NCBI RefSeq assembly: GCF_050920415.1 | Contig: NZ_CP169309.1 | DNA length: 64,000 nucleotides | Reading direction: 5' to 3' (one strand) | From: Escherichia coli | GTDB taxonomy: Bacteria > Pseudomonadota > Gammaproteobacteria > Enterobacterales > Enterobacteriaceae | Part shown: in pieces, positions 1-64,000 of the stretch | Layout: the number at the start of each line of letters is the position of its first letter | Position numbering within the stretch: position 1 is the stretch's first letter | Notes under the pieces: generated by a model | What the model was told of the DNA's origin: nothing | The model's database searches: none | The model's input: only the letters and a program-made list of their open reading frames with translations | Translations under genes and position numbers: made by a program

Positions 1-395
1 CCTTAAGAATACTGCGTGAGATAATAATGAGAAGCGGAGCACTCTGAAAGGAAGATGATGCTTTTTCTATCGCGCCATCGCGAACCAGACACTGGTTTTA
101 GTCATACTGTATTTGCGGAGAAACTGTTGATAAAACATCAATAACATAATGTTCTATCATTTTTAAATGACAGATAATCTGGTGTGATATTTATATAATA
201 TTCATTCTTATATTTCTCAATCAAGGGAACATTTGGTATCCAGTGTATCATCCTCATCAACCAGATGTGTTATAAGCACTTTACCTCGTTAATTTTAATA
301 TTACGAGTTACAGGACAAAACATCACTCGCATTTAGTCCAGTAACTCGTAGTAGCCAGAGTATACATACCCATTGATAAAATGCCTGGCAATAAA

Positions 396-1253
396 TTAAC
401 CCGCTATACTCGCACTCGTCGGCCCTGTTTCAATACTACCCACAATATCAATAATGTGACCCCAGAACATATCATCATCGTTATAATATAATGAATAATC
501 TCCATTATAATCCATAGCCAACTCAACAAGATTTATTCTGCTAACAAACATATCTTCTGTAATTTCTTCATCTTCTTCATCTTGAAGCCAGTCATTGGCC
601 AATTCAGTTAATTGTTCTGCAGCATATTGGCGGAACTCCTGATCTTTTTGTTGCATATGACTACATAAAAATCGCAGATTTTCAAAAGCCTGTTGCCAGG
701 TATATCTATCATTCTTATCTACTTCCATAGATACAGAAATATTCTGATCATTCCATTTCACTTCCCCGCTAAAACAGGAGTAGTCTTTATTAAGCACGAA
801 AGTCCCCAATTGCTGATCTTCAACAACAACTGGTTTGCGATATTCTTTCTGAATATTGAGCAGTTCCTCACACTGAACATGACTTTCAAGAACCTCAAGA
901 ACATAAAACCGATTATAAAACTCGGCTAACTTTCCTTCCGGCACGGTCCTGTCAATCAAATCTCGTACTCTCAGGCGATATATACCACCAGACTGCATAT
1001 TAAACGGCCACGCACAGCCTTGAGTTTTCTCATTTTCTTCTGTTATCAACCAGTTGAGTCGTCCATCTCCAACGTGAATTTCTCCCGTAGTCAGACTCTT
1101 CCAGGCGAGTAAGTGTTCAACCGCTGTCCAGTAATTATCACCGTTACTCTTACCCGCGCCACCGCCAGTATCACTAAGAAGAACGATAATTTCTTCTTCT
1201 GTATCTTTAAATGTATGACTAAATTTTTTGTATTCTTCAGAATTTAAGTCCAT
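396..1253 (-). CDS. hypothetical acidic protein (285 aa) in an AT-rich islet downstream of hrpA
   Basis: Intact 285-codon ORF with ATG start; surrounding 1..1400 is visibly AT-rich compared with hrpA; acidic C-terminal region (DEEDEE); no family recognised from sequence alone. Confidence 0.45.
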   Translation of the reverse strand: MDLNSEEYKKFSHTFKDTEEEIIVLLSDTGGGAGKSNGDNYWTAVEHLLAWKSLTTGEIHVGDGRLNWLITEENEKTQGCAWPFNMQSGGIYRLRVRDLIDRTVPEGKLAEFYNRFYVLEVLESHVQCEELLNIQKEYRKPVVVEDQQLGTFVLNKDYSCFSGEVKWNDQNISVSMEVDKNDRYTWQQAFENLRFLCSHMQQKDQEFRQYAAEQLTELANDWLQDEEDEEITEDMFVSRINLVELAMDYNGDYSLYYNDDDMFWGHIIDIVGSIETGPTSASIAG

Positions 1254-1412
1254 TTTTGCCCCGGTGAAAAATAAATTTGATCAATAACATTGAGTGCCGC
1301 AGTAAAGAATGTGTTATCGATAATTCAAAAATGACTGCGTACGCCACAAGCCTACTCCCCACGCGACGTAAGGAGTACCGCCCTTGCTATTTTTCAGAAT
1401 TCATAAAGAAAA

Positions 1413-1442
1413 AACCCGGCGCTAAATGCTGACCGGGTTTTA
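1413..1442 (-). terminator. intrinsic terminator downstream of hrpA (GC hairpin flanked by A/T runs, possibly bidirectional)
   Basis: AAAAAACCCGG...CCGGGTTTT palindrome immediately 3' of the hrpA stop. Confidence 0.5.
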
Positions 1443-1465
1443 GATTTATCAGGTAAATAGCAGGA

Positions 1466-4400
1466 TTAACCGCTAATCTGCTCCATCGCCTGCAAAATAC
1501 GCTTATCCGAAATCGGATAAGGCGTACCAAGTTGTTGAGCGAAGTAGCTGACGCGCAGCTCTTCTATCATCCAGCGGATCTCTTTTACGTCTTCATCTTC
1601 ACGACGTGCTGGCGGCAGTTTGTTGATCCACTGCTGCCACGCCTGCTGGACATTTTCGACTTTCAGCATCTGGGCGCGGTCGCGATGTGGATCAACCGCC
1701 AGTTTTTCCAGACGTTTTTCAATCGCCTGTAAATAACGCAGCGTGTCGCCCAGCCGTTTAAAACCGTTGCCAGTGACAAAACCGCGATACACCAGCCCGC
1801 CCATCTGCGCTTTAATGTCAGAAAGCCCCAGCGCCATGGTCATATCCACCCGTCCTTTCAGGCGTTTGTTGATATTGAACACTGCCGTAAGGATTTGCTC
1901 GACCTGCTTCGCAATATCCACCACCGTGTCGTTCAGTTCAGCGCGGACTTTTTCATGAAGCGCGGCAAAGCCTTCTTCCGTCCAGACCGGGCCGCCCGCC
2001 TCATCAATCAACTTATCAACACCGCAGGAGATGCAGTCGTCAATGAGATCCAGCACTTTACCGTACGGGTTAAAGTAGAGACCCAGCTTCGCTTTGTTCG
2101 GCAGTTTCTCATGCAGATATTTAATTGGCGACGGAATGTTCAGCAACAGCAAGCGACGCAAACCACGCCACATAGCCTGCTGTTGTTCCTGCGGGTTATC
2201 AAAAAGCTTAATCGCTACGCTGTCACGCTCATCCACCAGCGCAGGCCAGGCCTTCACTTTGTAGTTGCCACGTTTCTGCTCGTAGTGATCCGGTAAATTA
2301 CCGAAGCTCCAGATATGTAACCCGCTTTGCTCAATACCATCATCGGCAACGGCGGAAAGCGTTTCCTGCACTTTGCCTTTCAGGGCGTCTTTCAGATCCT
2401 GTAATGAGCGCCCTTCTTTTAGCTTCTTATTTTTGTCGTCCACCACGCGGAAGGTGATTTTCAGGTGATCGGGCACCTGATCCCAGTGCCAGTCTTCGCG
2501 GTCAACGGTAACGCCGGTCATCCGCCGTAGCTCGCGCTCAAGGCTGTCGAGCAACGGCAGTTCCAACGGCGTGACGCGACCTAAAAACGCTTCGGCGTAG
2601 TTTGGCGCGGGTACAAAATTACGCCGTACCGGTTTCGGCAACGATTTGATTAGAGCAATCACCAGTTCACGGCGCAGGCCTGGGATCTGCCACTCAAACC
2701 CGCTTTCCTCAACCTGGTTAAGTAACGGCAGCGGAATATGCACGGTCACACCGTCAGCATCCGCCCCCGGCTCAAACTGATAGCTTAAACGCAGCTTGAG
2801 ATTGCCCTGATGCCAGAAGTTCGGGTAATCCAGCTTGCTGATTTTTTCCGCCCCTTCTTTGATCAACATGCTCTTTTCAAAGTTGAGCAAATCAGGTGTT
2901 TCGCGGCTGACTTTTTTCCACCAACTATCAAAGTGTCGTGAGGAGATCACATCGTGGCTGATGCGCTGGTCGTAAAATTCAAACAACGTTTCGTCATCCA
3001 CCAGAATATCGCGGCGACGTGATTTGTGTTCCAGTTCTTCCACTTCTGCCCGTAGTTTCAGGTTTTCACGGAAGAATGCGTGACGCGTCTGCCAGTCACC
3101 TTCCACCAGCGCGTGGCGAATAAAAAGTTCACGACACAGCGCAGGATCAATCTGGCTGTAGTTGACCTTACGCGCAGCAACAATCGGCAACCCGTAAACG
3201 GTGACTTTTTCAGTTGCCATCACCGCGCCCTGCGCCCGTTCCCAGTGCGGTTCGCTGTAGGAGCATTTAATCAAATGCTGGGCAACTGGCTCTACCCATT
3301 CCGGATCGATGCGTGCCGCAATGCGCCCCCACAGGCGGCTGGTTTCTACCAGTTCCGCCACCATTGCCCATTTCGGCGGCTTCTTGAATAAACCAGAACC
3401 GGGGAAGATGGAGAAACGCGCGTTACGTGCGCCGGTATATTCCTGTTTATCGGCATCTTTCATGCCGATATGCGAAAGCAAACCTGTCAGTAAGGCGATG
3501 TGAATTTCGCGATACTCCGCCGGTTCGCTGTTAACCGGAATGCCAAGTTCTTTCACCACCTGGCGCAACTGGGTGTAGATATCCTGCCATTCGCGCACGC
3601 GCAGATAGTTAAGGTAATCGGTACGGCACAGGCGACGGAAGGCGTTTGAAGAGAGCGCCTTTTGCTGCTCGCCGAGATAATTCCACAGATTTACAAACGC
3701 CAGGAAGTCGGATTCTTTATCGTGAAAGCGACGATGTTTTTCGTCCGATGCCTGCTGCTTGTCCATTGGCCGCTCACGCGGGTCCTGAATAGAGAGCGCG
3801 GAAGTGATAATCATCGCCTCACGCACGCAGCCATGTTTCTGCGCTTCCAGCACCATTCGCGCCAGACGAGGATCGACTGGCAGTTGCGAGAGCTGGCGAC
3901 CGAGCGGCGTCAGTTTATAGGCGCTGGCCTGTTCATCAGTGGTGATCGCGCCCAGCTCTTCGAGCAGACGCACGCCATCCTGGATATTGCGTTTATCCGG
4001 CGCTTCTACAAACGGGAACGCAGCGATATCGCCCAGCCCCAGCGCGGTCATCTGCAAAATAACCGAGGCCAGGTTGGTACGCAGAATCTCCGGATCGGTA
4101 AACTCCGGGCGCGAGAGGAAATCGTCTTCGGAATAAAGACGAATGCAGATCCCTTCTGACACACGACCACAGCGGCCTTTACGCTGATTAGCTGAAGCCT
4201 GCGAAATGGGCTCAATCGGCAGACGCTGCACTTTGGTGCGATAGCTGTAGCGGCTGATACGCGCCGTACCTGGGTCGATAACGTATTTAATCCCCGGCAC
4301 AGTCAGCGAGGTTTCCGCGACGTTAGTCGCCAGCACAATGCGCCGTCCGCTGTGCGACTGGAAGACGCGGTTCTGCTCGCTGTTCGAAAGCCGTGCATAA

Positions 4401-5368
4401 AGCGGAAGAATTTCCGTATGGCGTAAGTTCAGCTTGTTCAGCGCATCGGCGGTATCGCGAATTTCTCGCTCGCCGCTCATAAAAATCAGAATGTCGCCAG
4501 GGCTTTCCTGGCTCAGTTCATCTACGGCATCGAAAATCGCCTGCAACTGGTCGCGCTCGGTGTCATCAGCTTCTTCAACAATCGGGCGATAACGCACCTC
4601 CACCGGATAGGTACGACCGGAGACTTCGATAATCGGCGCATTATTAAAGTGGCGCGAAAAGCGTTCCGGGTCGATAGTCGCGGAAGTGATAATGATTTTT
4701 AGGTCAGGACGCCGCGGCAGTAACTCTTTCAAATAACCGAGGAGAAAATCGATATTCAGGCTACGTTCGTGCGCTTCGTCAATAATGATAGTGTCGTACT
4801 GCATCAGCAGGCGGTCTTGCTGGATCTCTGCCAGCAGGATACCGTCGGTCATCAGCTTGACCATCGTGTTATCACTGACGTGATCGCTGAAACGCACTTT
4901 ATACCCGATGCAACCGCCCGGCTCCGTTTGCAGCTCTTCCGCAATACGGTTCGCCACCGTTCGTGCCGCCAGACGACGCGGCTGGGTATGGCCGATCAGC
5001 CCTTTAATCCCGCGGCCCAGTTCCATACAGATTTTCGGTAACTGAGTCGTTTTACCGGAACCCGTTTCCCCGGCGACGATCACCACCTGGTGATCACGGA
5101 TTGCTTCGAGAATGTCCTGCTTTTTCTGACTAACCGGCAAATTGTCCGGATAAGTGATTTCCGGTCGTGCTGCTTCACGCAGCAGGACTTTCCCTGCCGC
5201 CTGGTCAATCTCTTTCGCCATCTCCTGGAAAATGGCCTGTTGTGCATCAGGATTTTTAACCTTCTTCACGCCGTGCAGACGGCGGGAAAAACGCAGTCTG
5301 TCACGCAGCATCAGCGAATCCAACCGTTGCTGCAAGGCCGTAAAGGTCAATTTTTGTTGTTCTGTCAT
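1466..5368 (-). CDS. hrpA: ATP-dependent RNA helicase HrpA (DEAH-box)
   Basis: 1300 aa ORF; Walker A GETGSGKTTQ, DEAH motif, HA2/OB C-terminal region; length matches E. coli HrpA. Confidence 0.95.
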   Translation of the reverse strand: MTEQQKLTFTALQQRLDSLMLRDRLRFSRRLHGVKKVKNPDAQQAIFQEMAKEIDQAAGKVLLREAARPEITYPDNLPVSQKKQDILEAIRDHQVVIVAGETGSGKTTQLPKICMELGRGIKGLIGHTQPRRLAARTVANRIAEELQTEPGGCIGYKVRFSDHVSDNTMVKLMTDGILLAEIQQDRLLMQYDTIIIDEAHERSLNIDFLLGYLKELLPRRPDLKIIITSATIDPERFSRHFNNAPIIEVSGRTYPVEVRYRPIVEEADDTERDQLQAIFDAVDELSQESPGDILIFMSGEREIRDTADALNKLNLRHTEILPLYARLSNSEQNRVFQSHSGRRIVLATNVAETSLTVPGIKYVIDPGTARISRYSYRTKVQRLPIEPISQASANQRKGRCGRVSEGICIRLYSEDDFLSRPEFTDPEILRTNLASVILQMTALGLGDIAAFPFVEAPDKRNIQDGVRLLEELGAITTDEQASAYKLTPLGRQLSQLPVDPRLARMVLEAQKHGCVREAMIITSALSIQDPRERPMDKQQASDEKHRRFHDKESDFLAFVNLWNYLGEQQKALSSNAFRRLCRTDYLNYLRVREWQDIYTQLRQVVKELGIPVNSEPAEYREIHIALLTGLLSHIGMKDADKQEYTGARNARFSIFPGSGLFKKPPKWAMVAELVETSRLWGRIAARIDPEWVEPVAQHLIKCSYSEPHWERAQGAVMATEKVTVYGLPIVAARKVNYSQIDPALCRELFIRHALVEGDWQTRHAFFRENLKLRAEVEELEHKSRRRDILVDDETLFEFYDQRISHDVISSRHFDSWWKKVSRETPDLLNFEKSMLIKEGAEKISKLDYPNFWHQGNLKLRLSYQFEPGADADGVTVHIPLPLLNQVEESGFEWQIPGLRRELVIALIKSLPKPVRRNFVPAPNYAEAFLGRVTPLELPLLDSLERELRRMTGVTVDREDWHWDQVPDHLKITFRVVDDKNKKLKEGRSLQDLKDALKGKVQETLSAVADDGIEQSGLHIWSFGNLPDHYEQKRGNYKVKAWPALVDERDSVAIKLFDNPQEQQQAMWRGLRRLLLLNIPSPIKYLHEKLPNKAKLGLYFNPYGKVLDLIDDCISCGVDKLIDEAGGPVWTEEGFAALHEKVRAELNDTVVDIAKQVEQILTAVFNINKRLKGRVDMTMALGLSDIKAQMGGLVYRGFVTGNGFKRLGDTLRYLQAIEKRLEKLAVDPHRDRAQMLKVENVQQAWQQWINKLPPARREDEDVKEIRWMIEELRVSYFAQQLGTPYPISDKRILQAMEQISG

Positions 5369-5559
5369 AACGTTAGTGGGCAGTTGGCTGCCTGATTAAT
5401 TTTCTTTTAAATGATAGATATAGAGTACCACATCGCGGCTTTCTATGCGTTGTTCAATAAATTCGAACATAGGCTTCGATTTATTGCGCTATCTCTGTGG
5501 CAGGATTGTGAATAAAGTGTCAACAAGCAACGGGGCATCGCCCATTCAAACATCTATAA

Positions 5560-6174
<615 letters not shown>

Positions 6175-6227
6175 CCGGACACTATTTTGATGTGGACTGT
6201 AGATATTCAGTCCACATCTCAATCCAC

Positions 6228-9291
<3,064 letters not shown>

Positions 9292-9306
9292 TTTCTCTAT
9301 TTTCCT

Positions 9307-10203
9307 TCAGTAACAGCAGTAGCGAATAAAATAAAAAAATACCGGAGCGGTGAAAATTAATGAGTCAATCCTGTCAAGGAGTCCGCCATGTCCTGGTAAT
9401 AGTTTTCCACTATCTTTAACACCAATATCTCGTTTGATGGCTGACATCACTACATCGCCGCAAAAACCACTAATACCAATTAACAAACCCGCTAATAATG
9501 CCTGTAATGTATCTAGCGGTGTCAGCAACGGTCCAATAATCAGTGACGCAATCATGGTGGTGATTACGCCGCCCATCAGACCTTCCAATGTTTTTCCCGG
9601 GCTGACTTTAGGGACCACTTTTCTTCTGCCGCAGGATTTTCCCCATAAATACTGTGCAATATCGTTTGACTCGGTTAATGCCAAAAGAAATAACACCAGT
9701 AACGCCCCGCCCTGGATATTTGTGGTTGGCAACATTAATAACCAGGCGGCATGACTCAAGGCGAAAACGGTCATTATCCAGCCACAAAAAATGGCGCTCA
9801 CGGTATGCAGAAAACCAGAGGGGTCACCCACTAAAACTCGCCAGGTGGCTAATATCAGAAACCCAGCCAAAGGTATAAATAACAGAAACAGCTCAAAGCA
9901 ATTAAAACCGATAAGCAAATAGTTAAGAGGAATACCCCAATATAACCAACGCGGAAAATGTACAGATATAAGCGTACAATATTCTTTCAATGCCAGAAAA
10001 CTTATCAGCGCAAAAAACGTCAACGTCATCCAGCGTGGACCTGAAATCACCATTGAAAAACAAATGACGATGCCCCACCAGGTACGAATACGTAATGTAA
10101 CCTCACCCCCTTTTCTCTCCGGTAACCGCCATATCAGAAAACGGTTTATCAGCGTTGCTAAAATTAACAACGCGAAAAGTGTTGCCAGAGATTTTTCCAG
10201 CAT
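9307..10203 (-). CDS. ynbB: CDP-diglyceride synthetase family membrane protein YnbB
   Basis: 298 aa polytopic ORF, CdsA-like C-terminal region; operon position with ynbA. Confidence 0.85.
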   Translation of the reverse strand: MLEKSLATLFALLILATLINRFLIWRLPERKGGEVTLRIRTWWGIVICFSMVISGPRWMTLTFFALISFLALKEYCTLISVHFPRWLYWGIPLNYLLIGFNCFELFLLFIPLAGFLILATWRVLVGDPSGFLHTVSAIFCGWIMTVFALSHAAWLLMLPTTNIQGGALLVLFLLALTESNDIAQYLWGKSCGRRKVVPKVSPGKTLEGLMGGVITTMIASLIIGPLLTPLDTLQALLAGLLIGISGFCGDVVMSAIKRDIGVKDSGKLLPGHGGLLDRIDSLIFTAPVFFYFIRYCCY

Positions 10204-10814
10204 TATCTTTCAGCACTCATAAAAAGCACACTCCGACAACGATTAATCGCAGTCCAGATAAGCAGAATTGAAGCAATACTCCATAATAAATTATTCCATT
10301 GCATCCACTGGGGATAAATGGCAATGGCCAGCCCCCACAAACCAAATATTAACGCACGATCGCTTTTGCCAAATGGACCGGCATAACTGCGAATACCGTT
10401 AATCGTCTGCGCGAGTAAACCGCAAAACTCAGTCAATATGGTGCAAAATAACATGAGTATTACGAGTGATGCGTTACTTTCCGGTAAAAATAAAAACGGT
10501 AAATAAAGCGCAATATCGGAAATAACATCGCCAGTTTCGTTCAAAATCGCCCCAAGACGTGTTTGCTGATTACACTCACGCGCCATCATGCCATCCAGCG
10601 CATTGAGTGCCATACGGACAAAAAGCACGATGGGCAATAGCAAAAAAAGGATGGGGCGTGCCACCAACATCAACAGCAATCCGGTAAGAAGAGAAAGCGC
10701 CAGTGCAGCAAGAGTGATGTGATTCGCTGTAACATGGTGCTTATAAAGCCAAAACATCGTCGGCCTTAACAGCGACTGAAAGAGCGGTTTTATCTGGTAG
10801 AGCGTCATTATCAA
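10203..10814 (-). CDS. ynbA: CDP-alcohol phosphatidyltransferase family protein YnbA
   Basis: 203 aa hydrophobic ORF with D-G-x2-A-R...D CDP-OH transferase-like motif (LDGMMARE); stop overlaps ynbB start. Confidence 0.85.
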   Translation of the reverse strand: MIMTLYQIKPLFQSLLRPTMFWLYKHHVTANHITLAALALSLLTGLLLMLVARPILFLLLPIVLFVRMALNALDGMMARECNQQTRLGAILNETGDVISDIALYLPFLFLPESNASLVILMLFCTILTEFCGLLAQTINGIRSYAGPFGKSDRALIFGLWGLAIAIYPQWMQWNNLLWSIASILLIWTAINRCRSVLFMSAER

Positions 10815-10978
10815 TCCTTGATAATTCGGTTTGCGCTATGGTGCATCAATTCCCCTTACGGAGATATCGCAACACGCCGCTTCATTAAAAATTCAGAATA
10901 TATCAAGGTATTGGGGACTCACTGCCAGGAATGATTATCCCCAATTAATCAAATGGTTAAGAAACATTACGTTGTGGA

Positions 10979-13291
10979 TCAATACAACTCATCAAGTTTT
11001 CTCATCGCTTGTTCCCGTATTGCGCGCGTCTTACCGTTAAGCGCCAGCTGGCGAACTAAATCCAGTTCAGGGTTAACAAGCTCTAACGCCAGCAAAGGAT
11101 CACGTTTCAGCCTCGCCTTTAATACATCAACTGGAAAACGGGGATTATTCATCGCCACAATCCACCACTCGGGATCAATTTCTGCCGCCAGTGCCGCAGG
11201 GGGGGTGTGGCGGTTGCTAAGTGCGCCGAACTTGAAAAATGTGAGATTGCTTTTCGCCAGTGTACTCCACCATATACGATCCGGTTGTTTTGCCAGTACA
11301 TCCAGTTGTGCTAACGCATCGGGGTCGAGTGCATAATAAACACGTAACGCTTCGTTAACCTGCGCACGGGAGCTGTTTTCCTGCCTCAGAAAAAACTTCG
11401 CCCAAATATCATTGCGTGGCGTGTTTTTCTGTAATTCTTTGAGAACAACAGCGGGTAAATTATCCCAACTAATTAATGCACTCTCTAAAAAGTCCCAGTC
11501 GTCCGAACGTATCAGAGAGGTGGCATTTAATAGCATCTGGTCATCAACTTCACCGTAGCTGATAAGCTCAGACAAAATCATATCAGCGCTGGTTTCATAT
11601 GCATCTGAATCTGCTTTGGGATTATTTTTCCGATGCGATAAAGCACGTTGCCAAATTTTTTGTTTCATCGACGTGCTCAGATACTGATTTTTCGCCAGAT
11701 TACTCCACCCCTCAGGATCGTTGAAACGTGTCAATAATCGTTGTAGAGCAGCGTCAGAGTGAATTACCTGCATATCCCGACAGCAAAAGTAGGCAGGGGA
11801 TTTTTTCTCCATCCTTTTAACAAAATTAAACTGTAAGTTATCTGGCAATGCTAAAAATAACACACGTATTAGATCATCGTCATTCTCGAATTTTTGGTAT
11901 AAATATACTGCAACTTTGTCACTCTCTTGTGGCGTCATCCGCAACAATTGACCATGGTGTTTCATCTCTGCCAGCTTTGACGCTAAGCTTGTGACAACAT
12001 CGTTTGATGAATCGTTCGCCAACTGCATTGCCTGATTGTAGGTGAGTTGTCCTCCAGCACCGACCTGACGAATAGAGGGATCATCACTGCGGATATAGCC
12101 ATCAATAATGGATTCGGGCAATAACCACGCATCTTTATAAAGCTCCTGAATGATCATATCCCAATCTCTTTTCGCCAGAGTCATGACGATATCCAGAGGG
12201 AGATTTTCACGTAGCGCAAGATTCAACGGACCGACACCATCAGGTAGATGACTCATTCGCGTCATTATTTCGACAGAGAGCGGTTCACGGTCGAGCAACC
12301 CCAGAACAACAGGCTGGTAACCCAATTGCTGATCGGTCAACTCCAGAATCTCATTGTCAGGCATATATCTCGCCATACTTGCAATCGTTTGTCCATCATT
12401 GCTATTAATAAGTTGTTTGCGTAGGTTAGCTGAAATTCCTTTAATCCTTGGGAGAGTTCGCATTATGGCAAGATCAAATGTCGCAATATCTCGTCCTTCA
12501 AATGCAGCAACGTTGCCTTCATCCAGCATTTGCAATTCCTGCACTAACTCAGGAGAAGGCTTAGGGCGAAACAGCGCTTCTTTTTTCATCAGATTACAGA
12601 TATTCCCTGCCATGCGAATATTGCTTCGCTTAAAAATTTCTTTCAGAGCATCTTCATCATTTATTAGACCCCAATAATATGCATCAGGATTTATTATCAT
12701 CAGCGCTTTTTTGACATTTTCAGTGTCATTTTTATCACTCGCACGGACCATGAATTCACTATTTGTCGAAGACGCAACAACAGGTGCAATTATGTCATTG
12801 ATAAATATCCCACGCGCATTAATACTCCCCTTAATCGTAGACGGATTATCGTAATATGAATCGATAAATACCAGTCCACTTGCATTTATCGAACCGGTAA
12901 TTAACAGTGGTGAATCTGTAACTATATTCGTTGCCGTCACGTTACCGAGAATAACCCATGGATTAGAAAGAGAGAAAGTGGAAATATTACCTTTGACTGT
13001 CAAATTGCCAAGAACAATCAATTTTTGATTACTCTCTATATTACCTTCTACCACTAAATCGCCACGATGCACTTTCCAGTCCGATGCAGATAAACCGAAG
13101 GGGACAAGATTCACGCTACTGTTGATAGCTTGTTCAACTTGCTGTTTATCTTCAGCGGTAGCCGCAGATAAAAATGGATTAATATCAACTGCATTTGCAA
13201 CACATCGAAGTTCCGCCTGTACTGGAAGACTCAGGATAAACAGGGGAAGTAAACGTATCCAGCCGCAAATCCTGGCCTTAAACATATGCAC
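10979..13291 (-). CDS. ydbD: secreted protein YdbD
   Basis: 770 aa ORF with N-terminal signal peptide; position and length match YdbD. Confidence 0.8.
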   Translation of the reverse strand: MHMFKARICGWIRLLPLFILSLPVQAELRCVANAVDINPFLSAATAEDKQQVEQAINSSVNLVPFGLSASDWKVHRGDLVVEGNIESNQKLIVLGNLTVKGNISTFSLSNPWVILGNVTATNIVTDSPLLITGSINASGLVFIDSYYDNPSTIKGSINARGIFINDIIAPVVASSTNSEFMVRASDKNDTENVKKALMIINPDAYYWGLINDEDALKEIFKRSNIRMAGNICNLMKKEALFRPKPSPELVQELQMLDEGNVAAFEGRDIATFDLAIMRTLPRIKGISANLRKQLINSNDGQTIASMARYMPDNEILELTDQQLGYQPVVLGLLDREPLSVEIMTRMSHLPDGVGPLNLALRENLPLDIVMTLAKRDWDMIIQELYKDAWLLPESIIDGYIRSDDPSIRQVGAGGQLTYNQAMQLANDSSNDVVTSLASKLAEMKHHGQLLRMTPQESDKVAVYLYQKFENDDDLIRVLFLALPDNLQFNFVKRMEKKSPAYFCCRDMQVIHSDAALQRLLTRFNDPEGWSNLAKNQYLSTSMKQKIWQRALSHRKNNPKADSDAYETSADMILSELISYGEVDDQMLLNATSLIRSDDWDFLESALISWDNLPAVVLKELQKNTPRNDIWAKFFLRQENSSRAQVNEALRVYYALDPDALAQLDVLAKQPDRIWWSTLAKSNLTFFKFGALSNRHTPPAALAAEIDPEWWIVAMNNPRFPVDVLKARLKRDPLLALELVNPELDLVRQLALNGKTRAIREQAMRKLDELY

Positions 13292-13348
13292 TCCATGCCA
13301 TTAAAAAAGAAACAAAAGGGAAATGCATCTTTCCCTTTTGTATATTCG

Positions 13349-14209
13349 TTATTCTCGCGAAATACCATCCAACGTAGACAACACGTCCGCAGAAAGATGC
13401 AATTTTTCTGCGGCCATATTCTCCCGTAAATGAGCAACAGAAGACGTTCCTGGGATCAGCAAAATATTCGGTGAACGCTGTAAAAGCCACGCCAGCGCCA
13501 CCTGCATTGGTGTCGCATTAAGGCTCGTAGCAACATCGGAAAGCGTGGAGGATTGCAGTGGCGTAAAGCCCCCCAGCGGGAAGAACGGCACGTAGGCAAT
13601 GCCATCATGAGCCAAAGCATCAATCATTGCGTCATCAGCACGATGAGCAATGTTGTATTCATTCTGCACACAGACGATTTCGGTAATCTTACGCGCCTCT
13701 GCAACCTGCGTCGGTGTTACATTGCTCAGGCCAATATGTTTTACCAGGCCTTGTTGTTGCATCTCTGCCAGCACGGTCAGGCTGGCTTCAATCGATCCTT
13801 CTGCTGGGCCATGACCATCCCCCATCATAACGCGCAGGTTAACCACATCCAGTACGTCCAGTCCGAGATTACGTAGATTATCGTGTACCGCTTTTTGCAA
13901 CTCTGCCGGAGAAAATGCGGGCAACCAGGAGGCGTCCTCTCCACGCCGCGCCCCAATTTTAGTAACAATGGTCAGGTCGTCAGAGTAAGGATAAAGCGCT
14001 TCGCGGATAATCTGATTGGTGACGTGCGGACCATAAAAGTCACTGGTATCAATGTGATTGACGCCCAATGCTAGCGCCTCGCGCAGAACGGTTATAGCGA
14101 CGTGGCGATCTCTGGGCGGGCCGAAAACCCCAGGACCTGCCAGTTGCATCGCGCCATAACCAAGACGGTTAACGGATTTTGTACCGAGAGTAAATGTGTT
14201 GCTGCTCAT
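13349..14209 (-). CDS. ydbC: aldo-keto reductase YdbC
   Basis: 286 aa ORF; AKR family motifs; length equals K-12 YdbC. Confidence 0.9.
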   Translation of the reverse strand: MSSNTFTLGTKSVNRLGYGAMQLAGPGVFGPPRDRHVAITVLREALALGVNHIDTSDFYGPHVTNQIIREALYPYSDDLTIVTKIGARRGEDASWLPAFSPAELQKAVHDNLRNLGLDVLDVVNLRVMMGDGHGPAEGSIEASLTVLAEMQQQGLVKHIGLSNVTPTQVAEARKITEIVCVQNEYNIAHRADDAMIDALAHDGIAYVPFFPLGGFTPLQSSTLSDVATSLNATPMQVALAWLLQRSPNILLIPGTSSVAHLRENMAAEKLHLSADVLSTLDGISRE

Positions 14210-14363
14210 CGCACCCTGCCCTGTAATAAAACGAATTCAGAAAAATCAGTATAGAAATGAAAAGAGATAAATAATGCGAAGGCGTAAACAAGATTACTGG
14301 ATGAGTTGCTCTATTGTCCTGAAAAACACCAAAACAAAACGCGTCAAGCGCCGCATCCGGCAA

Positions 14364-14397
14364 TAAAAAACCGCAACCTGTATCAGCGTTGCGGTTT
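14364..14397 (-). terminator. intrinsic terminator downstream of ydbA
   Basis: AAAAAACCGCAAC...GTTGCGGTTT hairpin with flanking T/A runs just 3' of ydbA stop. Confidence 0.6.
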
Positions 14398-14416
14398 ATG
14401 CATCACATACTAAAAA

Positions 14417-17400
14417 TTAGAACGTTTTCTTGAAGTTCAGCATCACGCCTTTATCGCTGATACCATCCTCTTTCCAGTGGTAAGCATCCAGATTCAGCGA
14501 ACTTTCTTTGCTGCTGTACTTCACGCCGACGCTTGCCAGACTGTTGATGCCGCCGCCCTTTTGCCCATCATCGACATTAAAGTGCTGGCTGCCTGCGCCT
14601 GCCAGGCTTGCCGTGCGCTGGCTCTTGCTGTAGCTGAGGTTCGGCCCACCTTCCAGCGTGGCGTTCACACTCCAGCCGTCTTTCCCTGCGTAGTCCAGCT
14701 TCAGCCCGACGATGCTGTCCACCGCCGTTTCGCTGCCGCTGTTCATGCTCAGGTTAAAGTCTCCGGCATTGCGCTCCTGATAGTCGCCTTCCAGCGTGTG
14801 ACGCAGTTTCACACCCGCATATGGCGTGATTTTCAGCCCTTCGCGCGGTTCAAAGGTTTTCGCCCCTTCGCTGCGGAACTCCAGGTACTGTTGTTTCACA
14901 TTCGTGTCTGCCGTCTTACTGATGTCGCCGTAAGCCACCGAACGGCTGCTGTCCAGTTGGTGGATATCGTAACGCAGCGCGTTATTCCAGCTCATACCGT
15001 TGTCAAAGGACATCTGATGCTTCAGGCCAAAGAACTGGCTGTAGCCGCCTGTAACACCATTATCACCCGCTTTCTGCGCACCGTCGCCGTCCAGACGGGC
15101 GATACCGTACTCCAGGCTCATGGTCTGGTTTTCGCTCAGGTCGAGGGTTTTACGCAGCGCCAGCATGTCGTACTCGGTATTGTTACCCAGCTCAGCACGC
15201 GGATCGCCTTTCGCCACCACGTTAAATGCCAGAGCGTTGCCCATCTTCGGTGCTGCGTCCGCCAACATGCTGAAGCGGTTACTCAACACGCGCGCCTCAC
15301 GGAATACCGTGGTAGCCTGGCTCCCGCTGACTTGTTTTAGCGCGTTGTTCAGCTCTGCAGTGGTGCCGACGTTCAGACTGGTATACAGCTCGTTGTTGGT
15401 GTAACCCGCATCCAGCGCTTTTGCCACGTCATTCACTGAGGCATCCGTCGCCACATCGGTGTAGGCGTTTTTGCTCATGGTCACGTCAACGTTGCCGCTG
15501 GCGTCGGTACTGCCTGTCGCCTGCCAGACAACAGATGTCGAAGTGATCGCTTGCGCATCGGTCAGGTTGCTGCCTTGCACCACATCATCAAAGCTGACGG
15601 TTTTGTCCGCCGTTCCCGCCGCAAAAGCGGTGTTGATCTCCACGCCTTTCATACTGGCGTTATTGACCATCAGCTTACCGGCGCTACCGTCGGCGTTCGT
15701 CCCCACCACGTAACCATTGAGGTTGTTCATGCCATCGTTACGGCTAACGGAAGAAGAATGGCTGCCGTCGTATGGCGTAATGGTGGGTTCTTCCGGCGCG
15801 GTAAAGTCGACATAGTGTACTTCCGTACCGTCTCCCCCTTCGCCACTGCCCTCTATCGGCGTGCCAGATTGTTTAATCAATCCGGAACCATTCACGTTGT
15901 CGTCAATATAAACAGTGCCGTTGTTAACAATATGACCATTGCTCCCGAGCTTGCTGAAGGCGAAGGAGTTATTGGCGTAGATATTAATCGTACCGTTGTT
16001 TTCAACCACACCATCCGCTTTGGCGTCCGATGCTAATTGCATCCCAATCATGCCTGTTTGTGTCGTGCCTTCGCTGCCGACATTGATGGTGCCATTGTTA
16101 ACCATTTTTGCGCTGCCGTGCGCATTCATGGCGATGGTATTATTTTTATCAATATTGATAGTGCCATCGTTAATTGCCCGGCTACCGGCGTTATTATTTG
16201 ACGTCGTAACCTGGCCGTTAATCACACCTGTCGTACCGTTATACAATGTATGCCCATTACCGCCGGTAGCGATATCAGCATCCCCATTCACTGTACCCCA
16301 GTTGTTGAAATGCCCAGCCCAAAGTCCGTTATCAAGAAGATCGACAACACCACCGTCCAGGTTATTGAAGGTCGCGTTTTTATCAACCGAACCACTATGA
16401 ACCGTTCCTGCGTTATTGAATGTGGCTGCGGCAGAAAAATTCACTTTATTGACCGTTCCACCCGCTTCGTTATTCATCACGGCAGAAGCAGAGGCTCCCT
16501 TCCATGCTGTTACCGTCCCGGCGTTATAAAACGTACTGGCCCATTGTTCAACAGTGTTGATAGTGCCGGAGTTGTTGATAACAGAACCCGCAACGGTTGT
16601 ACCTACTTGCCCGGTCACTACACCTTCGTTAGTAAACACGCCGCCATCCACAGAAACGGTTTTTGTCGTGCCCTGGTTGGTGTATTCCCCACCCGTTGCA
16701 ATATCAACCTCGTTTATACTGCCCGTGGTTTCATTGACCAGATGACCAAAGTCAGCCACGGTGACAGCCCCTCCGGTTACGGTACCCGCGTTGGTTACCA
16801 GGGTTTCAGCGGTCGCTATCATATCAGTAGAACCACCGGATGAAGACAGGTTAAGCGTCTCCCCCTCGGCCGTAATGATATCGCCGTTTCTCCAGCTTAA
16901 TGAAACGAACCCATCAGTCGGGTTATAGGCGTTACTGTCCTGGCATATACCAAAAGTACAGATGGTTCCGTAATTAACGATAGTCCCGCTGCCATCGTTA
17001 TAGAATGCCTGCCCGTTTTCAGCATTGATATTGATGATGCCCGTCTGGTCATTAACTGCGGTACCGCCACTATAAACTGCCATACCAACGAGTTTATTCG
17101 CCCCCAGGCTGCCATCAAAGTTCTCATTCTTCTCGAGGTTGATGGTACCCTGATTAACCACCGTATTATCGGTACCGTATGCTGCCATCCCAGCACCTGC
17201 ATTATAGATAGTGATAGTACCTGACTGCTGGTTAAGCGCGGTAGCATTTTGCCTTGCGCCACCATAACTGTCCGTTCCTACCGCCATGCCGACACCATAA
17301 TTTTTTGCATTGCTGCTGCCGATATCGTTGCGTAAGGTGGTGGTATCGTTTTCATCTACCCAGATCGTATCCAGGGTAATCTGGCCTGCATTTGTTACAG

Positions 17401-19954
17401 TCGAATGATTAATCGCCAGCATACCGACATTACCCCGGCCATACATATCAATAACGCCATTCGCACCATTTAGCGCTGAACCATTATCCTGAGCAGTCAT
17501 GCCCGTCATACTAACAACGCCACTATTAAAAACCGTGGGATCGCTCAATGACAAAGCATTGAACATATTCAAAACGCTATACTGTTCCATCACTTTAGCC
17601 GTAATGGTACCGTTATTCACCGCCGTCCCACCTTCGGAGCTAAAGAAGGCTTTATTACCGGATTCCGGCGATACATCAATTGCGGATGAGTAATCATATT
17701 GCTCAAGTAAAACATTACCGTTATTCGTTGCAACGGAACCCGTACCCGATATATTGGTAAACCCCATATTCCAGAGCTCAACAAACCCGTTATTGATAAC
17801 TTGTGACCCTGAACTGACGCTAAGTATTTCTGATGGGTTATTGCCATAATGCGCGTAAACGTCAATATCCTTCATACTGAAGGTCGCATCCTCCGTGATT
17901 TCAAGAAAAGCATTATTGCTTACCTGAATAATATTTGCATAGCCCAGCGGAAATTGACCGCTGACTGAGGAGTCTCCTCCCAGATAAACCGACGAATGAC
18001 CATCAACCTTAATGAGCGGAATATCACCATAGCCCGTACGACTTGCGGCTGGGACTGAACCATCCGTCATAGCCGATGCTTCACCGAAAAGTTGAATACC
18101 ACCCCGTAAGGTAACGCTATTTTCATCCCCTGAAATCACCAACCCACTGATGTTTTCCTGGCTACCATTGACAGTACTATAGGTGTGATGCGCAAGTTCG
18201 CTATCAACCTTCAATGTTAACTGACCATCCAGCGTCAGGTCATTATTGTTACCCGAAACACGAATACCTACGGAAGAATCGAAAAAGTGTTCTGCTGCAT
18301 TATCAGTCGTCTGATCTTTATCCACCATAATATTACCGGTAATTTCAACTTCATTGCCATCACCGGCCACATTTACCCCTGTAGCAACACTGCCAGTCAC
18401 ATTAAGCTCATTCGTTGCCAGCGTCATGGTGTTATTATTTCCAGACACATCCAGACCGGTTGAATAATCCCCAACATCCATACGGCCAGCCAGAGAAATT
18501 TCGCCCCCATCTCCAACAACGCGAATCCCGGTACTGGCATTTCTGGCAGTGATATCCCCTACATTGATAAAGGTAGAATAATTACCCTCAATCAGAATCC
18601 CTGTCGCATTGGTCTCTGAACTGCCATTACTGACGGATATATCCCCCCTGTTAATGAACGTCGACGCATCACCACTGAGAGAAACACCCAGCGATTTTTC
18701 ATCCACCACCGTTATATTGCCTTTGTTGCTGACGACTGCGCCATTGCCCTCAACATCAATACCCCGTGCAGCATTGCTAACGTATAAATCCCCTTCCTGT
18801 TTAACCGTCGCATTATTACCAACGATTTTGCTACCCGATGAATTTTGCCCATCAACCGTCATATGGCCTTTATTATCGGTCCTGACATCATTACCGATAA
18901 TAAGGGCCCCTGTTCCACCATTATTGACGGTGGAGTCGCCAGTGTTATTTAAGATTGTACGATCGCCATTAACGATAACCGCCGTCCCAGCATCGACCAC
19001 CGTCTGACCGTTATTATTAATGGTTATATTATCGCCGGTCAGGATACCGACCACCGAATCTTCACCGACAGCCTCTGTTTTACCCTCGTTTGTCAGCGTA
19101 ATGTTGTCACCATTAATCATCATCACTGTACCGCCATTCAGGGCCGTGTTGCCGCCCTGGTCAGTGATAATTGCATCATTAACGGTAATTATTCTGCCCG
19201 TTGTTCCATCAGACACGACGCTGGCTAACTGTGTGACGTGGAGTTTACCTTCGTCATCATAGCGCCATTCCGTATCACCAGTGGTACTCACTCCACTAAA
19301 GATGGCGGTATGAGTCTCTTCATGGTTTTCCCACTCAGTCACAATGGTTTTTCGGCCATCTTTTGCCGTCAGCGTGTAGCTACCATCTTCATTTTGGGTA
19401 TAAGTGAACGTCGCCCCGCGAATCTTCAAGGTTTGCGCGTCCTTGTCCCATGTCACATTGTTATCAAAGACAACGGGTTCTGTTCTCGGGGGGTCAACAT
19501 CATCATCGCTATTGTCGGGTGGAGTAACATCACCGCCTTTATCTGGGGGGGTAACATCATCGGCGTTATCTGGCTTTACAGGTATATCTGAATCTTCATC
19601 ACTGGGAAGGGGTGGCGGTAGAGGGCCATTATCATCTGGCGGTATGGGCTGGGAAAAAGAAGAGTGAGCAGAATGATCATTGTCATGAGACAATTCAATC
19701 ACTGCGAGTGTTGTCAGTACCGCCGTGGCACCTAATGCCAGTAACGAGCTGAAACCATTATTTGTAACAACAGCACATTTTTCTGGCACTGTTTTCAACT
19801 TCGTTGACGGTCGGGCGTGCCCTTCTGACTGACATGTCATTTGAGAGCTTCTGCGCATACTGTCTGCACTCTCGCCTTCTGTTATTTCCGCCCCCCAGCT
19901 TTGGCCACTTAACGCTATAGCGATACACGCTGATAATAACGTTTTCTTTTGCAT
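14417..19954 (-). CDS. ydbA: autotransporter adhesin YdbA, apparently intact (1845 aa)
   Basis: Signal peptide (MQKKTLLSACIAIALSGQSWG), long repetitive G/T/N-rich passenger, C-terminal beta-barrel translocator ending in ...FKKTF; uninterrupted ORF, whereas K-12 ydbA is split by IS2/IS30. Confidence 0.85.
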   Translation of the reverse strand: MQKKTLLSACIAIALSGQSWGAEITEGESADSMRRSSQMTCQSEGHARPSTKLKTVPEKCAVVTNNGFSSLLALGATAVLTTLAVIELSHDNDHSAHSSFSQPIPPDDNGPLPPPLPSDEDSDIPVKPDNADDVTPPDKGGDVTPPDNSDDDVDPPRTEPVVFDNNVTWDKDAQTLKIRGATFTYTQNEDGSYTLTAKDGRKTIVTEWENHEETHTAIFSGVSTTGDTEWRYDDEGKLHVTQLASVVSDGTTGRIITVNDAIITDQGGNTALNGGTVMMINGDNITLTNEGKTEAVGEDSVVGILTGDNITINNNGQTVVDAGTAVIVNGDRTILNNTGDSTVNNGGTGALIIGNDVRTDNKGHMTVDGQNSSGSKIVGNNATVKQEGDLYVSNAARGIDVEGNGAVVSNKGNITVVDEKSLGVSLSGDASTFINRGDISVSNGSSETNATGILIEGNYSTFINVGDITARNASTGIRVVGDGGEISLAGRMDVGDYSTGLDVSGNNNTMTLATNELNVTGSVATGVNVAGDGNEVEITGNIMVDKDQTTDNAAEHFFDSSVGIRVSGNNNDLTLDGQLTLKVDSELAHHTYSTVNGSQENISGLVISGDENSVTLRGGIQLFGEASAMTDGSVPAASRTGYGDIPLIKVDGHSSVYLGGDSSVSGQFPLGYANIIQVSNNAFLEITEDATFSMKDIDVYAHYGNNPSEILSVSSGSQVINNGFVELWNMGFTNISGTGSVATNNGNVLLEQYDYSSAIDVSPESGNKAFFSSEGGTAVNNGTITAKVMEQYSVLNMFNALSLSDPTVFNSGVVSMTGMTAQDNGSALNGANGVIDMYGRGNVGMLAINHSTVTNAGQITLDTIWVDENDTTTLRNDIGSSNAKNYGVGMAVGTDSYGGARQNATALNQQSGTITIYNAGAGMAAYGTDNTVVNQGTINLEKNENFDGSLGANKLVGMAVYSGGTAVNDQTGIININAENGQAFYNDGSGTIVNYGTICTFGICQDSNAYNPTDGFVSLSWRNGDIITAEGETLNLSSSGGSTDMIATAETLVTNAGTVTGGAVTVADFGHLVNETTGSINEVDIATGGEYTNQGTTKTVSVDGGVFTNEGVVTGQVGTTVAGSVINNSGTINTVEQWASTFYNAGTVTAWKGASASAVMNNEAGGTVNKVNFSAAATFNNAGTVHSGSVDKNATFNNLDGGVVDLLDNGLWAGHFNNWGTVNGDADIATGGNGHTLYNGTTGVINGQVTTSNNNAGSRAINDGTINIDKNNTIAMNAHGSAKMVNNGTINVGSEGTTQTGMIGMQLASDAKADGVVENNGTINIYANNSFAFSKLGSNGHIVNNGTVYIDDNVNGSGLIKQSGTPIEGSGEGGDGTEVHYVDFTAPEEPTITPYDGSHSSSVSRNDGMNNLNGYVVGTNADGSAGKLMVNNASMKGVEINTAFAAGTADKTVSFDDVVQGSNLTDAQAITSTSVVWQATGSTDASGNVDVTMSKNAYTDVATDASVNDVAKALDAGYTNNELYTSLNVGTTAELNNALKQVSGSQATTVFREARVLSNRFSMLADAAPKMGNALAFNVVAKGDPRAELGNNTEYDMLALRKTLDLSENQTMSLEYGIARLDGDGAQKAGDNGVTGGYSQFFGLKHQMSFDNGMSWNNALRYDIHQLDSSRSVAYGDISKTADTNVKQQYLEFRSEGAKTFEPREGLKITPYAGVKLRHTLEGDYQERNAGDFNLSMNSGSETAVDSIVGLKLDYAGKDGWSVNATLEGGPNLSYSKSQRTASLAGAGSQHFNVDDGQKGGGINSLASVGVKYSSKESSLNLDAYHWKEDGISDKGVMLNFKKTF

Positions 19955-20600
19955 GAGAAATCCTTTTCAATGAATGACATTTCAAATAATAAAATATGAG
20001 TAACAGATAAGAAATAGCCACAGGCTGTGTCATGATTTAATGTCTGCTCTTGAAATTTTATTTAGCAATCCCAGAATATTCAACTTAATTAGTATTTCGA
20101 AACCTCAATGTAGACACATAAAAAACAAATTATTCGATTACTTAGGCTATTTGTTGCATTAATACACATCCTCTAACAATAATCAGACAAAAAGCAATGT
20201 CAGCGTCAAATTGGGTAGCTGATTCATATTACTGATCACTCCGTAAATTCATTCATCGTGAAAATATTAACATTTCAACCATGTTCCATTTAATCAACCC
20301 ACTGAAAATCTGGAGGTTATCTACTGCGGTTTGTTGTTGACTGCCCCTGACAGGTTTACCTGGCGTTGACAGAAGATGAGGCTTGCAAAATGCTAAAAAC
20401 AATGTGGTGTTACAAGCAATCCCATAAACCTCGTAACTTCACTTAAATGAGCGATGCCGTCCATATTTGGGTTGACTATAAAAACCCTTAATATTGAGGT
20501 TGATGATGATATTCATGATGGCGTTGGAAAAATAGGACACCCATAAAATATCTATACAGCCTTTAAATTAAATCATTGAAATATCGCTGTTGCATAGTGC

Positions 20601-20927
20601 TTATTTTTGCAACCATTTCCCGTTAATTCCCTGCACATATTCCCCCCGTTTGGCCCGAGCTACAAGCCTTTGTCCGGCAAGCTTCGCGATATCATCTACC
20701 GATACATTATTTTGCTTTGCCAGTTGTTGATAACTCACTTTACGTGCGTCATTAATCTCGGTTACTAATTTCTCTGTTTCAGCATCCGTTTTCAACGCAA
20801 CCAAATAACCGTTAAATGTTTCACCTACCCGCCCCTGGATTCTGGCCTCGTCCAGTGTTAATGCCACTACATTGCTGCTTACCAGTCCAACAAGAAACGC
20901 ACAAAGAAGTAATGTTTTCTTCATCAT
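20601..20927 (-). CDS. ydbL: periplasmic protein YdbL (DUF1318)
   Basis: 108 aa from MMKKTLLLCAF signal peptide; track ORF extends further upstream but overlaps ynbE. Confidence 0.85.
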   Translation of the reverse strand: MMKKTLLLCAFLVGLVSSNVVALTLDEARIQGRVGETFNGYLVALKTDAETEKLVTEINDARKVSYQQLAKQNNVSVDDIAKLAGQRLVARAKRGEYVQGINGKWLQK

Positions 20928-20931
20928 CGCC

Positions 20932-21117
20932 TCAGAAAAGATCGCTACGGGTTTTGAGTAAATCTTCGACATCTTTGTCTGCCTTAATGATGATCTCATG
21001 CTCAATTTTAACGTTCATATTGATAGTGATCGGTTCCTTAGGTGCAGCGACTTCAATGCGAGGCGTACAGCCAACCAGCATAAAAGATGACGTCAACGCA
21101 GCCAGTAAAATTTTCAT
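20932..21117 (-). CDS. ynbE: lipoprotein YnbE
   Basis: 61 aa ORF with lipobox (MLVGC); between ydbH and ydbL as in E. coli. Confidence 0.85.
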   Translation of the reverse strand: MKILLAALTSSFMLVGCTPRIEVAAPKEPITINMNVKIEHEIIIKADKDVEDLLKTRSDLF

Positions 21118-23753
21118 TGTTTTTCCTCACACCTTTTTCCTTGCGGACAGCCATTTTCCGGCAGACGCGCGTTCTGCTCCAACCATGCCTGGAGATTATC
21201 GCCAAAGCGTAAACTGCGCCACAGCGTAAAAATATTCTCTTCATGATGGTAATTAAGATTTACCGTACCACTTTTACCGTCGACGCGACTGGTACCTGTA
21301 ATATTGGCCTGCATGGTTAACACACCGAGATTATCTAAATTAATTTTTGTCGATGAACGGCTAATTTCCATATAGCGCAACCAGTTAATCGCAGAACCCG
21401 CGGTCATATTGTCTTTCACCACCGCATCTGCGGTGTCTTTATCCAGCCGCAAGGTCATTGGTCCGCTATTTGCCAGCCAGCCGTCTTTAACTATCCATTT
21501 TTCATTGTTCAGCCATAAAGGCAATGCCCCACTAAATGCCCCGGACATGGCGAATTGTTTCGGATTGACGGCGCTAACCAGTTCGCTGGATGAGAGATTA
21601 TTCAGCCGCAACAGCGCCGGGTCATGTTGCGGCATGCGTAATTGTTTCATCAGCACGTTACCGCCTAACACATCGACGCTAACATCGGTCAACAACAATG
21701 GTTCGTCTTCACTCCACGGATAACGCCCTTGCAAGTCAGCCGTAATATTTTTCGCTGTCACCAGATTAATCACTTCGGCAATTCGCAACGTAACGGGGCC
21801 GCGAGTCCCCAGATGCCAGGCTCCATCGGAAAAGCGAAATGGCAAAACAAAATCGACACCGTTAACCTGATTATCTGGCATCCAGGCACTACCGCCTTTC
21901 AACACACCGTGCCCTCCCGCGCGGAATCCTTGTTCAGGCGCAGCAGAAAATGCGACCTGGGCATATAGTTCGCCATCGCGTAAGTTCATCTTCCAGTCGG
22001 GTGGCACCAGCGGCTGGAATACGGTCAGTGATTGTTTAGGCCACCAGGCGTTACCGCGCAGACGAATACCGTCCCAGCGACCATTTACCCGAACCGGGCC
22101 AATCTCACCAGCATGTAAATCGCCTTTAAAGAGGAAATACGTCGGATCGCGTCCATCGACACTAAATTTTAAGGTTGATGGCGGTAACACACTGCCACCA
22201 GTGAACAGTGTTTGCCCGGCGTCCAGTGACAGCGCGCCGCTGAACGAAGGATTCTGCACATCACGTACCCAGACAACGGGCTTGTCGAGAATCAATCGCG
22301 GCTTTTCTACCGTCATTGTCCCGTATTGCAATTTGTCAAAGCCGGTGGAGAGATCGGTCAGCGTAATCGTGCTGTCACGCCACTCACCTTTTCCTGCGAC
22401 ATCCCAACTGGCGTGCATTGGGGTAAAACTGCCCTTGCCCCAGTAGCGCCACTGCCAGCGGCCAGCGTCAGGGAGAAAATCATTCGCCAGTCCATCCATA
22501 TGCAGCACGAAATCGCCCAGTTCATTTTCATGCGCCTGCAAAATGGCCTGCAAACGTCCGTCAACACCACGTTGGGTGACTTTTACACCCGCTAAAGGCC
22601 AGCGGATTTCATCGATGTCCAGCGAATCGATGACTCTTCCCTTCGAACGTAATAACGCGCCTGGCTCAAAGGCCAGCATTGGGTCAGTCAGACTTCCGCT
22701 TAGCTGCGCAGGTAAACGGGCATATAAAATGAGGTCCGCCTGTTTCGCTTCACCGGTCAGTTGCAAAGGCAGCTGGCTGTTATCCATACTTAATTTTCCT
22801 GGGCCAAAATTAAGCACCGCGTTGCCCTTACCCGCTTGCCCCTGGGTCAGCACACTCAGTCGTCCGCTGACCAGAGCATTCTCAAGCCCTGCCTGCCAGT
22901 TGTCGACTTTGACACCCAGTCGTCCACTCAAAGGAAAACCTGCATACGGCCAGCTCCAGCGACCATCGCTTACGGTCAATTGTTGGCGAGTAATTTGCCA
23001 CGGCAGATCGAGCAACGGATCGCCGTTATCCCGTGCCAGCACAATCAATTGCCCGCTATTTTCCTGCCAGTCCAGCTCGGCATCCACCAGTGAAGGCTCC
23101 TGCGGCAAGTTTAACGTCGCAGTAGCATGACCACTTACAGGAAGTCCATCCGGCACTAGCGGCATAGTAAATTCCCCCACCAGTTTAACTGGCGGCTGAT
23201 TTTCAAACGCGACGACATCCAGTTCGCTGACTGTAAGTTGTTGCCCTTTCAGCTGGCCTTGAAATTTAACTTTTTCGCCCTGATAACGCAGTTGCTGGAT
23301 ATCGGAGTTTAATGCGAGAGAGAGTTTTCCCTGCCATTCCTGCCAGGGAGAAAAAATCAGTTTATCGATATTGATCCAGGTGTTAGGCAACATGGCCTGC
23401 CACTGCGCGAGGGTTTTTGGAGCGGCTGGCGATTGCTCCGTCTGCGGCAATTTCGCCAGACAAGCAGAATCAAGTTCTACCGTGCCGACGTTCAATAACC
23501 AGCGGCTGGGATGAGAAAGGCTGGCGTTTGTGATATGTGCAAGCTGACAATCGCCCACCAGATAACGGAGATCGGGAATGATTAAACCTTTACGCGTAAT
23601 GCGTGGGCTTTCATCTAAAGCAATACGTGTCCCGAGCGGTAGCCAGATGCCCGCCAGCGTGGGAACCCACAAGCCGAGCGTCATCAGCAGCGTCAACGGC
23701 ACAAGAATAATCAGTAATAACAGCGCGAGAACGGCTTTATATTTACCCAGCAT
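21114..23753 (-). CDS. ydbH: AsmA-family membrane protein YdbH
   Basis: 879 aa ORF with N-terminal transmembrane anchor; length equals K-12 YdbH; stop overlaps ynbE start. Confidence 0.9.
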   Translation of the reverse strand: MLGKYKAVLALLLLIILVPLTLLMTLGLWVPTLAGIWLPLGTRIALDESPRITRKGLIIPDLRYLVGDCQLAHITNASLSHPSRWLLNVGTVELDSACLAKLPQTEQSPAAPKTLAQWQAMLPNTWINIDKLIFSPWQEWQGKLSLALNSDIQQLRYQGEKVKFQGQLKGQQLTVSELDVVAFENQPPVKLVGEFTMPLVPDGLPVSGHATATLNLPQEPSLVDAELDWQENSGQLIVLARDNGDPLLDLPWQITRQQLTVSDGRWSWPYAGFPLSGRLGVKVDNWQAGLENALVSGRLSVLTQGQAGKGNAVLNFGPGKLSMDNSQLPLQLTGEAKQADLILYARLPAQLSGSLTDPMLAFEPGALLRSKGRVIDSLDIDEIRWPLAGVKVTQRGVDGRLQAILQAHENELGDFVLHMDGLANDFLPDAGRWQWRYWGKGSFTPMHASWDVAGKGEWRDSTITLTDLSTGFDKLQYGTMTVEKPRLILDKPVVWVRDVQNPSFSGALSLDAGQTLFTGGSVLPPSTLKFSVDGRDPTYFLFKGDLHAGEIGPVRVNGRWDGIRLRGNAWWPKQSLTVFQPLVPPDWKMNLRDGELYAQVAFSAAPEQGFRAGGHGVLKGGSAWMPDNQVNGVDFVLPFRFSDGAWHLGTRGPVTLRIAEVINLVTAKNITADLQGRYPWSEDEPLLLTDVSVDVLGGNVLMKQLRMPQHDPALLRLNNLSSSELVSAVNPKQFAMSGAFSGALPLWLNNEKWIVKDGWLANSGPMTLRLDKDTADAVVKDNMTAGSAINWLRYMEISRSSTKINLDNLGVLTMQANITGTSRVDGKSGTVNLNYHHEENIFTLWRSLRFGDNLQAWLEQNARLPENGCPQGKRCEEKQ

Positions 23754-23960
23754 GGGTAGTTAATATCCTGATTTAGCGAAAAATTAAGCATTCAATACGG
23801 GTATTGTGGCATGTTTAACCGTTCAGTTGAAGGTTGCGCCTACACTAAGCATAGTTGTTGATGAATTTTTCAATATCGCCATAGCTTTCAATTATATTTT
23901 ATATTTTGTAAAATATTTTTAGTAGCTTAAATGTGATTCAACATCACTGGAGAAAGTCTT

Positions 23961-24950
23961 ATGAAACTCGCCGTATATAGCACAAAACAGTACGACAAGA
24001 AGTACCTGCAACAGGTGAACGAGTCCTTTGGCTTTGAGCTGGAATTTTTTGACTTTCTGCTGACGGAAAAAACCGCTAAAACCGCCAATGGCTGCGAAGC
24101 GGTATGTATTTTCGTAAACGATGACGGCAGCCGCCCAGTGCTGGAAGAGCTGAAAAAACACGGTGTTAAATATATCGCCCTGCGCTGTGCAGGCTTCAAT
24201 AACGTCGACCTTGACGCAGCAAAAGAACTGGGGCTGAAAGTAGTCCGTGTTCCAGCCTATGATCCAGAAGCCGTTGCTGAACACGCCATCGGTATGATGA
24301 TGACGCTGAACCGCCGTATCCACCGCGCGTATCAGCGTACGCGTGACGCCAACTTCTCTCTGGAAGGTCTGACCGGCTTTACCATGTATGGCAAAACGGC
24401 AGGCGTTATCGGTACTGGTAAAATCGGTGTGGCGATGCTGCGCATTCTCAAAGGTTTTGGTATGCGTCTGCTGGCGTTCGATCCGTACCCAAGTGCGGCG
24501 GCGCTGGAGCTCGGCGTGGAGTATGTCGATCTGCCAACCCTGTTCTCTGAATCAGACGTTATCTCTCTGCACTGCCCGCTGACACCGGAAAACTACCATC
24601 TGTTGAACGAAGCCGCCTTCGATCAGATGAAAAATGGCGTGATGATCGTCAATACCAGTCGCGGTGCATTGATTGATTCTCAGGCGGCAATTGAAGCGCT
24701 GAAAAATCAGAAAATTGGTTCGTTGGGTATGGACGTGTATGAAAACGAACGCGATCTGTTCTTTGAAGATAAATCCAACGACGTAATTCAGGATGACGTA
24801 TTCCGTCGCCTGTCTGCCTGCCACAACGTGCTGTTTACCGGGCATCAGGCATTCCTGACAGCAGAAGCGCTGACCAGTATTTCCCAAACTACCCTGCAAA
24901 ACTTAAGCAATCTGGAAAAAGGCGAAACCTGCCCGAACGAACTGGTTTAA
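23961..24950 (+). CDS. ldhA: fermentative D-lactate dehydrogenase
   Basis: 329 aa ORF; NAD-binding GxGxxG (GVIGTGKIG) and D-2-hydroxyacid dehydrogenase motifs; sequence recognised as LdhA. Confidence 0.95.
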   Translation: MKLAVYSTKQYDKKYLQQVNESFGFELEFFDFLLTEKTAKTANGCEAVCIFVNDDGSRPVLEELKKHGVKYIALRCAGFNNVDLDAAKELGLKVVRVPAYDPEAVAEHAIGMMMTLNRRIHRAYQRTRDANFSLEGLTGFTMYGKTAGVIGTGKIGVAMLRILKGFGMRLLAFDPYPSAAALELGVEYVDLPTLFSESDVISLHCPLTPENYHLLNEAAFDQMKNGVMIVNTSRGALIDSQAAIEALKNQKIGSLGMDVYENERDLFFEDKSNDVIQDDVFRRLSACHNVLFTGHQAFLTAEALTSISQTTLQNLSNLEKGETCPNELV

Positions 24951-24957
24951 TTTTGCC

Positions 24958-24985
24958 GCTCCCCTGTACGCCAGGGGAGCTTATT
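24958..24985 (+). terminator. intrinsic terminator after ldhA
   Basis: GCTCCCCTG...CAGGGGAGC hairpin followed by TTATTC. Confidence 0.55.
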
Positions 24986-25060
24986 CAGATAATCCCCAAA
25001 GATATTTCATCCTCTATTCTTAAAATATTCCTCAGTCAGAAACCGTAATTGAGAACCACA

Positions 25061-25483
25061 ATGAAGAAAGTAGCCGCGCTTGTTGCGCTAAGCCTGCTGA
25101 TGGCGGGATGTGTAAGTAATGACAAAATTGCTGTAACCCCAGAACAGCTACAGCATCATCGCTTTGTGCTGGAAAGCGTAAACGGTAAGCCCGTGACCAG
25201 CGATAAAAACCCGCCAGAAATCAGCTTTGGTGAAAAGATGATGATTTCCGGCAGCATGTGTAACCGCTTTAGCGGTGAAGGCAAACTGTCTAATGGTGAA
25301 CTGACAGCCAAAGGGCTGGCAATGACCCGTATGATGTGCGCTAACCCGCAGCTTAATGAACTCGATAACACCATTAGCGAAATGCTGAAAGAAGGTGCAC
25401 AAGTGGATCTGACCGCGAACCAGTTAACGCTGGCGACCGCGAAACAGACATTAACTTATAAGCTGGCGGATTTAATGAATTAA
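25061..25483 (+). CDS. hslJ: heat-shock lipoprotein HslJ
   Basis: 140 aa from ATG at 25061 (track ORF begins at an upstream TTG); lipobox LMAGC; META domain-like. Confidence 0.9.
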   Translation: MKKVAALVALSLLMAGCVSNDKIAVTPEQLQHHRFVLESVNGKPVTSDKNPPEISFGEKMMISGSMCNRFSGEGKLSNGELTAKGLAMTRMMCANPQLNELDNTISEMLKEGAQVDLTANQLTLATAKQTLTYKLADLMN

Positions 25484-25746
25484 TAGCTGCCACAGCTCCC
25501 GGCGGCAAGTGACTGTTCGCTACAGCGTTTGCCGTTGGGTAATGCACACATCCCAATCGCCGTACCATCCAGTTGACGGGCAACAGAAAGCGAACCGCCG
25601 ATCATTGCACAATTTGCTTCTCCACTACTGGACATCGACGCTTTTAAACCTGGCGCTACGTGCGCCGCAGTCGCCTGCTGAACAGGTTCACTACTACACG
25701 CCGACAATAATAAAGCGGCACACCCTACCCAAAACGCTGCTCGCAT
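25480..25746 (-). CDS. ydbJ: lipoprotein YdbJ (DUF333)
   Basis: 88 aa ORF with lipobox (LLSAC), Cys-rich; convergent with hslJ. Confidence 0.8.
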   Translation of the reverse strand: MRAAFWVGCAALLLSACSSEPVQQATAAHVAPGLKASMSSSGEANCAMIGGSLSVARQLDGTAIGMCALPNGKRCSEQSLAAGSCGSY

Positions 25747-26019
25747 CTTTTCTTCCTCTGATCTTCAAGCCAAACGACACCGCCATAAATAATAGGCAGC
25801 ACAGAGGGCGGCGTCGAGAGCTGTCCTGCGCGTTGCCCCGCATTTTTACTTTTTTATGGCTATTTTTTTGCCCTCTGTTTGATCAAAACATTCATTACGC
25901 TGATGTAGGGGACACAAAAGCGAAAATGCAGAAGAAAGCCATTTGCTAAAATTGAAAGATAACTACTGGGCGCGCAGCAATTTCGTGCGCCCCTCATTTG
26001 CGCAATGTAAGGGTGTCAT

Positions 26020-29000
26020 ATGATTACTATTGACGGTAATGGCGCGGTTGCTTCGGTGGCGTATCGCACCAGTGAAGTTATCGCCATCTACCCTATTACC
26101 CCCAGTTCCACGATGGCAGAACAGGCTGATGCATGGGCCGGAAACGGCTTGAAAAACGTTTGGGGAGACACACCACGCGTGGTTGAAATGCAGTCGGAAG
26201 CGGGTGCTATCGCTACCGTGCATGGTGCTTTGCAAACTGGCGCCCTCTCAACATCGTTTACGTCATCGCAGGGTTTGCTGCTGATGATCCCAACGCTGTA
26301 CAAACTGGCAGGCGAACTGACGCCGTTTGTCCTGCATGTTGCGGCTCGTACCGTTGCCACACATGCACTCTCTATTTTTGGCGATCATTCCGACGTCATG
26401 GCAGTGCGCCAGACGGGTTGCGCGATGTTGTGTGCAGCAAACGTCCAGGAGGCGCAAGACTTTGCTCTCATTTCGCACATTGCGACGCTGAAAAGTCGCG
26501 TGCCATTTATTCATTTCTTTGATGGTTTCCGCACCTCCCACGAGATCAATAAAATTGTCCCGCTGGCCGATGACACTATTCTTGAACTGATGCCGCAGGC
26601 AGAAATTGATGCTAATCGCGCCCGTGCACTAAACCCGGAACATCCGGTGATCCGCGGTACGTCCGCCAATCCTGACACTTATTTCCAGTCTCGCGAAGCC
26701 ACCAACCCATGGTACAACGCAGTCTATGACCATGTTGAACAGGCAATGAATGATTTCGCTGCCGCGACAGGTCGCCATTATCAGCCGTTTGAGTATTACG
26801 GGCATCCACAAGCGGAACGGGTGATTATCCTGATGGGCTCTGCCATCGGCACCTGTGAAGAAGTGGTTGATGAATTGCTGACCCGAGGCGAAAAAGTGGG
26901 CGTGCTAAAAGTTCGCCTGTACCGCCCCTTCTCCGCCAAACACTTACTGCAAGCATTGCCGGACTCTGTTCGGACAGTGGCGGTGCTGGATCGCACCAAG
27001 GAGCCAGGTGCGCAAGCGGAACCCCTGTACCTGGATGTAATGACCACACTGGCTGAAGCCTTTAATAATGGCGAGCGCGAAACCCTGCCCCGTGTCATCG
27101 GCGGGCGCTATGGTCTTTCATCCAAAGAATTTGGCCCGGACTGTGTACTGGCGGTATTTGCCGAGCTCAACGCGGCTAAACCGAAAGCGCGCTTTACGGT
27201 TGGTATTTACGATGATGTGACCAATCTGTCACTTCCGTTGCCGGAAAACACCCTGCCAAACTCGGCGAAACTGGAAGCCTTGTTTTATGGTCTTGGTAGT
27301 GATGGCAGCGTTTCCGCGACCAAAAACAATATCAAAATTATCGGTAATTCCACGCCGTGGTACGCACAGGGCTATTTTGTTTACGACTCCAAAAAGGCAG
27401 GCGGCCTGACGGTTTCTCACCTTCGCGTGAGCGAGCAGCCGATTCGTTCCGCTTATCTCATTTCCCAGGCTGATTTTGTTGGCTGTCACCAGTTGCAGTT
27501 TATCGACAAATATCAGATGGCTGAACGTTTAAAACCTGGCGGCATTTTCCTGCTCAACACGCCGTACAGCGCAGATGAAGTATGGTCGCGCTTGCCGCAG
27601 GAAGTTCAGGCCGTGTTAAACCAGAAAAAAGCGCGCTTCTATGTGATTAACGCGGCGAAAATCGCCCGTGAATGTGGCCTGGCGGCCCGTATTAATACCG
27701 TCATGCAGATGGCTTTTTTCCATCTGACGCAAATTCTGCCTGGCGACAGCGCCCTGGCCGAATTGCAGGGCGCGATTGCCAAAAGCTACAGCAGCAAAGG
27801 CCAGGATCTGGTGGAACGCAACTGGCAGGCTCTGGCACTGGCGCGTGAATCGGTAGAAGAAGTTCCGCTGCAGCCGGTTAATCCGCACAGCGCCAATCGA
27901 CCGCCTGTGGTTTCCGATGCTGCTCCTGATTTCGTGAAAACCGTTACCGCTGCGATGCTCGCCGGACTTGGCGATGCTCTCCCCGTTTCGGCGCTGCCGC
28001 CAGACGGCACCTGGCCGATGGGTACCACCCGCTGGGAAAAACGCAATATTGCCGAAGAGATCCCCATCTGGAAAGAGGAACTCTGTACCCAATGTAACCA
28101 CTGCGTTGCCGCTTGCCCACACTCAGCTATTCGCGCCAAAGTAGTGCCGCCTGAAGCAATGGAAAATGCCCCTGCCAGCCTGCATTCGCTGGATGTGAAA
28201 TCGCGTGATATGCGCGGGCAGAAATATGTCTTGCAGGTGGCACCGGAAGATTGCACCGGTTGTAACCTGTGCGTCGAAGTTTGCCCGGCGAAAGACCGTC
28301 AGGATCCAGAGATTAAAGCCATCAATATGATGTCGCGCCTGGAACATGTGGAAGAAGAGAAAATCAATTACGACTTCTTCCTGAATTTACCAGAAATCGA
28401 TCGCAGCAAACTGGAACGTATTGATATTCGTACATCGCAACTGATTACACCGCTGTTTGAATATTCAGGTGCTTGCTCTGGTTGTGGCGAGACGCCGTAT
28501 ATTAAATTGCTGACTCAGCTCTATGGCGATCGGATGTTGATCGCTAACGCTACGGGTTGTTCTTCAATTTATGGCGGTAACCTGCCCTCTACACCGTATA
28601 CTACCGATGCCAACGGTCGTGGACCGGCATGGGCGAACTCGCTGTTTGAAGATAACGCCGAATTTGGCCTTGGTTTCCGCCTGACGGTCGATCAACACCG
28701 TGTCCGCGTGCTGCGTCTGCTGGATCAATTTGCCGATAAAATCCCGGCGGAATTACTAACTGCGTTGAAATCAGACGCCAAGCCAGAGGTTCGTCGTGAA
28801 CAGGTTGCAGCTTTACGCCAGCAACTCAACGATGTTGCCGAAGCACATGAACTGCTACGTGATGCAGATGCACTGGTGGAAAAATCAATCTGGCTGATTG
28901 GTGGCGATGGCTGGGCTTACGATATCGGCTTTGGCGGTCTGGATCATGTATTGAGTTTGACGGAAAACGTCAACATTCTGGTGCTGGATACGCAATGCTA

Positions 29001-29544
29001 TTCCAACACCGGTGGTCAGGCGTCGAAAGCGACACCGCTGGGTGCAGTAACTAAATTTGGCGAGCACGGCAAACGTAAAGCGCGTAAAGATCTTGGCGTC
29101 AGTATGATGATGTACGGTCATGTTTATGTGGCGCAAATTTCTCTCGGCGCGCAGCTCAACCAGACAGTGAAAGCGATTCAGGAAGCAGAAGCGTATCCGG
29201 GACCATCGCTGATCATCGCTTATAGCCCGTGTGAAGAGCATGGTTACGATCTGGCACTCAGTCACGACCAGATGCGCCAACTCACTGCCACCGGCTTCTG
29301 GCCGCTATATCGCTTCGATCCACGTCGAGCCGATGAAGGCAAACTGCCGCTGGCGCTGGATTCACGCCCGCCGTCAGAAGCACTGGAAGAAACGTTACTT
29401 CACGAGCAGCGTTTCCGTCGTCTGAATTCGCAGCAGCCAGAAGTGGCAGAACAGTTATGGAAAGATGCCGCAGCTGATTTGCAAAAACGCTATGACTTCC
29501 TGGCACAAATGGCCGGAAAAGCGGAAAAAAGCAACACCGATTAA
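26020..29544 (+). CDS. ydbK: pyruvate:flavodoxin oxidoreductase (PFOR, NifJ-like)
   Basis: 1174 aa ORF; two 4Fe-4S ferredoxin CxxCxxCxxxCP motifs (CTQCNHCVAACP, CTGCNLCVEVCP) and TPP-binding region. Confidence 0.93.
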   Translation: MITIDGNGAVASVAYRTSEVIAIYPITPSSTMAEQADAWAGNGLKNVWGDTPRVVEMQSEAGAIATVHGALQTGALSTSFTSSQGLLLMIPTLYKLAGELTPFVLHVAARTVATHALSIFGDHSDVMAVRQTGCAMLCAANVQEAQDFALISHIATLKSRVPFIHFFDGFRTSHEINKIVPLADDTILELMPQAEIDANRARALNPEHPVIRGTSANPDTYFQSREATNPWYNAVYDHVEQAMNDFAAATGRHYQPFEYYGHPQAERVIILMGSAIGTCEEVVDELLTRGEKVGVLKVRLYRPFSAKHLLQALPDSVRTVAVLDRTKEPGAQAEPLYLDVMTTLAEAFNNGERETLPRVIGGRYGLSSKEFGPDCVLAVFAELNAAKPKARFTVGIYDDVTNLSLPLPENTLPNSAKLEALFYGLGSDGSVSATKNNIKIIGNSTPWYAQGYFVYDSKKAGGLTVSHLRVSEQPIRSAYLISQADFVGCHQLQFIDKYQMAERLKPGGIFLLNTPYSADEVWSRLPQEVQAVLNQKKARFYVINAAKIARECGLAARINTVMQMAFFHLTQILPGDSALAELQGAIAKSYSSKGQDLVERNWQALALARESVEEVPLQPVNPHSANRPPVVSDAAPDFVKTVTAAMLAGLGDALPVSALPPDGTWPMGTTRWEKRNIAEEIPIWKEELCTQCNHCVAACPHSAIRAKVVPPEAMENAPASLHSLDVKSRDMRGQKYVLQVAPEDCTGCNLCVEVCPAKDRQDPEIKAINMMSRLEHVEEEKINYDFFLNLPEIDRSKLERIDIRTSQLITPLFEYSGACSGCGETPYIKLLTQLYGDRMLIANATGCSSIYGGNLPSTPYTTDANGRGPAWANSLFEDNAEFGLGFRLTVDQHRVRVLRLLDQFADKIPAELLTALKSDAKPEVRREQVAALRQQLNDVAEAHELLRDADALVEKSIWLIGGDGWAYDIGFGGLDHVLSLTENVNILVLDTQCYSNTGGQASKATPLGAVTKFGEHGKRKARKDLGVSMMMYGHVYVAQISLGAQLNQTVKAIQEAEAYPGPSLIIAYSPCEEHGYDLALSHDQMRQLTATGFWPLYRFDPRRADEGKLPLALDSRPPSEALEETLLHEQRFRRLNSQQPEVAEQLWKDAAADLQKRYDFLAQMAGKAEKSNTD

Positions 29545-29572
29545 ATGCTCTGGATAAGGATTATCCAATTCT

Positions 29573-29682
29573 AAAAAAAAGCCCGAACGACTGTTCGGGC
29601 TTGTCTTCTTATATGTTGGAAAATCAGTGGCAATGCAATGGCCCAACAGAAAATAAAATCTGTGACAATAAAGGCATATAAC
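29573..29682 (-). ncRNA. micC: MicC sRNA (represses ompC)
   Basis: Reverse complement reads GTTATATGCCTTTATTGTCACAGATTTTATTTTCTGTTGGGCC... ending in GCCCGAAC/GTTCGGGC hairpin plus U-run; matches recalled MicC sequence and its ydbK-ompN intergenic location. Confidence 0.85.
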
Positions 29683-29909
29683 CCGCGCAGAATAACGTAT
29701 AGCAAATTAAAAGTATAATTTTTATTTTGTATGTATTATCTTCGATACATTCACCAGACTTATTATCATTTCAGAGGAATTATTTGATTAAGGTTTTACT
29801 TAAGGCGTAACAAATGATATTTATCGGCTAACTGAACTTCTCCTTTAGGATGTTTTCATTCCCCGAAATGGGGATAAAAGGCAAATAAAATAACTAAAGG
29901 ATTTATTCA

Positions 29910-31043
29910 ATGAAAAGCAAAGTACTGGCACTTTTAATTCCTGCCCTGCTCGCCGCAGGTGCTGCACATGCAGCCGAAGTTTATAATAAAGACGGCAATA
30001 AATTAGATCTGTATGGCAAAGTTGATGGCCTGCATTATTTTTCTGATAATTCAGCGAAAGATGGCGACCAGAGCTATGCGCGTCTGGGTTTTAAAGGCGA
30101 AACCCAAATTAACGATCAACTTACTGGCTACGGTCAATGGGAATACAATATTCAGGCAAACAACACTGAATCTTCAAAAAACCAGTCATGGACCCGTCTG
30201 GCATTTGCCGGACTGAAATTTGCAGATTACGGTTCTTTCGATTACGGACGTAATTATGGCGTACTGTACGACATCGAAGGCTGGACCGATATGCTGCCTG
30301 AATTTGGCGGTGACTCTTATACCAATGCAGACAACTTTATGACTGGTCGTGCCAATGGCGTCGCGACTTATCGTAACACTGATTTCTTCGGTCTGGTAAA
30401 TGGTCTGAACTTCGCGGTGCAGTATCAAGGTAACAACGAAGGAGCCAGTAATGGTCAGGAAGGCACCAACAACGGACGTGATGTTCGCCATGAAAACGGT
30501 GACGGCTGGGGTCTTTCCACAACATATGATTTAGGTATGGGCTTTAGCGCTGGTGCGGCATACACCTCTTCTGACCGCACCAATGACCAGGTTAACCATA
30601 CTGCGGCTGGTGGTGATAAAGCAGACGCGTGGACTGCTGGGCTAAAATACGATGCTAATAATATTTACCTGGCAACCATGTATTCAGAAACGCGTAATAT
30701 GACCCCGTTTGGCGACAGCGATTATGCTGTTGCAAACAAAACCCAGAACTTTGAAGTCACTGCACAGTACCAGTTTGATTTTGGTCTGCGTCCGGCAGTC
30801 TCTTTCCTGATGTCTAAAGGCCGTGACCTGCACGCTGCCGGTGGTGCAGACAACCCGGCAGGTGTTGATGATAAAGATCTGGTAAAATACGCCGATGTTG
30901 GCGCGACTTACTATTTCAATAAAAATATGTCCACCTACGTTGACTATAAAATCAACCTGTTGGATGAAGATGACAGCTTCTACGCTGCCAACGGCATCTC
31001 TACCGATGATATTGTCGCTTTAGGTCTGGTTTATCAGTTCTAA
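29910..31043 (+). CDS. ompN: outer membrane porin OmpN
   Basis: 377 aa ORF; signal peptide, general-porin family with C-terminal ...LVYQF. Confidence 0.92.
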
Positions 31044-31051
31044 ATCCTCCT

Positions 31052-31076
31052 GCCCGCTGTTATGGCGGGCTTTTTC
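31052..31076 (+). terminator. intrinsic terminator after ompN
   Basis: GCCCGC...GCGGGC hairpin followed by TTTTT. Confidence 0.7.
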
Positions 31077-31102
31077 TGCTTATTCTTCCTCCTTTGATCT
31101 AA

Positions 31103-31618
<516 letters not shown>

Positions 31619-31625
31619 CACTAAC

Positions 31626-31650
31626 GCCCGCACATTGCTGCGGGCTTTTT
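31626..31650 (+). terminator. intrinsic terminator after uspF
   Basis: GCCCGC-loop-GCGGGC followed by TTTTT. Confidence 0.7.
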
Positions 31651-31793
31651 GATTCATTTCGCAAATGTGCTGACATTTTCCCCTCTAATCCGTACCATAC
31701 ACGCCACAGTTTTTATATCAGATTTCTTATGCTGGGCGTTCCGGCATGACGCATACTCTTCTGATGCCATATAACGAATTGAGTCGCTTTTAA

Positions 31794-32729
31794 ATGTCGC
31801 AAAATCAAGAAATTAGTAAGAAAGAACAATACAACCTGAACAAATTACAAAAACGTCTGCGTCGTAACGTGGGCGAAGCCATTGCTGACTTCAATATGAT
31901 TGAAGAAGGCGATCGCATCATGGTTTGCCTCTCCGGGGGTAAAGACAGCTATACCATGCTGGAGATTCTGCGCAATTTGCAGCAAAGCGCGCCAATCAAT
32001 TTTTCGCTGGTGGCTGTTAACCTCGATCAAAAGCAACCGGGCTTCCCGGAACACGTTCTGCCCGAGTATCTTGAAAAGCTGGGCATTGAGTACAAGATTG
32101 TGGAAGAGAACACTTACGGTATCGTGAAAGAGAAGATTCCGGAGGGCAAAACCACTTGCTCACTGTGTTCTCGTCTTCGTCGCGGAATTCTTTACCGTAC
32201 CGCAACGGAACTGGGAGCGACGAAGATCGCGCTGGGTCACCATCGTGACGATATCCTGCAAACGTTGTTCTTAAATATGTTCTACGGCGGCAAGATGAAA
32301 GGTATGCCTCCGAAACTGATGAGCGATGATGGCAAACATATTGTGATTCGTCCGCTGGCCTACTGCCGCGAGAAAGATATTCAGCGATTTGCCGATGCAA
32401 AAGCGTTCCCGATTATTCCGTGCAACCTGTGCGGTTCACAGCCTAACCTGCAACGTCAGGTGATTGCTGACATGTTGCGTGACTGGGATAAACGTTATCC
32501 GGGGCGTATCGAGACGATGTTCAGCGCGATGCAGAATGTGGTGCCGTCGCATCTGTGCGATACCAACCTGTTCGATTTCAAAGGCATTACCCACGGTTCT
32601 GAAGTGGTTAACGGGGGTGATCTGGCGTTTGATCGCGAAGAGATCCCTCTACAACCGGCGGGTTGGCAGCCTGAAGAAGATGAAAATCAGTTGGATGAGT
32701 TACGACTGAATGTGGTTGAAGTGAAATAA
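31794..32729 (+). CDS. ttcA: tRNA 2-thiocytidine(32) synthetase TtcA
   Basis: 311 aa ORF; PP-loop SGGKDS and CxxC motifs; full length. Confidence 0.92.
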
Positions 32730-32739
32730 CCCGGATAGC

Positions 32740-32810
32740 GCCCGATGCGCAAGCTTATCGGGCTACTCTTATGGAGGCCGGATAAGACGCGGCCAGCGTC
32801 GCATCCGGCA
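32740..32810. repeat. REP-like extragenic palindromes between convergent ttcA and dbpA
   Basis: CCCGATGCGCAAGCTTATCGGG followed by GCCGGATAAGACGCGGCCAGCGTCGCATCCGGC, typical REP unit sequence. Confidence 0.6.
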
Positions 32811-32857
32811 ATCCCGAAGAAGATGTTTACTCTTGCACCCTGCGATTCAACATTTCA

Positions 32858-34231
32858 TTATTTTAATAACCGCACCCGGCACGTTTTTCCTTTAATCTTC
32901 CCGCCCTGTAACTGTTTCCATGCTTTATGAGCAACAGCCTGACGCACCGCGACATAGACATGCGCCGGATGCACGGCGATTTTGCCAATATCTGCGCCAT
33001 CAAGCCCGATATCTCCTGTCAGCGCACCTAATACATCACCCGGGCGCATTTTGGCTTTTTTCCCGCCATCGATACACAACGTTGCCATTTCTGCTTCCAG
33101 CGGCACAATGGAACTATTAACTGGCGGCGTTTGCCAGTTAAGTTTTATCTGCAACATGTCAGAAATGATATTGGCCCGCTGTGCTTCTTCCGGGGCACAG
33201 AAACTGATCGCCAGACCGCTATTTCCTGCACGCGCTGTACGACCAATGCGATGTACATGAACTTCAGGGTCCCACGCCAGTTCAAAGTTCACTACCAGCT
33301 CAAGCGATTTAATATCAAGACCACGCGCAGCAACATCCGTCGCGACCAGCACACGAGCGCTACCGTTAGCAAAACGTACCAGGGTCTGATCGCGGTCACG
33401 TTGCTCCAGATCGCCATGTAACGACAATGCACTTTGCCCTATGTCATTCAGCGCGTCGCAGACAGCCTGACAATCTTTTTTGGTATTGCAAAACACCACG
33501 CAAGAGGATGGCTGATGCAAACTTAATAACCGTTGCAACAGCGGAATTTTGCCTTTGCTGGATGTCTCATAAAATTGTTGTTCAATGGGAGGCAGAGCAT
33601 CTGTTGAGTCAATTTCAATCGCCAATGGATCGCGTTGAACTCGTCCGCTGATTGCGGTGATGGCTTCCGGCCAGGTTGCCGAAAACAGAAGCGTCTGTCG
33701 AGATGCTGGCGCAAAACGGATAACATCATCAATGGCATCGCTAAATCCCATATCCAGCATGCGATCGGCTTCATCCATCACCAGCATATTCAACGCATCC
33801 AGTGATACCGTGCCTTTTTGCAGATGGTCCAGCAAACGCCCCGGGGTTGCCACGATAATATGCGGCGCATGTTGCAACGAATCACGCTGCATACCGAACG
33901 GTTGACCACCGCACAAAGTCAAAATTTTGGTATTTGGCAGAAAACGCGCCAGCCGACGCAATTCACCTGCCACCTGATCCGCCAGTTCACGCGTAGGGCA
34001 CAGCACTAAAGCCTGGGTCTGAAATAGCGACGCATCAATTTTCTGTAGCAGCCCGAGGCCAAAAGCCGCCGTTTTGCCGCTGCCGGTTTTCGCCTGCACG
34101 CGAACATCTTTTCCGGCAAGGATCGCCGGAAGCGCGGCGGCCTGCACCGGCGTCATAGTTAAATAACCCAACTCATTAAGGTTCGTGAGTTGGGCGGGAG
34201 GCAAAACATTCAGGGTAGAAAAAGCGGTCAC
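32858..34231 (-). CDS. dbpA: ATP-dependent RNA helicase DbpA (DEAD-box)
   Basis: 457 aa ORF; Walker A AKTGSGKT, DEAD motif (VMDEADRM), SAT, HRIGRTAR. Confidence 0.95.
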   Translation of the reverse strand: MTAFSTLNVLPPAQLTNLNELGYLTMTPVQAAALPAILAGKDVRVQAKTGSGKTAAFGLGLLQKIDASLFQTQALVLCPTRELADQVAGELRRLARFLPNTKILTLCGGQPFGMQRDSLQHAPHIIVATPGRLLDHLQKGTVSLDALNMLVMDEADRMLDMGFSDAIDDVIRFAPASRQTLLFSATWPEAITAISGRVQRDPLAIEIDSTDALPPIEQQFYETSSKGKIPLLQRLLSLHQPSSCVVFCNTKKDCQAVCDALNDIGQSALSLHGDLEQRDRDQTLVRFANGSARVLVATDVAARGLDIKSLELVVNFELAWDPEVHVHRIGRTARAGNSGLAISFCAPEEAQRANIISDMLQIKLNWQTPPVNSSIVPLEAEMATLCIDGGKKAKMRPGDVLGALTGDIGLDGADIGKIAVHPAHVYVAVRQAVAHKAWKQLQGGKIKGKTCRVRLLK

Positions 34232-34261
34232 AATCTGTTCTCGTGGTCATCGACGCAAAAA

Positions 34262-34435
34262 TTAGCAAGCGCGTATCCTCGCAGATCTACGCTCACGATG
34301 CGACAATTTAATCGGTTCTTCATCGGGTGGTGGGTCAGGCATGGGTTGCGGGCGAGGGATTGGATCGGGCACTGGAACAGGATCGCCAGGAATCGGTTCA
34401 GGGACAGGAATTTGCAAATAAATGAGTGTCGTCAT
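34262..34435 (-). CDS. putative small proline-rich protein (57 aa), unvalidated
   Basis: ORF MTTLIYLQIPVPEPIPGDPVPVPDPIPRPQPMPDPPPDEEP... with strong SD (GGAGGG, 5 nt spacer) immediately upstream of dbpA; below the ORF-track size cutoff. Confidence 0.3.
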   Translation of the reverse strand: MTTLIYLQIPVPEPIPGDPVPVPDPIPRPQPMPDPPPDEEPIKLSHRERRSARIRAC

Positions 34436-34492
34436 ATTTCCCTCCGGTCATTGGGTGGACTCTTAAAGGGTAGACGCTGATATATAACAGGC

Positions 34493-34614
34493 AAAAAAAA
34501 GCCGACTCATCAAAGTCGGCGTCGTACGAATCAATTGTGCTATGCAGTAATTCAAAAAAGGAAGTAAGACAATATGGAGCGCAACGCCCATCGCTTGACG
34601 TTGCATTCACCTGC
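34493..34614 (-). ncRNA. fnrS: FnrS sRNA (FNR-activated)
   Basis: Reverse complement reads GCAGGTGAATGCAACGTCAAGCGATGGGCGTTGCGCTCCATATTGTCTTACTTCC... ending in GCCGACT/AGTCGGC hairpin plus U8; matches recalled FnrS and its dbpA-zntB location. Confidence 0.85.
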
Positions 34615-34649
34615 AAGAGAGATATTGCCCTGAATGGGTAGAGAGTTTA

Positions 34650-34663
34650 TTGACTTCGCTCAA
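34650..34663 (-). promoter_or_regulatory. FNR-box-like site at about -41.5 of fnrS
   Basis: TTGAC-ttcg-CTCAA, 8/10 match to TTGAT-N4-ATCAA, centred about 42 bp upstream of the inferred FnrS 5' end. Confidence 0.6.
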
Positions 34664-34709
34664 ACTTTGCGGCGTTTTTGTATACAGATAGTAGGGAAAA
34701 TTGCTGTTG

Positions 34710-35714
<1,005 letters not shown>

Positions 35715-35947
35715 TTATTTTGTAGTCTAGCCTTCTGGCCCTGTTACGCAACATCTCATCACCCCATTACCCTGAAATGATTAATAAAATTCTGTCTAAA
35801 TTGAATACAAAAAGCAAAATGCTTTTCCATATACAAACCGTGTGAAGTGTTAAATAGCGTCTATCATTATCAGAATTATCTGATCATATGACGTGGCTTT
35901 TTTGCGATCGGATAGCAACAAAAATTGATAAAAATAACGGGATCTCA

Positions 35948-37180
35948 ATGATTACGCACAACTTCAATACCCTGGACTTACTCACCAGTCCTGTCTGGAT
36001 CGTTTCGCCCTTTGAGGAACAGTTAATTTATGCCAACAGCGCGGCGCGACTGTTGATGCAAGACCTCACGTTTAGTCAGCTACGAACCGGTCCCTATTCC
36101 GTCTCCTCACAAAAAGAACTACCGAAATACCTCTCCGATCTGCAAAACCAACACGATATTATCGAAATCCTCACTGTTCAACGTAAAGAAGAGGAAACAG
36201 CATTAAGCTGTCGGCTTGTTTTGCGAGAGCTGACAGAAGCAGAACCGGTGATTATTTTCGAAGGTATCGAAGCGCCGGCAACGCTGGGTTTAAAAGCCAG
36301 TCGTTCGGCAAATTATCAGCGCAAAAAACAAGGTTTTTATGCGCGCTTTTTTCTGACTAACTCTGCACCAATGTTGTTGATTGACCCCTCACGAGATGGC
36401 CAAATCGTCGATGCTAACCTCGCCGCGCTCAATTTCTATGGTTATAACCATGAAACGATGTGCCAGAAACATACCTGGGAAATTAATATGCTCGGGCGTC
36501 GCGTCATGCCTATCATGCATGAAATCTCGCATTTACCCGGTGGTCATAAGCCTTTGAATTTTGTTCATAAACTGGCGGATGGTTCGACTCGTCATGTGCA
36601 GACCTATGCTGGGCCGATTGAAATTTATGGCGACAAGCTCATGTTATGTATTGTGCATGATATTACTGAGCAAAAACGGCTGGAGGAGCAGCTGGAACAT
36701 GCTGCCCACCATGACGCGATGACCGGATTACTGAATCGGCGACAGTTTTATCACATTACCGAGCCAGGCCAAATGCAGCACCTCGCCATCGCTCAGGATT
36801 ACAGCTTATTGCTCATCGACACCGATCGTTTTAAACACATTAACGATCTCTATGGGCATTCTAAAGGTGATGAGGTGTTATGCGCCCTCGCCCGCACTCT
36901 CGAAAGTTGCGCTCGCAAAGGCGATTTGGTGTTTCGTTGGGGAGGCGAAGAGTTTGTCTTATTGCTACCAAGAACCCCACTGGATACCGCGCTTTCGCTG
37001 GCTGAAACTATCCGCGTAAGCGTGACAAAAGTGAGTATTTCGGGCTTACCACGCTTTACCGTCAGCATTGGTGTGGCGCATCACGAAGGAAATGAAAGCA
37101 TCGATGAACTGTTTAAACGCGTTGATGATGCTTTGTATCGGGCGAAAAATGATGGACGCAACCGCGTGCTGGCGGCATAA
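35948..37180 (+). CDS. dgcM: diguanylate cyclase DgcM (PAS-PAS-GGDEF)
   Basis: 410 aa from MITHNF...; GGEEF active-site motif (RWGGEEF); track ORF extends 20 codons upstream. Confidence 0.9.
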   Translation: MITHNFNTLDLLTSPVWIVSPFEEQLIYANSAARLLMQDLTFSQLRTGPYSVSSQKELPKYLSDLQNQHDIIEILTVQRKEEETALSCRLVLRELTEAEPVIIFEGIEAPATLGLKASRSANYQRKKQGFYARFFLTNSAPMLLIDPSRDGQIVDANLAALNFYGYNHETMCQKHTWEINMLGRRVMPIMHEISHLPGGHKPLNFVHKLADGSTRHVQTYAGPIEIYGDKLMLCIVHDITEQKRLEEQLEHAAHHDAMTGLLNRRQFYHITEPGQMQHLAIAQDYSLLLIDTDRFKHINDLYGHSKGDEVLCALARTLESCARKGDLVFRWGGEEFVLLLPRTPLDTALSLAETIRVSVTKVSISGLPRFTVSIGVAHHEGNESIDELFKRVDDALYRAKNDGRNRVLAA

Positions 37181-37200
37181 GCCGCGGATGCGTCTCGAGA

Positions 37201-37764
37201 TCAACGACTGCGCTTAGCGTGGCGCTCCCAGTTTTCTTGCTTTGCCTGCGCCGTTTTACGTAGTGCGACGTAACACGCCCCGCTGCCGCCATGATGCGGT
37301 AGCGCGGTACAATATGCCTGGACATCATCAAATTCGGTCAACCAGCGCGCCACATAGCTGCGGACAATATTGGCATGCGATTTATCTTCCCGCCCTTTAC
37401 CATGAATAATCAGCACATTACGCAAACCATCCGCCAGGGCTTGTTGAATGAAACTGAACACCATTTTGCGGCACTCTTCCACCGGCTGGCGCAAAAGATT
37501 CAGGCTCGCCTGTTGCGGATATTTACCACTGCGCAGCTTATCCAGCACCCCATGTTGCAACCCTTCCCGCCGAAACTCCAGCGGCTGGCTTAGCGGAATG
37601 ATGTCGAGAAATCCGGTGGTGAGGAAATTATCAAGTTGCAGCGTGTCGATACGCTGCGGCGCACGTTGGTTACGCGTTGGATGCCAGTGGACATCTGTAG
37701 CACGTTTCAGCGGCTGGACATCTTCCATGGCGTCAAGAAACAGCGATTTGTCGTCAAGGTTCAT
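37201..37764 (-). CDS. smrA: Smr-domain DNA endonuclease SmrA
   Basis: 187 aa ORF; Smr domain-like region; position after dgcM. Confidence 0.85.
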   Translation of the reverse strand: MNLDDKSLFLDAMEDVQPLKRATDVHWHPTRNQRAPQRIDTLQLDNFLTTGFLDIIPLSQPLEFRREGLQHGVLDKLRSGKYPQQASLNLLRQPVEECRKMVFSFIQQALADGLRNVLIIHGKGREDKSHANIVRSYVARWLTEFDDVQAYCTALPHHGGSGACYVALRKTAQAKQENWERHAKRSR

Positions 37765-37991
37765 GTTACATCCTCCCGCAATTAAGAGCGCGATATGATA
37801 ACCAGACCGGGTCGGTCCAACAACGTATTACCCAAAATTCCAGTAATAAGTTCCAAATATTGCCGATATTTTAAGCAAAATGCTTATGCATGATTATTCA
37901 TTCACGATATTAATAATGTAACTTATATTTTCGTGAAATCTGTCACTGAAGAAAATTGGCAACTAAAGGTTAAAACCGTTATAACACAGTC

Positions 37992-38084
37992 ACCGGCGCA
38001 GAGGAGACCATGCCGGATTTAAGACGCGGATGCACTGCTGTGTGTACTGTAGAGTCTGGCGGATGTCGACAGACTCTATTTTTT
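37992..38084 (+). ncRNA. mcaS: McaS (IsrA) sRNA
   Basis: ACCGGCGCAGAGGAGACCAUGCCGGAUUUAAGACGCGGAUGCACUGCUGUGUGUACUGUAGAGUCUGGCGGAUGUCGACAGACUCUA followed by U7; matches recalled McaS with GGA motifs and its abgR-smrA intergenic location. Confidence 0.75.
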
Positions 38085-38093
38085 TATGCAGTT

Positions 38094-39002
38094 TTAACTT
38101 TGCAGATAGCCGCATTCTCGCCGAAATTGCGTGATTAATGACGCGGTCAGTGGTGTCTGGCGACTATCACGCCGCTGAATCAAATAATAGGCCGCTTTCG
38201 GTAAAATTTCGATAACCGGCAACATCACCAGCCCCTGTCCGTGCAAGGGATCGCAGCCCATTTCTTCAGGTAGTATGCTGAGAAAATCGCTTTTTGCCAC
38301 CAGACTGATACAGGCTGAAAACGTCTCGCAGACTACGCCGACCTGTGGCGTTTGCGCCTGATCGTCAAGCAATTCACTCAACTGTTTGTAGTAGCTGCCG
38401 TGTGGCGTCGGCATTGTCCAGCTGTAGTCCAGTAACTGTTTGATCGAACGGGCACCAATGGCGGGATGTCCCGGGCGGCAAAAGATCGCGAATTGCTTTT
38501 CCAGTAATTTCTCAAAAGTAAATTCGTGGTCGTAGGGTCCCTGATAATAGGTATTGATGGTGAAATCCAGTTCTCCCTGGCGCAATTCATTAATCATCGA
38601 CACCAGTTGCCCTTCCATAATGCGTACTTTTACCTGCGGATGCTGCTGATGAAAACGAGATATGACAGCTGGCATCAGACTGCGGGAAATACTGGCCCCC
38701 ATGCCGATATTAATTTGCCCTGCCAGTTGCCCTTGTCGTTGGCGAATATCCTCTTGCGCTGCGCGCAGCTCTTCAAGAATAAGACTGGCGTGCTGATAAA
38801 AACTTTCGCCGGCATCAGTTAACGTCACGCCTTTACTACGGCGAAAAAAGAGTTGTGCCGCTAACCCTTCTTCCAGCTCCTGAATAGATTTACTCAGTGC
38901 CGGTTGCGACATATTCAACATTCGGCTCGCTCCGCGAATGCTGCCCTGACGAGCCACTTCAACAAAAGCCCGAATTTGATGAATTTTTACCTGAAAAGCC
39001 AT
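38094..39002 (-). CDS. abgR: LysR-family regulator AbgR
   Basis: 302 aa ORF; N-terminal HTH (LNMSQPALSKSIQELE); divergent from abgA. Confidence 0.9.
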   Translation of the reverse strand: MAFQVKIHQIRAFVEVARQGSIRGASRMLNMSQPALSKSIQELEEGLAAQLFFRRSKGVTLTDAGESFYQHASLILEELRAAQEDIRQRQGQLAGQINIGMGASISRSLMPAVISRFHQQHPQVKVRIMEGQLVSMINELRQGELDFTINTYYQGPYDHEFTFEKLLEKQFAIFCRPGHPAIGARSIKQLLDYSWTMPTPHGSYYKQLSELLDDQAQTPQVGVVCETFSACISLVAKSDFLSILPEEMGCDPLHGQGLVMLPVIEILPKAAYYLIQRRDSRQTPLTASLITQFRRECGYLQS

Positions 39003-39177
39003 GACGCCACCGATAACCGTTATTTATCAGACCAAAGAAACTGGCATCTACTTTAATGCAGATGATTGTGTCAGGGTAATTTATGAACGGTTAAAACTGT
39101 GAAAAATCAGTTAGTGATAAGTAAAAACTATCACTACGTGAACCGGGTCACATTTTTTACTGATGACGGGAAAGGTT

Positions 39178-40488
39178 ATGGAGTCTTTGAATCAATTTGT
39201 TAATTCGCTTGCCCCAAGATTATCGCACTGGCGACGTGATTTTCATCGCTATGCAGAGTCTGGCTGGGTGGAATTCCGCACAGCCACCCTTGTTGCAGAA
39301 GAATTGCACCAGCTCGGCTATTCACTGGCGCTGGGCCGCGAAGTCGTTAATGAAAGTAGTCGGATGGGACTACCTGATGAACTCACTCTACAGCGCGAAT
39401 TCGAGCGCGCTCTTCAACAAGGTGCGTTAGCACAATGGATCGCGGCTTTTGAAGGTGGTTTCACTGGCATCGTCGCCACCCTGGATACCGGTCGCCCCGG
39501 TCCGGTGATGGCTTTCCGTGTCGATATGGACGCGCTGGATCTCAGTGAAGAACGGGATGTCAGCCATCGCCCCTACCGCGACGGTTTTGCGTCATGTAAC
39601 GCCGGAATGATGCATGCCTGTGGTCATGATGGACATACCGCTATTGGGCTTGGGCTGGCGCACACCCTTAAACAGTTCGAGTCCGGACTTCACGGCGTCA
39701 TCAAACTGATTTTTCAGCCTGCAGAGGAAGGTACGCGTGGCGCGCGGGCGATGGTCGATGCAGGTGTAGTGGATGATGTTGATTATTTTACTGCCGTGCA
39801 CATTGGCACTGGCGTACCTGCGGGCACCGTGGTGTGCGGCAGTGATAATTTTATGGCAACAACCAAATTTGACGCGCACTTCACTGGTACCGCCGCTCAC
39901 GCAGGCGCAAAACCACAAGACGGTCACAATGCCTTACTGGCGGCAGCACAAGCAACTCTTGCGCTGCATGGAATCGCCCCGCACAGCGAAGGGGCTTCCA
40001 GAGTAAACGTGGGCGTTATGCAGGCAGGAAGCGGTCGTAATGTGGTTCCTGCCTCGGCGTTGCTGAAAGTTGAAACTCGAGGGGTCAGCGACGTCATCAA
40101 TCAATATGTTTTTGACCGTGCACAACAAGCGATTCAGGGCGCAGCAGCCATGTATGGTGTCGGCGTTGAAACTCGGCTGATGGGTGCAGCTACCGCCAGT
40201 TCTCCTTCGCCGAAATGGGTCGCATGGTTACAAAGCCAGGCGGCTCAGGTCGCGGGGGTCAATCAGGCCATTGAACGTGTTGAAGCGCCTGCGGGTTCCG
40301 AAGATGCCACATTAATGATGGCCCGCGTGCAGCGACATCAAGGGCAAGCCTCCTACATGGTATTTGGCACACAGCTGGCGGCAGGTCATCACAACGAAAA
40401 ATTCGATTTTGACGAGCAGGTTCTCGCTATTACCGTCGAAACGCTGGCGCGCACCGCGCTTAATTTTCCCTGGACGCGAGGTATCTGA
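39178..40488 (+). CDS. abgA: p-aminobenzoyl-glutamate hydrolase subunit A (M20 peptidase family)
   Basis: 436 aa from ATG at 39178; M20 metal-binding motifs (HACGHDGH). Confidence 0.9.
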   Translation: MESLNQFVNSLAPRLSHWRRDFHRYAESGWVEFRTATLVAEELHQLGYSLALGREVVNESSRMGLPDELTLQREFERALQQGALAQWIAAFEGGFTGIVATLDTGRPGPVMAFRVDMDALDLSEERDVSHRPYRDGFASCNAGMMHACGHDGHTAIGLGLAHTLKQFESGLHGVIKLIFQPAEEGTRGARAMVDAGVVDDVDYFTAVHIGTGVPAGTVVCGSDNFMATTKFDAHFTGTAAHAGAKPQDGHNALLAAAQATLALHGIAPHSEGASRVNVGVMQAGSGRNVVPASALLKVETRGVSDVINQYVFDRAQQAIQGAAAMYGVGVETRLMGAATASSPSPKWVAWLQSQAAQVAGVNQAIERVEAPAGSEDATLMMARVQRHQGQASYMVFGTQLAAGHHNEKFDFDEQVLAITVETLARTALNFPWTRGI

Positions 40489-41933
40489 TGCAGGAAATCT
40501 ATCGTTTTATCGACGATGCGATTGAAGCCGATCGCCAACGTTATACCGATATTGCTGATCAAATCTGGGATCATCCAGAAACACGTTTTGAAGAGTTCTG
40601 GTCAGCGGAACATCTGGCTTCGGCGCTGGAATCTGCAGGCTTCACCGTTACCCGCAACGTAGGCAATATCCCAAATGCCTTTATTGCTTCGTTTGGTCAA
40701 GGCAAACCGGTTATCGCCCTGCTGGGGGAATATGACGCCCTGGCAGGTTTAAGTCAGCAAGCAGGGTGCGCGCAACCTACATCCGCGACGCCCGGTGAAA
40801 ATGGTCACGGTTGCGGACACAATTTGCTCGGAACCGCCGCCTTTGCCGCAGCAATAGCCGTCAAGAAATGGCTGGAACAATATGGGCAAGGCGGCACGGT
40901 GCGCTTTTATGGTTGTCCTGGCGAAGAAGGCGGCTCGGGTAAAACGTTCATGGTCCGCGAGGGGGTATTTGATGATGTGGATGCGGCACTCACCTGGCAC
41001 CCGGAAGCCTTTGCCGGTATGTTCAATACCCGCACGCTGGCAAACATTCAGGCATCATGGCGCTTTAAAGGGATCGCAGCACATGCTGCAAATTCCCCTC
41101 ATTTGGGACGCAGCGCCCTTGATGCCGTAACGTTGATGACCACTGGCACCAACTTCCTCAACGAACATATTATTGAAAAAGCGCGCGTACACTATGCCAT
41201 CACAGAGAGCGGCGGGATCTCGCCCAACGTGGTCCAGGCGCAGGCAGAAGTGCTTTATCTTATCCGCGCCCCCGAAATGACCGACGTGCAGCATATTTAT
41301 GATCGGGTAGCCAAAATCGCCGAAGGTGCGGCATTGATGACCGAAACCACGGTTGAATGCCGCTTCGACAAAGCCTGTTCCAGTTATCTCCCTAATCGCA
41401 CCTTAGAAAAGGCCATGTACCAGGCTCTGTCCCATTTTGGAACCCCTGAATGGAAATCCGAAGAACTGGCTTTTGCGAAACAAATTCAGGCTACGCTCAC
41501 CCCCAACGATCGGCAAAACAGTCTGAATAATATCGCCGCAACCGGTGGAGAAAACGGCAAGGCTTTTGCACTACGTCATCGTGAAACGGTACTGGCGAAT
41601 GAAGTCGCTCCATATGCCGCCACCGATAACGTGCTTGCGGCATCAACTGATGTCGGCGACGTCAGTTGGAAACTGCCTGTTGCCCAGTGTTTAAGCCCCT
41701 GTTTCGCCGTCGGTACACCGCTACATACGTGGCAACTGGTTAGCCAGGGGCGAACGTCTATTGCTCATAAAGGAATGCTGCTGGCGGCGAAAACTATAGC
41801 AGCAACCACACTTAATCTCTTCATTGATTCAGGGCTATTGCAAGAATGCCAACAAGAGCATCAGCAAGTTACGGACACGCAACCGTATCACTGCCCTATC
41901 CCGAAAAACGTGACACCGTCACCTTTAAAATAA
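40488..41933 (+). CDS. abgB: p-aminobenzoyl-glutamate hydrolase subunit B (M20 peptidase family)
   Basis: 481 aa ORF, start overlaps abgA stop; M20 motifs (HGCGHNLLG). Confidence 0.9.
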   Translation: MQEIYRFIDDAIEADRQRYTDIADQIWDHPETRFEEFWSAEHLASALESAGFTVTRNVGNIPNAFIASFGQGKPVIALLGEYDALAGLSQQAGCAQPTSATPGENGHGCGHNLLGTAAFAAAIAVKKWLEQYGQGGTVRFYGCPGEEGGSGKTFMVREGVFDDVDAALTWHPEAFAGMFNTRTLANIQASWRFKGIAAHAANSPHLGRSALDAVTLMTTGTNFLNEHIIEKARVHYAITESGGISPNVVQAQAEVLYLIRAPEMTDVQHIYDRVAKIAEGAALMTETTVECRFDKACSSYLPNRTLEKAMYQALSHFGTPEWKSEELAFAKQIQATLTPNDRQNSLNNIAATGGENGKAFALRHRETVLANEVAPYAATDNVLAASTDVGDVSWKLPVAQCLSPCFAVGTPLHTWQLVSQGRTSIAHKGMLLAAKTIAATTLNLFIDSGLLQECQQEHQQVTDTQPYHCPIPKNVTPSPLK

Positions 41934-41969
41934 CAACAACAACGCAAACACAACAAACGAGGAATGCCC

Positions 41970-43496
41970 ATGAGTATGTCATCCATACCGTCGTCCTCCC
42001 AATCCGGGAAGCTCTATGGCTGGGTCGAAAGAATTGGTAACAAGGTTCCCCATCCTTTTTTGCTCTTTATCTATTTGATTATCGTACTCATGGTGACGAC
42101 GGCAATTTTGTCGGCCTTTGGCGTCAGTGCGAAAAACCCGACCGATGGTACGCCAGTGGTCGTGAAAAACCTGCTCAGTGTGGAAGGATTACACTGGTTT
42201 TTACCCAATGTGATTAAAAACTTTAGCGGTTTTGCCCCACTAGGCGCGATCCTGGCGCTGGTTTTAGGTGCCGGTCTGGCGGAGCGCGTCGGCTTACTGC
42301 CAGCGTTGATGGTTAAAATGGCATCGCATGTGAATGCTCGCTACGCCAGTTATATGGTGCTGTTTATTGCTTTTTTCAGCCACATTTCTTCCGATGCGGC
42401 GTTAGTGATCATGCCACCGATGGGGGCGCTGATTTTTCTGGCGGTGGGCAGGCATCCAGTTGCAGGTTTACTGGCCGCCATTGCAGGCGTCGGTTGCGGC
42501 TTTACAGCTAATTTACTGATTGTCACAACCGACGTGTTGCTGTCGGGGATCAGCACGGAGGCTGCGGCTGCGTTCAATCCGCAAATGCACGTCAGTGTAA
42601 TTGATAACTGGTATTTTATGGCCAGCTCCGTAGTCGTACTGACGGTTGTTGGCGGCCTGATAACCGACAAAATCATTGAGCCACGGTTAGGTCAATGGCA
42701 GGGAAACAGCGATGAGAAACTGCAGACATTGACCGAAAGTCAGCGTTTTGGTTTACGCATAGCAGGTGTCGTATCGCTACTTTTTATTGCTGCGATTGCG
42801 CTGATGGTGATCCCGGTAAACGGTATATTGCGCGATCCGATCAACCACACCGTGATGCCATCCCCCTTTATTAAAGGTATCGTGCCACTGATCATTCTCT
42901 TTTTCTTTGTGGTTTCGCTGGCTTATGGCATCGCTACCCGCACAATTCGACGTCAGGCGGATTTACCGCATTTAATGATTGAACCGATGAAAGAGATGGC
43001 GGGATTTATCGTGATGGTTTTTCCCCTCGCCCAGTTTGTCGCCATGTTTAACTGGAGCAACATGGGGAAATTCATCGCTGTGGGGTTGACCGATATACTC
43101 GAAAGTTCAGGGCTTAGCGGCATCCCGGCGTTTGTCGGTCTGGCGTTGCTTTCCTCTTTCTTATGCATGTTTATCGCCAGCGGTTCCGCAATCTGGTCGA
43201 TTCTGGCCCCCATTTTCGTACCGATGTTTATGCTACTTGGCTTTCACCCGGCATTTGCGCAAATCCTCTTTCGTATTGCCGACTCATCCGTATTGCCTTT
43301 AGCGCCGGTATCTCCTTTTGTTCCACTGTTTCTTGGATTCCTGCAACGCTACAAACCAGACGCGAAACTGGGTACTTACTATTCGTTAGTTTTGCCCTAT
43401 CCACTTATCTTTTTGGTGGTATGGCTGCTGATGTTGCTGGCGTGGTATCTTGTCGGTCTGCCGATAGGTCCGGGGATTTACCCTCGTTTGTCTTAA
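41970..43496 (+). CDS. abgT: p-aminobenzoyl-glutamate transporter AbgT
   Basis: 508 aa polytopic membrane ORF downstream of abgB. Confidence 0.9.
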
Positions 43497-43506
43497 GAGA
43501 GAACGG

Positions 43507-44022
43507 ATGCTGAGATTACTTGAAGAAAAAATTGCCACGCCACTAGGTCCACTGTGGGTGATTTGCGATGAGCAATTTCGCCTGCGGGCGGTTGAATGGG
43601 AAGAGTACAGCGAACGCATGGTGCAGTTGCTGGACATCCATTACCGCAAAGAAGGCTATGAACGCATTTCTGCCACCAACCCAGGTGGTTTAAGCGACAA
43701 GCTTCGTGAATATTTTGCCGGTAATCTTAGCATTATTGATACGCTTCCCACTGCCACGGGGGGGACGCCATTTCAGCGCGAAGTCTGGAAAACATTACGC
43801 ACAATCCCCTGCGGGCAGGTAATGCATTACGGCCAACTGGCTGAACAATTGGGCCGCCCCGGCGCGGCGCGTGCCGTAGGTGCGGCAAATGGATCGAATC
43901 CCATCAGCATTGTTGTGCCTTGTCATCGGGTCATTGGCAGAAACGGTACCATGACCGGATATGCAGGCGGAGTTCAGCGAAAAGAGTGGTTATTACGCCA
44001 CGAAGGTTATCTTTTGCTGTAA
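43507..44022 (+). CDS. ogt: O6-alkylguanine-DNA alkyltransferase Ogt
   Basis: 171 aa ORF with PCHRV active-site motif (VPCHRVIG). Confidence 0.93.
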
Positions 44023-44183
44023 ACATTAAACAATTTGTGCCAGCTTGTTCACACTTTTATGTAAAGATACCCTTAACAACTTAAGGGTTTTCAAATAGAT
44101 AGACATATATTTACATCTAATATCGGAATTCTCTGCTGTTAAGGTTTGCTTAGACTTACTTGCTCCCTAAAAAGATGTTAAAA

Positions 44184-44197
44184 TTGACAAATATCAA
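44184..44197 (+). promoter_or_regulatory. FNR box in the fnr promoter (autoregulation site)
   Basis: TTGAC-aaat-ATCAA palindrome about 20 bp upstream of the fnr start codon. Confidence 0.7.
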
Positions 44198-44216
44198 TTA
44201 CGGCTTGAGCAGACCT

Positions 44217-44969
44217 ATGATCCCGGAAAAGCGAATTATACGGCGCATTCAGTCTGGCGGTTGTGCTATCCATTGCCAGGATTGCAGCATCAGCCAGCTT
44301 TGCATCCCGTTCACACTCAACGAACATGAGCTTGATCAGCTTGATAATATCATTGAGCGAAAGAAGCCTATTCAGAAAGGCCAGACGCTGTTTAAGGCTG
44401 GTGATGAACTTAAATCGCTTTATGCCATCCGCTCCGGTACGATTAAAAGTTATACCATTACTGAGCAAGGCGACGAGCAAATCACTGGTTTCCATTTAGC
44501 TGGTGACCTGGTGGGATTTGATGCAATCGGCAGCGGTCATCACCCGAGCTTCGCGCAGGCGCTGGAAACCTCGATGGTATGTGAAATTCCGTTCGAAACG
44601 CTGGACGATTTGTCCGGTAAAATGCCGAATCTGCGTCAGCAGATGATGCGTCTGATGAGCGGTGAAATCAAAGGCGATCAGGACATGATCCTGCTGTTGT
44701 CGAAGAAAAATGCCGAGGAACGTCTGGCTGCATTCATCTACAACCTGTCCCGTCGTTTTGCCCAACGCGGCTTCTCCCCTCGTGAATTCCGCCTGACGAT
44801 GACTCGTGGCGATATCGGTAACTATCTGGGCCTGACGGTAGAAACCATCAGCCGTCTGCTGGGTCGCTTCCAGAAAAGCGGCATGCTGGCAGTCAAAGGT
44901 AAATACATCACCATCGAAAATAACGATGCGCTGGCCCAGCTTGCTGGTCACACGCGTAACGTTGCCTGA
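44217..44969 (+). CDS. fnr: anaerobic global regulator FNR
   Basis: 250 aa from MIPEKR; N-terminal Cys cluster (CAIHCQDC), cNMP-like domain, C-terminal HTH (ETISRLL). Confidence 0.95.
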
Positions 44970-45120
44970 TTTTTCCGCATCACTCACTATCCTTCTGTCA
45001 TATCATTAAATTTTTCTGATTTATTGATCTGGCAGAAGGTTCATCACTGTTTCATTCACCAGATATGGGTTAATCTTTTAATTACAAACTGCGTTGACAG
45101 TTGTTGTAAGGAGACCCTGT

Positions 45121-46071
45121 ATGGCTATGTATCACAACATGCTCGTTGTTATCGATCCTAACCAGGACGACCAACCAGCATTGCGGCGAGCTGTTTATTT
45201 ACATCAACGGATTGGTGGCAAAATTAAAGCCTTTTTGCCGATCTATGACTTCTCATACGAAATGACCACCCTGCTCTCCCCGGACGAACGTACCGCTATG
45301 CGTCAGGGCGTCATCAGCCAACGAACAGCCTGGATCCACGAGCAGGCAAAATATTATCTCAATGCTGGCGTTCCCATTGAAATTAAAGTGGTCTGGCATA
45401 ACCGTCCATTCGAAGCCATCATTCAGGAAGTGATCAGCGGCGGGCACGATTTGGTGCTAAAAATGGCGCACCAACATGACCGTCTGGAAGCGGTGATTTT
45501 TACGCCAACGGACTGGCATCTGTTACGCAAATGCCCAAGCCCGGTGTGGATGGTGAAAGACCAGCCGTGGCCGGAAGGGGGTAAGGCGCTGGTGGCGGTG
45601 AATCTCGCCAGTGAAGAGCCGTACCATAATGCGCTCAATGAAAAACTGGTCAAAGAGACGATCGAACTGGCAGAACAAGTCAACCATACCGAAGTTCATC
45701 TGGTTGGCGCTTATCCGGTAACGCCAATTAATATCGCGATTGAACTGCCGGAATTTGACCCGAGCGTTTATAACGATGCCATTCGTGGGCAACATTTGCT
45801 GGCAATGAAAGCTCTGCGGCAGAAATTCGGCATTAATGAAAACATGACACACGTAGAAAAAGGTCTGCCCGAAGAGGTGATTCCTGATTTGGCGGAGCAC
45901 TTACAGGCGGGGATTGTGGTTCTGGGCACGGTCGGACGCACCGGTATTTCAGCAGCATTCCTTGGCAACACGGCGGAACAGGTGATTGATCATCTTCGCT
46001 GCGACCTGCTGGTCATTAAACCTGACCAGTATCAGACACCCGTTGAACTGGATGACGAAGAAGACGATTAA
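45121..46071 (+). CDS. uspE: tandem-domain universal stress protein UspE
   Basis: 316 aa from [12 protein letters not shown]; two Usp domains. Confidence 0.9.
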
Positions 46072-46092
46072 CGACTCTTCAATAACTGACAA

Positions 46093-46118
46093 GGCCCGAG
46101 TTATCGGGCCTATTTTTT
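46093..46118. terminator. bidirectional intrinsic terminator between uspE and ynaJ
   Basis: GGCCCGA...CGGGCC hairpin followed by TATTTTTT. Confidence 0.7.
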
Positions 46119-46120
46119 AC

Positions 46121-46378
46121 TTACTGCTCTTCGCCGCCAAGGAAATAAATACCCAACGGGATTGCCAGCAACACAGTAAAGACCAGGCTATAAACAAAAA
46201 TCATCGATGACTGAATCACATACATTGATGTCGTCCACTCAGACAGCGGAATATTGTACTGTTCTATAACGCCGCCGATGGTCGCGCGAGTCACAACCGA
46301 CGCCGCAATAATGAAAACCGCCAACAAACCAAAGAGAAATTTCTTCCCTTTCGCTGACTTCAGTTTCGCCATAATCAT
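46121..46378 (-). CDS. ynaJ: small inner-membrane protein YnaJ
   Basis: 85 aa ORF with two hydrophobic helices. Confidence 0.8.
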   Translation of the reverse strand: MIMAKLKSAKGKKFLFGLLAVFIIAASVVTRATIGGVIEQYNIPLSEWTTSMYVIQSSMIFVYSLVFTVLLAIPLGIYFLGGEEQ

Positions 46379-46621
46379 GATGTAATCCTTGTGCAGACAA
46401 ATTTCTTGTTACCTAAACGTAACAATACCATGACATTTCACCGTTGTCTGCTCTGAAAACCTCACCTCTTAGCTGGATTTACAATCAACGCATTGATTAG
46501 TTAGCTAATGTTGCTACTTCCTTCCCTGACTATTGATGATCTGAATGAATTGTCGCGGTAAAATAGCCCCGCCAGGGGTTTCCGGCATGACGACAATTAT
46601 CTGGAGGAGCCTGATAAAACA

Positions 46622-47653
46622 ATGATCGCTGAACTGTTTACAAATAATGCGCTTAATCTGGTCATTATTTTCGGTAGCTGCGCAGCATTGATTCTGATGA
46701 GCTTTTGGTTTCGCCGCGGAAATCGTAAAAGAAAAGGATTTTTATTCCATGCGGTGCAATTTTTCATCTACACCATAATTATCAGTGCTGTTGGTAGCAT
46801 CATTAATTATGTTATAGAAAACTACAAACTCCAATTTATCACTCCAGGCGTTATCGATTTTATCTGTACGTCCCTGATTGCTGTTATTCTGACGATTAAG
46901 TTATTTCTGCTGATTAATCAGTTTGAAAAACAGCAGATTAAAAAAGGTCGTGATATCACCAGTGCGCGGATTATGTCGCGTATCATCAAAATCACCATTA
47001 TTGTGGTACTTGTTTTGCTTTATGGCGAACATTTCGGCATGAGCCTTTCTGGCTTGCTGACCTTTGGTGGTATTGGTGGTCTGGCTGTTGGTATGGCCGG
47101 TAAAGATATTCTGAGTAACTTCTTTTCCGGGATTATGCTCTATTTCGACCGTCCTTTCAGTATTGGCGACTGGATCCGTTCACCGGACAGAAATATCGAA
47201 GGTACAGTAGCGGAAATTGGCTGGCGAATTACCAAAATTACGACCTTTGATAATCGTCCGTTATACGTCCCGAACTCGCTGTTTTCGTCTATCAGCGTAG
47301 AAAACCCGGGGCGAATGACCAACCGACGTATTACCACGACAATCGGTTTACGTTATGAGGATGCGGCAAAAGTGGGAGCCATTGTCGAAGCCGTACGTGA
47401 GATGCTTAAAAATCACCCGGCCATCGACCAGCGACAAACCTTACTGGTTTATTTCAACCAGTTTGCTGACTCGTCATTGAATATTATGGTTTATTGCTTT
47501 ACCAAAACCACAGTATGGGCTGAATGGCTTGCCGCCCAGCAGGATGTTTATTTGAAGATTATCGATATTGTACAGTCACACGGCGCGGATTTCGCGTTCC
47601 CAAGCCAGACGCTGTATATGGATAACATTACACCACCAGACCAGGGTCGTTAA
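46622..47653 (+). CDS. ynaI: MscS-family mechanosensitive channel YnaI
   Basis: 343 aa ORF; N-terminal TM helices and MscS-like beta domain; no IS element between ynaJ and ynaI. Confidence 0.88.
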
Positions 47654-47666
47654 TTCAGACATCACT

Positions 47667-47690
47667 GGCGTTACCCACAAGGGTAACGCC
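47667..47690. terminator. hairpin between convergent ynaI and mppA (putative terminator)
   Basis: GGCGTTACCC-acaa-GGGTAACGCC perfect inverted repeat; weak T-run. Confidence 0.4.
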
Positions 47691-47698
47691 AGTTCACA

Positions 47699-49309
47699 TC
47701 AATGTTTCACAATATACATAGTCCGGCTATACGCCACATCTTCCGGGTTATTAATGGGATAACCTTTCAGCCACGGCTTGATTAATCGTCCATTGGTATA
47801 TTGATAAATTGGTGCAATCGGTGCTTGCTCCATGAGGATTTTTTCTGCCGCATTGTAATCGGCATTACGCGCTTTAACGGTATTTTCCGTCGATGCCTGG
47901 GCCAAAACTTTGTCGTAGGCCGGGTTGTTAAAGCGTGAAATGTTGCCTGAATGCGTTGACGTTAATAATGTCAGGAAGGTGGAGGGTTCATTATAATCCC
48001 CCACCCACGAGGCGCGGATAACATCAAAATTACCTGTATTACGACTATCGATATAGGTTTTCCATTCCTGATTTTGCAGTTTGACATCTACACCAAGGTT
48101 CTTTTTCCACATCGATGCCACAGCAATCGCAATTTTTTGATGGTTTTCTGAAGTATTATACAAAAGCGTCAGCTTCAGCGGTTTTTGCGGACCATAACCG
48201 GCTGCGCTCAACAAAGTTTTTGCCTGCGCATTCAGTTCTTCCTGACTCATTTGTTCAAACGGCGAAGGCTCCGGCGTGAATCCGGCAGTAACATCTGGCG
48301 TAAAATGCCACGCTGGTTTTTCGCCCGTCCCCAACACTTTTTCGGTCATCAGGCGGCGATCTATCGTCATACTTAATGCCAGACGAACGCGCTGATCTGC
48401 CGTCGGCCCTTTTTGCGTGTTAAACGCATAATAATAGGTTCCGAGCTGCGGCGGTGTATAAACCTGCCCCGGAATATCCTTCAACAGCTTCTGATACATA
48501 TTTTTGGGGAAGGATTCGGTGATATCAATATCCCCCGCGAGATAACGCTTAGTGGCTGCGGATTCCTGATTAATTGGCAGGAAGGTCACTTTTTGCAACA
48601 CCGTTTTGGCGTTATCCCAATAATGGGTATTTGGCACCACGACCAGTTTTTCATTGACTACACGCTCTTTAAGAACATAAGCGCCATTGCCGACCAGATT
48701 TCCGGGTTTCGTCCACTCTTTCCCGCTTTCTACGTTAGCTTTTTGCACCGGGAAGAAGGCAAAATTGGCTGTTAAATTCACAAACCACGGCAACGGTTTA
48801 TCAAGCTGGATTTTCAAAGTACGGGCATCAACCGCGGTGACGCCTAGCTGATCAGGCGTAGCTTTACCATCAATAATCGCCTGTGCGTTGTTGATTCCCG
48901 CCAGCGCGGCAAACCAGGCAAACGGCGACAACGTTTTTGGGTCAACCAGACGTTGCCAGCTGTAGACAAAATCCTGTGCCGTTACCGGTGTGCCATCCGC
49001 CCATTTTGCGTTATCGCGCAGGGTGAAAGTCCAGATACGGTTGTCATTACTTTTCCACTGAGTCGCAACGCCGGGGACAATCTCCCCTTTCTCGTTCTGA
49101 TTCACCAGTCCTTCAAAAAGATCGCGAATGACCTGAATCTCTGGCAGACCCACGGCTTTAGCGGGATCCAGCGACGCAGGCTCATCTTTAATATGGCGCA
49201 CCAGCTCCTGCTTCTCTGCCAGTACTGTGCCGCTCGGAACTTCTGCAGCATACGAAAGAGACATTATGCAAAGTGGCAAAAACGATATATAAATCATGAT
49301 TTTATTCAT
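47699..49309 (-). CDS. mppA: periplasmic murein tripeptide-binding protein MppA, with an AT-rich, apparently replaced 5' end
   Basis: OppA-family SBP sequence; start taken at MNKIMIYISFLPLCIMSLSYA/AEV signal peptide (ATG at 49309); the first ~20 codons and upstream DNA are AT-rich, unlike the rest of the gene. Confidence 0.85.
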   Translation of the reverse strand: MNKIMIYISFLPLCIMSLSYAAEVPSGTVLAEKQELVRHIKDEPASLDPAKAVGLPEIQVIRDLFEGLVNQNEKGEIVPGVATQWKSNDNRIWTFTLRDNAKWADGTPVTAQDFVYSWQRLVDPKTLSPFAWFAALAGINNAQAIIDGKATPDQLGVTAVDARTLKIQLDKPLPWFVNLTANFAFFPVQKANVESGKEWTKPGNLVGNGAYVLKERVVNEKLVVVPNTHYWDNAKTVLQKVTFLPINQESAATKRYLAGDIDITESFPKNMYQKLLKDIPGQVYTPPQLGTYYYAFNTQKGPTADQRVRLALSMTIDRRLMTEKVLGTGEKPAWHFTPDVTAGFTPEPSPFEQMSQEELNAQAKTLLSAAGYGPQKPLKLTLLYNTSENHQKIAIAVASMWKKNLGVDVKLQNQEWKTYIDSRNTGNFDVIRASWVGDYNEPSTFLTLLTSTHSGNISRFNNPAYDKVLAQASTENTVKARNADYNAAEKILMEQAPIAPIYQYTNGRLIKPWLKGYPINNPEDVAYSRTMYIVKH

Positions 49310-49352
49310 ATATTTTTTAACCTTAAAATAATATGGTACACACAATGGTACA

Positions 49353-49380
49353 CAAAAAGAAACGAGGCGTTAGCCTCGTT
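49353..49380 (-). terminator. intrinsic terminator downstream of the prophage tail-fibre gene
   Basis: AACGAGGC-gtta-GCCTCGTT hairpin followed on the minus strand by TCTTTTTGTG. Confidence 0.6.
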
Positions 49381-49409
49381 TCGCGGCGATGTTCTTCGCA
49401 CATCACCTC

Positions 49410-51782
49410 TTATTCTTCGCTTCCGGTCAACTGCTTAACAAGCGCAACCAGTTCGCTAACCTGATTTTCAAGATTGGTGATACGTTCATCCATGACAGTA
49501 ATGTTAGCACGTAAGCTGGCGTTTTCTTCTTCCAGTGCTGTAGCTTTCAACATTAAGGATTGTGTAACGTGCATTGTATCGAGCAATAAAGGCGTAGTAT
49601 CAAGCTCTTTCACCTCTATTTCTTTGTTGTTATTATCATAATGTGTTCTTGTTTTTACATATAACGGATCTATTAGTTCGGCTGATTGTGAAATAATGCC
49701 ACGCCGCACTCTTTCTTTTTCATCACCATTGAATACGAATGTTACGAAATCAAGGTTTTCTAAATTGCTCCACGCTTTATCTACGGTAGCGTGCTGCACA
49801 TTATGCTTAAATCTAATATCAGATATTGCATTTTTAGTAACCGTTGAGGTTTCTGTTACGGAATAATTATCCCATTTGGTAAAGTAAATGTTTGAATCAA
49901 ACGGGGCAATTTCAAGTCTTACTCCGTATTTGTTATCACTATCACCAACGCAGTTTAATGAAGTCCTAGCAAAACTAGTGGTATTGTGATGAATTAAACC
50001 GAGACTATACCAAGTCGCATACCCCGCTGAGGATGCTTGCCCTGCACTAAAATTGGAATTAAACGACCAGTTTTCACCTATATTAGTGTAAGGTACAACG
50101 AATGTTGCGCCGTGCGTTGGGATCTCACCCCAACTTAAAAGTTTTTGCGTTGTAGCCCTAAATGATGCTGATTCAAAAAGCCCGCTATCATTTACCGTAA
50201 TTCTCCCCTTGTTCCCTGATGTTTTATTTTCAACTTCAATAACTGCATAGTGGGATTGATCGATATACGCATCACCCCACATCGACACTTCGCATTCTGA
50301 GGCGTCACCGATCTTGTATACGGATTTTACAACACCTGTAGTTGATTTTGTTCCGGTTGATAGCCTTGTTTTGTCGGCGTTAATTACGCTCCAGGATGTA
50401 TTTGCAGCGGTAAAGCCACCAGATGCACGGATCACCCATACACCAACAAAGTTTCGTGTAAGAATTTCATCTGTTGATGCTCCATAAATCGGGCTACACC
50501 GTGACGCATCAAAAGTACATGTATTATAACGGCCTTCCAAAGCGGTTGTACCGCTAGGAATTGCATCACCTACACCGTCAGGAAATACACTGTTATCGGA
50601 GGAAAATGCACCATAAGATGTGCCAATGGCTTGCGCGTAACTCCCACCGGAATAAGTGGTAAAATAACCAGTAATATTTGGCGCGGCTGATTCAAATAGT
50701 TGTCCGTTTGCACTACTAACGCCACCATCACCTCGACCATAAAGCGCTCTGATCGATCCTTCTTGTATACCGTTTTTATCGGGAACGCGGAAAGTTGTTT
50801 CTCCGTCACCCGTGGAATATTTACCGCGTTGGAATTTATCAGCCAGCCATTCAGAATCATCTATAGCGCCCACCATTTGAGCGTAAGCCCACAATTCAGG
50901 CCAATCTGCACGGTTAAGTAATTGCCCGTCCGATGTAACCTCATAAGGCTGAATATAAGCGCGGCTATCGCGTAAGTGGAAATCCCCTACGCCGTAATTC
51001 ATAACACCGTTCATTGTTGGTCCGACTGTACCACTATTGATATAGTTCATTACCCAACGCATTGTTACAGCGTCGTAATCACTTACCGGATCGCCTGCTA
51101 ATGGCGTTGAACCTATTGGGCGAACGTTCAACCAGGCCGCCGCTCGGTCGGCAAGATCGGAAAGGTTATTTTGTATTCTTAGAAATGAATCCGGGTTTAT
51201 GTCGTTTTTGTACCCTTCCGCTATGTTTTTATATTCTTCGGCGTTAGCGGCGCTTTCTGCTGCGTTTACTGCCGCCCCTGTTGCGGTAACAGCCCCTTCT
51301 TCTGCTGTTTGTGCTGCTGCTTCTGCTGCTGCTTTAGATGATTCGGCGTCTGTTTTGTATTGCTGAGTTGTCGCTTTATCTGCGCTTACTTGCGCTGAGT
51401 CCGTGTGAACTTGGTTAACTAGTGCTATCAATCCATCAAGATCAAATTCCTGAAAAAATTCAACTGCGTTTGCAATTTCGGTTTCCTTGCCCTGATAGTA
51501 ACGCAGAGTTTCAGCAACATCTTGCGCTAAACCATCTACAGAAATCGAGTCTGAAAGCAGAATACTGAATTTTGTCCCGGCAGATATTGCAGGGTCGGCC
51601 GCAGGAGTTACTGATAATTCAGTTCCGCTCTTAATTTCGGTGATGGTAAATATCTGCACAGGATCGCTAACTGCAATCAGCGTGCACCCTTCCCGGATGA
51701 GCGAAAGCGGCGCGGTGAAGCTTGTCCCCAAGCCTGTAACAGTGTTACCACTAATAGCTATTGTTCCTGTTGTATAAATCAT
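49410..51782 (-). CDS. phage tail fibre protein with tail-collar domain and C-terminal peptidase-S74-like intramolecular chaperone
   Basis: 790 aa; Stf-like N-terminus; collar-domain motif (DWPELWAYAQ...GDGETTFRVPDKNG); C-terminal SDIRFKHNV motif followed by coiled coil, typical of autoproteolytic chaperone domains. Confidence 0.8.
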   Translation of the reverse strand: MIYTTGTIAISGNTVTGLGTSFTAPLSLIREGCTLIAVSDPVQIFTITEIKSGTELSVTPAADPAISAGTKFSILLSDSISVDGLAQDVAETLRYYQGKETEIANAVEFFQEFDLDGLIALVNQVHTDSAQVSADKATTQQYKTDAESSKAAAEAAAQTAEEGAVTATGAAVNAAESAANAEEYKNIAEGYKNDINPDSFLRIQNNLSDLADRAAAWLNVRPIGSTPLAGDPVSDYDAVTMRWVMNYINSGTVGPTMNGVMNYGVGDFHLRDSRAYIQPYEVTSDGQLLNRADWPELWAYAQMVGAIDDSEWLADKFQRGKYSTGDGETTFRVPDKNGIQEGSIRALYGRGDGGVSSANGQLFESAAPNITGYFTTYSGGSYAQAIGTSYGAFSSDNSVFPDGVGDAIPSGTTALEGRYNTCTFDASRCSPIYGASTDEILTRNFVGVWVIRASGGFTAANTSWSVINADKTRLSTGTKSTTGVVKSVYKIGDASECEVSMWGDAYIDQSHYAVIEVENKTSGNKGRITVNDSGLFESASFRATTQKLLSWGEIPTHGATFVVPYTNIGENWSFNSNFSAGQASSAGYATWYSLGLIHHNTTSFARTSLNCVGDSDNKYGVRLEIAPFDSNIYFTKWDNYSVTETSTVTKNAISDIRFKHNVQHATVDKAWSNLENLDFVTFVFNGDEKERVRRGIISQSAELIDPLYVKTRTHYDNNNKEIEVKELDTTPLLLDTMHVTQSLMLKATALEEENASLRANITVMDERITNLENQVSELVALVKQLTGSEE

Positions 51783-51941
51783 CTCAACAACTCCATAATG
51801 TTAACTTATGTGTCAATTCTACCATTTTGCGATCTGTGTTACATTTCTGTCTTATACAAAATGTATTTGTTGATTTACATCAATGTTGTGAAAATGCGGT
51901 TTGTGGATACTACAACCAACGAAACAACGGAGGGTAAGACA

Positions 51942-52181
51942 ATGAAAGGCTTAAAAAATATCGCTATCGCTGCAATGGTTGCTGGTCTGGTTGGTTGTGC
52001 TGATATGCCGAAACGTGAATGCACGGCAATTTATCAAACTGGCGGTAATGAGTATGCGGTTGCAGTCTTCGGTGTCGCGGATGTTGGTGGTCACAAAATG
52101 GCTAAGGCTGGGTATCCATTTAATTTTCAATGGGTGAGCGTTGACCACTTCAAGAAAACGGATTGCCCGGAATTGAATTAA
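51942..52181 (+). CDS. phage lipoprotein, possible Cor-like superinfection-exclusion protein
   Basis: 79 aa from ATG at 51942 with SD GGAGGG; lipobox LVGC; opposite-strand gene at the distal end of the tail module, where cor sits in N15/phi80-like phages; family assignment is inference. Confidence 0.5.
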   Translation: MKGLKNIAIAAMVAGLVGCADMPKRECTAIYQTGGNEYAVAVFGVADVGGHKMAKAGYPFNFQWVSVDHFKKTDCPELN

Positions 52182-52771
52182 TCATAGGCGTCGGTTTTAA
52201 TGGCGGTGATAGCGTTCCCGTGGTTAATATAGCCAGTTGGTGCATATACGCTACCCGCCTGGATGCCGTAAATTCTAGTTGTGCTTCCGTTGTAATAAGC
52301 CGCCGCATAAATGGATGCACTACCCTGTCCAACGAGCGCCCCTAACAATTGGGGGCAAATAGCATAAGAACCGGATAACGTTTGGTCTATATAAATTCCG
52401 CCGCTTGATCCTGCCGTCCCAACGGTTACAAGGTCTGTTAATATTCTTGATTCATTAGTTAGCACTAGTTCCCCGGAAGCGTTCCAAATAGCCATTCCCC
52501 ACTTCGGCAGCGATGGCGGGAAAATAGTGAAAATATACGCATACCCCGAACCAGCCCCGATTAGTAAAGTTGATGGGCTATTTCTATAAGCTAATACAGC
52601 GGCGGCGGTAGTGCTTTTTACAAATACCATCACGGGCTTCCCGGATGGCACGGCGACGGTTTGATTCGATGATGTTAATGTCACCCGTTCATATAAGCAA
52701 AGCGGCGTTGCTTCCGGTGTAACGAAAATATTCCCGTTACTTAATCTCAAATAAGCTCCGAAGGTTGCCAT
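52178..52771 (-). CDS. phage protein (197 aa) downstream of J, N-terminus MATFG
   Basis: ORF whose stop overlaps the next gene; shares the N-terminal MATFG with the adjacent 103 aa ORF; Gly/Ser/Thr-rich. Confidence 0.6.
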   Translation of the reverse strand: MATFGAYLRLSNGNIFVTPEATPLCLYERVTLTSSNQTVAVPSGKPVMVFVKSTTAAAVLAYRNSPSTLLIGAGSGYAYIFTIFPPSLPKWGMAIWNASGELVLTNESRILTDLVTVGTAGSSGGIYIDQTLSGSYAICPQLLGALVGQGSASIYAAAYYNGSTTRIYGIQAGSVYAPTGYINHGNAITAIKTDAYD

Positions 52772-53082
52772 TAAGCCACCTCCGCAAATATAACAATTTC
52801 ACACTGTGACGCGGGCCATATATTAGCGCCTACCGTATCCCCTGCCGAGGAAATGGAAACAGTACCACCCGAAATAGTGATCTTTCTGCGCGTCGTTGAC
52901 GTTGTGCCATAATCAAGCGTCATCCCATAAGATAATTTGCATCCGGTCGGCACTGTAAAGGTATATGTGCCGGATACCTGCCCGGATGATAAGGAAATAT
53001 AACCAACCACAACGGAAGGTTTAATTCCATAGTTATTAGCATTGCCGCTGGCGTCCCAGGTCGCTACGCCGAAAGTAGCCAT
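52771..53082 (-). CDS. phage protein (103 aa) downstream of J, N-terminus MATFG
   Basis: ORF immediately after J with SD (GGAGG); Gly/Ser/Thr-rich beta-type composition. Confidence 0.6.
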   Translation of the reverse strand: MATFGVATWDASGNANNYGIKPSVVVGYISLSSGQVSGTYTFTVPTGCKLSYGMTLDYGTTSTTRRKITISGGTVSISSAGDTVGANIWPASQCEIVIFAEVA

Positions 53083-53134
53083 AATTACACCTCCTTAATA
53101 AAAAACTGAGGCCGAACAAGTCGGCCCCTTAATT

Positions 53135-56100
53135 CTACCATGATCCGGTAATTCGCCCAATCTGGACGCGCAAAACCCCGTTACCGTCTTTTACCGAAAT
53201 AGTGGTATTAGTTAATTTCATCGCGCCCTCACCACTCACCGCGCCGTAGTTTTCGAATGTCCCGCCTTTATCCAGTTTCCATCCGGTACTGCCGGAAACA
53301 TAGTTATTTGACTGGATGTAAGAACCTATTTTCGCGTTGGTGATTGAGGCGTCTTTTATAAATGCTTCGCGAACATACATAGCGCCGTTTTCAACATAAA
53401 ATGGTGTCGTATATGTGCCGTTGGCGGCTGTCATTAATACGAAGCGGTCAACAAGAAAAATACATTGTGATTGCGTATTTGCGCCATCACCAGTTACCCC
53501 AAGCGATATTCCTGACGCGTATTTCATACCGTTGTTATCAGTAGCGATCTTGAGACTCCAAGTTGCCGACATATCACCATTAATATTGGTAATTGCTGTT
53601 TTGTTTTCCTCAATAAGCACTGATTGCCCATTAATTGATGCGGTTACTTCGCTAATTTGCTGCGCGGTTGCTTTTTCAAGCGTAACCATTGCTTGTTCAA
53701 GGTTTGTGACCTTCCCTTGAATATCATCACTTATTTTTGCTTCAAGCTCTGATAATGCTTTTGCTGTTGCCTCTTTTTCCGTTGCGACAACTTCATCTAT
53801 ACGCGTGATCTCTGCTTTTGATTGTTTCAACTGAGCGGAAAGTGTGCGTCTTGATGTTGTTTGAGCTACGGAATTATTAAGAAGCGCAATGGAAACGTTT
53901 TGCAAGCGGGCGCGAGTTTGTGTTAGTTCGCTATCCTGTTCCGAAAGCTCGACACCTATTTCGTCAATACGACTTTCATGAACCCCTAACCCCTCTTCGT
54001 TATTCTGGACGCGATTAATTAGATCTGATGTGGTATCCTTCAGATCGGTAACATCCCCTTTAAGTGTGCTCGTGTCACTAATCAACCCTTGAAATTGCTC
54101 GCTTTCCATGACTTCTTTCGTCACGAAATCTGTAATTTCGTCGAAGTCCTCCGTAGGCTTCCCGGATGCCTCAATAAAATCTGACACACCGAACGCGTTG
54201 CGGGTGCGAATGTACACATAATACATGTGGCCTGTGCTCATGCCGCCGAACGTCCATTGATAACCACGTCCGGTATACTGCGCTGACGTGGTTATGGTTG
54301 CCGGATCCGTAATCCTGTTTTCTCCGGCGTAATAAAATTCATATGCCGTATCAGTGGTGAGTGTTGTTTTGCTTATCGGGTAGACAGTAGCCTGAAATAC
54401 ACCAGGCACCCAATTTACACCGACAGGCGCGGATGGCGCTCCAATCACCAGATCGACGATGCTTTCTGCACCCTTCATGCCAGTGTCATTTCTGCCGCGA
54501 ACACCTAACGTGTATGAACCAGCATCAATGCCATAAAAATCATAACTGTATTTCGTGGTTTCATAGCTTTTAACCACCGCACCATCTGCATTGTATATGC
54601 GGATCTCGAATGTCATGCGATGAGTGGTAGTCTGTGTCTCCCACGTTGCGCGGCATTGAACTGTTTCCGATCCAATGTTTACTACCTTCAGATTTTCGAT
54701 GTTCGGCACACGGAAGTGATTAAGCGTGTCGCTGTTGATTTCGAAGATTGCGCCTTCATCGACTACGGCTTGTTTGTTAGGGTCGTGCTGCGCGGCTTCG
54801 ATAGTGTATACGCTGTTATTTTGTGTTTCTGCTACGCTGGTGATCCTACACAAAACTGGTTTTGCTGCGTTAGTTGATACAGCAAAAACAGTGCCATTTC
54901 GAATCCATGTTGGGGCCGCAGCAAGGGTGATATTGTTTCCGTTAACTCCGGTGATCTGGTGTTTTTTAAATTTGCCATCGCTATCAAGAAGGCTTATTGT
55001 GTCGCCAGCGGTCACATATTCAGAATCAACCTTATCTACAGTGATCACACGTCCATTGTTAGAGACAATACGACCGCCTAAGCGAGCGCCAGCACGGTTA
55101 TTGTCGAGTATCTCGATGATATCACCTGGCGTAAAGTGAATCGCGTCACGGGCCATTTTAAACGTGAATTTTGAAGGCTCGCGCTTCGCTGTTTCTATCA
55201 GCCATTTACCCGCCCGGTGCGCTTGCCCGCGTGATGTACACCCGAAAGCCTCCAGCGTGGTTTCGTTGTAGCCGTCACGGGCGATTAGTTCATCATCTGC
55301 GACATACTCTTTTGATTGTTCCCAGCCGTTTTCCGGATCAGTCCATGACACAATTACCGCGTTGTAGCATTCTGATCGCGCGATACTTGAACGGGTAAAT
55401 GCACCATCCACGACGTTTGCGTTAGTGATGGTTGCGATTGGGTCTTGTGGTGCATCAATCATTATAGTAAGGCGCTGACCATCCCATAACGCTATACCAC
55501 GGAACATCCCGGCGATGTTGTCCAGTAGGTCGCGGGCGCTCATTTGCTCTGTGATGTACGCGTTTAGCGTGACGCGCGGCTCTAAGCCACCATAGCCATC
55601 ATCAACCAACTGATCGCAGTATTGAGAGAGCGTATACAAAGCACCATCATCAACATCGATATAACCAGCCTGTCGAGCAAGGCCAAAACGCTCGTTTTTA
55701 ACCAAGTAGCGGAATATCCACGCCGGGTTATTTGTGTATGCCTTTTTAAGTCCGCCAAGCCATAAACCGGAATAATTTCGTTTTTCCGGGTCGTAGTTAT
55801 CCGGTACATCGACAATCAGCCCACGCAGATGATAAGTGCGTGTAGGTGTATCGGAGTACTGGTCATGGTCAATTACCGCGCCAGCTACAGCAGTGTGAGG
55901 ATAAGACAAGTTATCGTCGATGATTTCGCTATAACTGTTCCAGCGGGTATCGTTCTGTAATAGGTCGCTTACACTATCAGCCGTCACGCGGCGCACGCGA
56001 ATATCAAATGGCTTTTCATCCGGCGCATCAATGATATGAGACTCCAGATATTCACCGCTAATCTTACCCGGACCGATTTGTACGGCCTTAACCGCCGACC

Positions 56101-56554
56101 AGGTGGAAGACGAGGACGGTTTAACATCGATTGCCATAATGACAGACGTTTCTTTCTGGTTTGATTGGTTATCGCTTTCCACCAGTGAATCCACGCCAAT
56201 ATTTAGCCGGACGCGCGTCACGTTCGGATCTGATACCGTCCTGACCAGTGGCGTATCATGCTTTACCTGTGCGTTAACCATCACCGTTGATTCAATGGCG
56301 TTAAAGCCGTTGATCGGTGACTGGTCGGCAGTACCCGGACGCCAGGCGACACTAACGCCTGGAATGCTGGTATTACCTACCGCATCCGTAACAGGAGTGT
56401 CATTAAGCATTACGCAGTTTAACGGCGCGGCAGTATTGACAGGCCCATAAATCGGCCCTTCGCTCAATATATCAAGCACGCGATAAAACTGCTTATGGAA
56501 CAAGTTATCGTTTATTAATGTTGGTGTTTTTGCTTTACCACCGCCGCCGCCCAT
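53135..56554 (-). CDS. phage tail tip / host-specificity protein J
   Basis: 1139 aa (lambda J is 1132 aa); position after I; fibronectin-III-like central region. Confidence 0.9.
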   Translation of the reverse strand: MGGGGGKAKTPTLINDNLFHKQFYRVLDILSEGPIYGPVNTAAPLNCVMLNDTPVTDAVGNTSIPGVSVAWRPGTADQSPINGFNAIESTVMVNAQVKHDTPLVRTVSDPNVTRVRLNIGVDSLVESDNQSNQKETSVIMAIDVKPSSSSTWSAVKAVQIGPGKISGEYLESHIIDAPDEKPFDIRVRRVTADSVSDLLQNDTRWNSYSEIIDDNLSYPHTAVAGAVIDHDQYSDTPTRTYHLRGLIVDVPDNYDPEKRNYSGLWLGGLKKAYTNNPAWIFRYLVKNERFGLARQAGYIDVDDGALYTLSQYCDQLVDDGYGGLEPRVTLNAYITEQMSARDLLDNIAGMFRGIALWDGQRLTIMIDAPQDPIATITNANVVDGAFTRSSIARSECYNAVIVSWTDPENGWEQSKEYVADDELIARDGYNETTLEAFGCTSRGQAHRAGKWLIETAKREPSKFTFKMARDAIHFTPGDIIEILDNNRAGARLGGRIVSNNGRVITVDKVDSEYVTAGDTISLLDSDGKFKKHQITGVNGNNITLAAAPTWIRNGTVFAVSTNAAKPVLCRITSVAETQNNSVYTIEAAQHDPNKQAVVDEGAIFEINSDTLNHFRVPNIENLKVVNIGSETVQCRATWETQTTTHRMTFEIRIYNADGAVVKSYETTKYSYDFYGIDAGSYTLGVRGRNDTGMKGAESIVDLVIGAPSAPVGVNWVPGVFQATVYPISKTTLTTDTAYEFYYAGENRITDPATITTSAQYTGRGYQWTFGGMSTGHMYYVYIRTRNAFGVSDFIEASGKPTEDFDEITDFVTKEVMESEQFQGLISDTSTLKGDVTDLKDTTSDLINRVQNNEEGLGVHESRIDEIGVELSEQDSELTQTRARLQNVSIALLNNSVAQTTSRRTLSAQLKQSKAEITRIDEVVATEKEATAKALSELEAKISDDIQGKVTNLEQAMVTLEKATAQQISEVTASINGQSVLIEENKTAITNINGDMSATWSLKIATDNNGMKYASGISLGVTGDGANTQSQCIFLVDRFVLMTAANGTYTTPFYVENGAMYVREAFIKDASITNAKIGSYIQSNNYVSGSTGWKLDKGGTFENYGAVSGEGAMKLTNTTISVKDGNGVLRVQIGRITGSW

Positions 56555-56566
56555 AATAACCCCCTA

Positions 56567-57097
56567 TTAACTTACAACGTCCAGCGCGTCTTTATTGTTG
56601 GTTGTATCAATACCCAGGGATCCAACATTCGAACCTATTTTCATTTCACCCAATAAAATTGGAACGGGACGGCCCTGGCCTACTCTGTTTTCTACACTGG
56701 TGTAACTGTTATTTGTGATGCTATTATCCTGCGCACTTTCCGCTGATGTTTTTACTTTCATGTTTCGGGCCATGAAAATAGAAAACGCGATGCTTGCAAC
56801 GGAAAGGCCGATTAACAGCCAGCCAACCACACCGATCCCTGCGATACCACCTTCTACCACTGGCGCAACAATAATTGTTGTTCCGTCAGGGTATTCACTA
56901 TTAACGGCAGCAGGTGCGGTTTTTTCGTCGTAATCTTTCCCGGCAATGCGTAAGCGTAATGGCGTACTTAAAAACGCTCGCTTAAATTCCTGATTCTGTG
57001 CGGTCAATAAGCGAAGCCCTTGCGCGGGCGTATTAACGTTTAAACACACTTTGCTGTAATATCTTCGAAGATTGCCCGTAAATCTAAATTTGAGCAT
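56567..57097 (-). CDS. phage tail assembly protein I
   Basis: 176 aa ORF between K and J with central hydrophobic segment; 5' end overlaps K. Confidence 0.75.
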   Translation of the reverse strand: MLKFRFTGNLRRYYSKVCLNVNTPAQGLRLLTAQNQEFKRAFLSTPLRLRIAGKDYDEKTAPAAVNSEYPDGTTIIVAPVVEGGIAGIGVVGWLLIGLSVASIAFSIFMARNMKVKTSAESAQDNSITNNSYTSVENRVGQGRPVPILLGEMKIGSNVGSLGIDTTNNKDALDVVS

Positions 57098-57771
57098 TTG
57101 TCAGATCTCCATATTGAATGCGTTTGTCGAACATACGCTGGCCGCATTTGCTCGCGGCGGCTTAATAGTCCGGCATGGTCATGATGCAAAACCGTGTTAT
57201 CACCCAGGTAAAGCATTGCGTGACATGGATCCGCGCCTTTAAACGGCTGCCGGATGATCACGTCACCAGGCTGGATGTTTTGCGTGTCAATCTGAAAAAA
57301 ACCGTTTAGCGGCAAGTTTTTTAAATACAGGTTTTCACCGCGTAGCCACCACCCATCAAGGCGATCGAAGTCCGGCAGGTCTACGCCGCAAAGGTGATAG
57401 GCATCCCGAAAAAGCGTGTAACAATCAGTTGTCCCGTGTACAAATTTACGTCCTAGCAAGTGCGCCACCGGACGGAACTTCCTGATCTTGCCGCCTGAAT
57501 ATAAAAACCACGGCAGCCCGGAAATAACATGCTGTTGTCGATCCCGTGCCGACAATACCGGAATATCATCAACGTGGGAGTGAAAAACGGCGGTTATAAC
57601 GCCCAATTCGTCAGCTTTGATGTAATCGTCCGGCAAAATTTTAAAGCTGTTATGCGGCGTCTCAGACACGTTCACGCACGGGTAAAAATATTCATTGTCT
57701 ATCACCAGTCCGCAAACTTCCTCAAACGGATGTGCGGCGGCATAACGAAACATTTTGTCTTTCAGCGTCAT
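57040..57771 (-). CDS. phage tail assembly protein K (JAB/MPN plus NlpC/P60-like)
   Basis: Start taken at MTLKDKMFRY 2 nt after L stop; JAMM-like motif (FHSHVDD...S..D); lambda K homologue by position. Confidence 0.8.
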   Translation of the reverse strand: MTLKDKMFRYAAAHPFEEVCGLVIDNEYFYPCVNVSETPHNSFKILPDDYIKADELGVITAVFHSHVDDIPVLSARDRQQHVISGLPWFLYSGGKIRKFRPVAHLLGRKFVHGTTDCYTLFRDAYHLCGVDLPDFDRLDGWWLRGENLYLKNLPLNGFFQIDTQNIQPGDVIIRQPFKGADPCHAMLYLGDNTVLHHDHAGLLSRREQMRPAYVRQTHSIWRSDKCSNLDLRAIFEDITAKCV

Positions 57772-57773
57772 AA

Positions 57774-58511
57774 TCAACCTACCTTGCTTGATCCTGGAAA
57801 ACATGAGATCGGCAATGGATTTGGACGCGGGAAACGCAAGCGACAACCGCTTAGGCGGTGGCTGCACCTGTCTAATGTTGGATCGTTTGTCGGCTCGTCT
57901 TTGTCTGTAGCAACTGGCCCGCCAGAGTACGCACAGCCATCACCTCTATACTGCCACTGGCAAACGTCAGCAAGAATGGTGCGGCCTGGGATCACCGCCT
58001 TATCTGCATCAATTGGCGTTGACAACTCATATTGCACCTGATCCGCTGTTTCTTCACTCATGGCCTCTATAACGTAAAAGGACACCGCCTCAATAGATGG
58101 ATCAGCGTCAGGATTGCCATTTGGGAAGTTAACAGCGTCAAGGTATTTCACTTCCACCTGGCGGCGCGTAACCTTCATGCCTCGAAGGTCGTTATAGTCG
58201 GTATTCATCCCGGTAATGAGTCCGCCAATGTTTGCTACAGCCATTTGAGGGCGAGAATAAACTCCTTCGTTTTTCATTTCGAAGCCAGTAGCCTCGATTG
58301 GATAGCTGTTATAAGCCACGCCCTTCCAGATGACCGGACCGTAATAACCATTCGCGCCGGAATGGAAGCGGACAACCTCGCCACCAAGGGGAGTAAGGTC
58401 CAATTCGAACAAGTCAATGATTGCGCCGACTCCCGCATCGACGGAATCAATAATCATCTCTGTAGGTATATTGCGCATTTTATCACCTTGTTGTTTTGTG
58501 ATCTGCATCAC
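57774..58511 (-). CDS. phage minor tail protein L
   Basis: Recognisable similarity to lambda L (e.g. RRQVEVKYLDAVNFPNGN, QWQYRGDGCAYSG, C-terminal Cys cluster); exact start uncertain. Confidence 0.85.
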   Translation of the reverse strand: MMQITKQQGDKMRNIPTEMIIDSVDAGVGAIIDLFELDLTPLGGEVVRFHSGANGYYGPVIWKGVAYNSYPIEATGFEMKNEGVYSRPQMAVANIGGLITGMNTDYNDLRGMKVTRRQVEVKYLDAVNFPNGNPDADPSIEAVSFYVIEAMSEETADQVQYELSTPIDADKAVIPGRTILADVCQWQYRGDGCAYSGGPVATDKDEPTNDPTLDRCSHRLSGCRLRFPRPNPLPISCFPGSSKVG

Positions 58512-58616
58512 ACCGTGAATGCCAAAATGGATTGATAGCGTGATTTACAATATGTATATTTTACTCAAACGAACGGTAGTAAACAAAATGGCACAGTTTG
58601 GAACAGGATAGGACAC

Positions 58617-58775
58617 TATGAGATCCGCAAAATACGCAGAAAAAGTTTTCGTTGAAGTGAAAGGCGACATGAAAAAATTTATGGATGTTCTTATCAAAGA
58701 GATGGGAAAACCGTTCCATATAGCCGAACGTCAGTATTACGCTTGCAAGGCTAATAGCTACAACAGATACGCATG
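58617..58775 (+). CDS. moron ORF C1 (52 aa), unknown function
   Basis: First ORF of a compact plus-strand cassette inserted between tail genes L and M. Confidence 0.4.
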
Positions 58776-58798
58776 ACAATAAACACAAAGGTAACACT

Positions 58799-58891
58799 AT
58801 GCAAAAATATCGTCTTGATGTGTGGATGGCTGGAAATAAAGATTGGGAAGGTTTCGGATTATTTGACAGCCGCGAACTGGCTAACGACTAA
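58799..58891 (+). CDS. moron ORF C2 (30 aa), unknown function
   Basis: Short ORF with AAGG SD in the same cassette. Confidence 0.3.
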   Translation: MQKYRLDVWMAGNKDWEGFGLFDSRELAND

Positions 58892-58972
58892 GGGGAAAAA
58901 CTTGTTAACTTCTTTGGACGGGCCAGGGAGTTTTAAGTAACCCCGGTACAGATAGAAAATAAGGTGGAAGAG

Positions 58973-59152
58973 ATGAAATACGATATTGATAACGACGCTT
59001 GCTTTAAACAAAACTTTGCGGATTCTATGGATCAGTCTTGCCCTGAAATACACGCACACGGTTTCCCGGCAGATAATCCAGACATGAAACGCGAATACGA
59101 AAAAGCGGCGAAAGATTTCTGCATCGACAATCTGGGCGCATTCGATAGATAA
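58973..59152 (+). CDS. moron ORF C3 (59 aa, acidic, Cys/His-containing), unknown function
   Basis: ATG preceded by AAGGTGG; track ORF 58964..59152. Confidence 0.5.
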   Translation: MKYDIDNDACFKQNFADSMDQSCPEIHAHGFPADNPDMKREYEKAAKDFCIDNLGAFDR

Positions 59153-59161
59153 GGCGGCAAT

Positions 59162-59410
59162 ATGGCGAGGCGAAAACATAGCGATTATATGTACACGCTG
59201 AAGCAGGCCGCCCGCCTTATCGGTTATCATGAACACGAATTTATTGATTTGCTGATTGAGCGCGGGATTTTATACCAGGTCTGTTTAACGCTGTACCCGA
59301 AAGCGAAATACTTGCAGGAAAAGTTATTCATCATCATGACGGATGAAAACCAGGTTAATCACTCATTCGTCACTGCCAAAGGCGTTAATTATCTGCGCGA
59401 TAACTTATAG
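59162..59410 (+). CDS. moron ORF C4 (82 aa), putative HTH-containing protein
   Basis: ATG preceded by AAGGCGG; segment TLKQAARLIGYHEHEFIDLLIERGIL resembles a helix-turn-helix. Confidence 0.5.
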   Translation: MARRKHSDYMYTLKQAARLIGYHEHEFIDLLIERGILYQVCLTLYPKAKYLQEKLFIIMTDENQVNHSFVTAKGVNYLRDNL

Positions 59411-59420
59411 GTGACAGATT

Positions 59421-59537
59421 ATGAAAATAGAAGTTTTGGCGCTAATAGTAATGGGATTGATAGTATTTGGTGTTCATGCTGTAGATCTGGACTGGAAAAC
59501 GATAGCAGAAAATATAGCGTTAATGGAAATGGAATAA
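59421..59537 (+). CDS. moron ORF C5 (38 aa), small hydrophobic membrane peptide
   Basis: ATG preceded by AGGTGA; single predicted TM helix (LALIVMGLIVFGV); followed directly by a terminator. Confidence 0.4.
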   Translation: MKIEVLALIVMGLIVFGVHAVDLDWKTIAENIALMEME

Positions 59538-59541
59538 TAAT

Positions 59542-59560
59542 AACCCCGCTTCGCGCGGGG
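59542..59560. terminator. intrinsic terminator closing moron cassette C (possibly bidirectional)
   Basis: CCCCGC-ttcg-GCGGGG hairpin followed by TCGTGTTTAT. Confidence 0.65.
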
Positions 59561-59566
59561 TCGTGT

Positions 59567-59752
59567 TTATACGCCATCAAGTAAAAATAAAACTTCCTTG
59601 CCTTCTCTTGATCTGCATCCTACATAACCGTCACCCATGTCATGAAGATACCAGGTCTCACCATTATCAGCTTTTACAGTAAGATCGTTGATTTCATAGT
59701 CGTCAAACAATGTAAAAGCGCCCGTGCGGTCCACTACACAAATAGCATACAT
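59567..59752 (-). CDS. small phage protein (61 aa) between M and L, unknown function
   Basis: ORF starting MYAICVVDRTG with SD GGAGG; start lies 14 nt 3' of the M stop on the same strand. Confidence 0.45.
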   Translation of the reverse strand: MYAICVVDRTGAFTLFDDYEINDLTVKADNGETWYLHDMGDGYVGCRSREGKEVLFLLDGV

Positions 59753-59765
59753 ATTGACACCTCCA

Positions 59766-60119
59766 TTAATTGACAACTTGCTCAAAAGTTGCGTTTAGCG
59801 TGTACAAAGACCCGTCTTTAGTCATGCTCCATCGGCGGCAAACAAAAAGCCTTTGCACGTTATCCATCGACGGCGACCAGTAAAAAGCCTCGACCGCGCC
59901 GCGCGCCCTCAAGAATGCTTCCGCCTGGATTGCTACGTTTTCACCATCACCACATCCGGCGCTACTGCCTTTAAATACCAGGGTGTAGCTATCAAGCAAT
60001 GGATTGATACCTTTTACCTGTCTTTGCTCATAACCATCGCCCAGCTTAACAACGGATACGTCCGGCTCCCTGGTCACGCTGTAGCTTCGTTGTGGCGTCC
60101 ATCTGAACACTTCCGGCAT
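59766..60119 (-). CDS. phage minor tail protein M
   Basis: 117 aa; similarity to lambda M including FRW near the N-terminus, GDGY.QR, and identical C-terminal FEQVVN. Confidence 0.88.
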   Translation of the reverse strand: MPEVFRWTPQRSYSVTREPDVSVVKLGDGYEQRQVKGINPLLDSYTLVFKGSSAGCGDGENVAIQAEAFLRARGAVEAFYWSPSMDNVQRLFVCRRWSMTKDGSLYTLNATFEQVVN

Positions 60120-60308
60120 AAAACCCCCATAAGTTACATTTTGTATATATCTTTACGCGCTTCTACGCGAAAAATAAGATCTTCATCACAATGATTATAG
60201 CTAGTTTACAAAATGGCTTCACATAGCACACAACAAGATGTATATAAAAAGCAAGAAGAAAAGCAGTACCAACGAAGGAGGCCCAAAAATGAAACGCTAT
60301 GAGTAGTA

Positions 60309-60443
60309 ATGCTAAACAACGCATTCGAACAAGTGGAAATAGCAATCGTTAAGGGTTTCGACGACGCATTTAAATACGGTCAATTCATGATTAATGCAAA
60401 AGAAGATGAATACCGTGATTTCTTCCTGAAGGCTCTTAATTAA
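60309..60443 (+). CDS. moron ORF B1 (44 aa), unknown function
   Basis: ATG 2 nt after the stop of a 5-codon mini-ORF (MKRYE) that has an AGGAGG SD, suggesting translational coupling. Confidence 0.35.
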   Translation: MLNNAFEQVEIAIVKGFDDAFKYGQFMINAKEDEYRDFFLKALN

Positions 60444-60462
60444 GAATAATCGGGGGTGAGCT

Positions 60463-60717
60463 ATGAAACTGGTAGCGATTGACAAAAACCTGAAAGTACA
60501 GAAAAACGCACAGGACCGGATTATCAAGAAAGGTAAGGAACTGCTTAAAGCATTTTTGAAGAAAGAGGCGCGCCCCAAAAAGTTACGCGATGGTTATGGC
60601 TTTAAATTCGATATCAATCATGACTGGCGGCTGTTCAGCGAAGACCTCAAAGTCTGGTTAATAATCGATCACCTGGAATATAACAGGCACTGCGGGGTTA
60701 AAGGGGCGCATAAGTGA
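60463..60717 (+). CDS. moron ORF B2 (84 aa), candidate RelE/ParE-superfamily (HigB/Gp49-like) toxin
   Basis: ATG with SD GGGGGTGAG; basic N-terminal helices and C-terminal RDGYGFKFDINHDWRLFSEDLKVWLIIDHLEY pattern resembling the RelE/HigB beta-sheet core; assignment by pattern recognition only. Confidence 0.5.
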   Translation: MKLVAIDKNLKVQKNAQDRIIKKGKELLKAFLKKEARPKKLRDGYGFKFDINHDWRLFSEDLKVWLIIDHLEYNRHCGVKGAHK

Positions 60718-60725
60718 GGCGGGAT

Positions 60726-60818
60726 ATGGAGGACGATAAATTCACCTGGCGGGAGATCTGGAATATTTGGTTGGTGATGTTTTCTCGCAGCTATATAGCC
60801 AGAAACGGAAGATTGTAA
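60726..60818 (+). CDS. moron ORF B3 (30 aa), unknown function
   Basis: Short ORF with SD (GAGGCGG) abutting B2. Confidence 0.3.
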   Translation: MEDDKFTWREIWNIWLVMFSRSYIARNGRL

Positions 60819-60836
60819 TTTGCGGAGGAAAATAAA

Positions 60837-61013
60837 ATGAAAAACCCGGCAAATAAAAGCAATGTAAAACGTATAGCCTGGATCGTGAAATGGATGGATA
60901 GTAAAGGAGACACATATACTGAACCATTTTTCAAACATACTGATGCAGTATTTGCAAGAAGCGTAAGAGGCGGGAAAATTGAAAGAGGATATACAAGTTT
61001 TGAGAATAACTAA
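60837..61013 (+). CDS. moron ORF B4 (58 aa), unknown function
   Basis: ATG with GGAGG SD; followed by a strong terminator. Confidence 0.45.
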   Translation: MKNPANKSNVKRIAWIVKWMDSKGDTYTEPFFKHTDAVFARSVRGGKIERGYTSFENN

Positions 61014-61020
61014 AATATAA

Positions 61021-61050
61021 CCCCGGCATTGTACCGGGGTTTTGTTTATT
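61021..61050. terminator. intrinsic terminator closing moron cassette B, overlapping the 3' end of the tape-measure gene
   Basis: CCCCGG-cattgta-CCGGGG followed by TTTTGTTTATTT. Confidence 0.8.
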
Positions 61051-63385
61051 TGCGGCGCGGTTGCAATATTCCCCCTGGTCTTTGTGATTCCCTTGTTATC
61101 ATTTTCATTGCCACACGTTCCATTGTTTGTTCAAGTCTGCGGCTATCTTCGTCGCTAAATCCGTTTGTGGTCTGAATGTTAATATTGACAGGCATACTAA
61201 TACCGCCGCCACCAATATCACGACCAGGTATAACCCTGCCATTCTCGCCAGGAATCATGTATTGATTGCCGTTAGACGTCTGGAATAGCTCCGGCCTGTT
61301 GTGTTCCCCTACACGGTACATGTTGCCACCAATGACGCTACCACCATTAAAGCGCCCGCCGCCGAAAATGGATGTTGCCAGTGACATGATCGCAGTAAGC
61401 GCCGCCGAGCCAGCCGCCGCCCAGCTACCGCCAGTTGATGCCGCTGTCGCTGCCGCCGCCGGGGCCGCCGCCGCAGCAATGCTTCCCTGAGCGGCAACCG
61501 CGCTTGCCGTTGTGCTGGCCTGCGTGGCCTTGCTTTGTGTCTCCATCATGATTTGATCTGCTATCCAGTTGGCAGCTATGTCCGAAAGTCTGTTACCGAT
61601 ATTCCCAAGTATATTGCTTCCTAAGTTAGCAAAAACATCACTTAATGATTGAGTGCCGTTTAGCAGGCCAACAAGGGCGTTACTCATACCACCTTTAAGG
61701 CCATTAACGCAATCACCGATCAGGCCGTTAGTATCGCTTTGCGCCTGCCATTGCTCCCATTTTAGATCGCGAATCTGTTGCTCATAGGCCAACAATTCCT
61801 GTTTCTGTTGCGCTTCGGTAGCGCCCAGGTCTATAAGCATTTGCTTACGGACGGCCCATTCATTTTGCGCCTGCTGGATGGGGTCAACTTCGCCTTTTAG
61901 CTGGTCCATCGGGCTAACTATTTGCGACCATTTATCACGCAATTCATCTACCGGAATTTGTGCTAACTCTTCTTTTAGCTCCTTGCCGATTCCCTTTTGA
62001 GCGGCGCGGTATTCAAGGAGTGTAATTTTCCCCTGGGCGAATGCAGCATCAATGGCCTTGCCGTTCTCTAACGCTTTGCGCATGGCGGCTGCGTCTTTGT
62101 TGTACTGGTCAGAAACGCTTATGCCTTTGTCACCAAGCCGATCAGCTTCAGTTTTCTTCTCTTTTTTCTGTTTTTTCGGCTTGTCTACTGGCTTGTCGAA
62201 TCCGGTAATAGTTCCGTCATTGGCGGCATTCTGTTCACTTTTCCTTGCTTCTTCTGTAGCCTGGATTGCAGCGGTCAGATCATCCTGTAATTGCATGACC
62301 TTACCAACGGTCTTACCATATTTCTTCTCATAGTTGCTGTCGTATTCGTCGGTTTGTTCTCCTACCACCTCTTTCATCCATTTGTAGCCGTCCATTAGCG
62401 CTTTGATTGGTGTCACCATTGCGATGATCTTCTCTGCCACCTCACCAGCCTTGATTCCGACATCCTCAAATATATCAATGAATTCGCTGCCAGCCGTCTT
62501 CAGGGTGATAAAGCAGGTTTTAGCGAAATCAGCACCATCACCTAAAGCCTTAACACCTTTCGTGACAAGATCGATACCAGCAACAACCGTATCGGATACA
62601 CCAAAAAGATCGTCCAACTGTTCGACAAGCCCCATAACTTCGACTTTAAGCTCATTCAGGGCCATACCGGATGTGCGCGGCAACTGCGCGAACTTCTCGT
62701 TTGTTTCCTGCGTAGCCGCCTGGATTGCGTTAACCATCCTTTCTGCCGTGATCTTACCGTCCAGCATTTCGGCGCGGAATTGGCCCATAGATAACCCCAT
62801 CTGGCGGGCCATTGTCTGTACGATGGTCGGGGTGTTCTCTAACAGGCTATTGAATTCTTCAGCACGAAGCACGCCGCCGTCGATAGACTGACGGAATTGA
62901 CGCATTGAGTTTGACATCTGCTCCGCAGATGCGCCGCCCAACGCCCCCATTTTCTGAATCGTACCTACCAGGTTAAGCAATTGCCCTTCAGTGGCGGACG
63001 TGTTCTTCAGGGAGATAGCCAGGCCTTGCCACAGATCCCCGGTATCCTTCATGCTTTGGCCTGTTTCTTTTGATATTGCTTTCAGGCCGTCGAAAACCCG
63101 CCCGGCGGACTCCGCATCGCCCGTAAGCATTTTGATTTTTACGCGAAGCATTTTTGCTTGCTCCGCCATATCCATAAATTGGCGCACAGCCTCCGCAGCA
63201 ATTAGCAGATGGATAACCCTGGTTAGTGCTTTGATTGATGTCTTCAGTGTGTTTACCTGGCGATCTGCCTGTTTAGCACCGCGCTCTATACGGTCAAAGG
63301 CCTGGTCTGCCTGTCGTTGTGCTACAAGAAGTTGTCCTGTTTTTGCGTCAACTTCGTAATAAATTGTGCCTACACTGGTAGCCAT
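61046..63385 (-). CDS. phage tail tape-measure protein (lambda H-like)
   Basis: 779 aa, alpha-helical and Ala/Gly-rich, Gly-rich C-terminal segment; located upstream of M. Confidence 0.88.
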   Translation of the reverse strand: MATSVGTIYYEVDAKTGQLLVAQRQADQAFDRIERGAKQADRQVNTLKTSIKALTRVIHLLIAAEAVRQFMDMAEQAKMLRVKIKMLTGDAESAGRVFDGLKAISKETGQSMKDTGDLWQGLAISLKNTSATEGQLLNLVGTIQKMGALGGASAEQMSNSMRQFRQSIDGGVLRAEEFNSLLENTPTIVQTMARQMGLSMGQFRAEMLDGKITAERMVNAIQAATQETNEKFAQLPRTSGMALNELKVEVMGLVEQLDDLFGVSDTVVAGIDLVTKGVKALGDGADFAKTCFITLKTAGSEFIDIFEDVGIKAGEVAEKIIAMVTPIKALMDGYKWMKEVVGEQTDEYDSNYEKKYGKTVGKVMQLQDDLTAAIQATEEARKSEQNAANDGTITGFDKPVDKPKKQKKEKKTEADRLGDKGISVSDQYNKDAAAMRKALENGKAIDAAFAQGKITLLEYRAAQKGIGKELKEELAQIPVDELRDKWSQIVSPMDQLKGEVDPIQQAQNEWAVRKQMLIDLGATEAQQKQELLAYEQQIRDLKWEQWQAQSDTNGLIGDCVNGLKGGMSNALVGLLNGTQSLSDVFANLGSNILGNIGNRLSDIAANWIADQIMMETQSKATQASTTASAVAAQGSIAAAAAPAAAATAASTGGSWAAAGSAALTAIMSLATSIFGGGRFNGGSVIGGNMYRVGEHNRPELFQTSNGNQYMIPGENGRVIPGRDIGGGGISMPVNINIQTTNGFSDEDSRRLEQTMERVAMKMITRESQRPGGILQPRRK

Positions 63386-63536
63386 GATTTAACCTCATGC
63401 AAAATGTGATCTATGCATCTATTTTATACAAAATGTCTTTATTTTAACGATACCGTTTTGTATAGATGATGTAGGGAAAGATAGAAGAGATGCAGGAAGG
63501 ACGGATGTCCCGGAGGAAGTGAAAGAGGATAAGGAA

Positions 63537-63620
63537 ATGAGAAACGTAAACTACCGTCCCAACGAATATGAACGCTATGCGGACCTTATCGAAGAAATGT
63601 TAAAAGCACTTAAAAAATAA
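63537..63620 (+). CDS. moron ORF A1 (27 aa), unknown function
   Basis: Short ORF with purine-rich SD upstream of the secreted-protein gene. Confidence 0.25.
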   Translation: MRNVNYRPNEYERYADLIEEMLKALKK

Positions 63621-63687
63621 ACAATATGCGTGTATAACTAAGTTAAAGGAAGCATTTAGCAAATCAGAATAATTACAGGGGTTGATT

Positions 63688-64000
63688 ATGAAACGGTTAG
63701 CAAAAATGGTACTTGCTGTGATTGCTGCACTGGCATTTAACGCGAACGCTAACGAGGCCATAAACATTAACTGTGAAGAAGTGGCAAACCATGTAGCCGC
63801 ATATCACGACATGATCAAAAAAGAACCAGCCGCACCCACAATTCTTTTTAAGGCAATTGATAAAAATTTTGAAGGGAAACCAGTTTGTGCTCGTTGGTTT
63901 AATTATGGCCTTGTAAACGAGGCTGCTGTAGGCGTAGTCTTTGAAAACAACAGCGAAATAAAAAACAGGATAGCTAACGAGTGTAAAGCAAATAAAGTTG
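63688..64000 (+). CDS. moron ORF A2, secreted Cys-containing protein (partial, runs off window end)
   Basis: ATG at 63688 with SD (AGGGG); cleavable signal peptide MKRLAKMVLAVIAALAFNANA; no stop before position 64000. Confidence 0.55.
   Translation, partial: MKRLAKMVLAVIAALAFNANANEAININCEEVANHVAAYHDMIKKEPAAPTILFKAIDKNFEGKPVCARWFNYGLVNEAAVGVVFENNSEIKNRIANECKANKV

Follow-up and report, generated by a model that had tools for sequence, protein, structure and literature searches.

The AT-rich gene that follows hrpA at the left end of the window (the whole stretch of DNA analysed, 64,000 nucleotides of Escherichia coli contig NZ_CP169309.1, assembly GCF_050920415.1) represents one allele of the hrpA-ydcF gap, which is polymorphic, and its 285-aa product is, judged by its sequence, a plain member of DUF7021+DUF2262, a family that is already catalogued and has no described function. 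The gene is real and under purifying selection, and comparison with other Escherichia genomes indicates that the allele entered through homologous recombination with E. fergusonii-type DNA and that no mobile element was involved. The reading that we favour, tentatively and at somewhat less than even chances, is that of a cytoplasmic orphan immunity-type protein that occupies a small variable immunity site and was imported with the E. fergusonii-type DNA.

The hrpA-ydcF site

The locus is made up of the following features:

1..55, no strand: conserved ydcF upstream region that flanks the islet on the left (96% identity with the K-12 spacer)
56..1391, no strand: islet of 1336 bp with respect to K-12 (BLAST comparison of window 1-1700 with the K-12 spacer; GC profile)
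98..163, minus strand: remnant, the last 22 codons of a 125-aa hypothetical gene (RefSeq pseudogene 'missing N-terminus'; match to EDL933 and L020)
299..353, minus strand: inverted repeat with 22-nt arms just 3' of the stop codon of the DUF2262 gene (inverted-repeat search, RNA fold)
396..1253, minus strand: gene of the 285-aa DUF7021+DUF2262 protein, RefSeq WP_000365422.1 (ORF, Pfam, dN/dS, AlphaFold2 model)
1403..1449, minus strand: hrpA intrinsic terminator, a hairpin followed by UUUUUUCUUU (inverted repeat, RNA fold, conservation)
1466..5368, minus strand: hrpA, E. fergusonii-type allele (96-99.6% identical to E. fergusonii L112 and L114)

The first-pass annotation had described the first 1.4 kb as an AT-rich islet with a single intact ORF downstream of the hrpA terminator, and both the composition and the ORF are confirmed. 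Positions 1-1500 have a GC content of 0.33-0.45, as against 0.49-0.61 in hrpA (300-base windows), and the ORF list gives one intact frame at 396..1253 on the minus strand, with an ATG start and a product of 285 aa. Specifically, the DUF2262 gene has a GC content of 0.39 and a GC3 of 0.33, and hrpA of 0.54 and 0.61, respectively. The gene does lie downstream of the hrpA terminator, since a hairpin and a U-tract are present at 1403-1449 (RNA fold -18.2 kcal/mol, z = -2.6), and this terminator is common to K-12, EDL933, FCI48 and all the other alleles examined. The islet itself is real and narrower than the 1..1465 originally drawn, as it covers about 56-1391 and takes the place of 128 bp of the K-12 hrpA-ydcF spacer, with positions 1-55 and 1392-1700 being conserved flanks. 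Window 1-1600 is 100% identical to E. coli MFDS1022581. On the left side, ydcF, which had been considered possibly replaced, is intact (annotated at 14182-14982 of L001, ending at window -18), its start codon lies 19 bp to the left of window position 1, and aldA comes next. The accompanying remark that the islet protein does not resemble YdcF was correct: the Pfam scan returns no DUF218 match.

The comparison of this region across 5426 complete E. coli genomes reveals a polymorphic site, of which the DUF2262 gene is one allele. The gene occurs in 4 of these genomes and always between hrpA and ydcF; the same gap holds an SMI1/KNR4 (SUKH) gene together with a 99-aa gene in 186 genomes and four small hypothetical genes in 583, including O157:H7 EDL933, while the remaining genomes (roughly 4650) have none of the three cargoes. 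The four small EDL933 proteins and the 99-aa FCI48 protein belong to no Pfam, NCBIfam or PADLOC family. In some E. coli strains, an 82%-identical DUF2262 allele is followed by these four small genes, and window positions 1-163 correspond, at 96% identity, to the 3' end of the 125-aa hypothetical gene of EDL933 and L020, which is the last of the four-gene island of EDL933-type strains. Since positions 98-163 are the last 22 codons of this fourth small gene, what had been taken for the insertion of a single-gene islet is instead a longer island that has been cut down.

The ORF is not a product of chance, as attested by its Pfam matches (E-values of 1e-44 and 3e-31), by a dN/dS of 0.12-0.33 between the E. 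coli alleles (0.02 for hrpA) and by hundreds of full-length homologs; a spurious frame lacking conservation, which had been envisaged at the outset, is not what was found. None of the 4 E. coli carriers has a broken reading frame, and the frame is likewise intact in many E. fergusonii genomes. The exact sequence of WP_000365422.1 is present on 252 public contigs, labelled MULTISPECIES [Escherichia], and its RefSeq name is "DUF2262 domain-containing protein". Positive selection between the DUF2262 alleles was considered and dropped, because pN/pS is below 0.5 in all segments; the scan by segment accordingly gave no sign of diversifying selection (no segment with pN/pS > 0.5).

As for the signals around the gene, a promoter scan found no sigma-70 consensus promoter between the hrpA terminator and the start codon. 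At the opposite end, the minus strand of 270-400 folds as RNA at -35.5 kcal/mol (z = -3.5), a stability that 0 of 200 shuffles equalled. The inverted repeat at 299..353, which has no clear U-tract, probably functions as a 3' stem-loop or terminator of the DUF2262 gene. The sole Rfam match in window 1-1600 is a chance eukaryotic scaRNA, far under threshold.

Origin of the DUF2262 allele

An E. fergusonii-type tract, at least 10 kb long, has the islet at its left edge, as judged from a switch of identity at about window position 1. In the sliding comparison, the DNA from position 1 to at least 10,400 (islet, hrpA, azoR, ynbD-A) is 96-99.8% identical to E. fergusonii and 85-97% identical to K-12, and the same holds for hrpA taken singly (1466..5368; 96-99.6% to E. 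fergusonii L112/L114 versus 85-97% to K-12). Conversely, to the left of the window (ydcF, aldA, gapC, cybB), identity to K-12 is 91-98% and that to E. fergusonii drops to 66-86%. The order hrpA-DUF2262-ydcF recurs in 4 of 4 E. fergusonii genomes examined, and in E. albertii a 52%-identical homolog lies directly after hrpA. Entry of the allele through homologous recombination with E. fergusonii-type DNA, with no mobile element, is what these comparisons indicate: it accounts both for the 96-99.8% identity over the tract and for the presence of the same gene order in every E. fergusonii genome examined. The direction of the transfer is suggested by the frequencies to be from E. fergusonii to E. 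coli, the gene being common in the former and restricted to 4 of 5426 genomes of the latter. The alleles are mosaic, since the gene body (501-1400) is 7-10% divergent from the E. fergusonii alleles compared while identity at the 3' end reaches 98-99%. The DUF2262 gene of one E. fergusonii strain is split by an insertion of ~1.2 kb.

A site-specifically inserted genomic island was also considered and rejected. Annotation and a tRNA scan place no integrase, transposase or tRNA at the islet, the search for flanking direct repeats, cassette repeats and target-site duplications at its edges gave only short two-copy chance-like matches, and the islet edges the E. fergusonii-type tract. The initial proposal of a horizontally acquired insertion therefore stands in part: the gene is absent from K-12 and from 5422 of the 5426 complete E. 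coli genomes, and its composition looks foreign, but it is an allele at the edge of a tract of at least 10 kb rather than a self-contained insertion. The locus provides a clean and small case of accessory cargo that passes between Escherichia species by flanking homologous recombination.

The DUF7021+DUF2262 protein and its family

Two domains make up the protein:

840..1232, minus strand: DUF7021 N-terminal domain, residues 8-138, predicted OB-fold-like beta barrel
405..818, minus strand: DUF2262 C-terminal domain, residues 146-283

The first-pass annotation had taken the protein for an orphan of unrecognised family, which is not the case. DUF7021 (PF22886) is matched with an E-value of 2.7e-31 and 108.4 bits (cut-off 27) over model positions 2-123 of 123, and DUF2262 (PF10020) with an E-value of 1.3e-44 and 152.5 bits (cut-off 29.8) over positions 1-142 of 142. 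The scan was run to E-values up to 1, with family membership judged by the curated gathering thresholds, and in this range it returned nothing beyond these two domains and, in particular, no Imm, SUKH or SuFu model. NCBIfam and PHROGs gave sub-threshold noise only, none of 5027 PADLOC models was matched at E-values up to 1, and a phage database of 50,697 records contained no match. Sequence searches of the PDB, whether run with the protein alone or with the family profile, returned only chance matches to acyl carrier protein and RdgC-like stretches, and the PDB holds no solved structure related by sequence to the family. DUF2262 and DUF7021 have no mention in the searchable literature, and neither has the hrpA-ydcF hotspot.

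The N-terminal segment IIVLLSDTGGGAGKSNGDNYW and the acidic run DWLQDEEDEEITED, both pointed out at first reading, are present in the protein, which is acidic overall (pI 4.38; 54 D+E versus 24 K+R) and in each domain (pI 5.0 for the OB-like DUF7021 domain and 4.05 for the DUF2262 domain). It has neither a signal peptide nor a transmembrane-like N-terminus and is most likely a cytoplasmic, acidic, two-domain protein. The AlphaFold2 model (pLDDT 93, pTM 0.83) is predicted with high confidence. The DUF2262 domain consists of two sets of four strands, between which lies a long helical hairpin that bears an acidic loop; across the family, its D/E-rich loop varies in length, and the domain contains the motif YYNDDDMFWGH and ends with an invariant Gly. 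The residues that are invariant in 47 sequences (W68, L215, A219, F236, D259, F263, H266, G285) are all kept in the window protein, as is the C-terminal ...IAG end of the family; the conserved columns comprise W68, R97, D204, R208, N220, W222, R239, D259, D261, F263, H266 and the final Gly.

The family is large and scattered. A C-domain profile retrieves 3054 clusters at 50% identity with E-values up to 1e-3 and 1740 with E-values up to 1e-10, and in its members DUF2262 is nearly always C-terminal, with DUF7021 before it. Its patchy distribution extends over Proteobacteria, Bacteroidota, Clostridia, Actinomyces, Bacilli, Fusobacterium and a few MAGs of other groups; it is common in gut Clostridia, oral Actinomyces and Bacteroidales, and some genomes carry several copies. 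The best identity of a relative outside Escherichia is 48%. DUF2262 proteins are rarely fused to DUF5713, a further domain of unknown function, which is also found as a neighbour, and no fusion to a toxin domain occurs in the family.

Genomic neighbourhoods of the homologs

In the 83 homolog loci with usable neighbours, ORFs were called and the genes within three positions of the DUF2262 gene were clustered. Four clusters recur, which code for DUF6138 (17 loci), Imm17 (13), a DUF1963-like zinc-ribbon protein of 371-405 aa (11) and ankyrin proteins (9); one or more of them are present within three genes in 29 of the 83 loci (raw counts). Pfam models matched among the 216 de-duplicated genes within two positions include SUKH-3, SuFu, Imm32, DUF1963, DUF4241, DUF4240, DUF4274, DUF1877 and DUF5713. 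In single loci, SuFu lies directly downstream (L110), DUF1963 directly upstream (L008) or DUF1877 upstream. Farther out, three to six positions from DUF2262, the genes form an ordinary mixture with few immunity-type families among the matches listed, and many homolog loci have ordinary housekeeping or conjugative-element neighbours and no immunity-type families. No toxin gene adjoins DUF2262 either at the window gene or at the roughly 90 homolog loci examined, among which hrpA is never found beside DUF2262 outside Escherichia.

These mixtures can be read against heterogeneous polyimmunity loci, which are defined by assortments of this kind and count Imm17, Imm-ank, SuFu and SUKH among their members; Imm17 itself was assigned as an immunity family from such context alone (Zhang et al. 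2012, PMC3482391). Neither the text of that work nor one supplementary file names DUF2262.

Candidate functions

From this gene context we infer the immunity function that we favour for the protein, and with it we put forward a kind of toxin and a binding mechanism. Specifically, the DUF2262 protein would counter a competitor bacterium by binding and neutralising the toxin domain that this competitor delivers to the cytoplasm, and the target toxin would plausibly be basic and nucleic-acid-targeting. The hrpA-ydcF gap would be a small variable site in which different Escherichia lineages keep different cargo (DUF2262, the SUKH/SMI1-KNR4 cassette or the four small genes), and the DUF2262 allele would have reached it by a homologous recombination event spanning hrpA and at least 10 kb beyond. 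The initial guess of an immunity, anti-toxin or defence function is retained for its immunity part, which the homolog neighbourhoods support best; it has gained neither a toxin partner nor a PADLOC match.

Several observations speak for the immunity reading. SUKH, which other strains carry at this E. coli site, is the most common immunity superfamily; the mixtures of Imm17, SUKH-3, SuFu, Imm32, ankyrin and DUF1963 genes around the homologs resemble those that define polyimmunity loci; the family is patchy across phyla and multiplied in some genomes; and the occurrence of DUF5713 both as a fusion partner and as a neighbour is the way in which polyimmunity proteins are built. Against it stand the lack of an adjacent toxin in ~90 loci, of any toxin fusion and of a curated Imm, SUKH or SuFu match, as well as the lack of a diversifying-selection signal and of a sigma-70 consensus promoter upstream of the gene, and the many housekeeping or conjugative-element contexts. 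Moreover, a polar motif (D204, R208, N220, W222, D259, D261, H266 and the C-terminal Gly) is kept across phyla, a pattern more in keeping with a fixed ligand or an enzyme than with co-evolution alongside varied toxins.

The other functions that we weighed are each improbable to a different degree. Among them, the one with the better prospects, though still unlikely, has the protein travel on mobile elements as accessory cargo and act as an anti-defence factor or a DNA mimic: an acidic OB-like protein would shield incoming DNA, for instance by inhibiting a restriction or DNA-binding defence protein, and the Escherichia copy would be a domesticated or stranded relic. Clostridial copies of the DUF2262 gene are indeed part of conjugative or mobilisable elements, in which TraG/Maff2 and relaxase genes flank them; three loci have ParB as a neighbour, three Bacillus matches are on conjugative megaplasmids, and the array in which the commonest gut homolog is embedded comprises more than 20 small unannotated genes that all run in the same direction. 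The low pI of the C-domain and its D/E-rich loop of variable length would also suit a DNA mimic. However, the 50,697 phage records yield no match and PHROGs none of meaningful score, the Escherichia gene sits between core genes with no mobile-element genes nearby, the commonest close neighbours of the homologs are immunity-type families and not transfer genes, and the fold similarities are under any level that shows homology. It is less likely again that the protein binds nucleic acids or is a small enzyme of housekeeping type, with an OB-like barrel that holds ssDNA or RNA and a functional adjacency to hrpA. The strong cross-phylum conservation of the Asp and His polar motif would agree with such a role, and the gene follows hrpA in three Escherichia species; conversely, the marked acidity, which includes the OB-like domain, is unfavourable for nucleic acid binding, the adjacency to hrpA is never seen in homolog loci outside Escherichia, the hrpA terminator separates the two genes, and the gene is missing from 99.9% of complete E. 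coli genomes, so that it is not part of HrpA function. A functional linkage to hrpA was dropped on the grounds of the neighbourhood, which is not conserved outside Escherichia, and of the intervening terminator.

An anti-phage role, either as a single-gene defence protein or as part of an undescribed defence system, is improbable. An AT-rich, strain-variable single gene is compatible with it, and some homologs adjoin NACHT and KAP NTPases, GmrSD or a type I-C CRISPR-Cas system (L015), but defence genes do not recur among the homolog neighbours, PADLOC gives 0 matches in 5027 models, Pfam and NCBIfam detect no nuclease, NTPase or other effector-like domain, and 285 aa with no enzymatic signature would be unusual for a sensor and an effector in one protein. 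Least credible of all is a non-functional relic or a spurious ORF. The missing consensus promoter, the visible erosion of the island in the source strain and the allele split by ~1.2 kb in one E. fergusonii strain could be taken as signs of decay, but 4 of 4 E. coli carriers, like many E. fergusonii genomes, have an intact frame, the dN/dS values are those of a constrained gene, the family-invariant residues are all kept and the predicted fold is of high confidence.

In a wider form, DUF7021+DUF2262 would be a large and hitherto overlooked family of stand-alone interbacterial immunity proteins, or of DNA-mimic inhibitors of nucleic-acid-targeting enzymes, and the hrpA-ydcF gap would be a polyimmunity site in miniature, with alleles that homologous recombination carries from species to species; this proposal is possible and, on balance, doubtful. 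If the immunity reading holds, it would offer a testable function for a DUF that is widespread in human gut and oral bacteria and would add one more family to the orphan immunity genes that shape competition between bacteria. The practical weight for E. coli biology is small, given that just 4 of the 5426 complete genomes have the gene and that its product already carries a DUF annotation.

Comparison with known systems

With E. coli YdcF (DUF218), the window protein shares only the position downstream of hrpA, as the families are unrelated and DUF218 is not matched. The predicted barrel of DUF7021 resembles OB-fold ssDNA-binding domains (SSB, RPA, PriB) at 6-12% sequence identity, with no Pfam or PDB sequence match. 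Unlike these proteins, its modelled surface is acidic and not basic, and the domain is always joined to DUF2262; a likeness at this level, drawn from a predicted structure, establishes neither homology nor DNA binding for DUF7021. When set against the Pfam families DUF2262 (PF10020) and DUF7021 (PF22886), conversely, the protein shows no difference: both models are matched over their full length, the two-domain architecture is the same and the invariant residues are kept.

For the favoured function, the closest parallel is with polyimmunity and orphan immunity proteins (PMC3482391; Imm17, SUKH/SMI1-KNR4, SuFu, Imm-ank). Unlike them, DUF2262 has no curated immunity-family match and no cognate toxin has been found for it, and the Escherichia site, with one to five genes and no adjacent recombinase, differs from extended polyimmunity arrays. 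Like them, the DUF2262 protein is small, predicted to be cytoplasmic, sporadic and strain-variable, its gene often adjoins Imm17, SUKH-3, SuFu, Imm32 and ankyrin genes, and in other strains a SUKH gene fills this E. coli site. AID clusters of Bacteroidales also bear comparison with the putative orphan-immunity setting of DUF2262 (bioRxiv 10.1101/471110).

Recombination tract and cargoes of the hrpA-ydcF site

The core genes in window positions 1-10,400 (hrpA, azoR, ynbD, ynbC, ynbB and ynbA) are 96-99.8% identical to those of E. fergusonii but just 85-97% identical to their K-12 counterparts, and genes beyond the left end of the window resemble those of E. coli. The hrpA-ynbA stretch is a tract of interspecies recombination, no shorter than 10 kb; this length is to be read as a lower bound given that the E. 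fergusonii loci compared end at approximately window position 10,400, before the right end of the tract. One E. fergusonii locus (L022, CP040805.1) carries a divided copy of the DUF2262 gene at about 6822-7865, in which an insertion of approximately 1.2 kb, located at the equivalent of window positions 541-544, separates a 273-aa part from a 63-aa part; the insert is probably an IS element.

In other E. coli genomes, the hrpA-ydcF site hosts two alternative cargoes in the same position, each of them single-copy and found exactly once per carrier genome:

L006 4041-5729 (EDL933): four small genes of 125-143 aa each, 583 genomes
L002 12370-13160 (FCI48): SUKH/SMI1-KNR4 gene and, on the other strand, a 99-aa gene, 186 genomes

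The four small genes of the EDL933-type cargo returned no family matches.

Neighbours of DUF2262 homologs in other bacteria

In Clostridia, the commonest immediate upstream neighbour of DUF2262 is DUF6138, a family of 436-510-aa proteins without an assigned function, which occurs in 17 loci and occupies position -1 in 13 of them; the DUF6138 neighbour loci include L027, L029, L031, L034, L068, L070, L074-L076, L081-L083, L087, L095, L099 and L100. DUF6138 and DUF2262 may form a functional pair.

In two Enterocloster-type metagenome contigs (L115/L116, positions 3862-12705), the DUF2262 homolog is surrounded by over 20 genes that all point the same way and encode proteins of 70-280 aa. Pfam matches are nearly absent from this array, the exceptions being DUF3781, YfbO and a weak match to PC4, and the region could represent either a very large locus of the polyimmunity type or the accessory region of a mobile element.

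Comparison with K-12 along the window

Further along the window, two genes are frameshifted pseudogenes in this strain according to the RefSeq annotation, and one gene cluster is missing:

About 20,000-21,000: missing paa/tynA/feaRB cluster, between the autotransporter gene and ydbL
About 41,970-43,480: abgT, frameshifted pseudogene
About 47,690-49,300: mppA, frameshifted pseudogene

At window positions of about 31,000-36,000, uspF and ttcA come immediately after ompN, and the sequence right of 31,000 has no match to K-12 1436000-1484000, a stretch ending inside ompN. The K-12 Rac prophage presumably lies near the position corresponding to ompN-uspF-ttcA; no prophage genes are annotated around these three genes in this strain. 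K-12 also harbours the paa operon, tynA and the feaRB cluster between ydbA and ydbL, whereas this strain lacks them. Lastly, window positions 14,400-20,000 (L117 1-5363) contain an intact autotransporter gene of 5.5 kb, while in K-12 the same position is occupied by ydbA, interrupted by IS2 and IS30.

Follow-up and report, generated by a model that had tools for sequence, protein, structure and literature searches.

The ydbL-pdxI interval of Escherichia coli MFDS1022581 carries a 646-bp non-coding spacer and an intact autotransporter gene, ydbA, and its chromosome lacks the paa island. The window, by which we mean the whole 64,000-nucleotide stretch of DNA that was analysed, is identical to this strain. 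We conclude, with a probability of roughly 85%, that a known variable interval, extending from ydbH-ynbE-ydbL to pdxI, is seen here in its cryptic-clade-I form. The arrangement is lineage-typical and common, not peculiar to MFDS1022581. Published work has already described this region as heterogeneous and reports a full-length ydbA for about 42% of phylogroup A (PMC4951805). Since an intact ydbA without paa is the normal clade I layout at a well-known variable site, the finding is an ordinary one.

The ydbA gene and the missing catabolic island

The features of the locus are collected in Table 1. RefSeq/PGAP annotates ydbA as intact, and translation of the full 1845-codon ORF revealed no internal stop; by calculation, random sequence would yield so long a run of stop-free codons with a chance of about (61/64)^1845, or roughly 3e-39. 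The gene lies where a ydbA orthologue is expected, immediately upstream of pdxI and inside the interval from ydbL to pdxI, and is collinear with its counterparts in K-12, B-1109 and E. albertii. A preliminary description of this DNA, made from the sequence alone, had portrayed ydbA as a single uninterrupted ORF with a signal peptide, a repetitive passenger and a C-terminal beta-barrel, separated from ydbL by about 650 bp of AT-rich non-coding DNA, and each of these observations was borne out. Tandem Repeats Finder detected no DNA tandem repeats in ydbA or the spacer.

Table 1. Positions of ydbA, its predicted protein domains and its neighbours in the window.
Feature	Positions	Strand	Basis and remarks
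pdxI (ydbC), aldo-keto reductase	13349..14209	(-)	Pfam PF00248, PGAP; conserved right-hand neighbour
Terminator-like hairpin	14337..14358	(-)	Consensus scan only; 59 nt downstream of ydbA stop
ydbA	14417..19954	(-)	1845-codon ORF, ATG start; PGAP CDS WP_001355392.1
Predicted translocator (helical junction, pore helix, beta-barrel), aa 1496-1845	14420..15469	(-)	PF03797, AF2, PDB fold matches
BigA_beta sandwich domain, aa 1414-1497	15464..15715	(-)	Pfam PF25783, E 5e-25
Repetitive Gly/Asn/Thr-rich passenger, aa 242-1413	15716..19231	(-)	Allele comparison; hypervariable
BigA_N beta-barrel domain, aa 161-241	19232..19474	(-)	Pfam PF25784, E 4e-26
N-terminal module (Cys41/Cys60, hydrophobic segment, acidic/His patch, Pro-rich linker)	19475..19891	(-)	Alignment; hydropathy/Cys survey
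Second hydrophobic segment, aa 68-88	19691..19753	(-)	Within the N-terminal module
Signal peptide, aa 1-21 (MQKKTLLSACIAIALSGQSWG, followed by AE)	19892..19954	(-)	From sequence (n-, h- and c-regions)
Spacer	19955..20600		646 bp, 34% GC, non-coding
Haplotype block without real nucleotide similarity to K-12	16104..20602		blastn of window against K-12
ydbL (DUF1318)	20601..20927	(-)	Pfam PF07027, PGAP; last gene of ydbH-ynbE-ydbL
ynbE	20932..21117	(-)	Expected Pfam family
ydbH	21114..23753	(-)	Expected Pfam family

Neither the annotation of the window nor its comparison with K-12 revealed fea, tynA or paa genes or IS elements between ydbA and ydbL, in agreement with the preliminary description. 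We then extended the search to the entire MFDS1022581 chromosome by megablast with a combined probe, where the sole matching place was the ydbA part and none of feaB, tynA, paaA and paaK was found. The same four genes were absent from the chromosomes of all carriers of this haplotype (0 of 17, megablast). The absence of paa is a statement about the chromosome. MFDS1022581 also has two plasmids, of 242 kb and 57 kb, for which reading covered the initial 50 kb of the 242-kb plasmid; across the whole collection, paaA-E occur at only three plasmid places. Such absence is widespread, as paaA-E are present in 3,154 of 5,426 complete genomes, leaving 42% of complete E. coli genomes without them. Since TynA, FeaB and Paa are lacking, gene content predicts that the strain would be unable to catabolise 2-phenylethylamine or phenylacetate via this route. 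A literature search on phenylacetate use in clade I found nothing.

Predicted architecture, display and expression of YdbA

The signal peptide consists of MQKK, a 13-residue hydrophobic core and SWG ahead of an Ala, and alignment of six YdbA alleles revealed ten invariant positions in this region (M1, K4, L7, S8, A12, A14, L15, S16, W20 and A22). Both family-specific Pfam domains scored well above their gathering cut-offs, with 91.4 bits for BigA_N (cut-off 24.5 bits) and 87.5 bits for BigA_beta. Precomputed BigA_3rd and BigA_4th domains are additionally available for the cluster representative (P0001), which is 99% identical to the window YdbA. Together with the repetitive Gly/Asn/Thr-rich composition, these domains hint only indirectly at a possible beta-helical passenger. 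The Autotransporter domain PF03797 was missed by the full-length Pfam scan and was seen only when the C-terminus was scanned alone, where it covered aa 1618-1816 (E 4.3e-19, 69.7 bits against a 26-bit cut-off). The exception-type NCBIfam model for BigA, auto_BigA (NF033178), gave E 4e-296 and 985.5 bits, below its 3400-bit cut-off; by this sequence measure the window YdbA is a relative of BigA and not BigA proper.

For the translocator, we employed AF2 with a 52-sequence alignment obtained from a representative search, which yielded a model with a pLDDT of 93.8. A first model of the C-terminal 445 aa, built on a 9-sequence alignment (pLDDT 46.5), was set aside and not used for the fold search. 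From the DSSP string of the accepted model, the predicted barrel is read as 12 strands, and a helix at model residues 54-71 (aa ~1549-1566) directly precedes the first of them. Analysis using Foldseek returned only autotransporter translocators as best PDB matches (EstA, AaaA, NalP, EspP, Hbp and BrkA), including EstA with E 5e-10 and NalP with TM-scores of 0.65-0.71; from the EstA, NalP and EspP matches, we infer that the helix would reside within the barrel pore. A sequence-only search of the PDB gave nothing meaningful, merely two weak, spurious phage-spike matches. Together, the Pfam domains and the confident barrel model show YdbA to be a predicted type Va (classical monomeric) autotransporter of the BigA/YdbA family.

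Between signal peptide and BigA_N lies a module whose parts follow in a set order: a Cys-x(18-21)-Cys loop, a Gly/Ala-rich, transmembrane-like hydrophobic helix (Kyte-Doolittle mean 1.5-2.2), an Asp/His/Asn patch and a Pro-rich spacer. Cys41 and Cys60 are invariant among the aligned YdbA alleles, while the Pro-rich spacer varies in length and, in common E. coli alleles, forms an array of 10-aa repeats. Most of the full-length family representatives examined have the module, which is kept while the remaining passenger falls to about 50% identity; we found no description of it in the searchable literature. At the distal end of the passenger it might form the tip of a stalk, inserting into membranes or associating with itself, or else act as a periplasmic or inner-membrane tether, a suggestion that is speculative and on balance unlikely. 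The tether version would clash with textbook type Va topology, and if the tip-on-stalk reading were true, the clade-I allele would be a natural short-stalk variant.

By analogy with established autotransporter biology, YdbA would be exported by Sec, its barrel would be inserted by BAM, and its passenger would be threaded out in the C-to-N direction and displayed on the surface. There it would most likely serve as an adhesin or aggregation factor with a diversifying exposed part. The ydbA gene was intact in five of five carriers examined, with dN/dS of 0.15-0.23; since these values indicate purifying selection, we argue that it is maintained. The preliminary description proposed that the strain may express a functional adhesin, which is something we only infer: no demonstrated function, adhesion included, was found for any YdbA or BigA in the searchable literature, and BigA is still termed a candidate (PMC13228587).

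There is a substantial chance, only somewhat below even, that ydbA is intact yet untranscribed under ordinary conditions, for instance through H-NS silencing, and that YdbA is not displayed. AT-rich upstream regions such as that of ydbA, with 34% GC, are of the kind usually silenced by H-NS, and in culture many autotransporter genes of E. coli stay cryptic. The spacer contained 12 promoter-like motifs where 11.3 were expected from shuffled sequence, a chance-level result, and a Salmonella preprint notes that most adhesins go unexpressed in the laboratory (PMC13228587). However, purifying selection, the integrity of the gene in the carriers examined and the conserved spacer imply use under some condition. 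The spacer, in which there was neither an Rfam match nor an ORF of note (its small ORFs look random), is the presumed site of the ydbA promoter and regulatory region. Silence of the gene would be compatible with the structural conclusion but would contradict the statement that the strain expresses a functional adhesin. An intact, selected ydbA allele is a reasonable start for adhesion studies, but one is equally available in many other E. coli strains.

Divergence from K-12 and distribution of the haplotype

The ydbA gene of K-12 MG1655 is interrupted by IS2D and IS30C, consistent with its description as a pseudogene disrupted by IS2 and IS30, and the stretch from feaR to paaY separates it from ydbL. 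In that genome, 19,185 bp lie between the stop of ydbL and the start of ydbA and feaR..paaY measures 18.7 kb, so that the figure of roughly 15 kb in the preliminary description was too low. Its view of the locus as K-12 minus 15 kb likewise did not hold: the alignment to K-12 stops at window position 20603, making ydbL the left boundary of the variable interval, and blastn detected essentially no nucleotide similarity between the ydbL stop and a point around codon 1280 of ydbA. This block stands in place of a 26-kb K-12 interval made up of feaR..paaY, the 5' two-thirds of ydbA and the IS elements. The 5' 3.8 kb of ydbA are about 70% identical to K-12 or unalignable at the nucleotide level. For the protein, identity to K-12 is 56% overall; the passenger has 30-55% (about 50%), and values of 90-96% are confined to residues past aa 1450. 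Passenger identity to other YdbA alleles is 46-63%; outside the allele group, the closest protein clusters reach 66-69%. Judged by these identities, the window YdbA is a distinct allele class rather than a K-12 YdbA that has been repaired.

The 7.2-kb haplotype and the spacer (98.6-100% identity) occur together in only the same 17 of 5,426 complete genomes. The carriers, including EC42405 and 2013C-4282, share flanks at 98-99.5% identity, while those of K-12 and B-1109 reach 94-97%. Moreover, the carriers share a distinctive hrpA allele, set apart by a gap in identity: 19 genomes fall in bands above 95% (the 18 listed have 97.2-100%), and the next-best match listed has 94.0%. EC42405 and 2013C-4282 are published cryptic clade I genomes (PMC10100065). 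Flanks and hrpA, both local sequence, thus suggest that MFDS1022581 also belongs to Escherichia cryptic clade I. The haplotype is not fixed in the lineage, since N96, with a clade-I-type hrpA, has the paa island and no ydbA.

We see a small chance only that the spacer and 5' part of ydbA did not diverge in place but came by recombination from a different lineage, of Escherichia or of other enterobacteria, and entered the clade I ancestor or did so later. Similarity ends abruptly at both edges, the ydbL stop and the neighbourhood of ydbA codon 1280, and N96 shows that a wholesale swap of the interval is possible. Within the lineage, ydbA is itself mosaic, with dS of about 1.9 over aa 551-1320 between the 1845-aa and 1830-aa sub-alleles against a spacer that is at least 98.6% identical. 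However, no donor was found: the nearest passengers (B-1109 type and E. albertii) reach only 61-63% and the nearest clusters 66-69%. The flanking DNA, too, differs from that of other E. coli to an unusual degree, consistent with a long separate history. Very improbable, and already largely refuted, is a recent deletion in which a K-12-like ancestor lost the ~19-kb fea/tynA/paa island and never gained IS2/IS30, leaving ydbA as the uninterrupted K-12 gene: gene order is collinear with K-12 on both sides and real partial deletions with IS1 or feaR/paaY remnants exist in other strains, but here no feaR or paaY remnant is present, the spacer has no detectable similarity to the K-12 ydbL-feaR or paaY-ydbA intergenic regions, the 5' part of ydbA and its passenger are as divergent as described above, and the outgroup E. 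albertii already has ydbL adjoining ydbA.

Between ydbL and pdxI, K-12 is a poor reference. The interval has several long-standing states: the paa island with a K-12-type ydbA, no island with one of several ydbA classes, and the island without ydbA. The private 646-bp spacer and passenger allele could mark cryptic clade I, a lineage from which STEC and ETEC are reported to be emerging. Beyond annotation hygiene, the finding is of little consequence.

Relation to known loci and autotransporters

The K-12 YdbA (b4492, a pseudogene) occupies the same position by pdxI and has the same domain order, a conserved signal peptide and N-terminal module, and a C-terminal 350 aa that is 93% identical to the window YdbA. 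In contrast, the re-joined K-12 protein measures 2020 aa rather than 1845 aa, IS elements are absent from the window ydbA, and the upstream neighbour in K-12 is paaY instead of ydbL, with unrelated upstream DNA. In a scan of genome contigs covering six loci, the Pseudocitrobacter gene order was paaY-ydbA-pdxI. A Pseudocitrobacter-like donor of the K-12-type paa-plus-ydbA block was rejected because the passengers are only 46% identical.

Closest in layout are the E. coli B-1109 type (YdbA of 1981 aa) and E. albertii (1917 aa), which share ydbH-ynbE-ydbL, a spacer, an intact ydbA and pdxI, have no paa island, and carry the passengers closest outside the allele group. Their spacers differ in being about 400 bp long, with no detectable similarity to the 646-bp spacer, and PVPPDDGGDT-like repeats of 10 aa make up a long array as their Pro-rich linker, whereas the linker of the window YdbA is short and degenerate. 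Salmonella BigA (NF033178, with BigA_N, BigA_3rd, BigA_4th and BigA_beta) agrees with the window YdbA in family and architecture but belongs to a different genus, and the score obtained here is far under the cut-off that defines BigA. Finally, the type Va translocators EstA (3kvn), AaaA (9oqa), NalP (1uyn/1uyo), EspP, Hbp and BrkA share the predicted pore helix and barrel, matching the barrel model with target-normalised TM-scores of up to 0.71 and a Foldseek probability of 1.00, although their sequence identity is 12-17% and their passengers (esterase, protease and others) are unrelated.

An intact ydbA gene in a divergent ydbL-ydbA interval

The preliminary description had ydbA as a single uninterrupted 1845-codon gene, set apart from ydbL by about 650 bp of AT-rich non-coding DNA, and both statements were borne out. 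The ORF list contains one ATG-started frame of 1845 aa at this position, its translation contained no internal stops, and the spacer measures 646 bp. E. coli MFDS1022581 (NZ_CP169399.1) matches the window at 100% identity; its ydbA is annotated by PGAP as an intact 'autotransporter domain-containing protein', so that the intact state is already recorded in RefSeq.

Features of the window and linker repeats of other ydbA alleles
Feature	Position	Strand	Remark
hrpA	1467-5369		core gene, 9-13 kb from ydbA
pdxI	13349..14209	-	downstream of ydbA
ydbA	14417..19954	-	BigA/YdbA-family autotransporter gene
N-terminal module of YdbA	19475-19891 (aa 22-160)	-	Cys loop, hydrophobic segment, acidic/His patch, Pro-rich spacer
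ydbA-ydbL spacer	19955..20600		non-coding, 646 bp, 34% GC, upstream of ydbA
ydbL	20601..20927	-	Pfam DUF1318
ynbE	20932..21117	-	Pfam Lipoprotein_19
ydbH	21114..23753	-	YdbH annotation
uspF	31185-31619		flanks Rac-less site
ttcA	31795-32730		flanks Rac-less site
Linker repeat arrays	L003 17584-18363; L013 8001-8780; L014 8001-8780		other ydbA alleles (comparison loci)

As previously stated, ydbA is disrupted in K-12, where the MG1655 copy is split by IS2D and IS30C. The feaR-feaB-tynA-paaZ-paaA..Y island was also placed correctly between ydbL and ydbA of MG1655, but its proposed size of about 15 kb was too small, the real interval being 19.2 kb. When aligned to K-12 by blastn, window 26000-20603 is 96% identical and ends at the ydbL stop, window 16104-9001 is 93% identical across the 3' third of ydbA, pdxI, ydbD and ynbAB, and 16104..20602 yields just two short 70% patches. 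Re-joining the three K-12 ydbA fragments gives an intact 2020-aa protein, to which the window YdbA is 56% identical overall; identity is 30-55% for roughly the first 1400 residues but rises to 90-96% in the last 400. The spacer had no detectable similarity to the ydbL-feaR or paaY-ydbA spacers of K-12 and is unrelated to the ~400-bp spacers of other paa-less strains. A K-12-like locus minus an island was rejected on account of the divergent passenger part of YdbA and the lack of K-12 similarity in 16104..20602 and the spacer. The interval is instead a different haplotype, bounded by the ydbL stop codon and roughly codon 1280 of ydbA.

Other differences from K-12 were observed in the window. 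The 23-kb Rac prophage is missing at ~31801-31843, where the K-12 alignment jumps exactly across, and IS5F is missing at ~46501-46504. K-12 flank divergence peaks near the ydbA interval (~6%) and drops to ~0.2-3% about 15 kb off. RefSeq marks abgT (41970-43483) and mppA (47686-49298) as frameshifted, which may reflect either genuine pseudogenisation or an error in the assembly. At ~49264-49481 mpaA directly follows mppA, and no match in the window was found for pgrR (and probably ycjY), which lies beyond mppA in K-12.

Distribution of the haplotype and of the paa island

The full 7.2-kb arrangement occurs in 17 of 5,426 complete genomes, and sensitive blastn placed the spacer in exactly the same 17 and nowhere else (98.6-100% identity). 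Over 35 kb, the flanks of the four carriers examined in detail match the window at 98-99.5% identity, compared with 94-97% for K-12 and for B-1109, a paa-less E. coli. The core gene hrpA exceeds 95% identity to the window in 19 genomes, the 18 listed ranging from 97.2 to 100%; the next best among the genomes listed is 94.0%, and 5,394 genomes fall in the 90-95% band. With this sharp identity gap, hrpA sets the window lineage apart from every other complete E. coli genome. Since the carriers cluster by flanks and hrpA, and Okuno et al. 2023 (PMC10100065) list two of them (EC42405 and 2013C-4282) among the complete genomes of cryptic clade I, we infer that the window strain is a clade I member and that the haplotype is the usual clade I one.

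The ydcF-hrpA slot varies among carriers: the window has a DUF2262-domain gene (397-1254) that is not in K-12, Z0117EC0005 has an SMI1/KNR4 gene and a small hypothetical ORF, and EC42405 and 2013C-4282 have an empty slot. It is a small variable slot, possibly with toxin/immunity-type cargo. The window strain also has two plasmids, one of 57 kb and one of 242 kb (NZ_CP169400.1). In the first 50 kb of the larger one (L019 1-50000), genes for a type VI secretion system that looks complete lie amid many IS remnants.

The fea/tynA/paa cluster had been described as absent, and at the locus ydbL is indeed followed by the spacer and then ydbA. For the rest of the chromosome, we employed a query in which 3 kb of private ydbA sequence was joined to 500-bp probes of K-12 feaB, tynA, paaA and paaK. 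MFDS1022581 and the other 16 carriers ranked top, and in each of them the query matched at one place only, through its ydbA part; at megablast sensitivity none of the four genes was detected on any of the 17 chromosomes. Judging from this gene absence, the strain would lack phenylethylamine and phenylacetate catabolism.

Such absence is common. paaA-E were found in 3,154 of 5,426 genomes (58%), with identity never below 90% and, with one exception, ≥95%; only 3 of the places are on plasmids. Therefore ~42% of complete E. coli genomes lack paaA-E. Paa-less genomes such as B-1109 carry an intact ydbA of 1981 aa that is separated from ydbL by a 400-bp spacer, and E. albertii has the same layout with a gene of 1917 aa. 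Because E. albertii is paa-less and Pseudocitrobacter faecalis bears paaE..paaY-ydbA-pdxI, both interval states are old. A further structural state is seen in E. coli N96 (L022 31883-43903), in which paaA..paaY abuts pdxI and ydbA is missing altogether. N96 has a clade-I-type hrpA, and its YnbA, YnbB and YnbC are identical to those of the window strain; the interval is therefore exchangeable wholesale. The stretch between ydbH/ynbE/ydbL and ynbC/ynbD, with the paa genes and ydbA, was already termed a 'region of genomic heterogeneity' by Goldstone et al. 2016 (PMC4951805), who found full-length ydbA in ~42% of phylogroup A, and paa genes in ~76-82%. The intact ydbA without the island is thus real but ordinary: it is typical of its lineage, in a region whose variability has been published.

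Diversity and N-terminal module of YdbA

Translation showed an intact ydbA in each of five carriers. Measured against the window allele, dN/dS is 0.15-0.23 for the whole gene, indicating purifying selection, and 0.04-0.13 in the barrel. Two sub-alleles of 1845 and 1830 aa exist within the lineage (window versus L016/L017); between them aa 551-1320 reach a dS of ~1.9. Elsewhere in the gene and in the spacer the sub-alleles share 93-99% identity, the spacer alone staying at ≥98.6%. This pattern indicates that ydbA is mosaic through intragenic recombination. Across Escherichia, passengers are 46-63% identical versus 85-98% for barrels, which is the usual pattern of an exposed, diversifying surface protein. 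Promoter-like motifs in the spacer were at chance level only. AT-rich upstream regions of this kind are typically silenced.

Following the signal peptide, C41 and C60 are invariant in the alleles of the window and five comparison loci (L002, L003, L013, L014 and L016). A second hydrophobic segment, rich in Gly and Ala (aa 68-88; mean Kyte-Doolittle value ~1.8), is conserved; next come an Asp/His patch and then a Pro-rich linker. Most full-length Met-start family representatives (P0121-P0181) likewise have the Cys pair, spaced by 18-21 residues, and the hydrophobic segment. A module with a second transmembrane-like segment is common to most of the BigA/YdbA family, and is the only mildly unusual item of the locus. 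A predicted helix of this kind, placed after a signal peptide that can be cleaved, does not fit easily with simple type Va export. Common alleles of E. coli and E. albertii have a linker made up of arrayed 10-aa repeats, PVPPDDGGDT or TPPDDGGNV, which probably account for the ~10-aa spacing of common E. coli YdbA lengths (1901, 1911 ... 1961). The window linker is short and degenerate, and no DNA tandem repeat was found in this allele.

Protein class and relation to BigA

Pfam identified BigA_N at aa 161-241 and BigA_beta at aa 1414-1497, and the Autotransporter beta-domain (E 4e-19) when the last 350 aa were scanned alone. These 350 aa matched only 131 clusters among 1.84 billion cluster representatives, so this barrel type is a fairly small family. 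An AF2 model of the C-terminus, built from 52 of the 131 clusters, had a mean pLDDT of 93.8 and consists of helices followed by a barrel read as 12-stranded. Tested for class membership, YdbA is a type Va autotransporter as judged from its domains and this predicted structure; a beta-helical passenger is supported only indirectly. Beyond the domain architecture and barrel fold, established type Va biology suggests that YdbA would be exported via Sec, its barrel inserted with BAM assistance and its passenger translocated C-to-N and displayed on the surface, where adhesion or aggregation is probable. In the literature searched, no paper was found with a demonstrated function for YdbA, and BigA was still termed an adhesin candidate in 2026 (PMC13228587).

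The best PDB matches of the model were the EstA, AaaA, NalP, EspP, Hbp and BrkA translocators, in agreement with the grouping of the BigA barrel with NalP by Celik et al. 2012 (PMC3419190). YdbA matches the NCBIfam auto_BigA model (E 4e-296), but its 985 bits are far under the defining 3400-bit cut-off, which makes it a relative of Salmonella BigA rather than BigA itself.

Follow-up and report, generated by a model that had tools for sequence, protein, structure and literature searches.

The window, that is, the whole 64,000-nucleotide stretch of Escherichia coli DNA analysed here, harbors uspF, which encodes universal stress protein F, followed by a terminator-like hairpin and by an intact ttcA, which encodes the tRNA 2-thiocytidine-32 synthetase (Table 1). 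The assignment of uspF comes from the ORF list and the sequence, and its product matches the NCBIfam equivalog model for UspF with 303 bits (cut-off, 166). The hairpin found by the terminator scan has a stem of seven pairs, six of them GC, a loop of six nucleotides and a T run. The ttcA product, in turn, matches the NCBIfam equivalog NF007972 with 513 bits for a cut-off of 272, and its alignment with the K-12 protein displays the PP-loop motif SGGKDS together with C122, C125, C210 and C213, of which Cys122, Cys125 and Cys213 are the known cluster ligands. The synteny is ompN–uspF on one side and ttcA–dbpA on the other, and nothing is inserted between the two pairs, which are parted by the 175-bp spacer only. 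The original prediction had described this layout of uspF, terminator, 175 bp and a full-length ttcA of 311 residues, and it is borne out by the ORFs, the hairpin scan, the NCBIfam models and the annotation of a near-identical genome, MFDS1022581 (NZ_CP169399.1), in which RefSeq places uspF and ttcA at the same positions as in the window.

The spacer is presumably the native upstream region of ttcA. In the alignment it equals the K-12 spacer between uspF and the pseudogene ttcC, save for one T in the T run, and in K-12 this equivalent stretch has stayed next to ttcC, across the Rac prophage from ttcA. A promoter scan of the spacer returned a single −35/−10-like site (31670–31698), with a regional count below the shuffle expectation, and an Rfam scan of the whole window placed no family between uspF and ttcA. 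Two small ORFs of the spacer (41 and 51 aa, with TTG/GTG starts) were dropped as mechanical ORFs that are unsupported. Neither an ORF of phage character nor Rac DNA is found between uspF and ttcA, as judged by the ORF list and by blastn, respectively.

Table 1. Features of the uspF–ttcA locus, small RNAs and the prophage at mppA (positions refer to the 64-kb window).
Feature	Position	Strand	Remarks
uspF (universal stress protein F)	31184–31618	+	144 aa
Native uspF–ttcA spacer (presumed)	31619–31793	+	175 bp
Terminator-like hairpin 3' of uspF	31626–31650	+	GCCCGCACATTGCTGCGGGC, then TTTTT
ttcA (tRNA 2-thiocytidine-32 synthetase), intact	31794–32729	+	311 aa
Segment equivalent to K-12 ttcC (native ttcA 5' end, displaced by Rac in K-12)	31794–31843	+	Base-for-base identity
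Extended imperfect att homology, native ttcA 5' end versus Rac-borne surrogate 5' end	31801–31843	+	43 bp, 93% identity
Predicted attB core	31818–31843	+	26 bp, exact identity, AAGAAAGAACAATACAACCTGAACAA; single copy in window
dbpA, conserved right-hand neighbor of ttcA	32858–34231	−	Convergent; synteny marker
MicC	29565–29685	−	Rfam gathering-level, K-12-like position
FnrS	34497–34614	−	Rfam gathering-level, K-12-like position
McaS	37992–38087	+	Rfam gathering-level, K-12-like position
mppA, phage-supplied start and putative signal-peptide N-terminus	47699–49309	−	536 aa, open
Siphovirus-type prophage, tail end, integrated in mppA	49262–64000	−	Runs off the window
Prophage tail fiber	49410–51782		PHROGs
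Prophage "membrane associated protein" moron	52178–52771		
Prophage central tail fiber J	53135–56554		PHROGs
Prophage tape measure	61046–63385		PHROGs

In K-12 the same two genes lie far apart. The MG1655 annotation gives the cryptic prophage Rac as NC_000913.3 1411899–1434958, 23,060 bp, which agrees with the earlier statement that a Rac of about 23 kb parts uspF from ttcA and leaves ttcC behind. Rac sits there between ttcA, whose first 50 bp are inside the annotated prophage feature, and ttcC, a 51-bp pseudogene located 176 bp from uspF. From the uspF side, the window equals the K-12 succession of uspF, spacer and ttcC, save for the one T, up to 31843, where K-12 enters Rac; from the other side, it is collinear with the K-12 ttcA flank from 31801 on, the intervening 23 kb being missing. 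The flanks of K-12 Rac (ttcA/dbpA, and ttcC/uspF/ompN) are thus collinear with the window, which lacks the element itself with its intR, xisR, ralR, recT, recE, kilR and other genes. A blastn search of the 23,060-bp Rac against the whole 64-kb window returned 43 bp of att homology as the sole similarity. An alignment to the K-12 Rac junctions had been set beforehand as the check, and beyond these 43 bp it revealed no Rac-derived sequence at the junction. Judging from these alignments, no Rac integration is present at ttcA in the window.

The 43 bp correspond to the overlap of the two K-12 flank alignments (31801–31843), and they end in a 26-bp core, AAGAAAGAACAATACAACCTGAACAA, which in an exact-match search occurs once in the window and twice in the K-12 locus. 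The two K-12 copies, at 3900–3925 and 26960–26985 of the K-12 locus extract, coincide exactly with the annotated boundaries of Rac, so that the boundary repeats of the prophage are identical to the core of the window. Upstream of the core, the resemblance between the K-12 copies continues, with mismatches, to around the start codon, which explains both the 43-bp blastn match and the 43-bp overlap of the flank alignments; the core and all that follows it in the junction alignment match the K-12 ttcA side without a difference. The core occupies codons 9–17 of ttcA, and the attachment site is therefore this 26-bp core inside the gene, rather than the intergenic spacer. On this evidence, the uspF–ttcA junction region is very probably an unoccupied attB for lambdoid phages of the Rac type, and nothing in the window sequence contradicts this reading. 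The original prediction had placed an unoccupied site within 31619–31800; its emptiness stands, whereas its location has to be shifted, as the core begins 18 bp past that interval.

Related phages suggest a narrower site of exchange. Rac-SA53 (KU052037.1) and vB_EcoS-683R6 (ON470595.1) are records of the Rac type with intR, ydaQ and the surrogate end of ttcA, and their integrase module, which targets the ttcA site, is 96–99% identical to K-12 intR–xisR. The Rac-SA53 record places a 26-bp attP at the corresponding position (KU052037.1 721–746), and this attP differs from the core of K-12 and the window at 3 of the 26 positions (GAGATAT versus GAACAAT). A stretch of 15 bp, ATACAACCTGAACAA (31829–31843), is common to the window, to both K-12 junctions and to Rac-SA53, and strand exchange probably takes place within it. 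The proposed mechanism is taken from K-12 and from published work. A tyrosine integrase of the Rac type (IntR) would recombine the 26-bp attB core with an identical attP core of the phage, which would bring, next to intR, a substitute for the start and first codons of ttcA. After integration, ttcA would still be full length, because the phage supplies this surrogate start, with four N-terminal residues altered, and the native 5' end of the gene would be stranded as ttcC next to uspF.

The TtcA protein encoded in the window fits this model. It is identical to K-12 TtcA at 305 of 311 residues, and four of the six differences fall at residues 2, 3, 6 and 8 (MSQNQEIS in the window versus MQENQQIT in K-12); the other two, I98 for V and G290 for C, are ordinary polymorphisms. 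It has been described that rac excision, for which XisR (YdaQ) is the excisionase, alters four N-terminal residues of TtcA because attL and attR are imperfect repeats, and that the resulting TtcA', regarded by the authors as the ancestral form, is identical to the protein found in 14 natural strains whose ttcA carries no rac (Liu et al. 2015, Sci Rep, PMC4632033). CP-933R (EDL933) and Sp10 (Sakai), the rac-like prophages of O157:H7, are reported to use the same ttcA site, and the same TtcA change is predicted on their excision (PMC4632033). The attB of the rac-cured strain BW25113 delta-rac and of natural rac-free E. coli and Shigella shares with the window the locus, the type of ttcA 5' end and the same four residues differing from K-12, and the window has a single att core; no difference of substance separates the window from these strains, apart from the two TtcA polymorphisms relative to K-12. 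Given its native, ttcC-type 5' end and the N-terminal match to the published protein, the window carries the ancestral TtcA' allele together with the native upstream region.

The frequency of this arrangement was surveyed in 5426 complete E. coli genomes with a 1.7-kb query spanning the uspF–ttcA junction. The query was matched in 5410 of them, and in 2487 of these (~46%) uspF and ttcA are contiguous; in the remaining genomes the match splits at query positions 702–707, equivalent to 31801–31806 of the window, where the att homology starts. In one genome, CAVP776 (H40), the match was confined to the uspF side. In all 30 of the closest backbones, nifJ–ompN–uspF–ttcA is contiguous. The empty ttcA site is hence an ordinary state of the species, already described and very common.

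It could be argued that the site once held a Rac-like prophage that was precisely excised by IntR and XisR, an event that would restore attB and the TtcA' N-terminus and would make this a cured, not a naive, lineage. In K-12, rac does excise, and its excision gives exactly the TtcA' of strains without rac (Liu et al. 2015, PMC4632033); in addition, the site is interrupted in roughly half of the complete E. coli genomes, which makes both gain and loss plausible. Site-specific excision is, however, scarless, and the sequence yields no positive sign of past occupancy, and the empty site of the 30 closest backbones is explained at least equally well by a lineage that has long lacked the prophage. 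This history is accordingly held to be rather unlikely. If a recent excision were true, TtcA' and the native upstream region would be expected to bring about the phenotypes of rac-cured K-12, for which altered carbenicillin fitness, increased motility and more early biofilm have been reported; even so, it would repeat in a natural isolate what has been published for K-12. Two further explanations have next to no weight. The contiguous junction could be an assembly artefact in which a prophage was collapsed out through its 26–43-bp direct repeat, since direct repeats flanking a prophage may, in principle, confuse assembly, but this is hardly credible: a repeat of this size falls far short of what would collapse 23 kb or more in normal assemblies, the 5' end of the junction is purely native (ttcC-type) and not hybrid, and the same structure is present in 2487 complete genomes, the 99.97%-identical MFDS1022581 among them. 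Similarly, cryptic prophages often decay in situ, but a degraded Rac remnant left at the junction by partial deletion has a negligible probability, being refuted by the 43-bp att homology as the only blastn match of the 23-kb Rac, by the spacer that equals that of K-12 save for one T, and by the native type of the ttcA 5' end.

The absence of Rac had originally been extended from this locus to the whole strain, together with recE/recT, ralR and kilR. For the ttcA locus and the 64-kb window this is correct; for the strain it goes too far. CFT073 has an empty ttcA site and yet bears a recE-carrying prophage at potB (PMC4632033), and 4521 of the 5426 genomes contain partial recE-like sequences ("exonuclease" matches with 8–40% coverage and 80–90% identity), mostly in other prophages. 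The absence of Rac genes is shown for the locus and the window only. The ralR–recT–recE block (at least 80% of a 3.65 kb K-12 query) was found in 1648 genomes, as against about 2900 complete genomes in which uspF–ttcA is interrupted, so that the recombination module of many occupants of the ttcA site differs from the K-12 type. Occupants of this site are thus of mosaic make-up, and pieces of "Rac genes" also occur independently of it. A chimeric query (5.8 kb of the window plus the 3.65 kb of K-12 ralR–recT–recE) had four matching places, instead of one, in MFDS1022581, the nearest complete genome, and since short recE-like matches occur in most genomes, these extra places are not readable as Rac.

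A different prophage is present elsewhere in the window. As had been stated, the only prophage of the window sits at mppA: identity to prophage-free genomes ends at 49261, which sets the chromosome/prophage junction at 49261/49262, and the ORFs between 49410 and 63385 match PHROGs for tail fiber, central tail fiber J, tail assembly protein, minor tail proteins and tape measure. Positions 1–49261 are ordinary chromosome; they are 99.97% identical to MFDS1022581, with two mismatches and two gaps, and contain no further phage genes, as judged by the annotation of that genome. MFDS1022581, which is 100% identical to the window over 1.7 kb, is without the mppA prophage. At least 80% of the segment 46500–56500 was found in none of the complete E. 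coli genomes searched. The mppA junction falls within the signal-peptide codons on the minus strand, and the phage end gives a new ATG (49309) and the N-terminus MNKIMIYISFLPLCIM, fused to the conserved SLSYAAEV... and replacing the native MKHSVSVTCCALLVSSI. The mppA reading frame stays open because the prophage supplies this replacement start and N-terminus, the latter including a putative signal peptide. The mppA prophage thus "brings its own 5' end" to the gene it enters, as Rac does at ttcA. Strain LSU61, an atypical O157:H7, likewise combines an empty ttcA site with a prophage at mppA. Its related prophage occupies the same mppA site and extends over ~53 kb out to a tyrosine integrase, has Erf and SSB instead of RecET, and is 82–96% identical to that of the window in the patches that align.

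Other features of the chromosomal part of the window were also recorded. Both abgT and mppA are annotated as frameshifted in MFDS1022581, and abgT is open in the window (41964–43496). An intact autotransporter ORF of 1845 aa (14417–19954, minus strand) lies at the position of ydbA, which in K-12 is presumably an IS-interrupted pseudogene. Between ydcF and hrpA there is a single-gene islet (1–1400) with an ORF on the minus strand (396–1253) encoding a protein with DUF7021 and DUF2262; at least 80% of this 1.5 kb is present in only 4 of the 5426 complete E. coli genomes, and neither PADLOC nor NCBIfam matched the protein.

Whether Rac is present has consequences in K-12 for recET-dependent recombination, for the KilR and RalR toxins and for biofilm phenotypes. 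The modest value of the present analysis lies in a correct strain-typing note and in the precise location of the att core (31818–31843). With the ttcA integration hotspot free, the strain keeps the ancestral TtcA', and lysogeny by a phage of the Rac type at this site may, in principle, be possible.

Follow-up and report, generated by a model that had tools for sequence, protein, structure and literature searches.

An acidic X-Pro core under peptide-level selection, and a tail that seems to be read into an element upstream of dbpA, in the small protein YnaL of Escherichia coli

Several described systems invite comparison with the small proline-rich protein encoded between fnrS and dbpA in Escherichia coli. 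Consecutive proline codons, as in the Salmonella ORF mgtP (in the mgtCBR leader) and in E. coli CadC, make the rate of translation dependent on EF-P. The arrest peptides SecM and TnaC combine a variable N-terminus with about 30 conserved residues after it, which adjoin a motif that is slow to translate. The proline-rich antimicrobial peptides apidaecin, oncocin, and Bac7 are rich in PRP and PxP, extended, and strongly cationic, and the proline-rich spacer of TonB (PF16031 TonB_N; NF008084) alternates X-Pro with acidic residues and is expected to form a rigid polyproline-II structure. The closest counterpart of all is YnaL of E. coli K-12, of the Pfam family PF23677, which has the same 57-aa sequence and the same fnrS-ynaL-dbpA locus as the ORF studied here, with no difference at the protein level.

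The ORF lies in a 64,000-nt stretch of an E. coli genome (contig NZ_CP169309.1), hereafter called the window, and its features are listed in Table 1. It had been put forward from the letters alone as a 57-codon ORF, and the ORF list confirmed both the frame, which runs on the minus strand from an ATG, and its translation. The product is identical to K-12 YnaL (b4743), whose gene occupies 1409308..1409481 of MG1655 with fnrS on one side and dbpA on the other. Between the two strains, the CDS differs at three nucleotides, all of them synonymous, and there is one indel in the ynaL-dbpA spacer. RefSeq annotates the ORF as 'proline-rich small protein YnaL', and does so at the match in all of the sampled E. 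coli genomes. The Pfam profile PF23677 ('Protein YnaL-like') matched over the whole protein with 136.9 bits (cut-off 27), residues 1-57 aligning with profile positions 1-57. A 551-bp query around the ORF was found as a single copy in 5392 of 5426 complete E. coli genomes. Over positions 34150..34700, the window was 100% identical only to strain 2013C-4282, and the identity reached at least 99% in 18 of the 5392 genomes, the remainder falling at 95-99%, which places the window in one of the rarer lineages of E. coli.

Expression of YnaL has been documented twice. VanOrsdel et al. (2018; PMC6001520) described the same 57-aa protein between fnrS and dbpA at 1409308-1409481, tagged it chromosomally with SPA, and saw it by immunoblot, so that it stands among their 36 sORFs with detected SPA-tagged products; they also noted that it had been positive in a ribosome-profiling screen, and that ynaL might form an operon with dbpA. 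That screen, done by Nakahigashi et al. (2016; PMC4909307, Table S5) by tetracycline ribosome profiling (TetRP), reported a 57-aa sORF, 'IVP7', with a TetRP start-site signal of 22.5 (rank 92 of 360 intergenic starts), and the ORF was among those picked for a genomic Venus fusion. This signal supplies the ribosome occupancy that the original prediction had named as a check. No function of YnaL was reported in the literature searched, and the accessible papers give its detection only. The ORF is thus ynaL, a gene already annotated, named, and experimentally detected twice, and not a new one.

Table 1. Position and basis of the features at the fnrS-ynaL-dbpA locus, in window coordinates
Feature	Coordinates	Strand	Basis and remarks
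FnrS sRNA, upstream neighbour	34497..34614	minus	Rfam RF01796, 134.8 bits (gathering score 60)
Candidate ynaL promoter, TTGCCT-N16-TACCCT	34467..34494	minus	Conservation; -35 at 34494..34489, -10 at 34472..34467
ynaL Shine-Dalgarno (SD), GGAGGG	34440..34445	minus	Sequence; 4 nt before ATG
ynaL CDS, 57 codons and TAA	34262..34435	minus	ORF list, ATG start
Acidic X-Pro repeat core, D18..E40, DPVPVPDPIPRPQPMPDPPPDEE	34316..34384	minus	Protein-level selection
PPP motif P35-P37, Asp on both sides	34325..34333	minus	Predicted EF-P-dependent stall site
Bipartite block CCGATTAAATTGTCGCATC-N8-AGATCTGCGAGGATACGCGC(C), encoding the YnaL tail PIKLSH...RSARIRA	34269..34315	minus	Invariant nucleotides
Candidate dbpA extended -10, TGcGAGGAT	34275..34283	minus	Inferred; 43 nt upstream of the dbpA GTG
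dbpA, downstream neighbour, 457 aa	32858..34231	minus	ORF list and RefSeq annotation; GTG start

The start codon of ynaL is preceded by ccGGAGGGaaatATG. The near-ideal SD claimed for it is present, and the claimed 5-nt spacer holds when counted from the GGAGG core, while it is 4 nt from the full GGAGGG. dbpA itself has a weak SD and a GTG start, as opposed to the strong SD of ynaL. The placement of the ORF between the FnrS terminator and dbpA, on the dbpA strand, was likewise correct: the RF01796 match places the 3' end of FnrS, whose terminator hairpin spans 34520..34501, 61 nt before the ATG, a gap of 30 nt separates the TAA from the dbpA GTG, and all three genes lie on one strand. At the extreme 3' end of ynaL, this E. 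coli has a weak terminator-like hairpin with a T-run (34265..34282, minus strand; GCGAGGATACGCGCTTGC TAATTTTTGC), and the T-run is not conserved in other genera. Proline accounts for 16 of the 57 residues of YnaL, and the net charge is -6 over residues 9-41 and +5 over residues 42-57; neither a hydrophobic segment of transmembrane length nor a signal peptide-like N-terminus was found in the 57 aa. The window holds another upstream micro-ORF, a 15-codon ORF at 35707..35754 (minus strand), 13 nt upstream of zntB, which corresponds to the RefSeq small protein YnaN.

The length of the ORF is by itself no proof of a gene, since the surrounding 3.5 kb is full of unannotated ORFs of 56-96 aa, among them a 96-aa ORF antisense over the bases of ynaL. 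We examined 80 dbpA loci (L002-L081) from other genomes, sampled as one-genome-per-species contigs, and found the ynaL ORF directly upstream of dbpA in 65 of them. A protein search returned 162 homologues, every one of them with PF23677, from Escherichia, Citrobacter, Salmonella, Enterobacter, Klebsiella, Raoultella, Leclercia, Lelliottia, Kosakonia, and other genera. All 62 distinct homologous ORFs, which are 46-84 aa long (median 60), have an ATG with an SD-like GGAG, GAGG, or AAGG before it. The aligned sequences vary over their first ~15 residues, and the stretch DPxPxPDPIPRPQPMPDPPPDEEPIK(L/M)S is near-invariant, as is RSARIRA where it is present. Within the core, mean identity at the first, second, and third codon positions was 0.94, 0.96, and 0.62, and the Nei-Gojobori dN/dS was 0.064 across at least 14 genera, at a dS of 1.32 that is saturated; the first 198 codons of dbpA gave 0.041 for comparison. 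All four synonymous proline codons are in use at the invariant proline columns, and the cores of E. coli and Kosakonia pseudosacchari have different codons at 13 of 19 sites, every change being synonymous. The codon pattern shows that the X-Pro core is under purifying selection on the peptide, over about 23-29 residues and at a strength near that acting on DbpA. ynaL thus stands above chance, because the frame, start, and SD are kept in 65 of the 80 loci, because of this pattern of substitution over the codon positions, and because its expression has been published. That the ORF might be a genuine small protein, as first suggested, is borne out by the identity with K-12 YnaL, the membership in PF23677, the low dN/dS of the core, and the published detection by TetRP and the SPA tag.

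A profile search over 1.84 billion representatives gave only 37 matches, which included divergent members from Phytobacter, Scandinavium, Erwinia, and Mixta. In these, the core is present and the C-terminus reads ...DPPPH(R/M)* rather than EEPIKLS... The reading frame is thus conserved in related species, both in the 65 dbpA loci and in these further genera, and ynaL is a real small-protein gene confined to Enterobacteriaceae and Erwiniaceae. Four large proteins among the matches (P0123, P0138, P0140, and P0149) aligned mostly over many short repeated stretches and carry no YnaL-related Pfam domain, and we read them as driven by composition. A profile search of the PDB gave a chance match only, and no plasmid copy of ynaL was found in a search run with the low-complexity filter on. 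The X-Pro repeat also varies in length, in frame, within species: E. coli sequences show an 11-aa duplication and deletions of 11 and 15 aa (P0001, P0112, and L004), Salmonella sequences show a 10-aa duplication (P0053, P0103, and P0105), and all of these variants retain RPQPMPDPPPDEEPIK. They look like the products of slippage between short direct repeats in the proline-rich coding sequence.

The basic tail behaves differently from the core. At third codon positions, identity is 0.92-1.00 in PIKLS, 0.95 in the codon for His, and 0.97-1.00 in RSARIRA, whereas the core has 0.62. The bipartite block is invariant in its nucleotides across more than 14 genera, with an 8-nt middle that is fixed in length and variable in sequence. 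The block is kept in Kluyvera although the ynaL ORF is gone there, and it is kept 3' of a premature stop in 12 of the 65 ORF-bearing loci, which belong to the E. cloacae/hormaechei group, some Lelliottia, and some Kosakonia, and in which YnaL ends as ...PIKLSHR*, ...PIKMSLR*, or ...PIK(L/M)SR*. In K. oxytoca and K. michiganensis, the ynaL ORF extends into dbpA. Genomes without dbpA directly downstream of ynaL lack the block. Because the presence of the tail flips within genera, RSARIRAC is dispensable for the protein. Judged from these codon patterns, selection on the tail codons acts on the nucleotides and not on the peptide, and the basic tail appears to be an upstream element of dbpA into which the ynaL ORF reads, not a conserved protein module. 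The original description of the product as a proline-rich repeat with a basic tail stands for the repeat; the tail charge of +5 is present but is not a conserved protein feature.

The invariant block is probably the promoter region of dbpA, with TGcGAGGAT as a candidate extended -10 that falls within ynaL codons 51-54 (Ser51-Ile54). Positional equivalents lie 34-43 nt upstream of the dbpA GTG, namely TGcTAGCAT in Siccibacter, TGgTATTAT in Mangrovibacter, TAgTATCAT in Providencia and Morganella, and TGcTACACT in an Erwinia-like contig. Beside the candidate -10, CCGATTAAATTGTCG may be a promoter or activator-site sequence of the same block. In the region of the E. coli ynaL 3' end and the dbpA 5' region, a single-sequence RNA fold was no better than those of shuffled sequences (z -0.37), and a consensus fold of 23 sequences reached -3.8 kcal/mol with 8 invariant and 0 covarying pairs. 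The promoter reading is favoured because no conserved RNA structure offers itself as an alternative explanation. By eye, we considered a 7-bp hairpin TCGCATC...GATcTGCGA, a GNRA-loop mini-hairpin AUCU-GCGA-GGAU, and a CsrA-like GGA hairpin, which in a block too invariant to show covariation are candidates only. Motifs for sigma-E, sigma-32, sigma-54, and sigma-28, ArcA and DnaA boxes, and base pairing between FnrS and ynaL were also sought by eye, and their spacing or sequence did not fit. The conservation of the block goes far beyond the need of a weak promoter, which may mean that a regulator binds there. Within the block are an inverted repeat, TCGCA...TGCGA, and what may be a GNRA mini-hairpin, the sole natural variant of which (GCGA to GAGA) keeps the GNRA.

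Upstream of ynaL, the -35 of the candidate promoter overlaps or abuts the end of the U-tract of the FnrS terminator. The pattern TTGnnn-N15-18-TA[CT]nnT occurs there in 64 of 65 loci, with a spacer that is nearly always 16 nt long and variable in sequence, and the Erwinia-like contig has a similar TTGCCA-N16-TATGCT. A generic sigma-70 scan gave no match in the region, and it was silent on this candidate because too few consensus positions match. The literature search yielded nothing useful on the transcription starts of dbpA and fnrS. From the conserved spacing, we infer that ynaL is transcribed from a promoter of its own, with TTGCCT-N16-TACCCT as the candidate.

The gene is also found apart from its usual neighbours. 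In a Phytobacter locus (L082) and in locus L086, zntB-FnrS-ynaL is followed by a convergent ttcA with no adjacent dbpA, and in L082, where the sequence was inspected, a terminator hairpin follows the ynaL stop. The Erwinia-like contig (L083) has the order zntB-FnrS-ynaL-terminator-ttcA-dbpA. In Intestinirhabdus and Shimwellia, genes are inserted between FnrS and ynaL, and ynaL remains beside dbpA; the inserts are a 260-aa ORF (L066, 1796..2578) and two divergently oriented ORFs, 283 and 310 aa long (L070, 917..2712), respectively. Because of these contexts, ynaL requires neither read-through from FnrS nor dbpA downstream, and gene order thus argues that it is autonomous and unlikely to be a leader of dbpA. 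Conversely, Kluyvera, Siccibacter, Providencia, and Morganella have dbpA but no ynaL. The Kluyvera loci that have lost the ORF (L039, L045, L046, L047, and L052) retain a TACCCT remnant after the FnrS terminator, which lies 9 nt rather than 16 nt past TTGTCT and runs on into the dbpA-proximal block. Most Enterobacteriaceae lack a terminator between ynaL and dbpA, which makes co-transcription and some local influence on dbpA possible. In L082 (2660..2700) and L083 (2690..2730), DPPPH(R/M) stands two codons before the stop, and the terminator hairpin begins within ~10 nt past it, so that part of the terminator stem would be masked by a ribosome pausing at this PPP. Such an arrangement could serve as a read-through switch in L083, where ttcA and dbpA follow on the strand of ynaL; with the convergent ttcA of L082 and L086, it could not.

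These observations lead us to the reading that we consider the most probable, with a reasonable though far from complete measure of confidence: ynaL, a real gene, would encode a trans-acting X-Pro peptide, expressed from its own promoter and dependent on EF-P, with a tail that arises by reading into the dbpA promoter. Transcription would start at the promoter abutting the FnrS terminator, and the strong SD would ensure efficient translation. The peptide would then take the form of a short, extended polyproline-II rod and serve some partner in trans, either binding it or acting as a spacer, and its variable, mildly hydrophobic N-terminus and its C-terminus would be accessory. In E. coli, the basic tail would result from the ORF running through the invariant element upstream of dbpA to the next stop codon. 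An AlphaFold2 model gave pLDDT above 90 at residues 21-40, with no helix or strand and a pTM of 0.22, which suggests that the core may form an extended polyproline-II rod; high pLDDT on a proline-rich stretch reflects local geometry and not a binding function.

Synthesis of YnaL should depend on EF-P. This is predicted from the D-PPP-D motif, since PPP ranks first among EF-P-dependent stalling motifs and an Asp on either side of a diprolyl motif promotes stalling as well (PMC4176338). In the middle column of PPP, 60 of 65 distinct sequences have P, four have S, and one has L, and the divergent clade often has a second DPPP. In the examined part of the EF-P/EfpL ribosome-profiling tables, dbpA is listed and ynaL is not. 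The ~30 conserved residues N-terminal to and around PPP would also suit a nascent-chain function of the arrest-peptide kind. A bolder variant, which we regard as quite improbable, makes YnaL a translation-linked device, in which an abundant, EF-P-gated acidic polyproline peptide reports, through its level or its nascent chain, the capacity for forming Pro-Pro bonds and acts on the translation or ribosome-biogenesis machinery; the gene shares a conserved neighbourhood with those of DbpA, a 23S-rRNA helicase, and TtcA, a tRNA-modifying enzyme. As for its origin, ynaL may have been born de novo between FnrS and dbpA in an ancestor of the Enterobacteriaceae and Erwiniaceae, the tail being gained and lost repeatedly by way of the dbpA promoter.

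The described systems with which we began resemble YnaL in part. The TonB spacer shares with it the alternation of X-Pro with acidic residues and the expected rigid polyproline-II form, but YnaL has neither a transmembrane anchor nor a C-terminal TonB domain. Homology with TonB was rejected: the two TonB profiles gave YnaL E-values of 2.9e-4 and 0.68, with 20.8 bits against a curated cut-off of 315 and 11 against 33, and the resemblance is compositional only. The proline-rich antimicrobial peptides are similar in length and in their extended PRP- and PxP-rich sequence; this identity was also set aside as resemblance only, as the YnaL core has a net charge of -6 and there is no secretion signal. 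With polyproline leader ORFs and EF-P-tuned proteins, YnaL shares the short ORF, the consecutive proline codons, and the strong-staller context of Asp around PPP. It differs from such leaders in having no conserved cis target downstream and no alternative RNA structure, and the selection on it spans ~23 or more residues, beyond the proline run. The arrest peptides SecM and TnaC match it in the variable N-terminus and the ~30-residue conserved segment near a slow motif, whereas ynaL has no conserved regulated gene downstream and full-length tagged YnaL accumulates (PMC6001520).

A role in cis deserves closer weighing, as the original prediction had offered a leader function in dbpA regulation as one of two readings. 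As a leader (uORF), ynaL would tune dbpA through a pause at D-PPP-D, set by the supply of EF-P or Pro-tRNA, which alters transcription-translation coupling or translational coupling. The position, 30 nt upstream of dbpA on the same strand and with no conserved terminator between, is what a leader would have, as is the strong SD ahead of a gene with a weak SD and a GTG start; the conserved segment is about as long as the ribosomal exit tunnel, and loss of EF-P at polyproline stretches leads to Rho-dependent and intrinsic termination downstream (PMC5021804). PPP itself points both ways, being kept in 60 of the 65 sequences and missing in five. When held against the defining features of a leader, ynaL has the slowing motif, with its predicted stalling, but lacks the linkage, the RNA structure, and the stop-to-start geometry. 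Where dbpA does not directly follow (L082 and L083), it is kept with a promoter-like element and a terminator of its own, and it is also kept without an adjacent dbpA in L086, while dbpA persists without it in the four genera named above; a conserved leader role is unlikely because of this retention of ynaL with its own terminator. In addition, ynaL ends at varying distances from the dbpA start, as the stop lies ~60 nt upstream in the 12 early-stop loci and the two genes overlap in K. oxytoca and K. michiganensis, neither fold revealed a conserved or covarying structure, and the candidate promoter of dbpA apparently lies inside the 3' end of ynaL. We thus regard the leader as unlikely, and as a conserved role it was not upheld, though for the gene order of E. 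coli it retains some plausibility.

Slightly less unlikely, but still doubtful in our view, is a dual role, in which YnaL acts in trans and transcripts begun at the ynaL promoter also pass the dbpA promoter, adding to dbpA expression or interfering with it, in the arrangement of Escherichia, Citrobacter, Salmonella, and Klebsiella. The lack of a terminator between the two genes in most genera, the location of the candidate dbpA -10 in ynaL codons 51-54, and the possible ynaL-dbpA operon listed by VanOrsdel et al. (PMC6001520) all agree with it; however, E. coli has the weak terminator-like hairpin and T-run at 34282..34265, and the arrangement is not universal in the family. At the other extreme, the ORF might be a chance product of pervasive translation, translated neutrally and without a selected function. 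Selection on the peptide is not evident at the majority of intergenic start sites (PMC4909307), and the N-terminus and tail of YnaL are weakly constrained at the protein level. Against this stand the dN/dS of the core at saturated dS over at least 14 genera, the SD and ATG conserved in all homologues, the single copy in nearly all complete E. coli genomes (5392 of 5426), and the conservation of the core out to Erwinia and Mixta. By the codon-level analysis, this reading appears effectively refuted, and we give it almost no weight. The trans-acting X-Pro peptide with its own promoter therefore remains our preferred reading.

As a discovery, the finding carries limited weight, given that ynaL is named, annotated, provided with a Pfam family, and detected twice experimentally. 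What the analysis adds to the known gene is that the acidic X-Pro core is the selected unit, that the tail seems to be a by-product of the dbpA element, and that ynaL is probably autonomous. Because the tail overlaps the deeply conserved element upstream of dbpA, mutating or tagging the ynaL 3' end will probably perturb dbpA expression, and both the published SPA and the Venus fusions were placed at that end. Few small proteins of E. coli show selection this strong, across genera, on a low-complexity X-Pro sequence, and YnaL is one of them.

Follow-up and report, generated by a model that had tools for sequence, protein, structure and literature searches.

The region between ynaJ and ynaI in the Escherichia coli genome studied here is almost certainly native and never interrupted, preserved in the pre-insertion state that is common to almost all E. 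coli. In the 64,000-nucleotide stretch of DNA analysed (hereafter the window), ynaJ (-) and ynaI (+) face away from each other and share a non-coding spacer of exactly 243 bp, as read from the list of open reading frames and the sequence itself. The order of genes is ogt, fnr, uspE (+), then ynaJ (-), ynaI (+) and mppA (-), with the names ynaJ, ynaI and uspE taken from the RefSeq annotation of matching genomes. The earlier note on this DNA had described the gap as about 240 bp of ordinary intergenic sequence without IS5, and it was right in this and in the position of the gap. Searches with blastn and tblastn revealed no IS5 DNA and no InsH-like ORF anywhere in the window; the spacer in particular holds neither the approximately 1.2 kb of IS5 DNA, nor the 16-bp terminal inverted repeats of the element (GGAAGGTGCGAA[C/T]AAG), nor insH, and there is no mobile element, no fragment of the IS5 inverted repeats and no duplication of the TTAG target at the point where the insertion lies in K-12. 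That IS5 is missing from this spacer was read directly as presence or absence, and a chance statistic does not apply to it. Positions of the features discussed are collected in table 1.

Table 1. Features of the ynaJ-ynaI locus in the window and insertions at the same site in two other genomes (window positions unless a locus is named).
Feature	Position	Strand	Basis or remark
uspE/ynaJ convergent terminator hairpin	46092-46111		terminator scan
ynaJ (DUF2534 small membrane protein, 85 aa)	46121-46378	-	ORF and RefSeq annotation of matching genomes
ynaJ-ynaI divergent intergenic region, uninterrupted, 243 bp	46379-46621		sequence; identity to K-12 flanks
Inverted repeat TTGTTAC-N6-GTAACAA	46406-46425		28-47 bp upstream of ynaJ start codon
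ynaJ candidate promoter (-35 CAGACA, spacer 17 nt, -10 TATTGT, TG upstream)	46450-46422	-	relaxed scan, 8-of-12
Inverted repeat AATCAA-N4-TTGATT	46483-46498		adjoins IS target cluster
Three adjacent YTAR tetramers, TTAG TTAG CTAA	46497-46508		motif count; includes 8-bp palindrome TTAGCTAA
Unoccupied IS5 target tetramer TTAG (CTAA on other strand)	46501-46504		single copy; site of IS5F in K-12
ynaI candidate promoter (-35 TTGCTA, spacer 18 nt, -10 GATGAT)	46511-46540	+	relaxed scan, 8-of-12
ynaI candidate promoter (-35 ATGATC, spacer 17 nt, -10 TAAAAT)	46536-46564	+	relaxed scan, 8-of-12
26-aa ORF, TGA overlapping ynaI ATG (ATGA)	46545-46625	+	compatible with chance
G+C-rich hairpin with T-run in presumed ynaI leader	46570-46587	-	scan; compatible with chance
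ynaI (low-conductance mechanosensitive channel, 343 aa)	46622-47653	+	ORF and annotation
ISKpn26/IS5Y-type element in Eco_23-3571	L007 3028-4223	opposite to IS5F	extracted locus coordinates
IS5-family element in FDAARGOS_943	L006 4098-5012		extracted locus coordinates

The comparison with K-12 is exact to the base. The annotation of K-12 MG1655 (NC_000913.3) places an 'insertion sequence:IS5F' of 1195 bp, carrying insH4 (b1331), at 1396044-1397238 between ynaI (b1330) and ynaJ (b1332), which agrees with the earlier note's placing of an IS5 copy between these two genes in K-12. The same locus is listed among the 11 IS5 loci of K-12 BW25113, as an intergenic one between divergently transcribed genes (PMC11677980, 2024). 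IS5F is bordered at both ends by CTAA, a 4-bp target duplication, and when the element and one CTAA are removed from the K-12 ynaJ-insH-ynaI region, the remaining sequence, reverse-complemented, aligns with window positions 46379-46621 with 0 mismatches over 243 bp. In a megablast alignment of the window with K-12 the break falls on the target tetramer, with a 4-bp overlap that corresponds to the target-site duplication, and BLAST with a locus probe gives the same breakpoint (4-bp overlap, query 502-505). The K-12 locus (NC_000913.3 1394891-1397622) thus has the same genes in the same divergent layout and an identical non-IS spacer, and differs by the 1195-bp IS5F and a second CTAA, neither of which is present in the window. 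While the spacer is 100% identical to that of K-12, identity falls to 95.9% in the adjacent ynaI-mppA stretch and to 97.6% from uspE to ttcA; this contrast suggests either unusually strong conservation of the non-coding DNA or a recombination boundary, as far as can be judged from pairwise identities.

A survey of 5,426 complete E. coli genomes, of which 5,422 gave any match to the ynaJ-ynaI locus, demonstrates how common the empty site is. An uninterrupted site was found in 5,055 genomes (93%), with the 1-kb and the 200-bp probes in agreement, and these include O157:H7, ST131, SE11 and environmental isolates. Over 200 bp, nearly all of these 5,055 genomes match the uninterrupted spacer at 98.5-100% identity, and 5,054 genomes do so at 99% or more. 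Strains N96, MFDS1022581, SE11 and O157:H7 all have a contiguous spacer as in the window, and nothing notable differs at the locus; N96 is 100% identical to the window over the 9.2 kb around the spacer, and N96 and MFDS1022581, which are 99.6-100% identical to the window, are already without the insertion. The junction between IS5 and the ynaI side of the spacer as it exists in K-12, on the other hand, was detected in 355 genomes with a 200-bp probe and in 357 with a 54-bp probe. About eight genomes fit none of these patterns, lacking both the empty site and each of the three insertions characterised here and below.

We sampled 20 of the junction carriers at even steps through the ranking and judged their membership in K-12 on strain names and genome sizes. 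All 20 proved to be either K-12 derivatives by name or genomes of 4.5-4.8 Mb from laboratory or conjugation contexts: ER1709, 9FA, tolC-, MG1655 (two records), DH1, AML003_par, DH5alpha, an O16:H48 mouse-gut isolate, EC2648-R2, W3110-P, GB2005, HT-948, C600, K194T1-1018, T177A, two 'laboratory developed' TUM strains, MC4100 and LT615377. J53-type strains count among the laboratory strains represented. Judging from the names and genome sizes of these 20 carriers, the IS5F insertion looks restricted to the lineage of K-12.

Four things were observed directly: how the genes are arranged, the empty site to the base, its identity with the flanks of the element in K-12, and the frequency of each allele among the genomes surveyed. 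Because the K-12 element is flanked by a 4-bp duplication of a tetramer that is single-copy in the window, the empty allele is best regarded as ancestral; and because this allele is widespread whereas the occupied one is limited to K-12 derivatives in the sample, the empty allele represents the species norm as well. The claim of the earlier note that the ynaI promoter context is ancestral here therefore stands, both on the single copy of the target and on the frequencies of the empty site and of the K-12 junction. In the scenario we favour, IS5 moved into the TTAG/CTAA tetramer in the K-12 lineage and duplicated it, thereby splitting a spacer that should carry the promoters and leaders of both ynaJ and ynaI. 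In K-12 the insertion leaves 121 bp between IS5F and the ynaI start codon and 126 bp between IS5F and that of ynaJ (the latter figure counting the second copy of CTAA). The absence of IS5 from the ynaJ-ynaI spacer is thus an ordinary feature.

A broader reading was proposed in the earlier note, namely that the lack of IS5 here, together with an uninterrupted ydbA, marks a lineage with unusually few insertion sequences. Its premise concerning ydbA is sound: the gene (14417-19954, minus strand) is one uninterrupted ORF of 1845 aa that begins with the signal peptide and extends through the C-terminus of the autotransporter, whereas ydbA of K-12 is split by IS2D and IS30C. Moreover, K-12 has four IS copies in the corresponding stretch, namely IS5F, the IS5Y of Rac, and IS2D and IS30C in ydbA, and none of them is present, IS5 is absent from the whole window, and the backbone from 20.6 to 49.3 kb is collinear with N96 in a single alignment that leaves no room for an IS. 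We nevertheless consider this reading improbable. What is absent are features of K-12; IS5F looks specific to K-12, and nearly every E. coli shares its absence, so these absences do not discriminate between lineages, and the empty site is uninformative on IS load. In addition, the IS load of a whole genome cannot be measured from a 64-kb window, and the window is not free of other mobile DNA, since a lambdoid prophage lies in mppA. The notion of an IS-poor lineage is hence left unsupported rather than refuted.

The ydbA allele of the window is a divergent one. At the protein level its N-terminal passenger part, signal peptide included, shares 36% identity with fragment 1 of K-12 ydbA, and its C-terminal part shares 63% with fragment 3, in an alignment that reaches the final residue of the autotransporter domain. 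Judging from ORF positions, and with the N96 alignment starting at window position 20603, ydbA apparently adjoins ydbL/ynbE (region ~19955-20600), and the feaR-feaB-tynA-paa cluster, which occupies about 19 kb between ydbA and ydbL/ynbE in K-12, appears to be absent from the window. Also absent is the 23-kb Rac prophage of K-12 (1411899-1434958, with IS5Y). The K-12 flanks of Rac meet at window positions 31801-31843 with a 43-bp overlap, which is the unoccupied Rac attachment site at the 3' end of ttcA.

The integration point of the lambdoid prophage lies within the 5' end of mppA; the prophage occupies positions 49264-64000 of the window, with the junction at about 49262-49312, and its genes include those for a 790-aa tail fibre, the host-specificity protein J, tail assembly proteins and the tape measure protein. 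Homology of mppA to its counterparts in K-12 and N96, both free of this prophage, begins only at the SLSYAAEV codons, and on the phage side the gene acquires a replacement start and signal peptide (MNKIMIYISFLPLCIM...), with a terminator-like hairpin in front of them. The O157:H7 strain LSU61 shares this organisation of prophage and mppA, and its mppA is annotated as intact; none of the complete genomes matches the prophage part at high identity throughout, and LSU61 is the best match to window positions 40000-64000 (84% coverage, 95% identity).

The target site has been hit more than once. Two genomes that do not belong to K-12 have independent insertions of IS5-family elements at, or no more than 3 bp from, the K-12 target. 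In Eco_23-3571, from an African green monkey, an ISKpn26/IS5Y-type element of 1196 bp is inserted at exactly the same CTAA, which is duplicated. Its identity is 91.3% with IS5F, relative to which it is inverted, and 99.6% with the divergent IS5Y of K-12; the corresponding site of the window is unoccupied. The genome of FDAARGOS_943 (5.27 Mb) harbours a different, unrelated-looking member of the IS5 family, about 0.9 kb long, whose transposase is frameshifted and whose ends read GGCTGTGTCCC; it is inserted at TA(G) in positions 46498-46500, i.e. 1-3 bp from the K-12 target. More than 30 matches to the end of this element occur in the same genome, and it is the only genome with this insertion at the ynaJ-ynaI site. 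A separate observation in FDAARGOS_943 is a 10-bp deletion (ATTGATGATC; L006 ~5040-5050, equivalent to window positions 46531-46540) in the half of the spacer nearer to ynaI; this deletion removes the weak promoter-like hexamers GATGAT/ATGATC.

The cluster of tetramers has therefore been struck independently at least three times, by IS5 in K-12, by an ISKpn26-type element in the monkey isolate and by another IS5-family element in FDAARGOS_943. IS5 prefers YTAR targets, and the recurrent insertion requires no new mechanism, since three such targets lie next to each other in AT-rich intergenic DNA. One may speculate that TTAG-TTAG-CTAA is a true hotspot for the IS5 family, favoured by local DNA structure or by selection for a changed expression of ynaI or ynaJ, in which case the empty site would be a poised regulatory switch point; the activation of glpFK, flhDC and bgl by IS5 insertion offers a model for such a role. 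We view this idea with considerable doubt.

The same recurrence is the one thing that could be brought up for a different history of the window, in which IS5 was formerly present here in the lineage and later removed by precise excision, which would make the empty site secondary: the site is a proven target of IS5-family elements in at least three lineages, but nothing more specific speaks for such a course of events. Precise excision that restores a single copy of the target is rare for IS5. The window has one TTAG and no scar, its spacer is base-for-base equal to that of thousands of genomes from many lineages, and the IS5F junction appears to be limited to K-12 derivatives, which makes a secondary loss extremely improbable. 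An IS copy present in the real genome and collapsed or skipped in the assembly, with the empty site as an artefact, deserves just as little credence, for no point speaks in its favour, repeats normally break short-read assemblies instead of being spliced out cleanly, and the exact junction with its one TTAG matches that of 5,055 complete genomes. A site that was never occupied thus remains by far the best explanation.

As for the content of the intact spacer, a scan with the sigma-70 consensus found no promoter in it at the standard threshold, and the literature searched yielded no transcription-start data for it. A relaxed scan returned only matches in 8 of 12 positions, which we treat as weak candidates. 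Each of the three is closer to its gene than the IS target is; should they prove real, we infer that two core promoters would flank the target site, and that the insertion in K-12 would part them and destroy neither. The inverted repeat TTGTTAC-N6-GTAACAA is possibly an operator or a leader hairpin. The other inverted repeat, AATCAA-N4-TTGATT, was considered as a binding site for FNR and rejected, its half-sites being in reverse order with respect to the FNR consensus, which is TTGAT-N4-ATCAA. The terminator scan gave two terminator-like hairpins against 0.9 expected, which is not significant, and no Rfam family matched at E<=1 in a scan of positions 45900-46900. Small ORFs in the spacer are only of the size expected by chance (21-31 aa), and no Shine-Dalgarno sequence is apparent, on visual reading, upstream of the 26-aa ORF that overlaps the start of ynaI.

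One consequence of the insertion in K-12 concerns genes beyond its immediate neighbours. In K-12 stocks, recombination between the IS5 copy b1331 and another IS5, inserted next to ogt, deletes the segment from ynaJ through uspE to fnr (PMC2072959). With no IS5 between ynaJ and ynaI, this recombination route to the loss of fnr is missing in the genome to which the window belongs. Otherwise the finding matters very little, except that it identifies the K-12 reference as an atypical genome at ynaJ-ynaI. Anyone studying the ynaI and ynaJ promoters in K-12 works with an IS5 that sits 121-126 bp upstream of either start codon, whereas in wild E. coli, the present genome among them, the divergent control region of 243 bp is intact.

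Follow-up and report, generated by a model that had tools for sequence, protein, structure and literature searches.

Why does mppA begin, beside the last gene of a prophage, with an AT-rich leader that ordinary E. coli chromosomes lack? The question was raised by a stretch of 64,000 nucleotides from Escherichia coli contig NZ_CP169309.1 (henceforth the window, meaning this whole stretch). An initial annotation, made from the sequence alone, had proposed that a phage integrated into the 5' end of mppA and supplied a replacement start, yielding a hybrid signal peptide. The features that define the locus are as follows:

47699..49309, minus strand: hybrid mppA of 536 codons and a stop codon, from the open reading frame list; codons 1-16 are phage-derived and the remainder chromosomal
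49262..49309, minus strand: phage start codon and signal-peptide n- and h-regions, MNKIMIYISFLPLCIM, found in attP of free phage contigs
49410..51782, minus strand: tail-fibre gene, last of the prophage, 790 amino acids with an S74 chaperone-type C-terminus, from the open reading frame list
49262..64000, minus strand: tail module of the prophage, its right-hand 14.7 kb, continuing past the window end, assigned by similarity and gene order

The break point in mppA and the adjoining prophage

The mppA gene runs on the minus strand from an ATG at 49309-49307 to a stop at 47699-47701, and its product begins MNKIMIYISFLPLCIMSLSYA/AEVP..., unlike the mppA start of K-12 and BW25113, which translates to MKHSVSVTCCALLVSSISLSYA, as the initial annotation had it. 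In a megablast search of 5,426 complete E. coli genomes, homology to ordinary mppA ended at 49261-49264 in all but two genomes, and alignment placed the break (...CATAATG/TCTCTTTCGTATGCT) at 49261/49262, within the signal-peptide codons, in 5,416 of the 5,418 matching genomes. The 5' region is therefore not identical to that of K-12, and nothing corresponding to the leader segment (49262..49309) occurs in 5,416 other E. coli genomes. The suspected AT-richness of the first codons and the DNA upstream of them was confirmed, since G+C makes up 24% of the phage-derived 97 nt, as against 48% in the mppA body and 49% in the K-12 leader that was displaced. The empty site is represented by the closest match to the window, the prophage-free chromosome MFDS1022581 (99.9% over 19 kb), which has an ordinary mppA 5' end with the K-12-type start. 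Thus, mppA is a phage-host hybrid gene in the window and not a damaged or odd allele.

The neighboring prophage was placed by its tail genes. The tail-fibre stop codon lies 100 nt and the end of the terminator T-run 44 nt from the mppA ATG, in keeping with the short distances first noted, and relatives of the tail-fibre gene are annotated as tail fibre or Peptidase_S74. The tail module matches only mEp021, mEp010, mEp013, mEp044, mEp515, mEp554 and MagusPhagus, with identities to these mEp021-group phages of 80-86% across roughly 80% of the 14.7 kb, and across 56-84% of the query when 53100-64000 was used. The gene order is that of the prophage in strain GF66.2, and the junction is the same as that in LSU61, with 91% identity. 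Judged by these sequence comparisons, the DNA upstream of mppA is the attR of an mEp021-like ("mEpimmI") prophage. According to the main text of a paper on this group, its members carry an immunity group I repressor and use Nus-dependent, N-like (Gp17) antitermination (for the present prophage, the immunity and early regions fall beyond the window), and those prophages with a type III integrase integrate at the mppA initiation region, LSU61 being the sole example (Front Microbiol 2025, PMC11893012). That main text makes no mention of a phage-borne start codon or signal peptide, of an attP mini-ORF, or of an intact target gene. The insertion site is thus already published; the built-in repair of mppA, going by the same text, appears not to have been described before.

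Attachment sites and a phage-borne mini-ORF

49254..49261, minus strand: crossover core TCTCTTTC, 8 bp, the block identical in attB, attP, attL and attR
49245..49253, minus strand: GT and ATGCTGC (candidate half-site B'), flanking the core on the chromosomal side, where attP has TA and ATGCTAC
49263..49269, minus strand: GCATAAT, a candidate core-type half-site on the phage side that is in register with the attB sequence GCAGCAT
49333..49354, minus strand: pair of direct TGTGTACCAT repeats, period 12 nt (two copies of ATGGTACACA in the initial annotation), candidate P-arm arm-type integrase sites

Because the other end of the prophage lies beyond the window, the att core was defined from relatives, by comparing attB of K-12, attL of GF66.2 and LSU61, attR of the window and attP of a UViG. 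A search of public assemblies for the window's own hybrid MppA, as a route to that other end, returned no record of it. The two complete E. coli genomes GF66.2 and LSU61 share the junction of the window and harbor prophages of ~54 kb, at the far end of which we found the displaced 66-nt mppA start with its native upstream region, together with a tyrosine integrase gene. The attL of both reads ...GTCAGCAGCATT-TCTCTTTC-TAATGCTACATACC..., with the integrase gene following 160 nt on, and L013, L014 and L032 carry the same attL. The far end and the shared 8-bp core fix the prophage boundary to within 8 bp and, along with the break and the empty site, bear out the proposed integration into the 5' end of mppA. 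The core encodes Ser-Leu-Ser (only the first two bases of the last codon) in the c-region of the signal peptide, and 5 of the 7 bp that follow it are identical as well. Around it, attB forms an 8/9 inverted repeat (CAGCAGCAT-N11-ATGCTGCAG), in which ATGCTGC is the putative half-site B', while GCATAAT on the phage side may be the matching core-type half-site. The leader bases are also constrained as integrase core-type sites.

In three unintegrated phage contigs, attP is contiguous, in the order tail fibre, terminator, repeats, mini-ORF, repeats and int. The mini-ORF comprises 27 codons (MNKIMIYISFLPLCIMSLSNATYRAQA and a stop; seen in L011, L015 and L016) and contains the core. The replacement start that had been credited to the phage is hence present beside an integrase gene in phage DNA that is not integrated. 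Among all relatives with this att arm, integrase identity to the UViG enzyme is 88-100% (L013 and L014 form the 88%-identity lineage), and no isolated phage in the phage collection has the mppA att type.

The tandem repeat reported earlier is indeed present (49333-49342 and 49345-49354), and its sequence, left unexplained at the time, fits arm-type integrase sites. The 8-mer GTGTACCA has just two exact copies in the whole window with both strands scanned, a number near chance expectation, yet these copies lie 12 nt apart in one orientation. All copies point the same way; the P arm has two, and the P' arm, where the same motif pair sits directly upstream of int, has two to three. This arm layout is common to mEp021, mEp010 and MagusPhagus, whose cores differ, and the integrase of the relatives has an N-terminal Arm-DNA-bind_3 domain (PF13356). 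We infer that the TGTGTACCAT repeats are binding sites for the arm domain of the integrase.

Our main reading, to which we give a probability of about 85%, is that 49254-49382 is the attR of an mEpimmI prophage, that integration at the core swaps the mppA start for the leader of a phage mini-ORF while leaving the frame intact, and that the repeats are integrase arm sites. A P4-type tyrosine integrase ("type III") would recombine at the core, which falls in signal-peptide codons 17-19 of mppA. In the unintegrated phage, the attP mini-ORF reads ATG, leader, core and then SNATYRAQA and a stop. Recombination would trade the segments on either side of the core, with the mini-ORF tail going out and the mppA body coming in, and the phage ATG and hydrophobic leader would be joined to the host codons for ...SLSYA/AEVP and the rest of mppA. 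The host promoter and the first 16 mppA codons would in turn be moved ~54 kb off, to attL, ahead of the integrase gene. The outcome would be a full-length MppA precursor whose leader is new but signal-peptide-like; neither the predicted cleavage site nor the mature protein would change. In the window, phage codons 1-16 are in frame with the host codons, so the hybrid signal peptide of the initial annotation stands, and the 536-residue product is annotated by PGAP as an intact MppA in both complete lysogens.

The phage-supplied leader and possible expression of the hybrid gene

By simple rules applied to the sequence only, the n, h and c regions of the hybrid leader are signal-like. A Lys occupies position 3, and the hydrophobic core reaches a 10-residue Kyte-Doolittle maximum of 2.0-2.8, versus 2.55 for the native leader. 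The six leader alleles retain the ATG and the frame in every case, with no stop codon and no frameshift. They differ by 13 distinct changes, 9 of which fall at third codon positions and 7 of which are synonymous against 17.8% expected (P = 0.0035, on the basis of 13 changes in six related alleles and without a phylogenetic or transition/transversion model). When the 97-nt arm was subjected to 20,000 dinucleotide shuffles, an in-frame ATG followed by an open leader of 15-35 codons arose in 16.6%, and a signal-peptide-like leader, by thresholds set after the fact, in only 1.8%. The hybrid leader is probably translated and may export MppA.

The allele sample stays at six, since wider scans for attP or attR alleles yielded no more. 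Two exact-pattern scans of IMG/VR returned only one contig, which a peptide-pattern scan combined with the integrase returned again, one of two JGI metagenome scans gave nothing and the other a single attL, and none was found among 100,044 species-representative genomes. We also considered the leader as a diverged copy of the mppA 5' end itself and dropped this idea, the similarity being marginal (global alignment P of about 0.02) and due in part to the shared integrase half-site. Likewise, LPLC in the leader was rejected as a lipoprotein signal, as it departs from the generally known lipobox rule.

Three features bear on transcription and translation of the hybrid gene:

49354..49382, minus strand: intrinsic terminator of the tail-fibre (late) transcript, with a 10-bp stem, a 4-nt loop and five T
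49328..49355, minus strand: TTGTGT-16-TATTAT (8/12), the sequence most like a promoter on the mppA strand, overlapping the arm repeats
49321..49324, minus strand: Shine-Dalgarno-like AAGG, with a long spacing of 11 nt to the ATG

Of the 10 pairs in the terminator stem (49382-49359), 6 are G-C, the surrounding 61-nt stretch folds at -21.1 kcal/mol (z = -2.9), and this stretch is common to 34 E. coli genomes with mEp021-group prophages. Between the terminator and the mppA ATG, no sigma-70-like site reached the scan threshold; the best (8/12) scores below it and is present in all six alleles. A promoter-like site on the plus strand (49305-49332, 9/12), antisense to mppA, was set aside as a probable chance match in AT-rich DNA. 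AAGG or GAGG is kept in all six alleles, and four of the five others also have a GAG nearer the ATG. With its AAGG 11 nt from the ATG and this GAG missing, the window allele could express mppA at a low level or not at all. That mppA expression depends on phage sequence or on read-through, as initially suggested, is a prediction from the geometry of the junction; in the lysogen, mppA may be transcribed from a weak phage-arm promoter or by leakage through the terminator. MppA feeds murein tripeptide into peptidoglycan recycling, and given this role any effect on the host is likely modest.

It is conceivable that the junction is as described and that mppA is nonetheless functionally silenced in lysogens, the intact frame having no consequence for the host. 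Such silencing would accord with the separation of mppA from its own promoter, its position behind a strong and conserved terminator, the lack of a promoter-like site at threshold on its strand and the weak ribosome-binding site of the window allele, as well as with the general knowledge that mppA is not essential and with other integrase types of this phage group leaving their targets as annotated pseudogenes. However, the third-position bias and the ATG and frame kept in 6/6 alleles speak for translation of the leader in some state, and at torS a phage-arm promoter of HK022, too weak for consensus scans, was demonstrated by experiment to replace the host promoter (PMC6814406). We consider silencing unlikely, though a serious contender. 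A different purpose, served in the unintegrated phage, could also have preserved the mini-ORF, either as a leader ORF upstream of int or as a small exported peptide, with rescue of mppA as a by-product. Its P'-side codons (SNATYRAQA and the stop) are never joined to mppA, and yet between two integrase lineages they show three synonymous changes and one conservative change, with the non-coding DNA beyond more diverged; the mini-ORF is also codirectional with int, which is located ~140 nt downstream, and no terminator is predicted in the gap. As support, however, four changes do not suffice, the leader has exactly the features of a Sec signal peptide, and the placement of the core at the h-/c-region boundary, which leaves mature MppA untouched, would be difficult to account for if selection did not act in the lysogen. 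We hold this purpose doubtful, somewhat more so than silencing.

The reading of the AT-rich 5' end as a natural mppA allele, with the true prophage boundary farther upstream at the terminator, we regard as scarcely credible. Only the absence of attL from the window speaks for it, whereas phage contigs without mppA have the leader and the integrase gene on one continuous stretch, all prophage-free E. coli genomes searched lack the leader, the displaced native start sits at the other prophage end, and the near-isogenic empty site has an ordinary 5' end. The exchange of mppA starts by integration, our main reading, might extend to a reciprocal swap of signals, in which the 5' half of the mini-ORF and any promoter ahead of it, which in the unintegrated phage would ordinarily run into int, would serve mppA, the host mppA promoter and first codons would serve int, and selection for this dual use would maintain the mini-ORF. 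There is no predicted terminator between the host mppA promoter and int at attL. This extension is speculative and, in our estimate, quite improbable; if true, integrase supply in the lysogen would track host regulation of mppA, and MppA supply would track a phage signal.

Comparison with known integration systems

Reconstitution of a target gene by a phage-borne gene end is classical, with phage 21 and e14 at icd and many phages at tRNA 3' ends (the subject of Campbell's reviews). As in those cases, attP here carries a substitute for the displaced part, and the gene of the lysogen is intact. By contrast, the classical cases involve 3' ends and a recognizable diverged copy, while at mppA it is the 5' end that is exchanged, translation start and export signal included. 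Because its similarity to the displaced DNA is at most marginal, the mppA leader substitute looks like a functional analogue rather than a clear duplicate. The locus adds a clean example of a phage that appears to repair the 5' end of its target gene with a start codon and export signal, and it contrasts with sister phages, since in the single type II and the single type Ib lysogen examined the targets (abgT, dgcM) carry pseudogene annotations.

In its architecture, as read from sequence, the att site resembles those of the lambda and P4 type, with a short identical core between inverted half-sites that match imperfectly, arms that both bear direct repeats, and a PF13356 integrase. It differs in that the candidate arm motif is common to integrase types with different cores, which agrees with the main-text description of the mEpimmI integrases as conserved in the N-terminal DNA-binding region and variable in the catalytic region (PMC11893012). 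The prophage itself is like the type III prophage of LSU61 in that paper, being of the same group by its tail module and having the same junction; unlike the single example given there, our sample has attP in three forms and dozens of draft contigs in addition to the window and two complete genomes.

The closest parallel for gene control is the HK022 prophage, which replaces the torS promoter with a phage promoter that was mapped experimentally (Carey et al., eLife 2019, PMC6814406). At both loci, the host gene is cut from its native promoter and phage att-arm sequence takes its place. HK022, however, leaves the coding sequence untouched, whereas at mppA the start codon and 16 codons are also replaced and the promoter is only a weak predicted site. 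The mppA junction offers a small test case of whether prophages rewire the control of host genes, as HK022 does at torS.

The mppA junction and the empty site

The initial annotation placed a prophage-chromosome junction inside the 5' end of mppA. A megablast search with window 48900-49700 covered 5,426 complete genomes of E. coli, found mppA in 5,418 and located this break: the match ends at window 49261-49264 in all but two of the mppA-bearing genomes. In the alignment with K-12 (BW25113), the sequences part at ...CATAATG/TCTCTTTCGTATGCTGCAG in the window versus ...CAGCATT/TCTCTTTCGTATGCTGCAG in K-12 (slash, break point), and the K-12 5' region differs from that of the window. The K-12 leader translates as MKHSVSVTCCALLVSSISLSYA, in agreement with the K-12 MppA N-terminus given in the annotation. 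Over the chromosomal portion (window 30000-49261), identity to E. coli MFDS1022581 is 99.9%; that strain has no prophage at mppA and an ordinary mppA start, and provides the empty site against a near-isogenic background. In MFDS1022581 (L010 595-3118), pgrR and ycjY are missing upstream of mppA, mpaA is the next gene, and mppA is annotated as frameshifted.

The mppA start, tail-fibre stop, terminator and repeat described earlier were each found in place, and G+C content is 24% in the 97 nt from the terminator stem to the break point versus 48% in the mppA body.

Features at the mppA junction in the window
Stop 47699-47701, ATG 49309-49307, minus strand: mppA, 536-residue product starting MNKIMIYISFLPLCIMSLSYA/AEVPSGT...
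49324-49321, minus strand: Shine-Dalgarno-like AAGG upstream of the mppA ATG
49354-49345 and 49342-49333, minus strand: two direct TGTGTACCAT repeats, read on the plus strand in the initial annotation as ATGGTACACA x2
Stem 49382-49359, then five T, minus strand: intrinsic terminator (61-nt stretch around the stem, -21.1 kcal/mol, z = -2.9)
49410-51782, minus strand: tail-fibre gene, 790 residues, its stop codon upstream of the terminator

The T-run behind the stem (window 49354-49358; lysogen loci L002, L018 and L024) is 5 to 7 T long in lysogens whose leader alleles are otherwise identical.

The far prophage end and attP

The tail-fibre/mppA junction of the window also occurs in GF66.2 (chicken meat, 94% identity) and O157:H7 LSU61 (deer, 91%), both with a prophage of about 54 kb between mppA and pgrR, and these relatives supplied the other prophage end and the att core. 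At their attL, the native mppA upstream region is followed by the displaced 66-nt mppA start (a truncated pseudogene according to PGAP), by the junction, which reads ...GTCAGCAGCATT-TCTCTTTC-TAATGCTACATACCGCG..., and, 160 nt past it and in the same direction, by a tyrosine integrase gene of 406 residues. An IS1 lies between pgrR and the displaced start in GF66.2 (L003 34813-35510) and is absent there from LSU61. Comparison of attB, attL and attR gives an identical core of 8 bp, TCTCTTTC (window 49261-49254), after which come 7 imperfect bp, host GTATGCT versus phage TAATGCT.

This comparison predicted the form of attP, and such a site was then found uninterrupted in an IMG/VR phage contig (L011, 54.5 kb) and in two Logan contigs (L015 and L016). 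It runs from the tail-fibre end through the terminator, two arm repeats, a mini-ORF, about 120 nt and two or three further repeats to the integrase ATG. The mini-ORF (ATG AAT AAA ... ATA ATG TCT CTT TCT AAT GCT ACA TAC CGC GCA CAA GCG TAA) comprises 27 codons, MNKIMIYISFLPLCIMSLSNATYRAQA*, of which codons 17-19 contain the crossover core. Since attP is contiguous in these contigs, the phage itself carries the mini-ORF, and the proposal that it supplies a replacement start and a hybrid signal peptide is borne out. Upon integration, everything 3' of the core is exchanged between mini-ORF and mppA; the hybrid MppA retains the host SLSYA/AEVP cleavage region, and the mature protein is wholly host-encoded.

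The attB core lies inside an 8/9 inverted repeat, CAGCAGCAT-N11-ATGCTGCAG, whose half-sites have the attP counterparts GCATAAT and GTAGCAT (complementary strand); together these are plausible core-type integrase sites. A second integrase lineage (L013 and L014, 2780-3000; 88% identity) has the same mppA core and a clearly diverged P' arm, and its mini-ORF tail, SNASYRAQA*, shows three synonymous changes and one conservative change.

The replacement leader and possible expression of the hybrid gene

The phage leader carries Lys at position 3, contains a hydrophobic stretch of 13 residues and keeps the native c-region; its 10-residue Kyte-Doolittle maximum is 2.0-2.8 across alleles versus 2.55 for the native leader. 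Shuffling dinucleotides of the arm 20,000 times gave an in-frame, open, signal-like leader in 1.8% of cases, under thresholds set post hoc. Six distinct alleles (window, GF66.2, LSU61, L011, L015 and L016) contain 13 site/base differences in codons 2-16, nine of them at third positions and seven synonymous versus 17.8% expected (binomial P = 0.0035), in a small sample of related alleles whose bases double as integrase sites. The ATG is invariant, stop codons and frameshifts are absent from all six alleles, and there are six replacements (S/L, L/F, P/S, P/Q, I/V and M/I). Constraint on a DNA site does not predict the third-position bias. Similarity to the displaced host leader is marginal at most (P about 0.02), and the phage leader looks like a functional stand-in, not an obvious diverged copy.

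Annotation of the target genes points the same way for mppA, which is intact in both type III lysogens (GF66.2 and LSU61). By contrast, abgT is an annotated pseudogene ('missing C-terminus') in the type II lysogen UMNK88 (L029 2664-4106), as is dgcM ('frameshifted') in the type Ib lysogen MIN12 (L031 6382-7577). From these single examples of other types, repair of the target gene looks specific to the type that inserts in mppA. In the window, dgcM (35888-37180) and abgT (41964-43496) are uninterrupted. Just upstream of dgcM, window 35807-35819 matches the mEp021 attP exactly over 13 nt (ACAAAAAGCAAAA), a match that may represent the type I core or be due to chance.

The native mppA promoter region remains at attL; in K-12 the upstream scan gave one promoter site, TTTGCA-18-AATAAT, which stops 37 nt short of the ATG. 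The late-operon terminator at attR stands 44 nt before the new ATG, and the best promoter-like match after it, TTGTGT-16-TATTAT (8/12), overlaps the arm repeats and is present in all six alleles, below the scan threshold. AAGG lies 11 nt from the ATG in the window, whose allele lacks the extra GAG seen nearer the ATG in four of the other five. Given the terminator position, the sub-threshold promoter and the AAGG spacing, mppA in the lysogen may be weakly transcribed from the phage arm, reached by read-through only in lytic growth, or silent. A genuine replacement promoter can reside in a phage att arm, as HK022 at torS demonstrates (PMC6814406). No predicted terminator separates int from the native mppA promoter at attL, so that the host promoter may read into the integrase gene; this possible read-through is the ground for a speculative 'reciprocal swap' of expression signals between attL and attR. 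Another promoter-like site, TTCATA-16-AATAAT (9/12; window 49305-49332, plus strand; L011 8806-8779, minus strand), is present in the window and the attP contig and is directed from the first leader codons to the arm repeats, away from mppA; in AT-rich DNA, this match may be due to chance.

Relation to the mEp021-like phages

The prophage occupies 14.7 kb of the window, where it encodes a tail module (tape measure, minor tail proteins, J and tail fibre); this stretch matches only the mEp021 group (mEp021, 010, 013, 044, 515 and 554) and MagusPhagus, at 80-86% identity. Tail-fibre genes beside attP or attR (window 49410-51782; L011 5232-8699; L015 150-2675) encode 790, 814, 841 or 1155 aa; the 790- and 1155-aa proteins have common N- and C-terminal ends, the latter of the S74 chaperone type, and differ in the middle. 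The unannotated record 'Campylobacter phage C13' (MG065692.1) is 85% identical over 690 nt to the tail-fibre gene (window ~50390-51080), an odd host label for coliphage-like sequence. Between the tail genes, an opposite-strand ORF with a lipoprotein-like signal (...MVAGLVGCADM...; window 51798-52181, plus strand) occupies the position of the mEp021 'putative lipoprotein'; such phage lipoproteins are linked to superinfection exclusion in the text of PMC11893012.

Of the 5,426 complete E. coli genomes searched, 2 have the window type of attR. GF66.2-type hybrid MppA occurs in 35 blocks of a public assembly index (24 contigs read) and LSU61-type on 14 contigs, with a Peptidase_S74 tail fibre upstream of hybrid mppA at every place shown. 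The leader pattern was found once in IMG/VR and in none of 100,044 species-representative genomes. Among 5.8 billion proteins, the integrase forms only two clusters at at least 88% identity, and its next relatives stand at 52%.

Counting both strands, the 64-kb window contains exactly two copies of the GTGTACCA motif, a number near chance expectation, but they lie 12 nt apart in one orientation; in attP a second tandem set, orientation unchanged, lies immediately upstream of the integrase start. mEp021, mEp010 and MagusPhagus have a like layout, with TGTGTACCAAAT-type pairs directly after the terminator and directly before int, but differ from the mppA type in their cores and host genes. The type III integrase combines Arm-DNA-bind_3 (PF13356) with a catalytic domain, and mEpimmI integrases are described as conserved in the N-terminal DNA-binding region and variable in the catalytic region (text of PMC11893012). 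Because of this layout, domain and conservation, the direct repeat in the window is read as the P-arm pair of candidate arm-type integrase sites.

The text of Front Microbiol 2025 (PMC11893012) defines the mEpimmI group with four integrase types, type I disrupting ydaM and type III, exemplified by LSU61, inserting at the initiation region of mppA; the mppA integration site is thus already in the literature. Rebuilding of the target gene receives no mention found in its main text. Judged from sequence, the new detail would be a previously unreported phage-encoded start and signal peptide that rebuild the target gene, under apparent coding selection. The window junction is a further, well-resolved member of a published prophage and att-site type.
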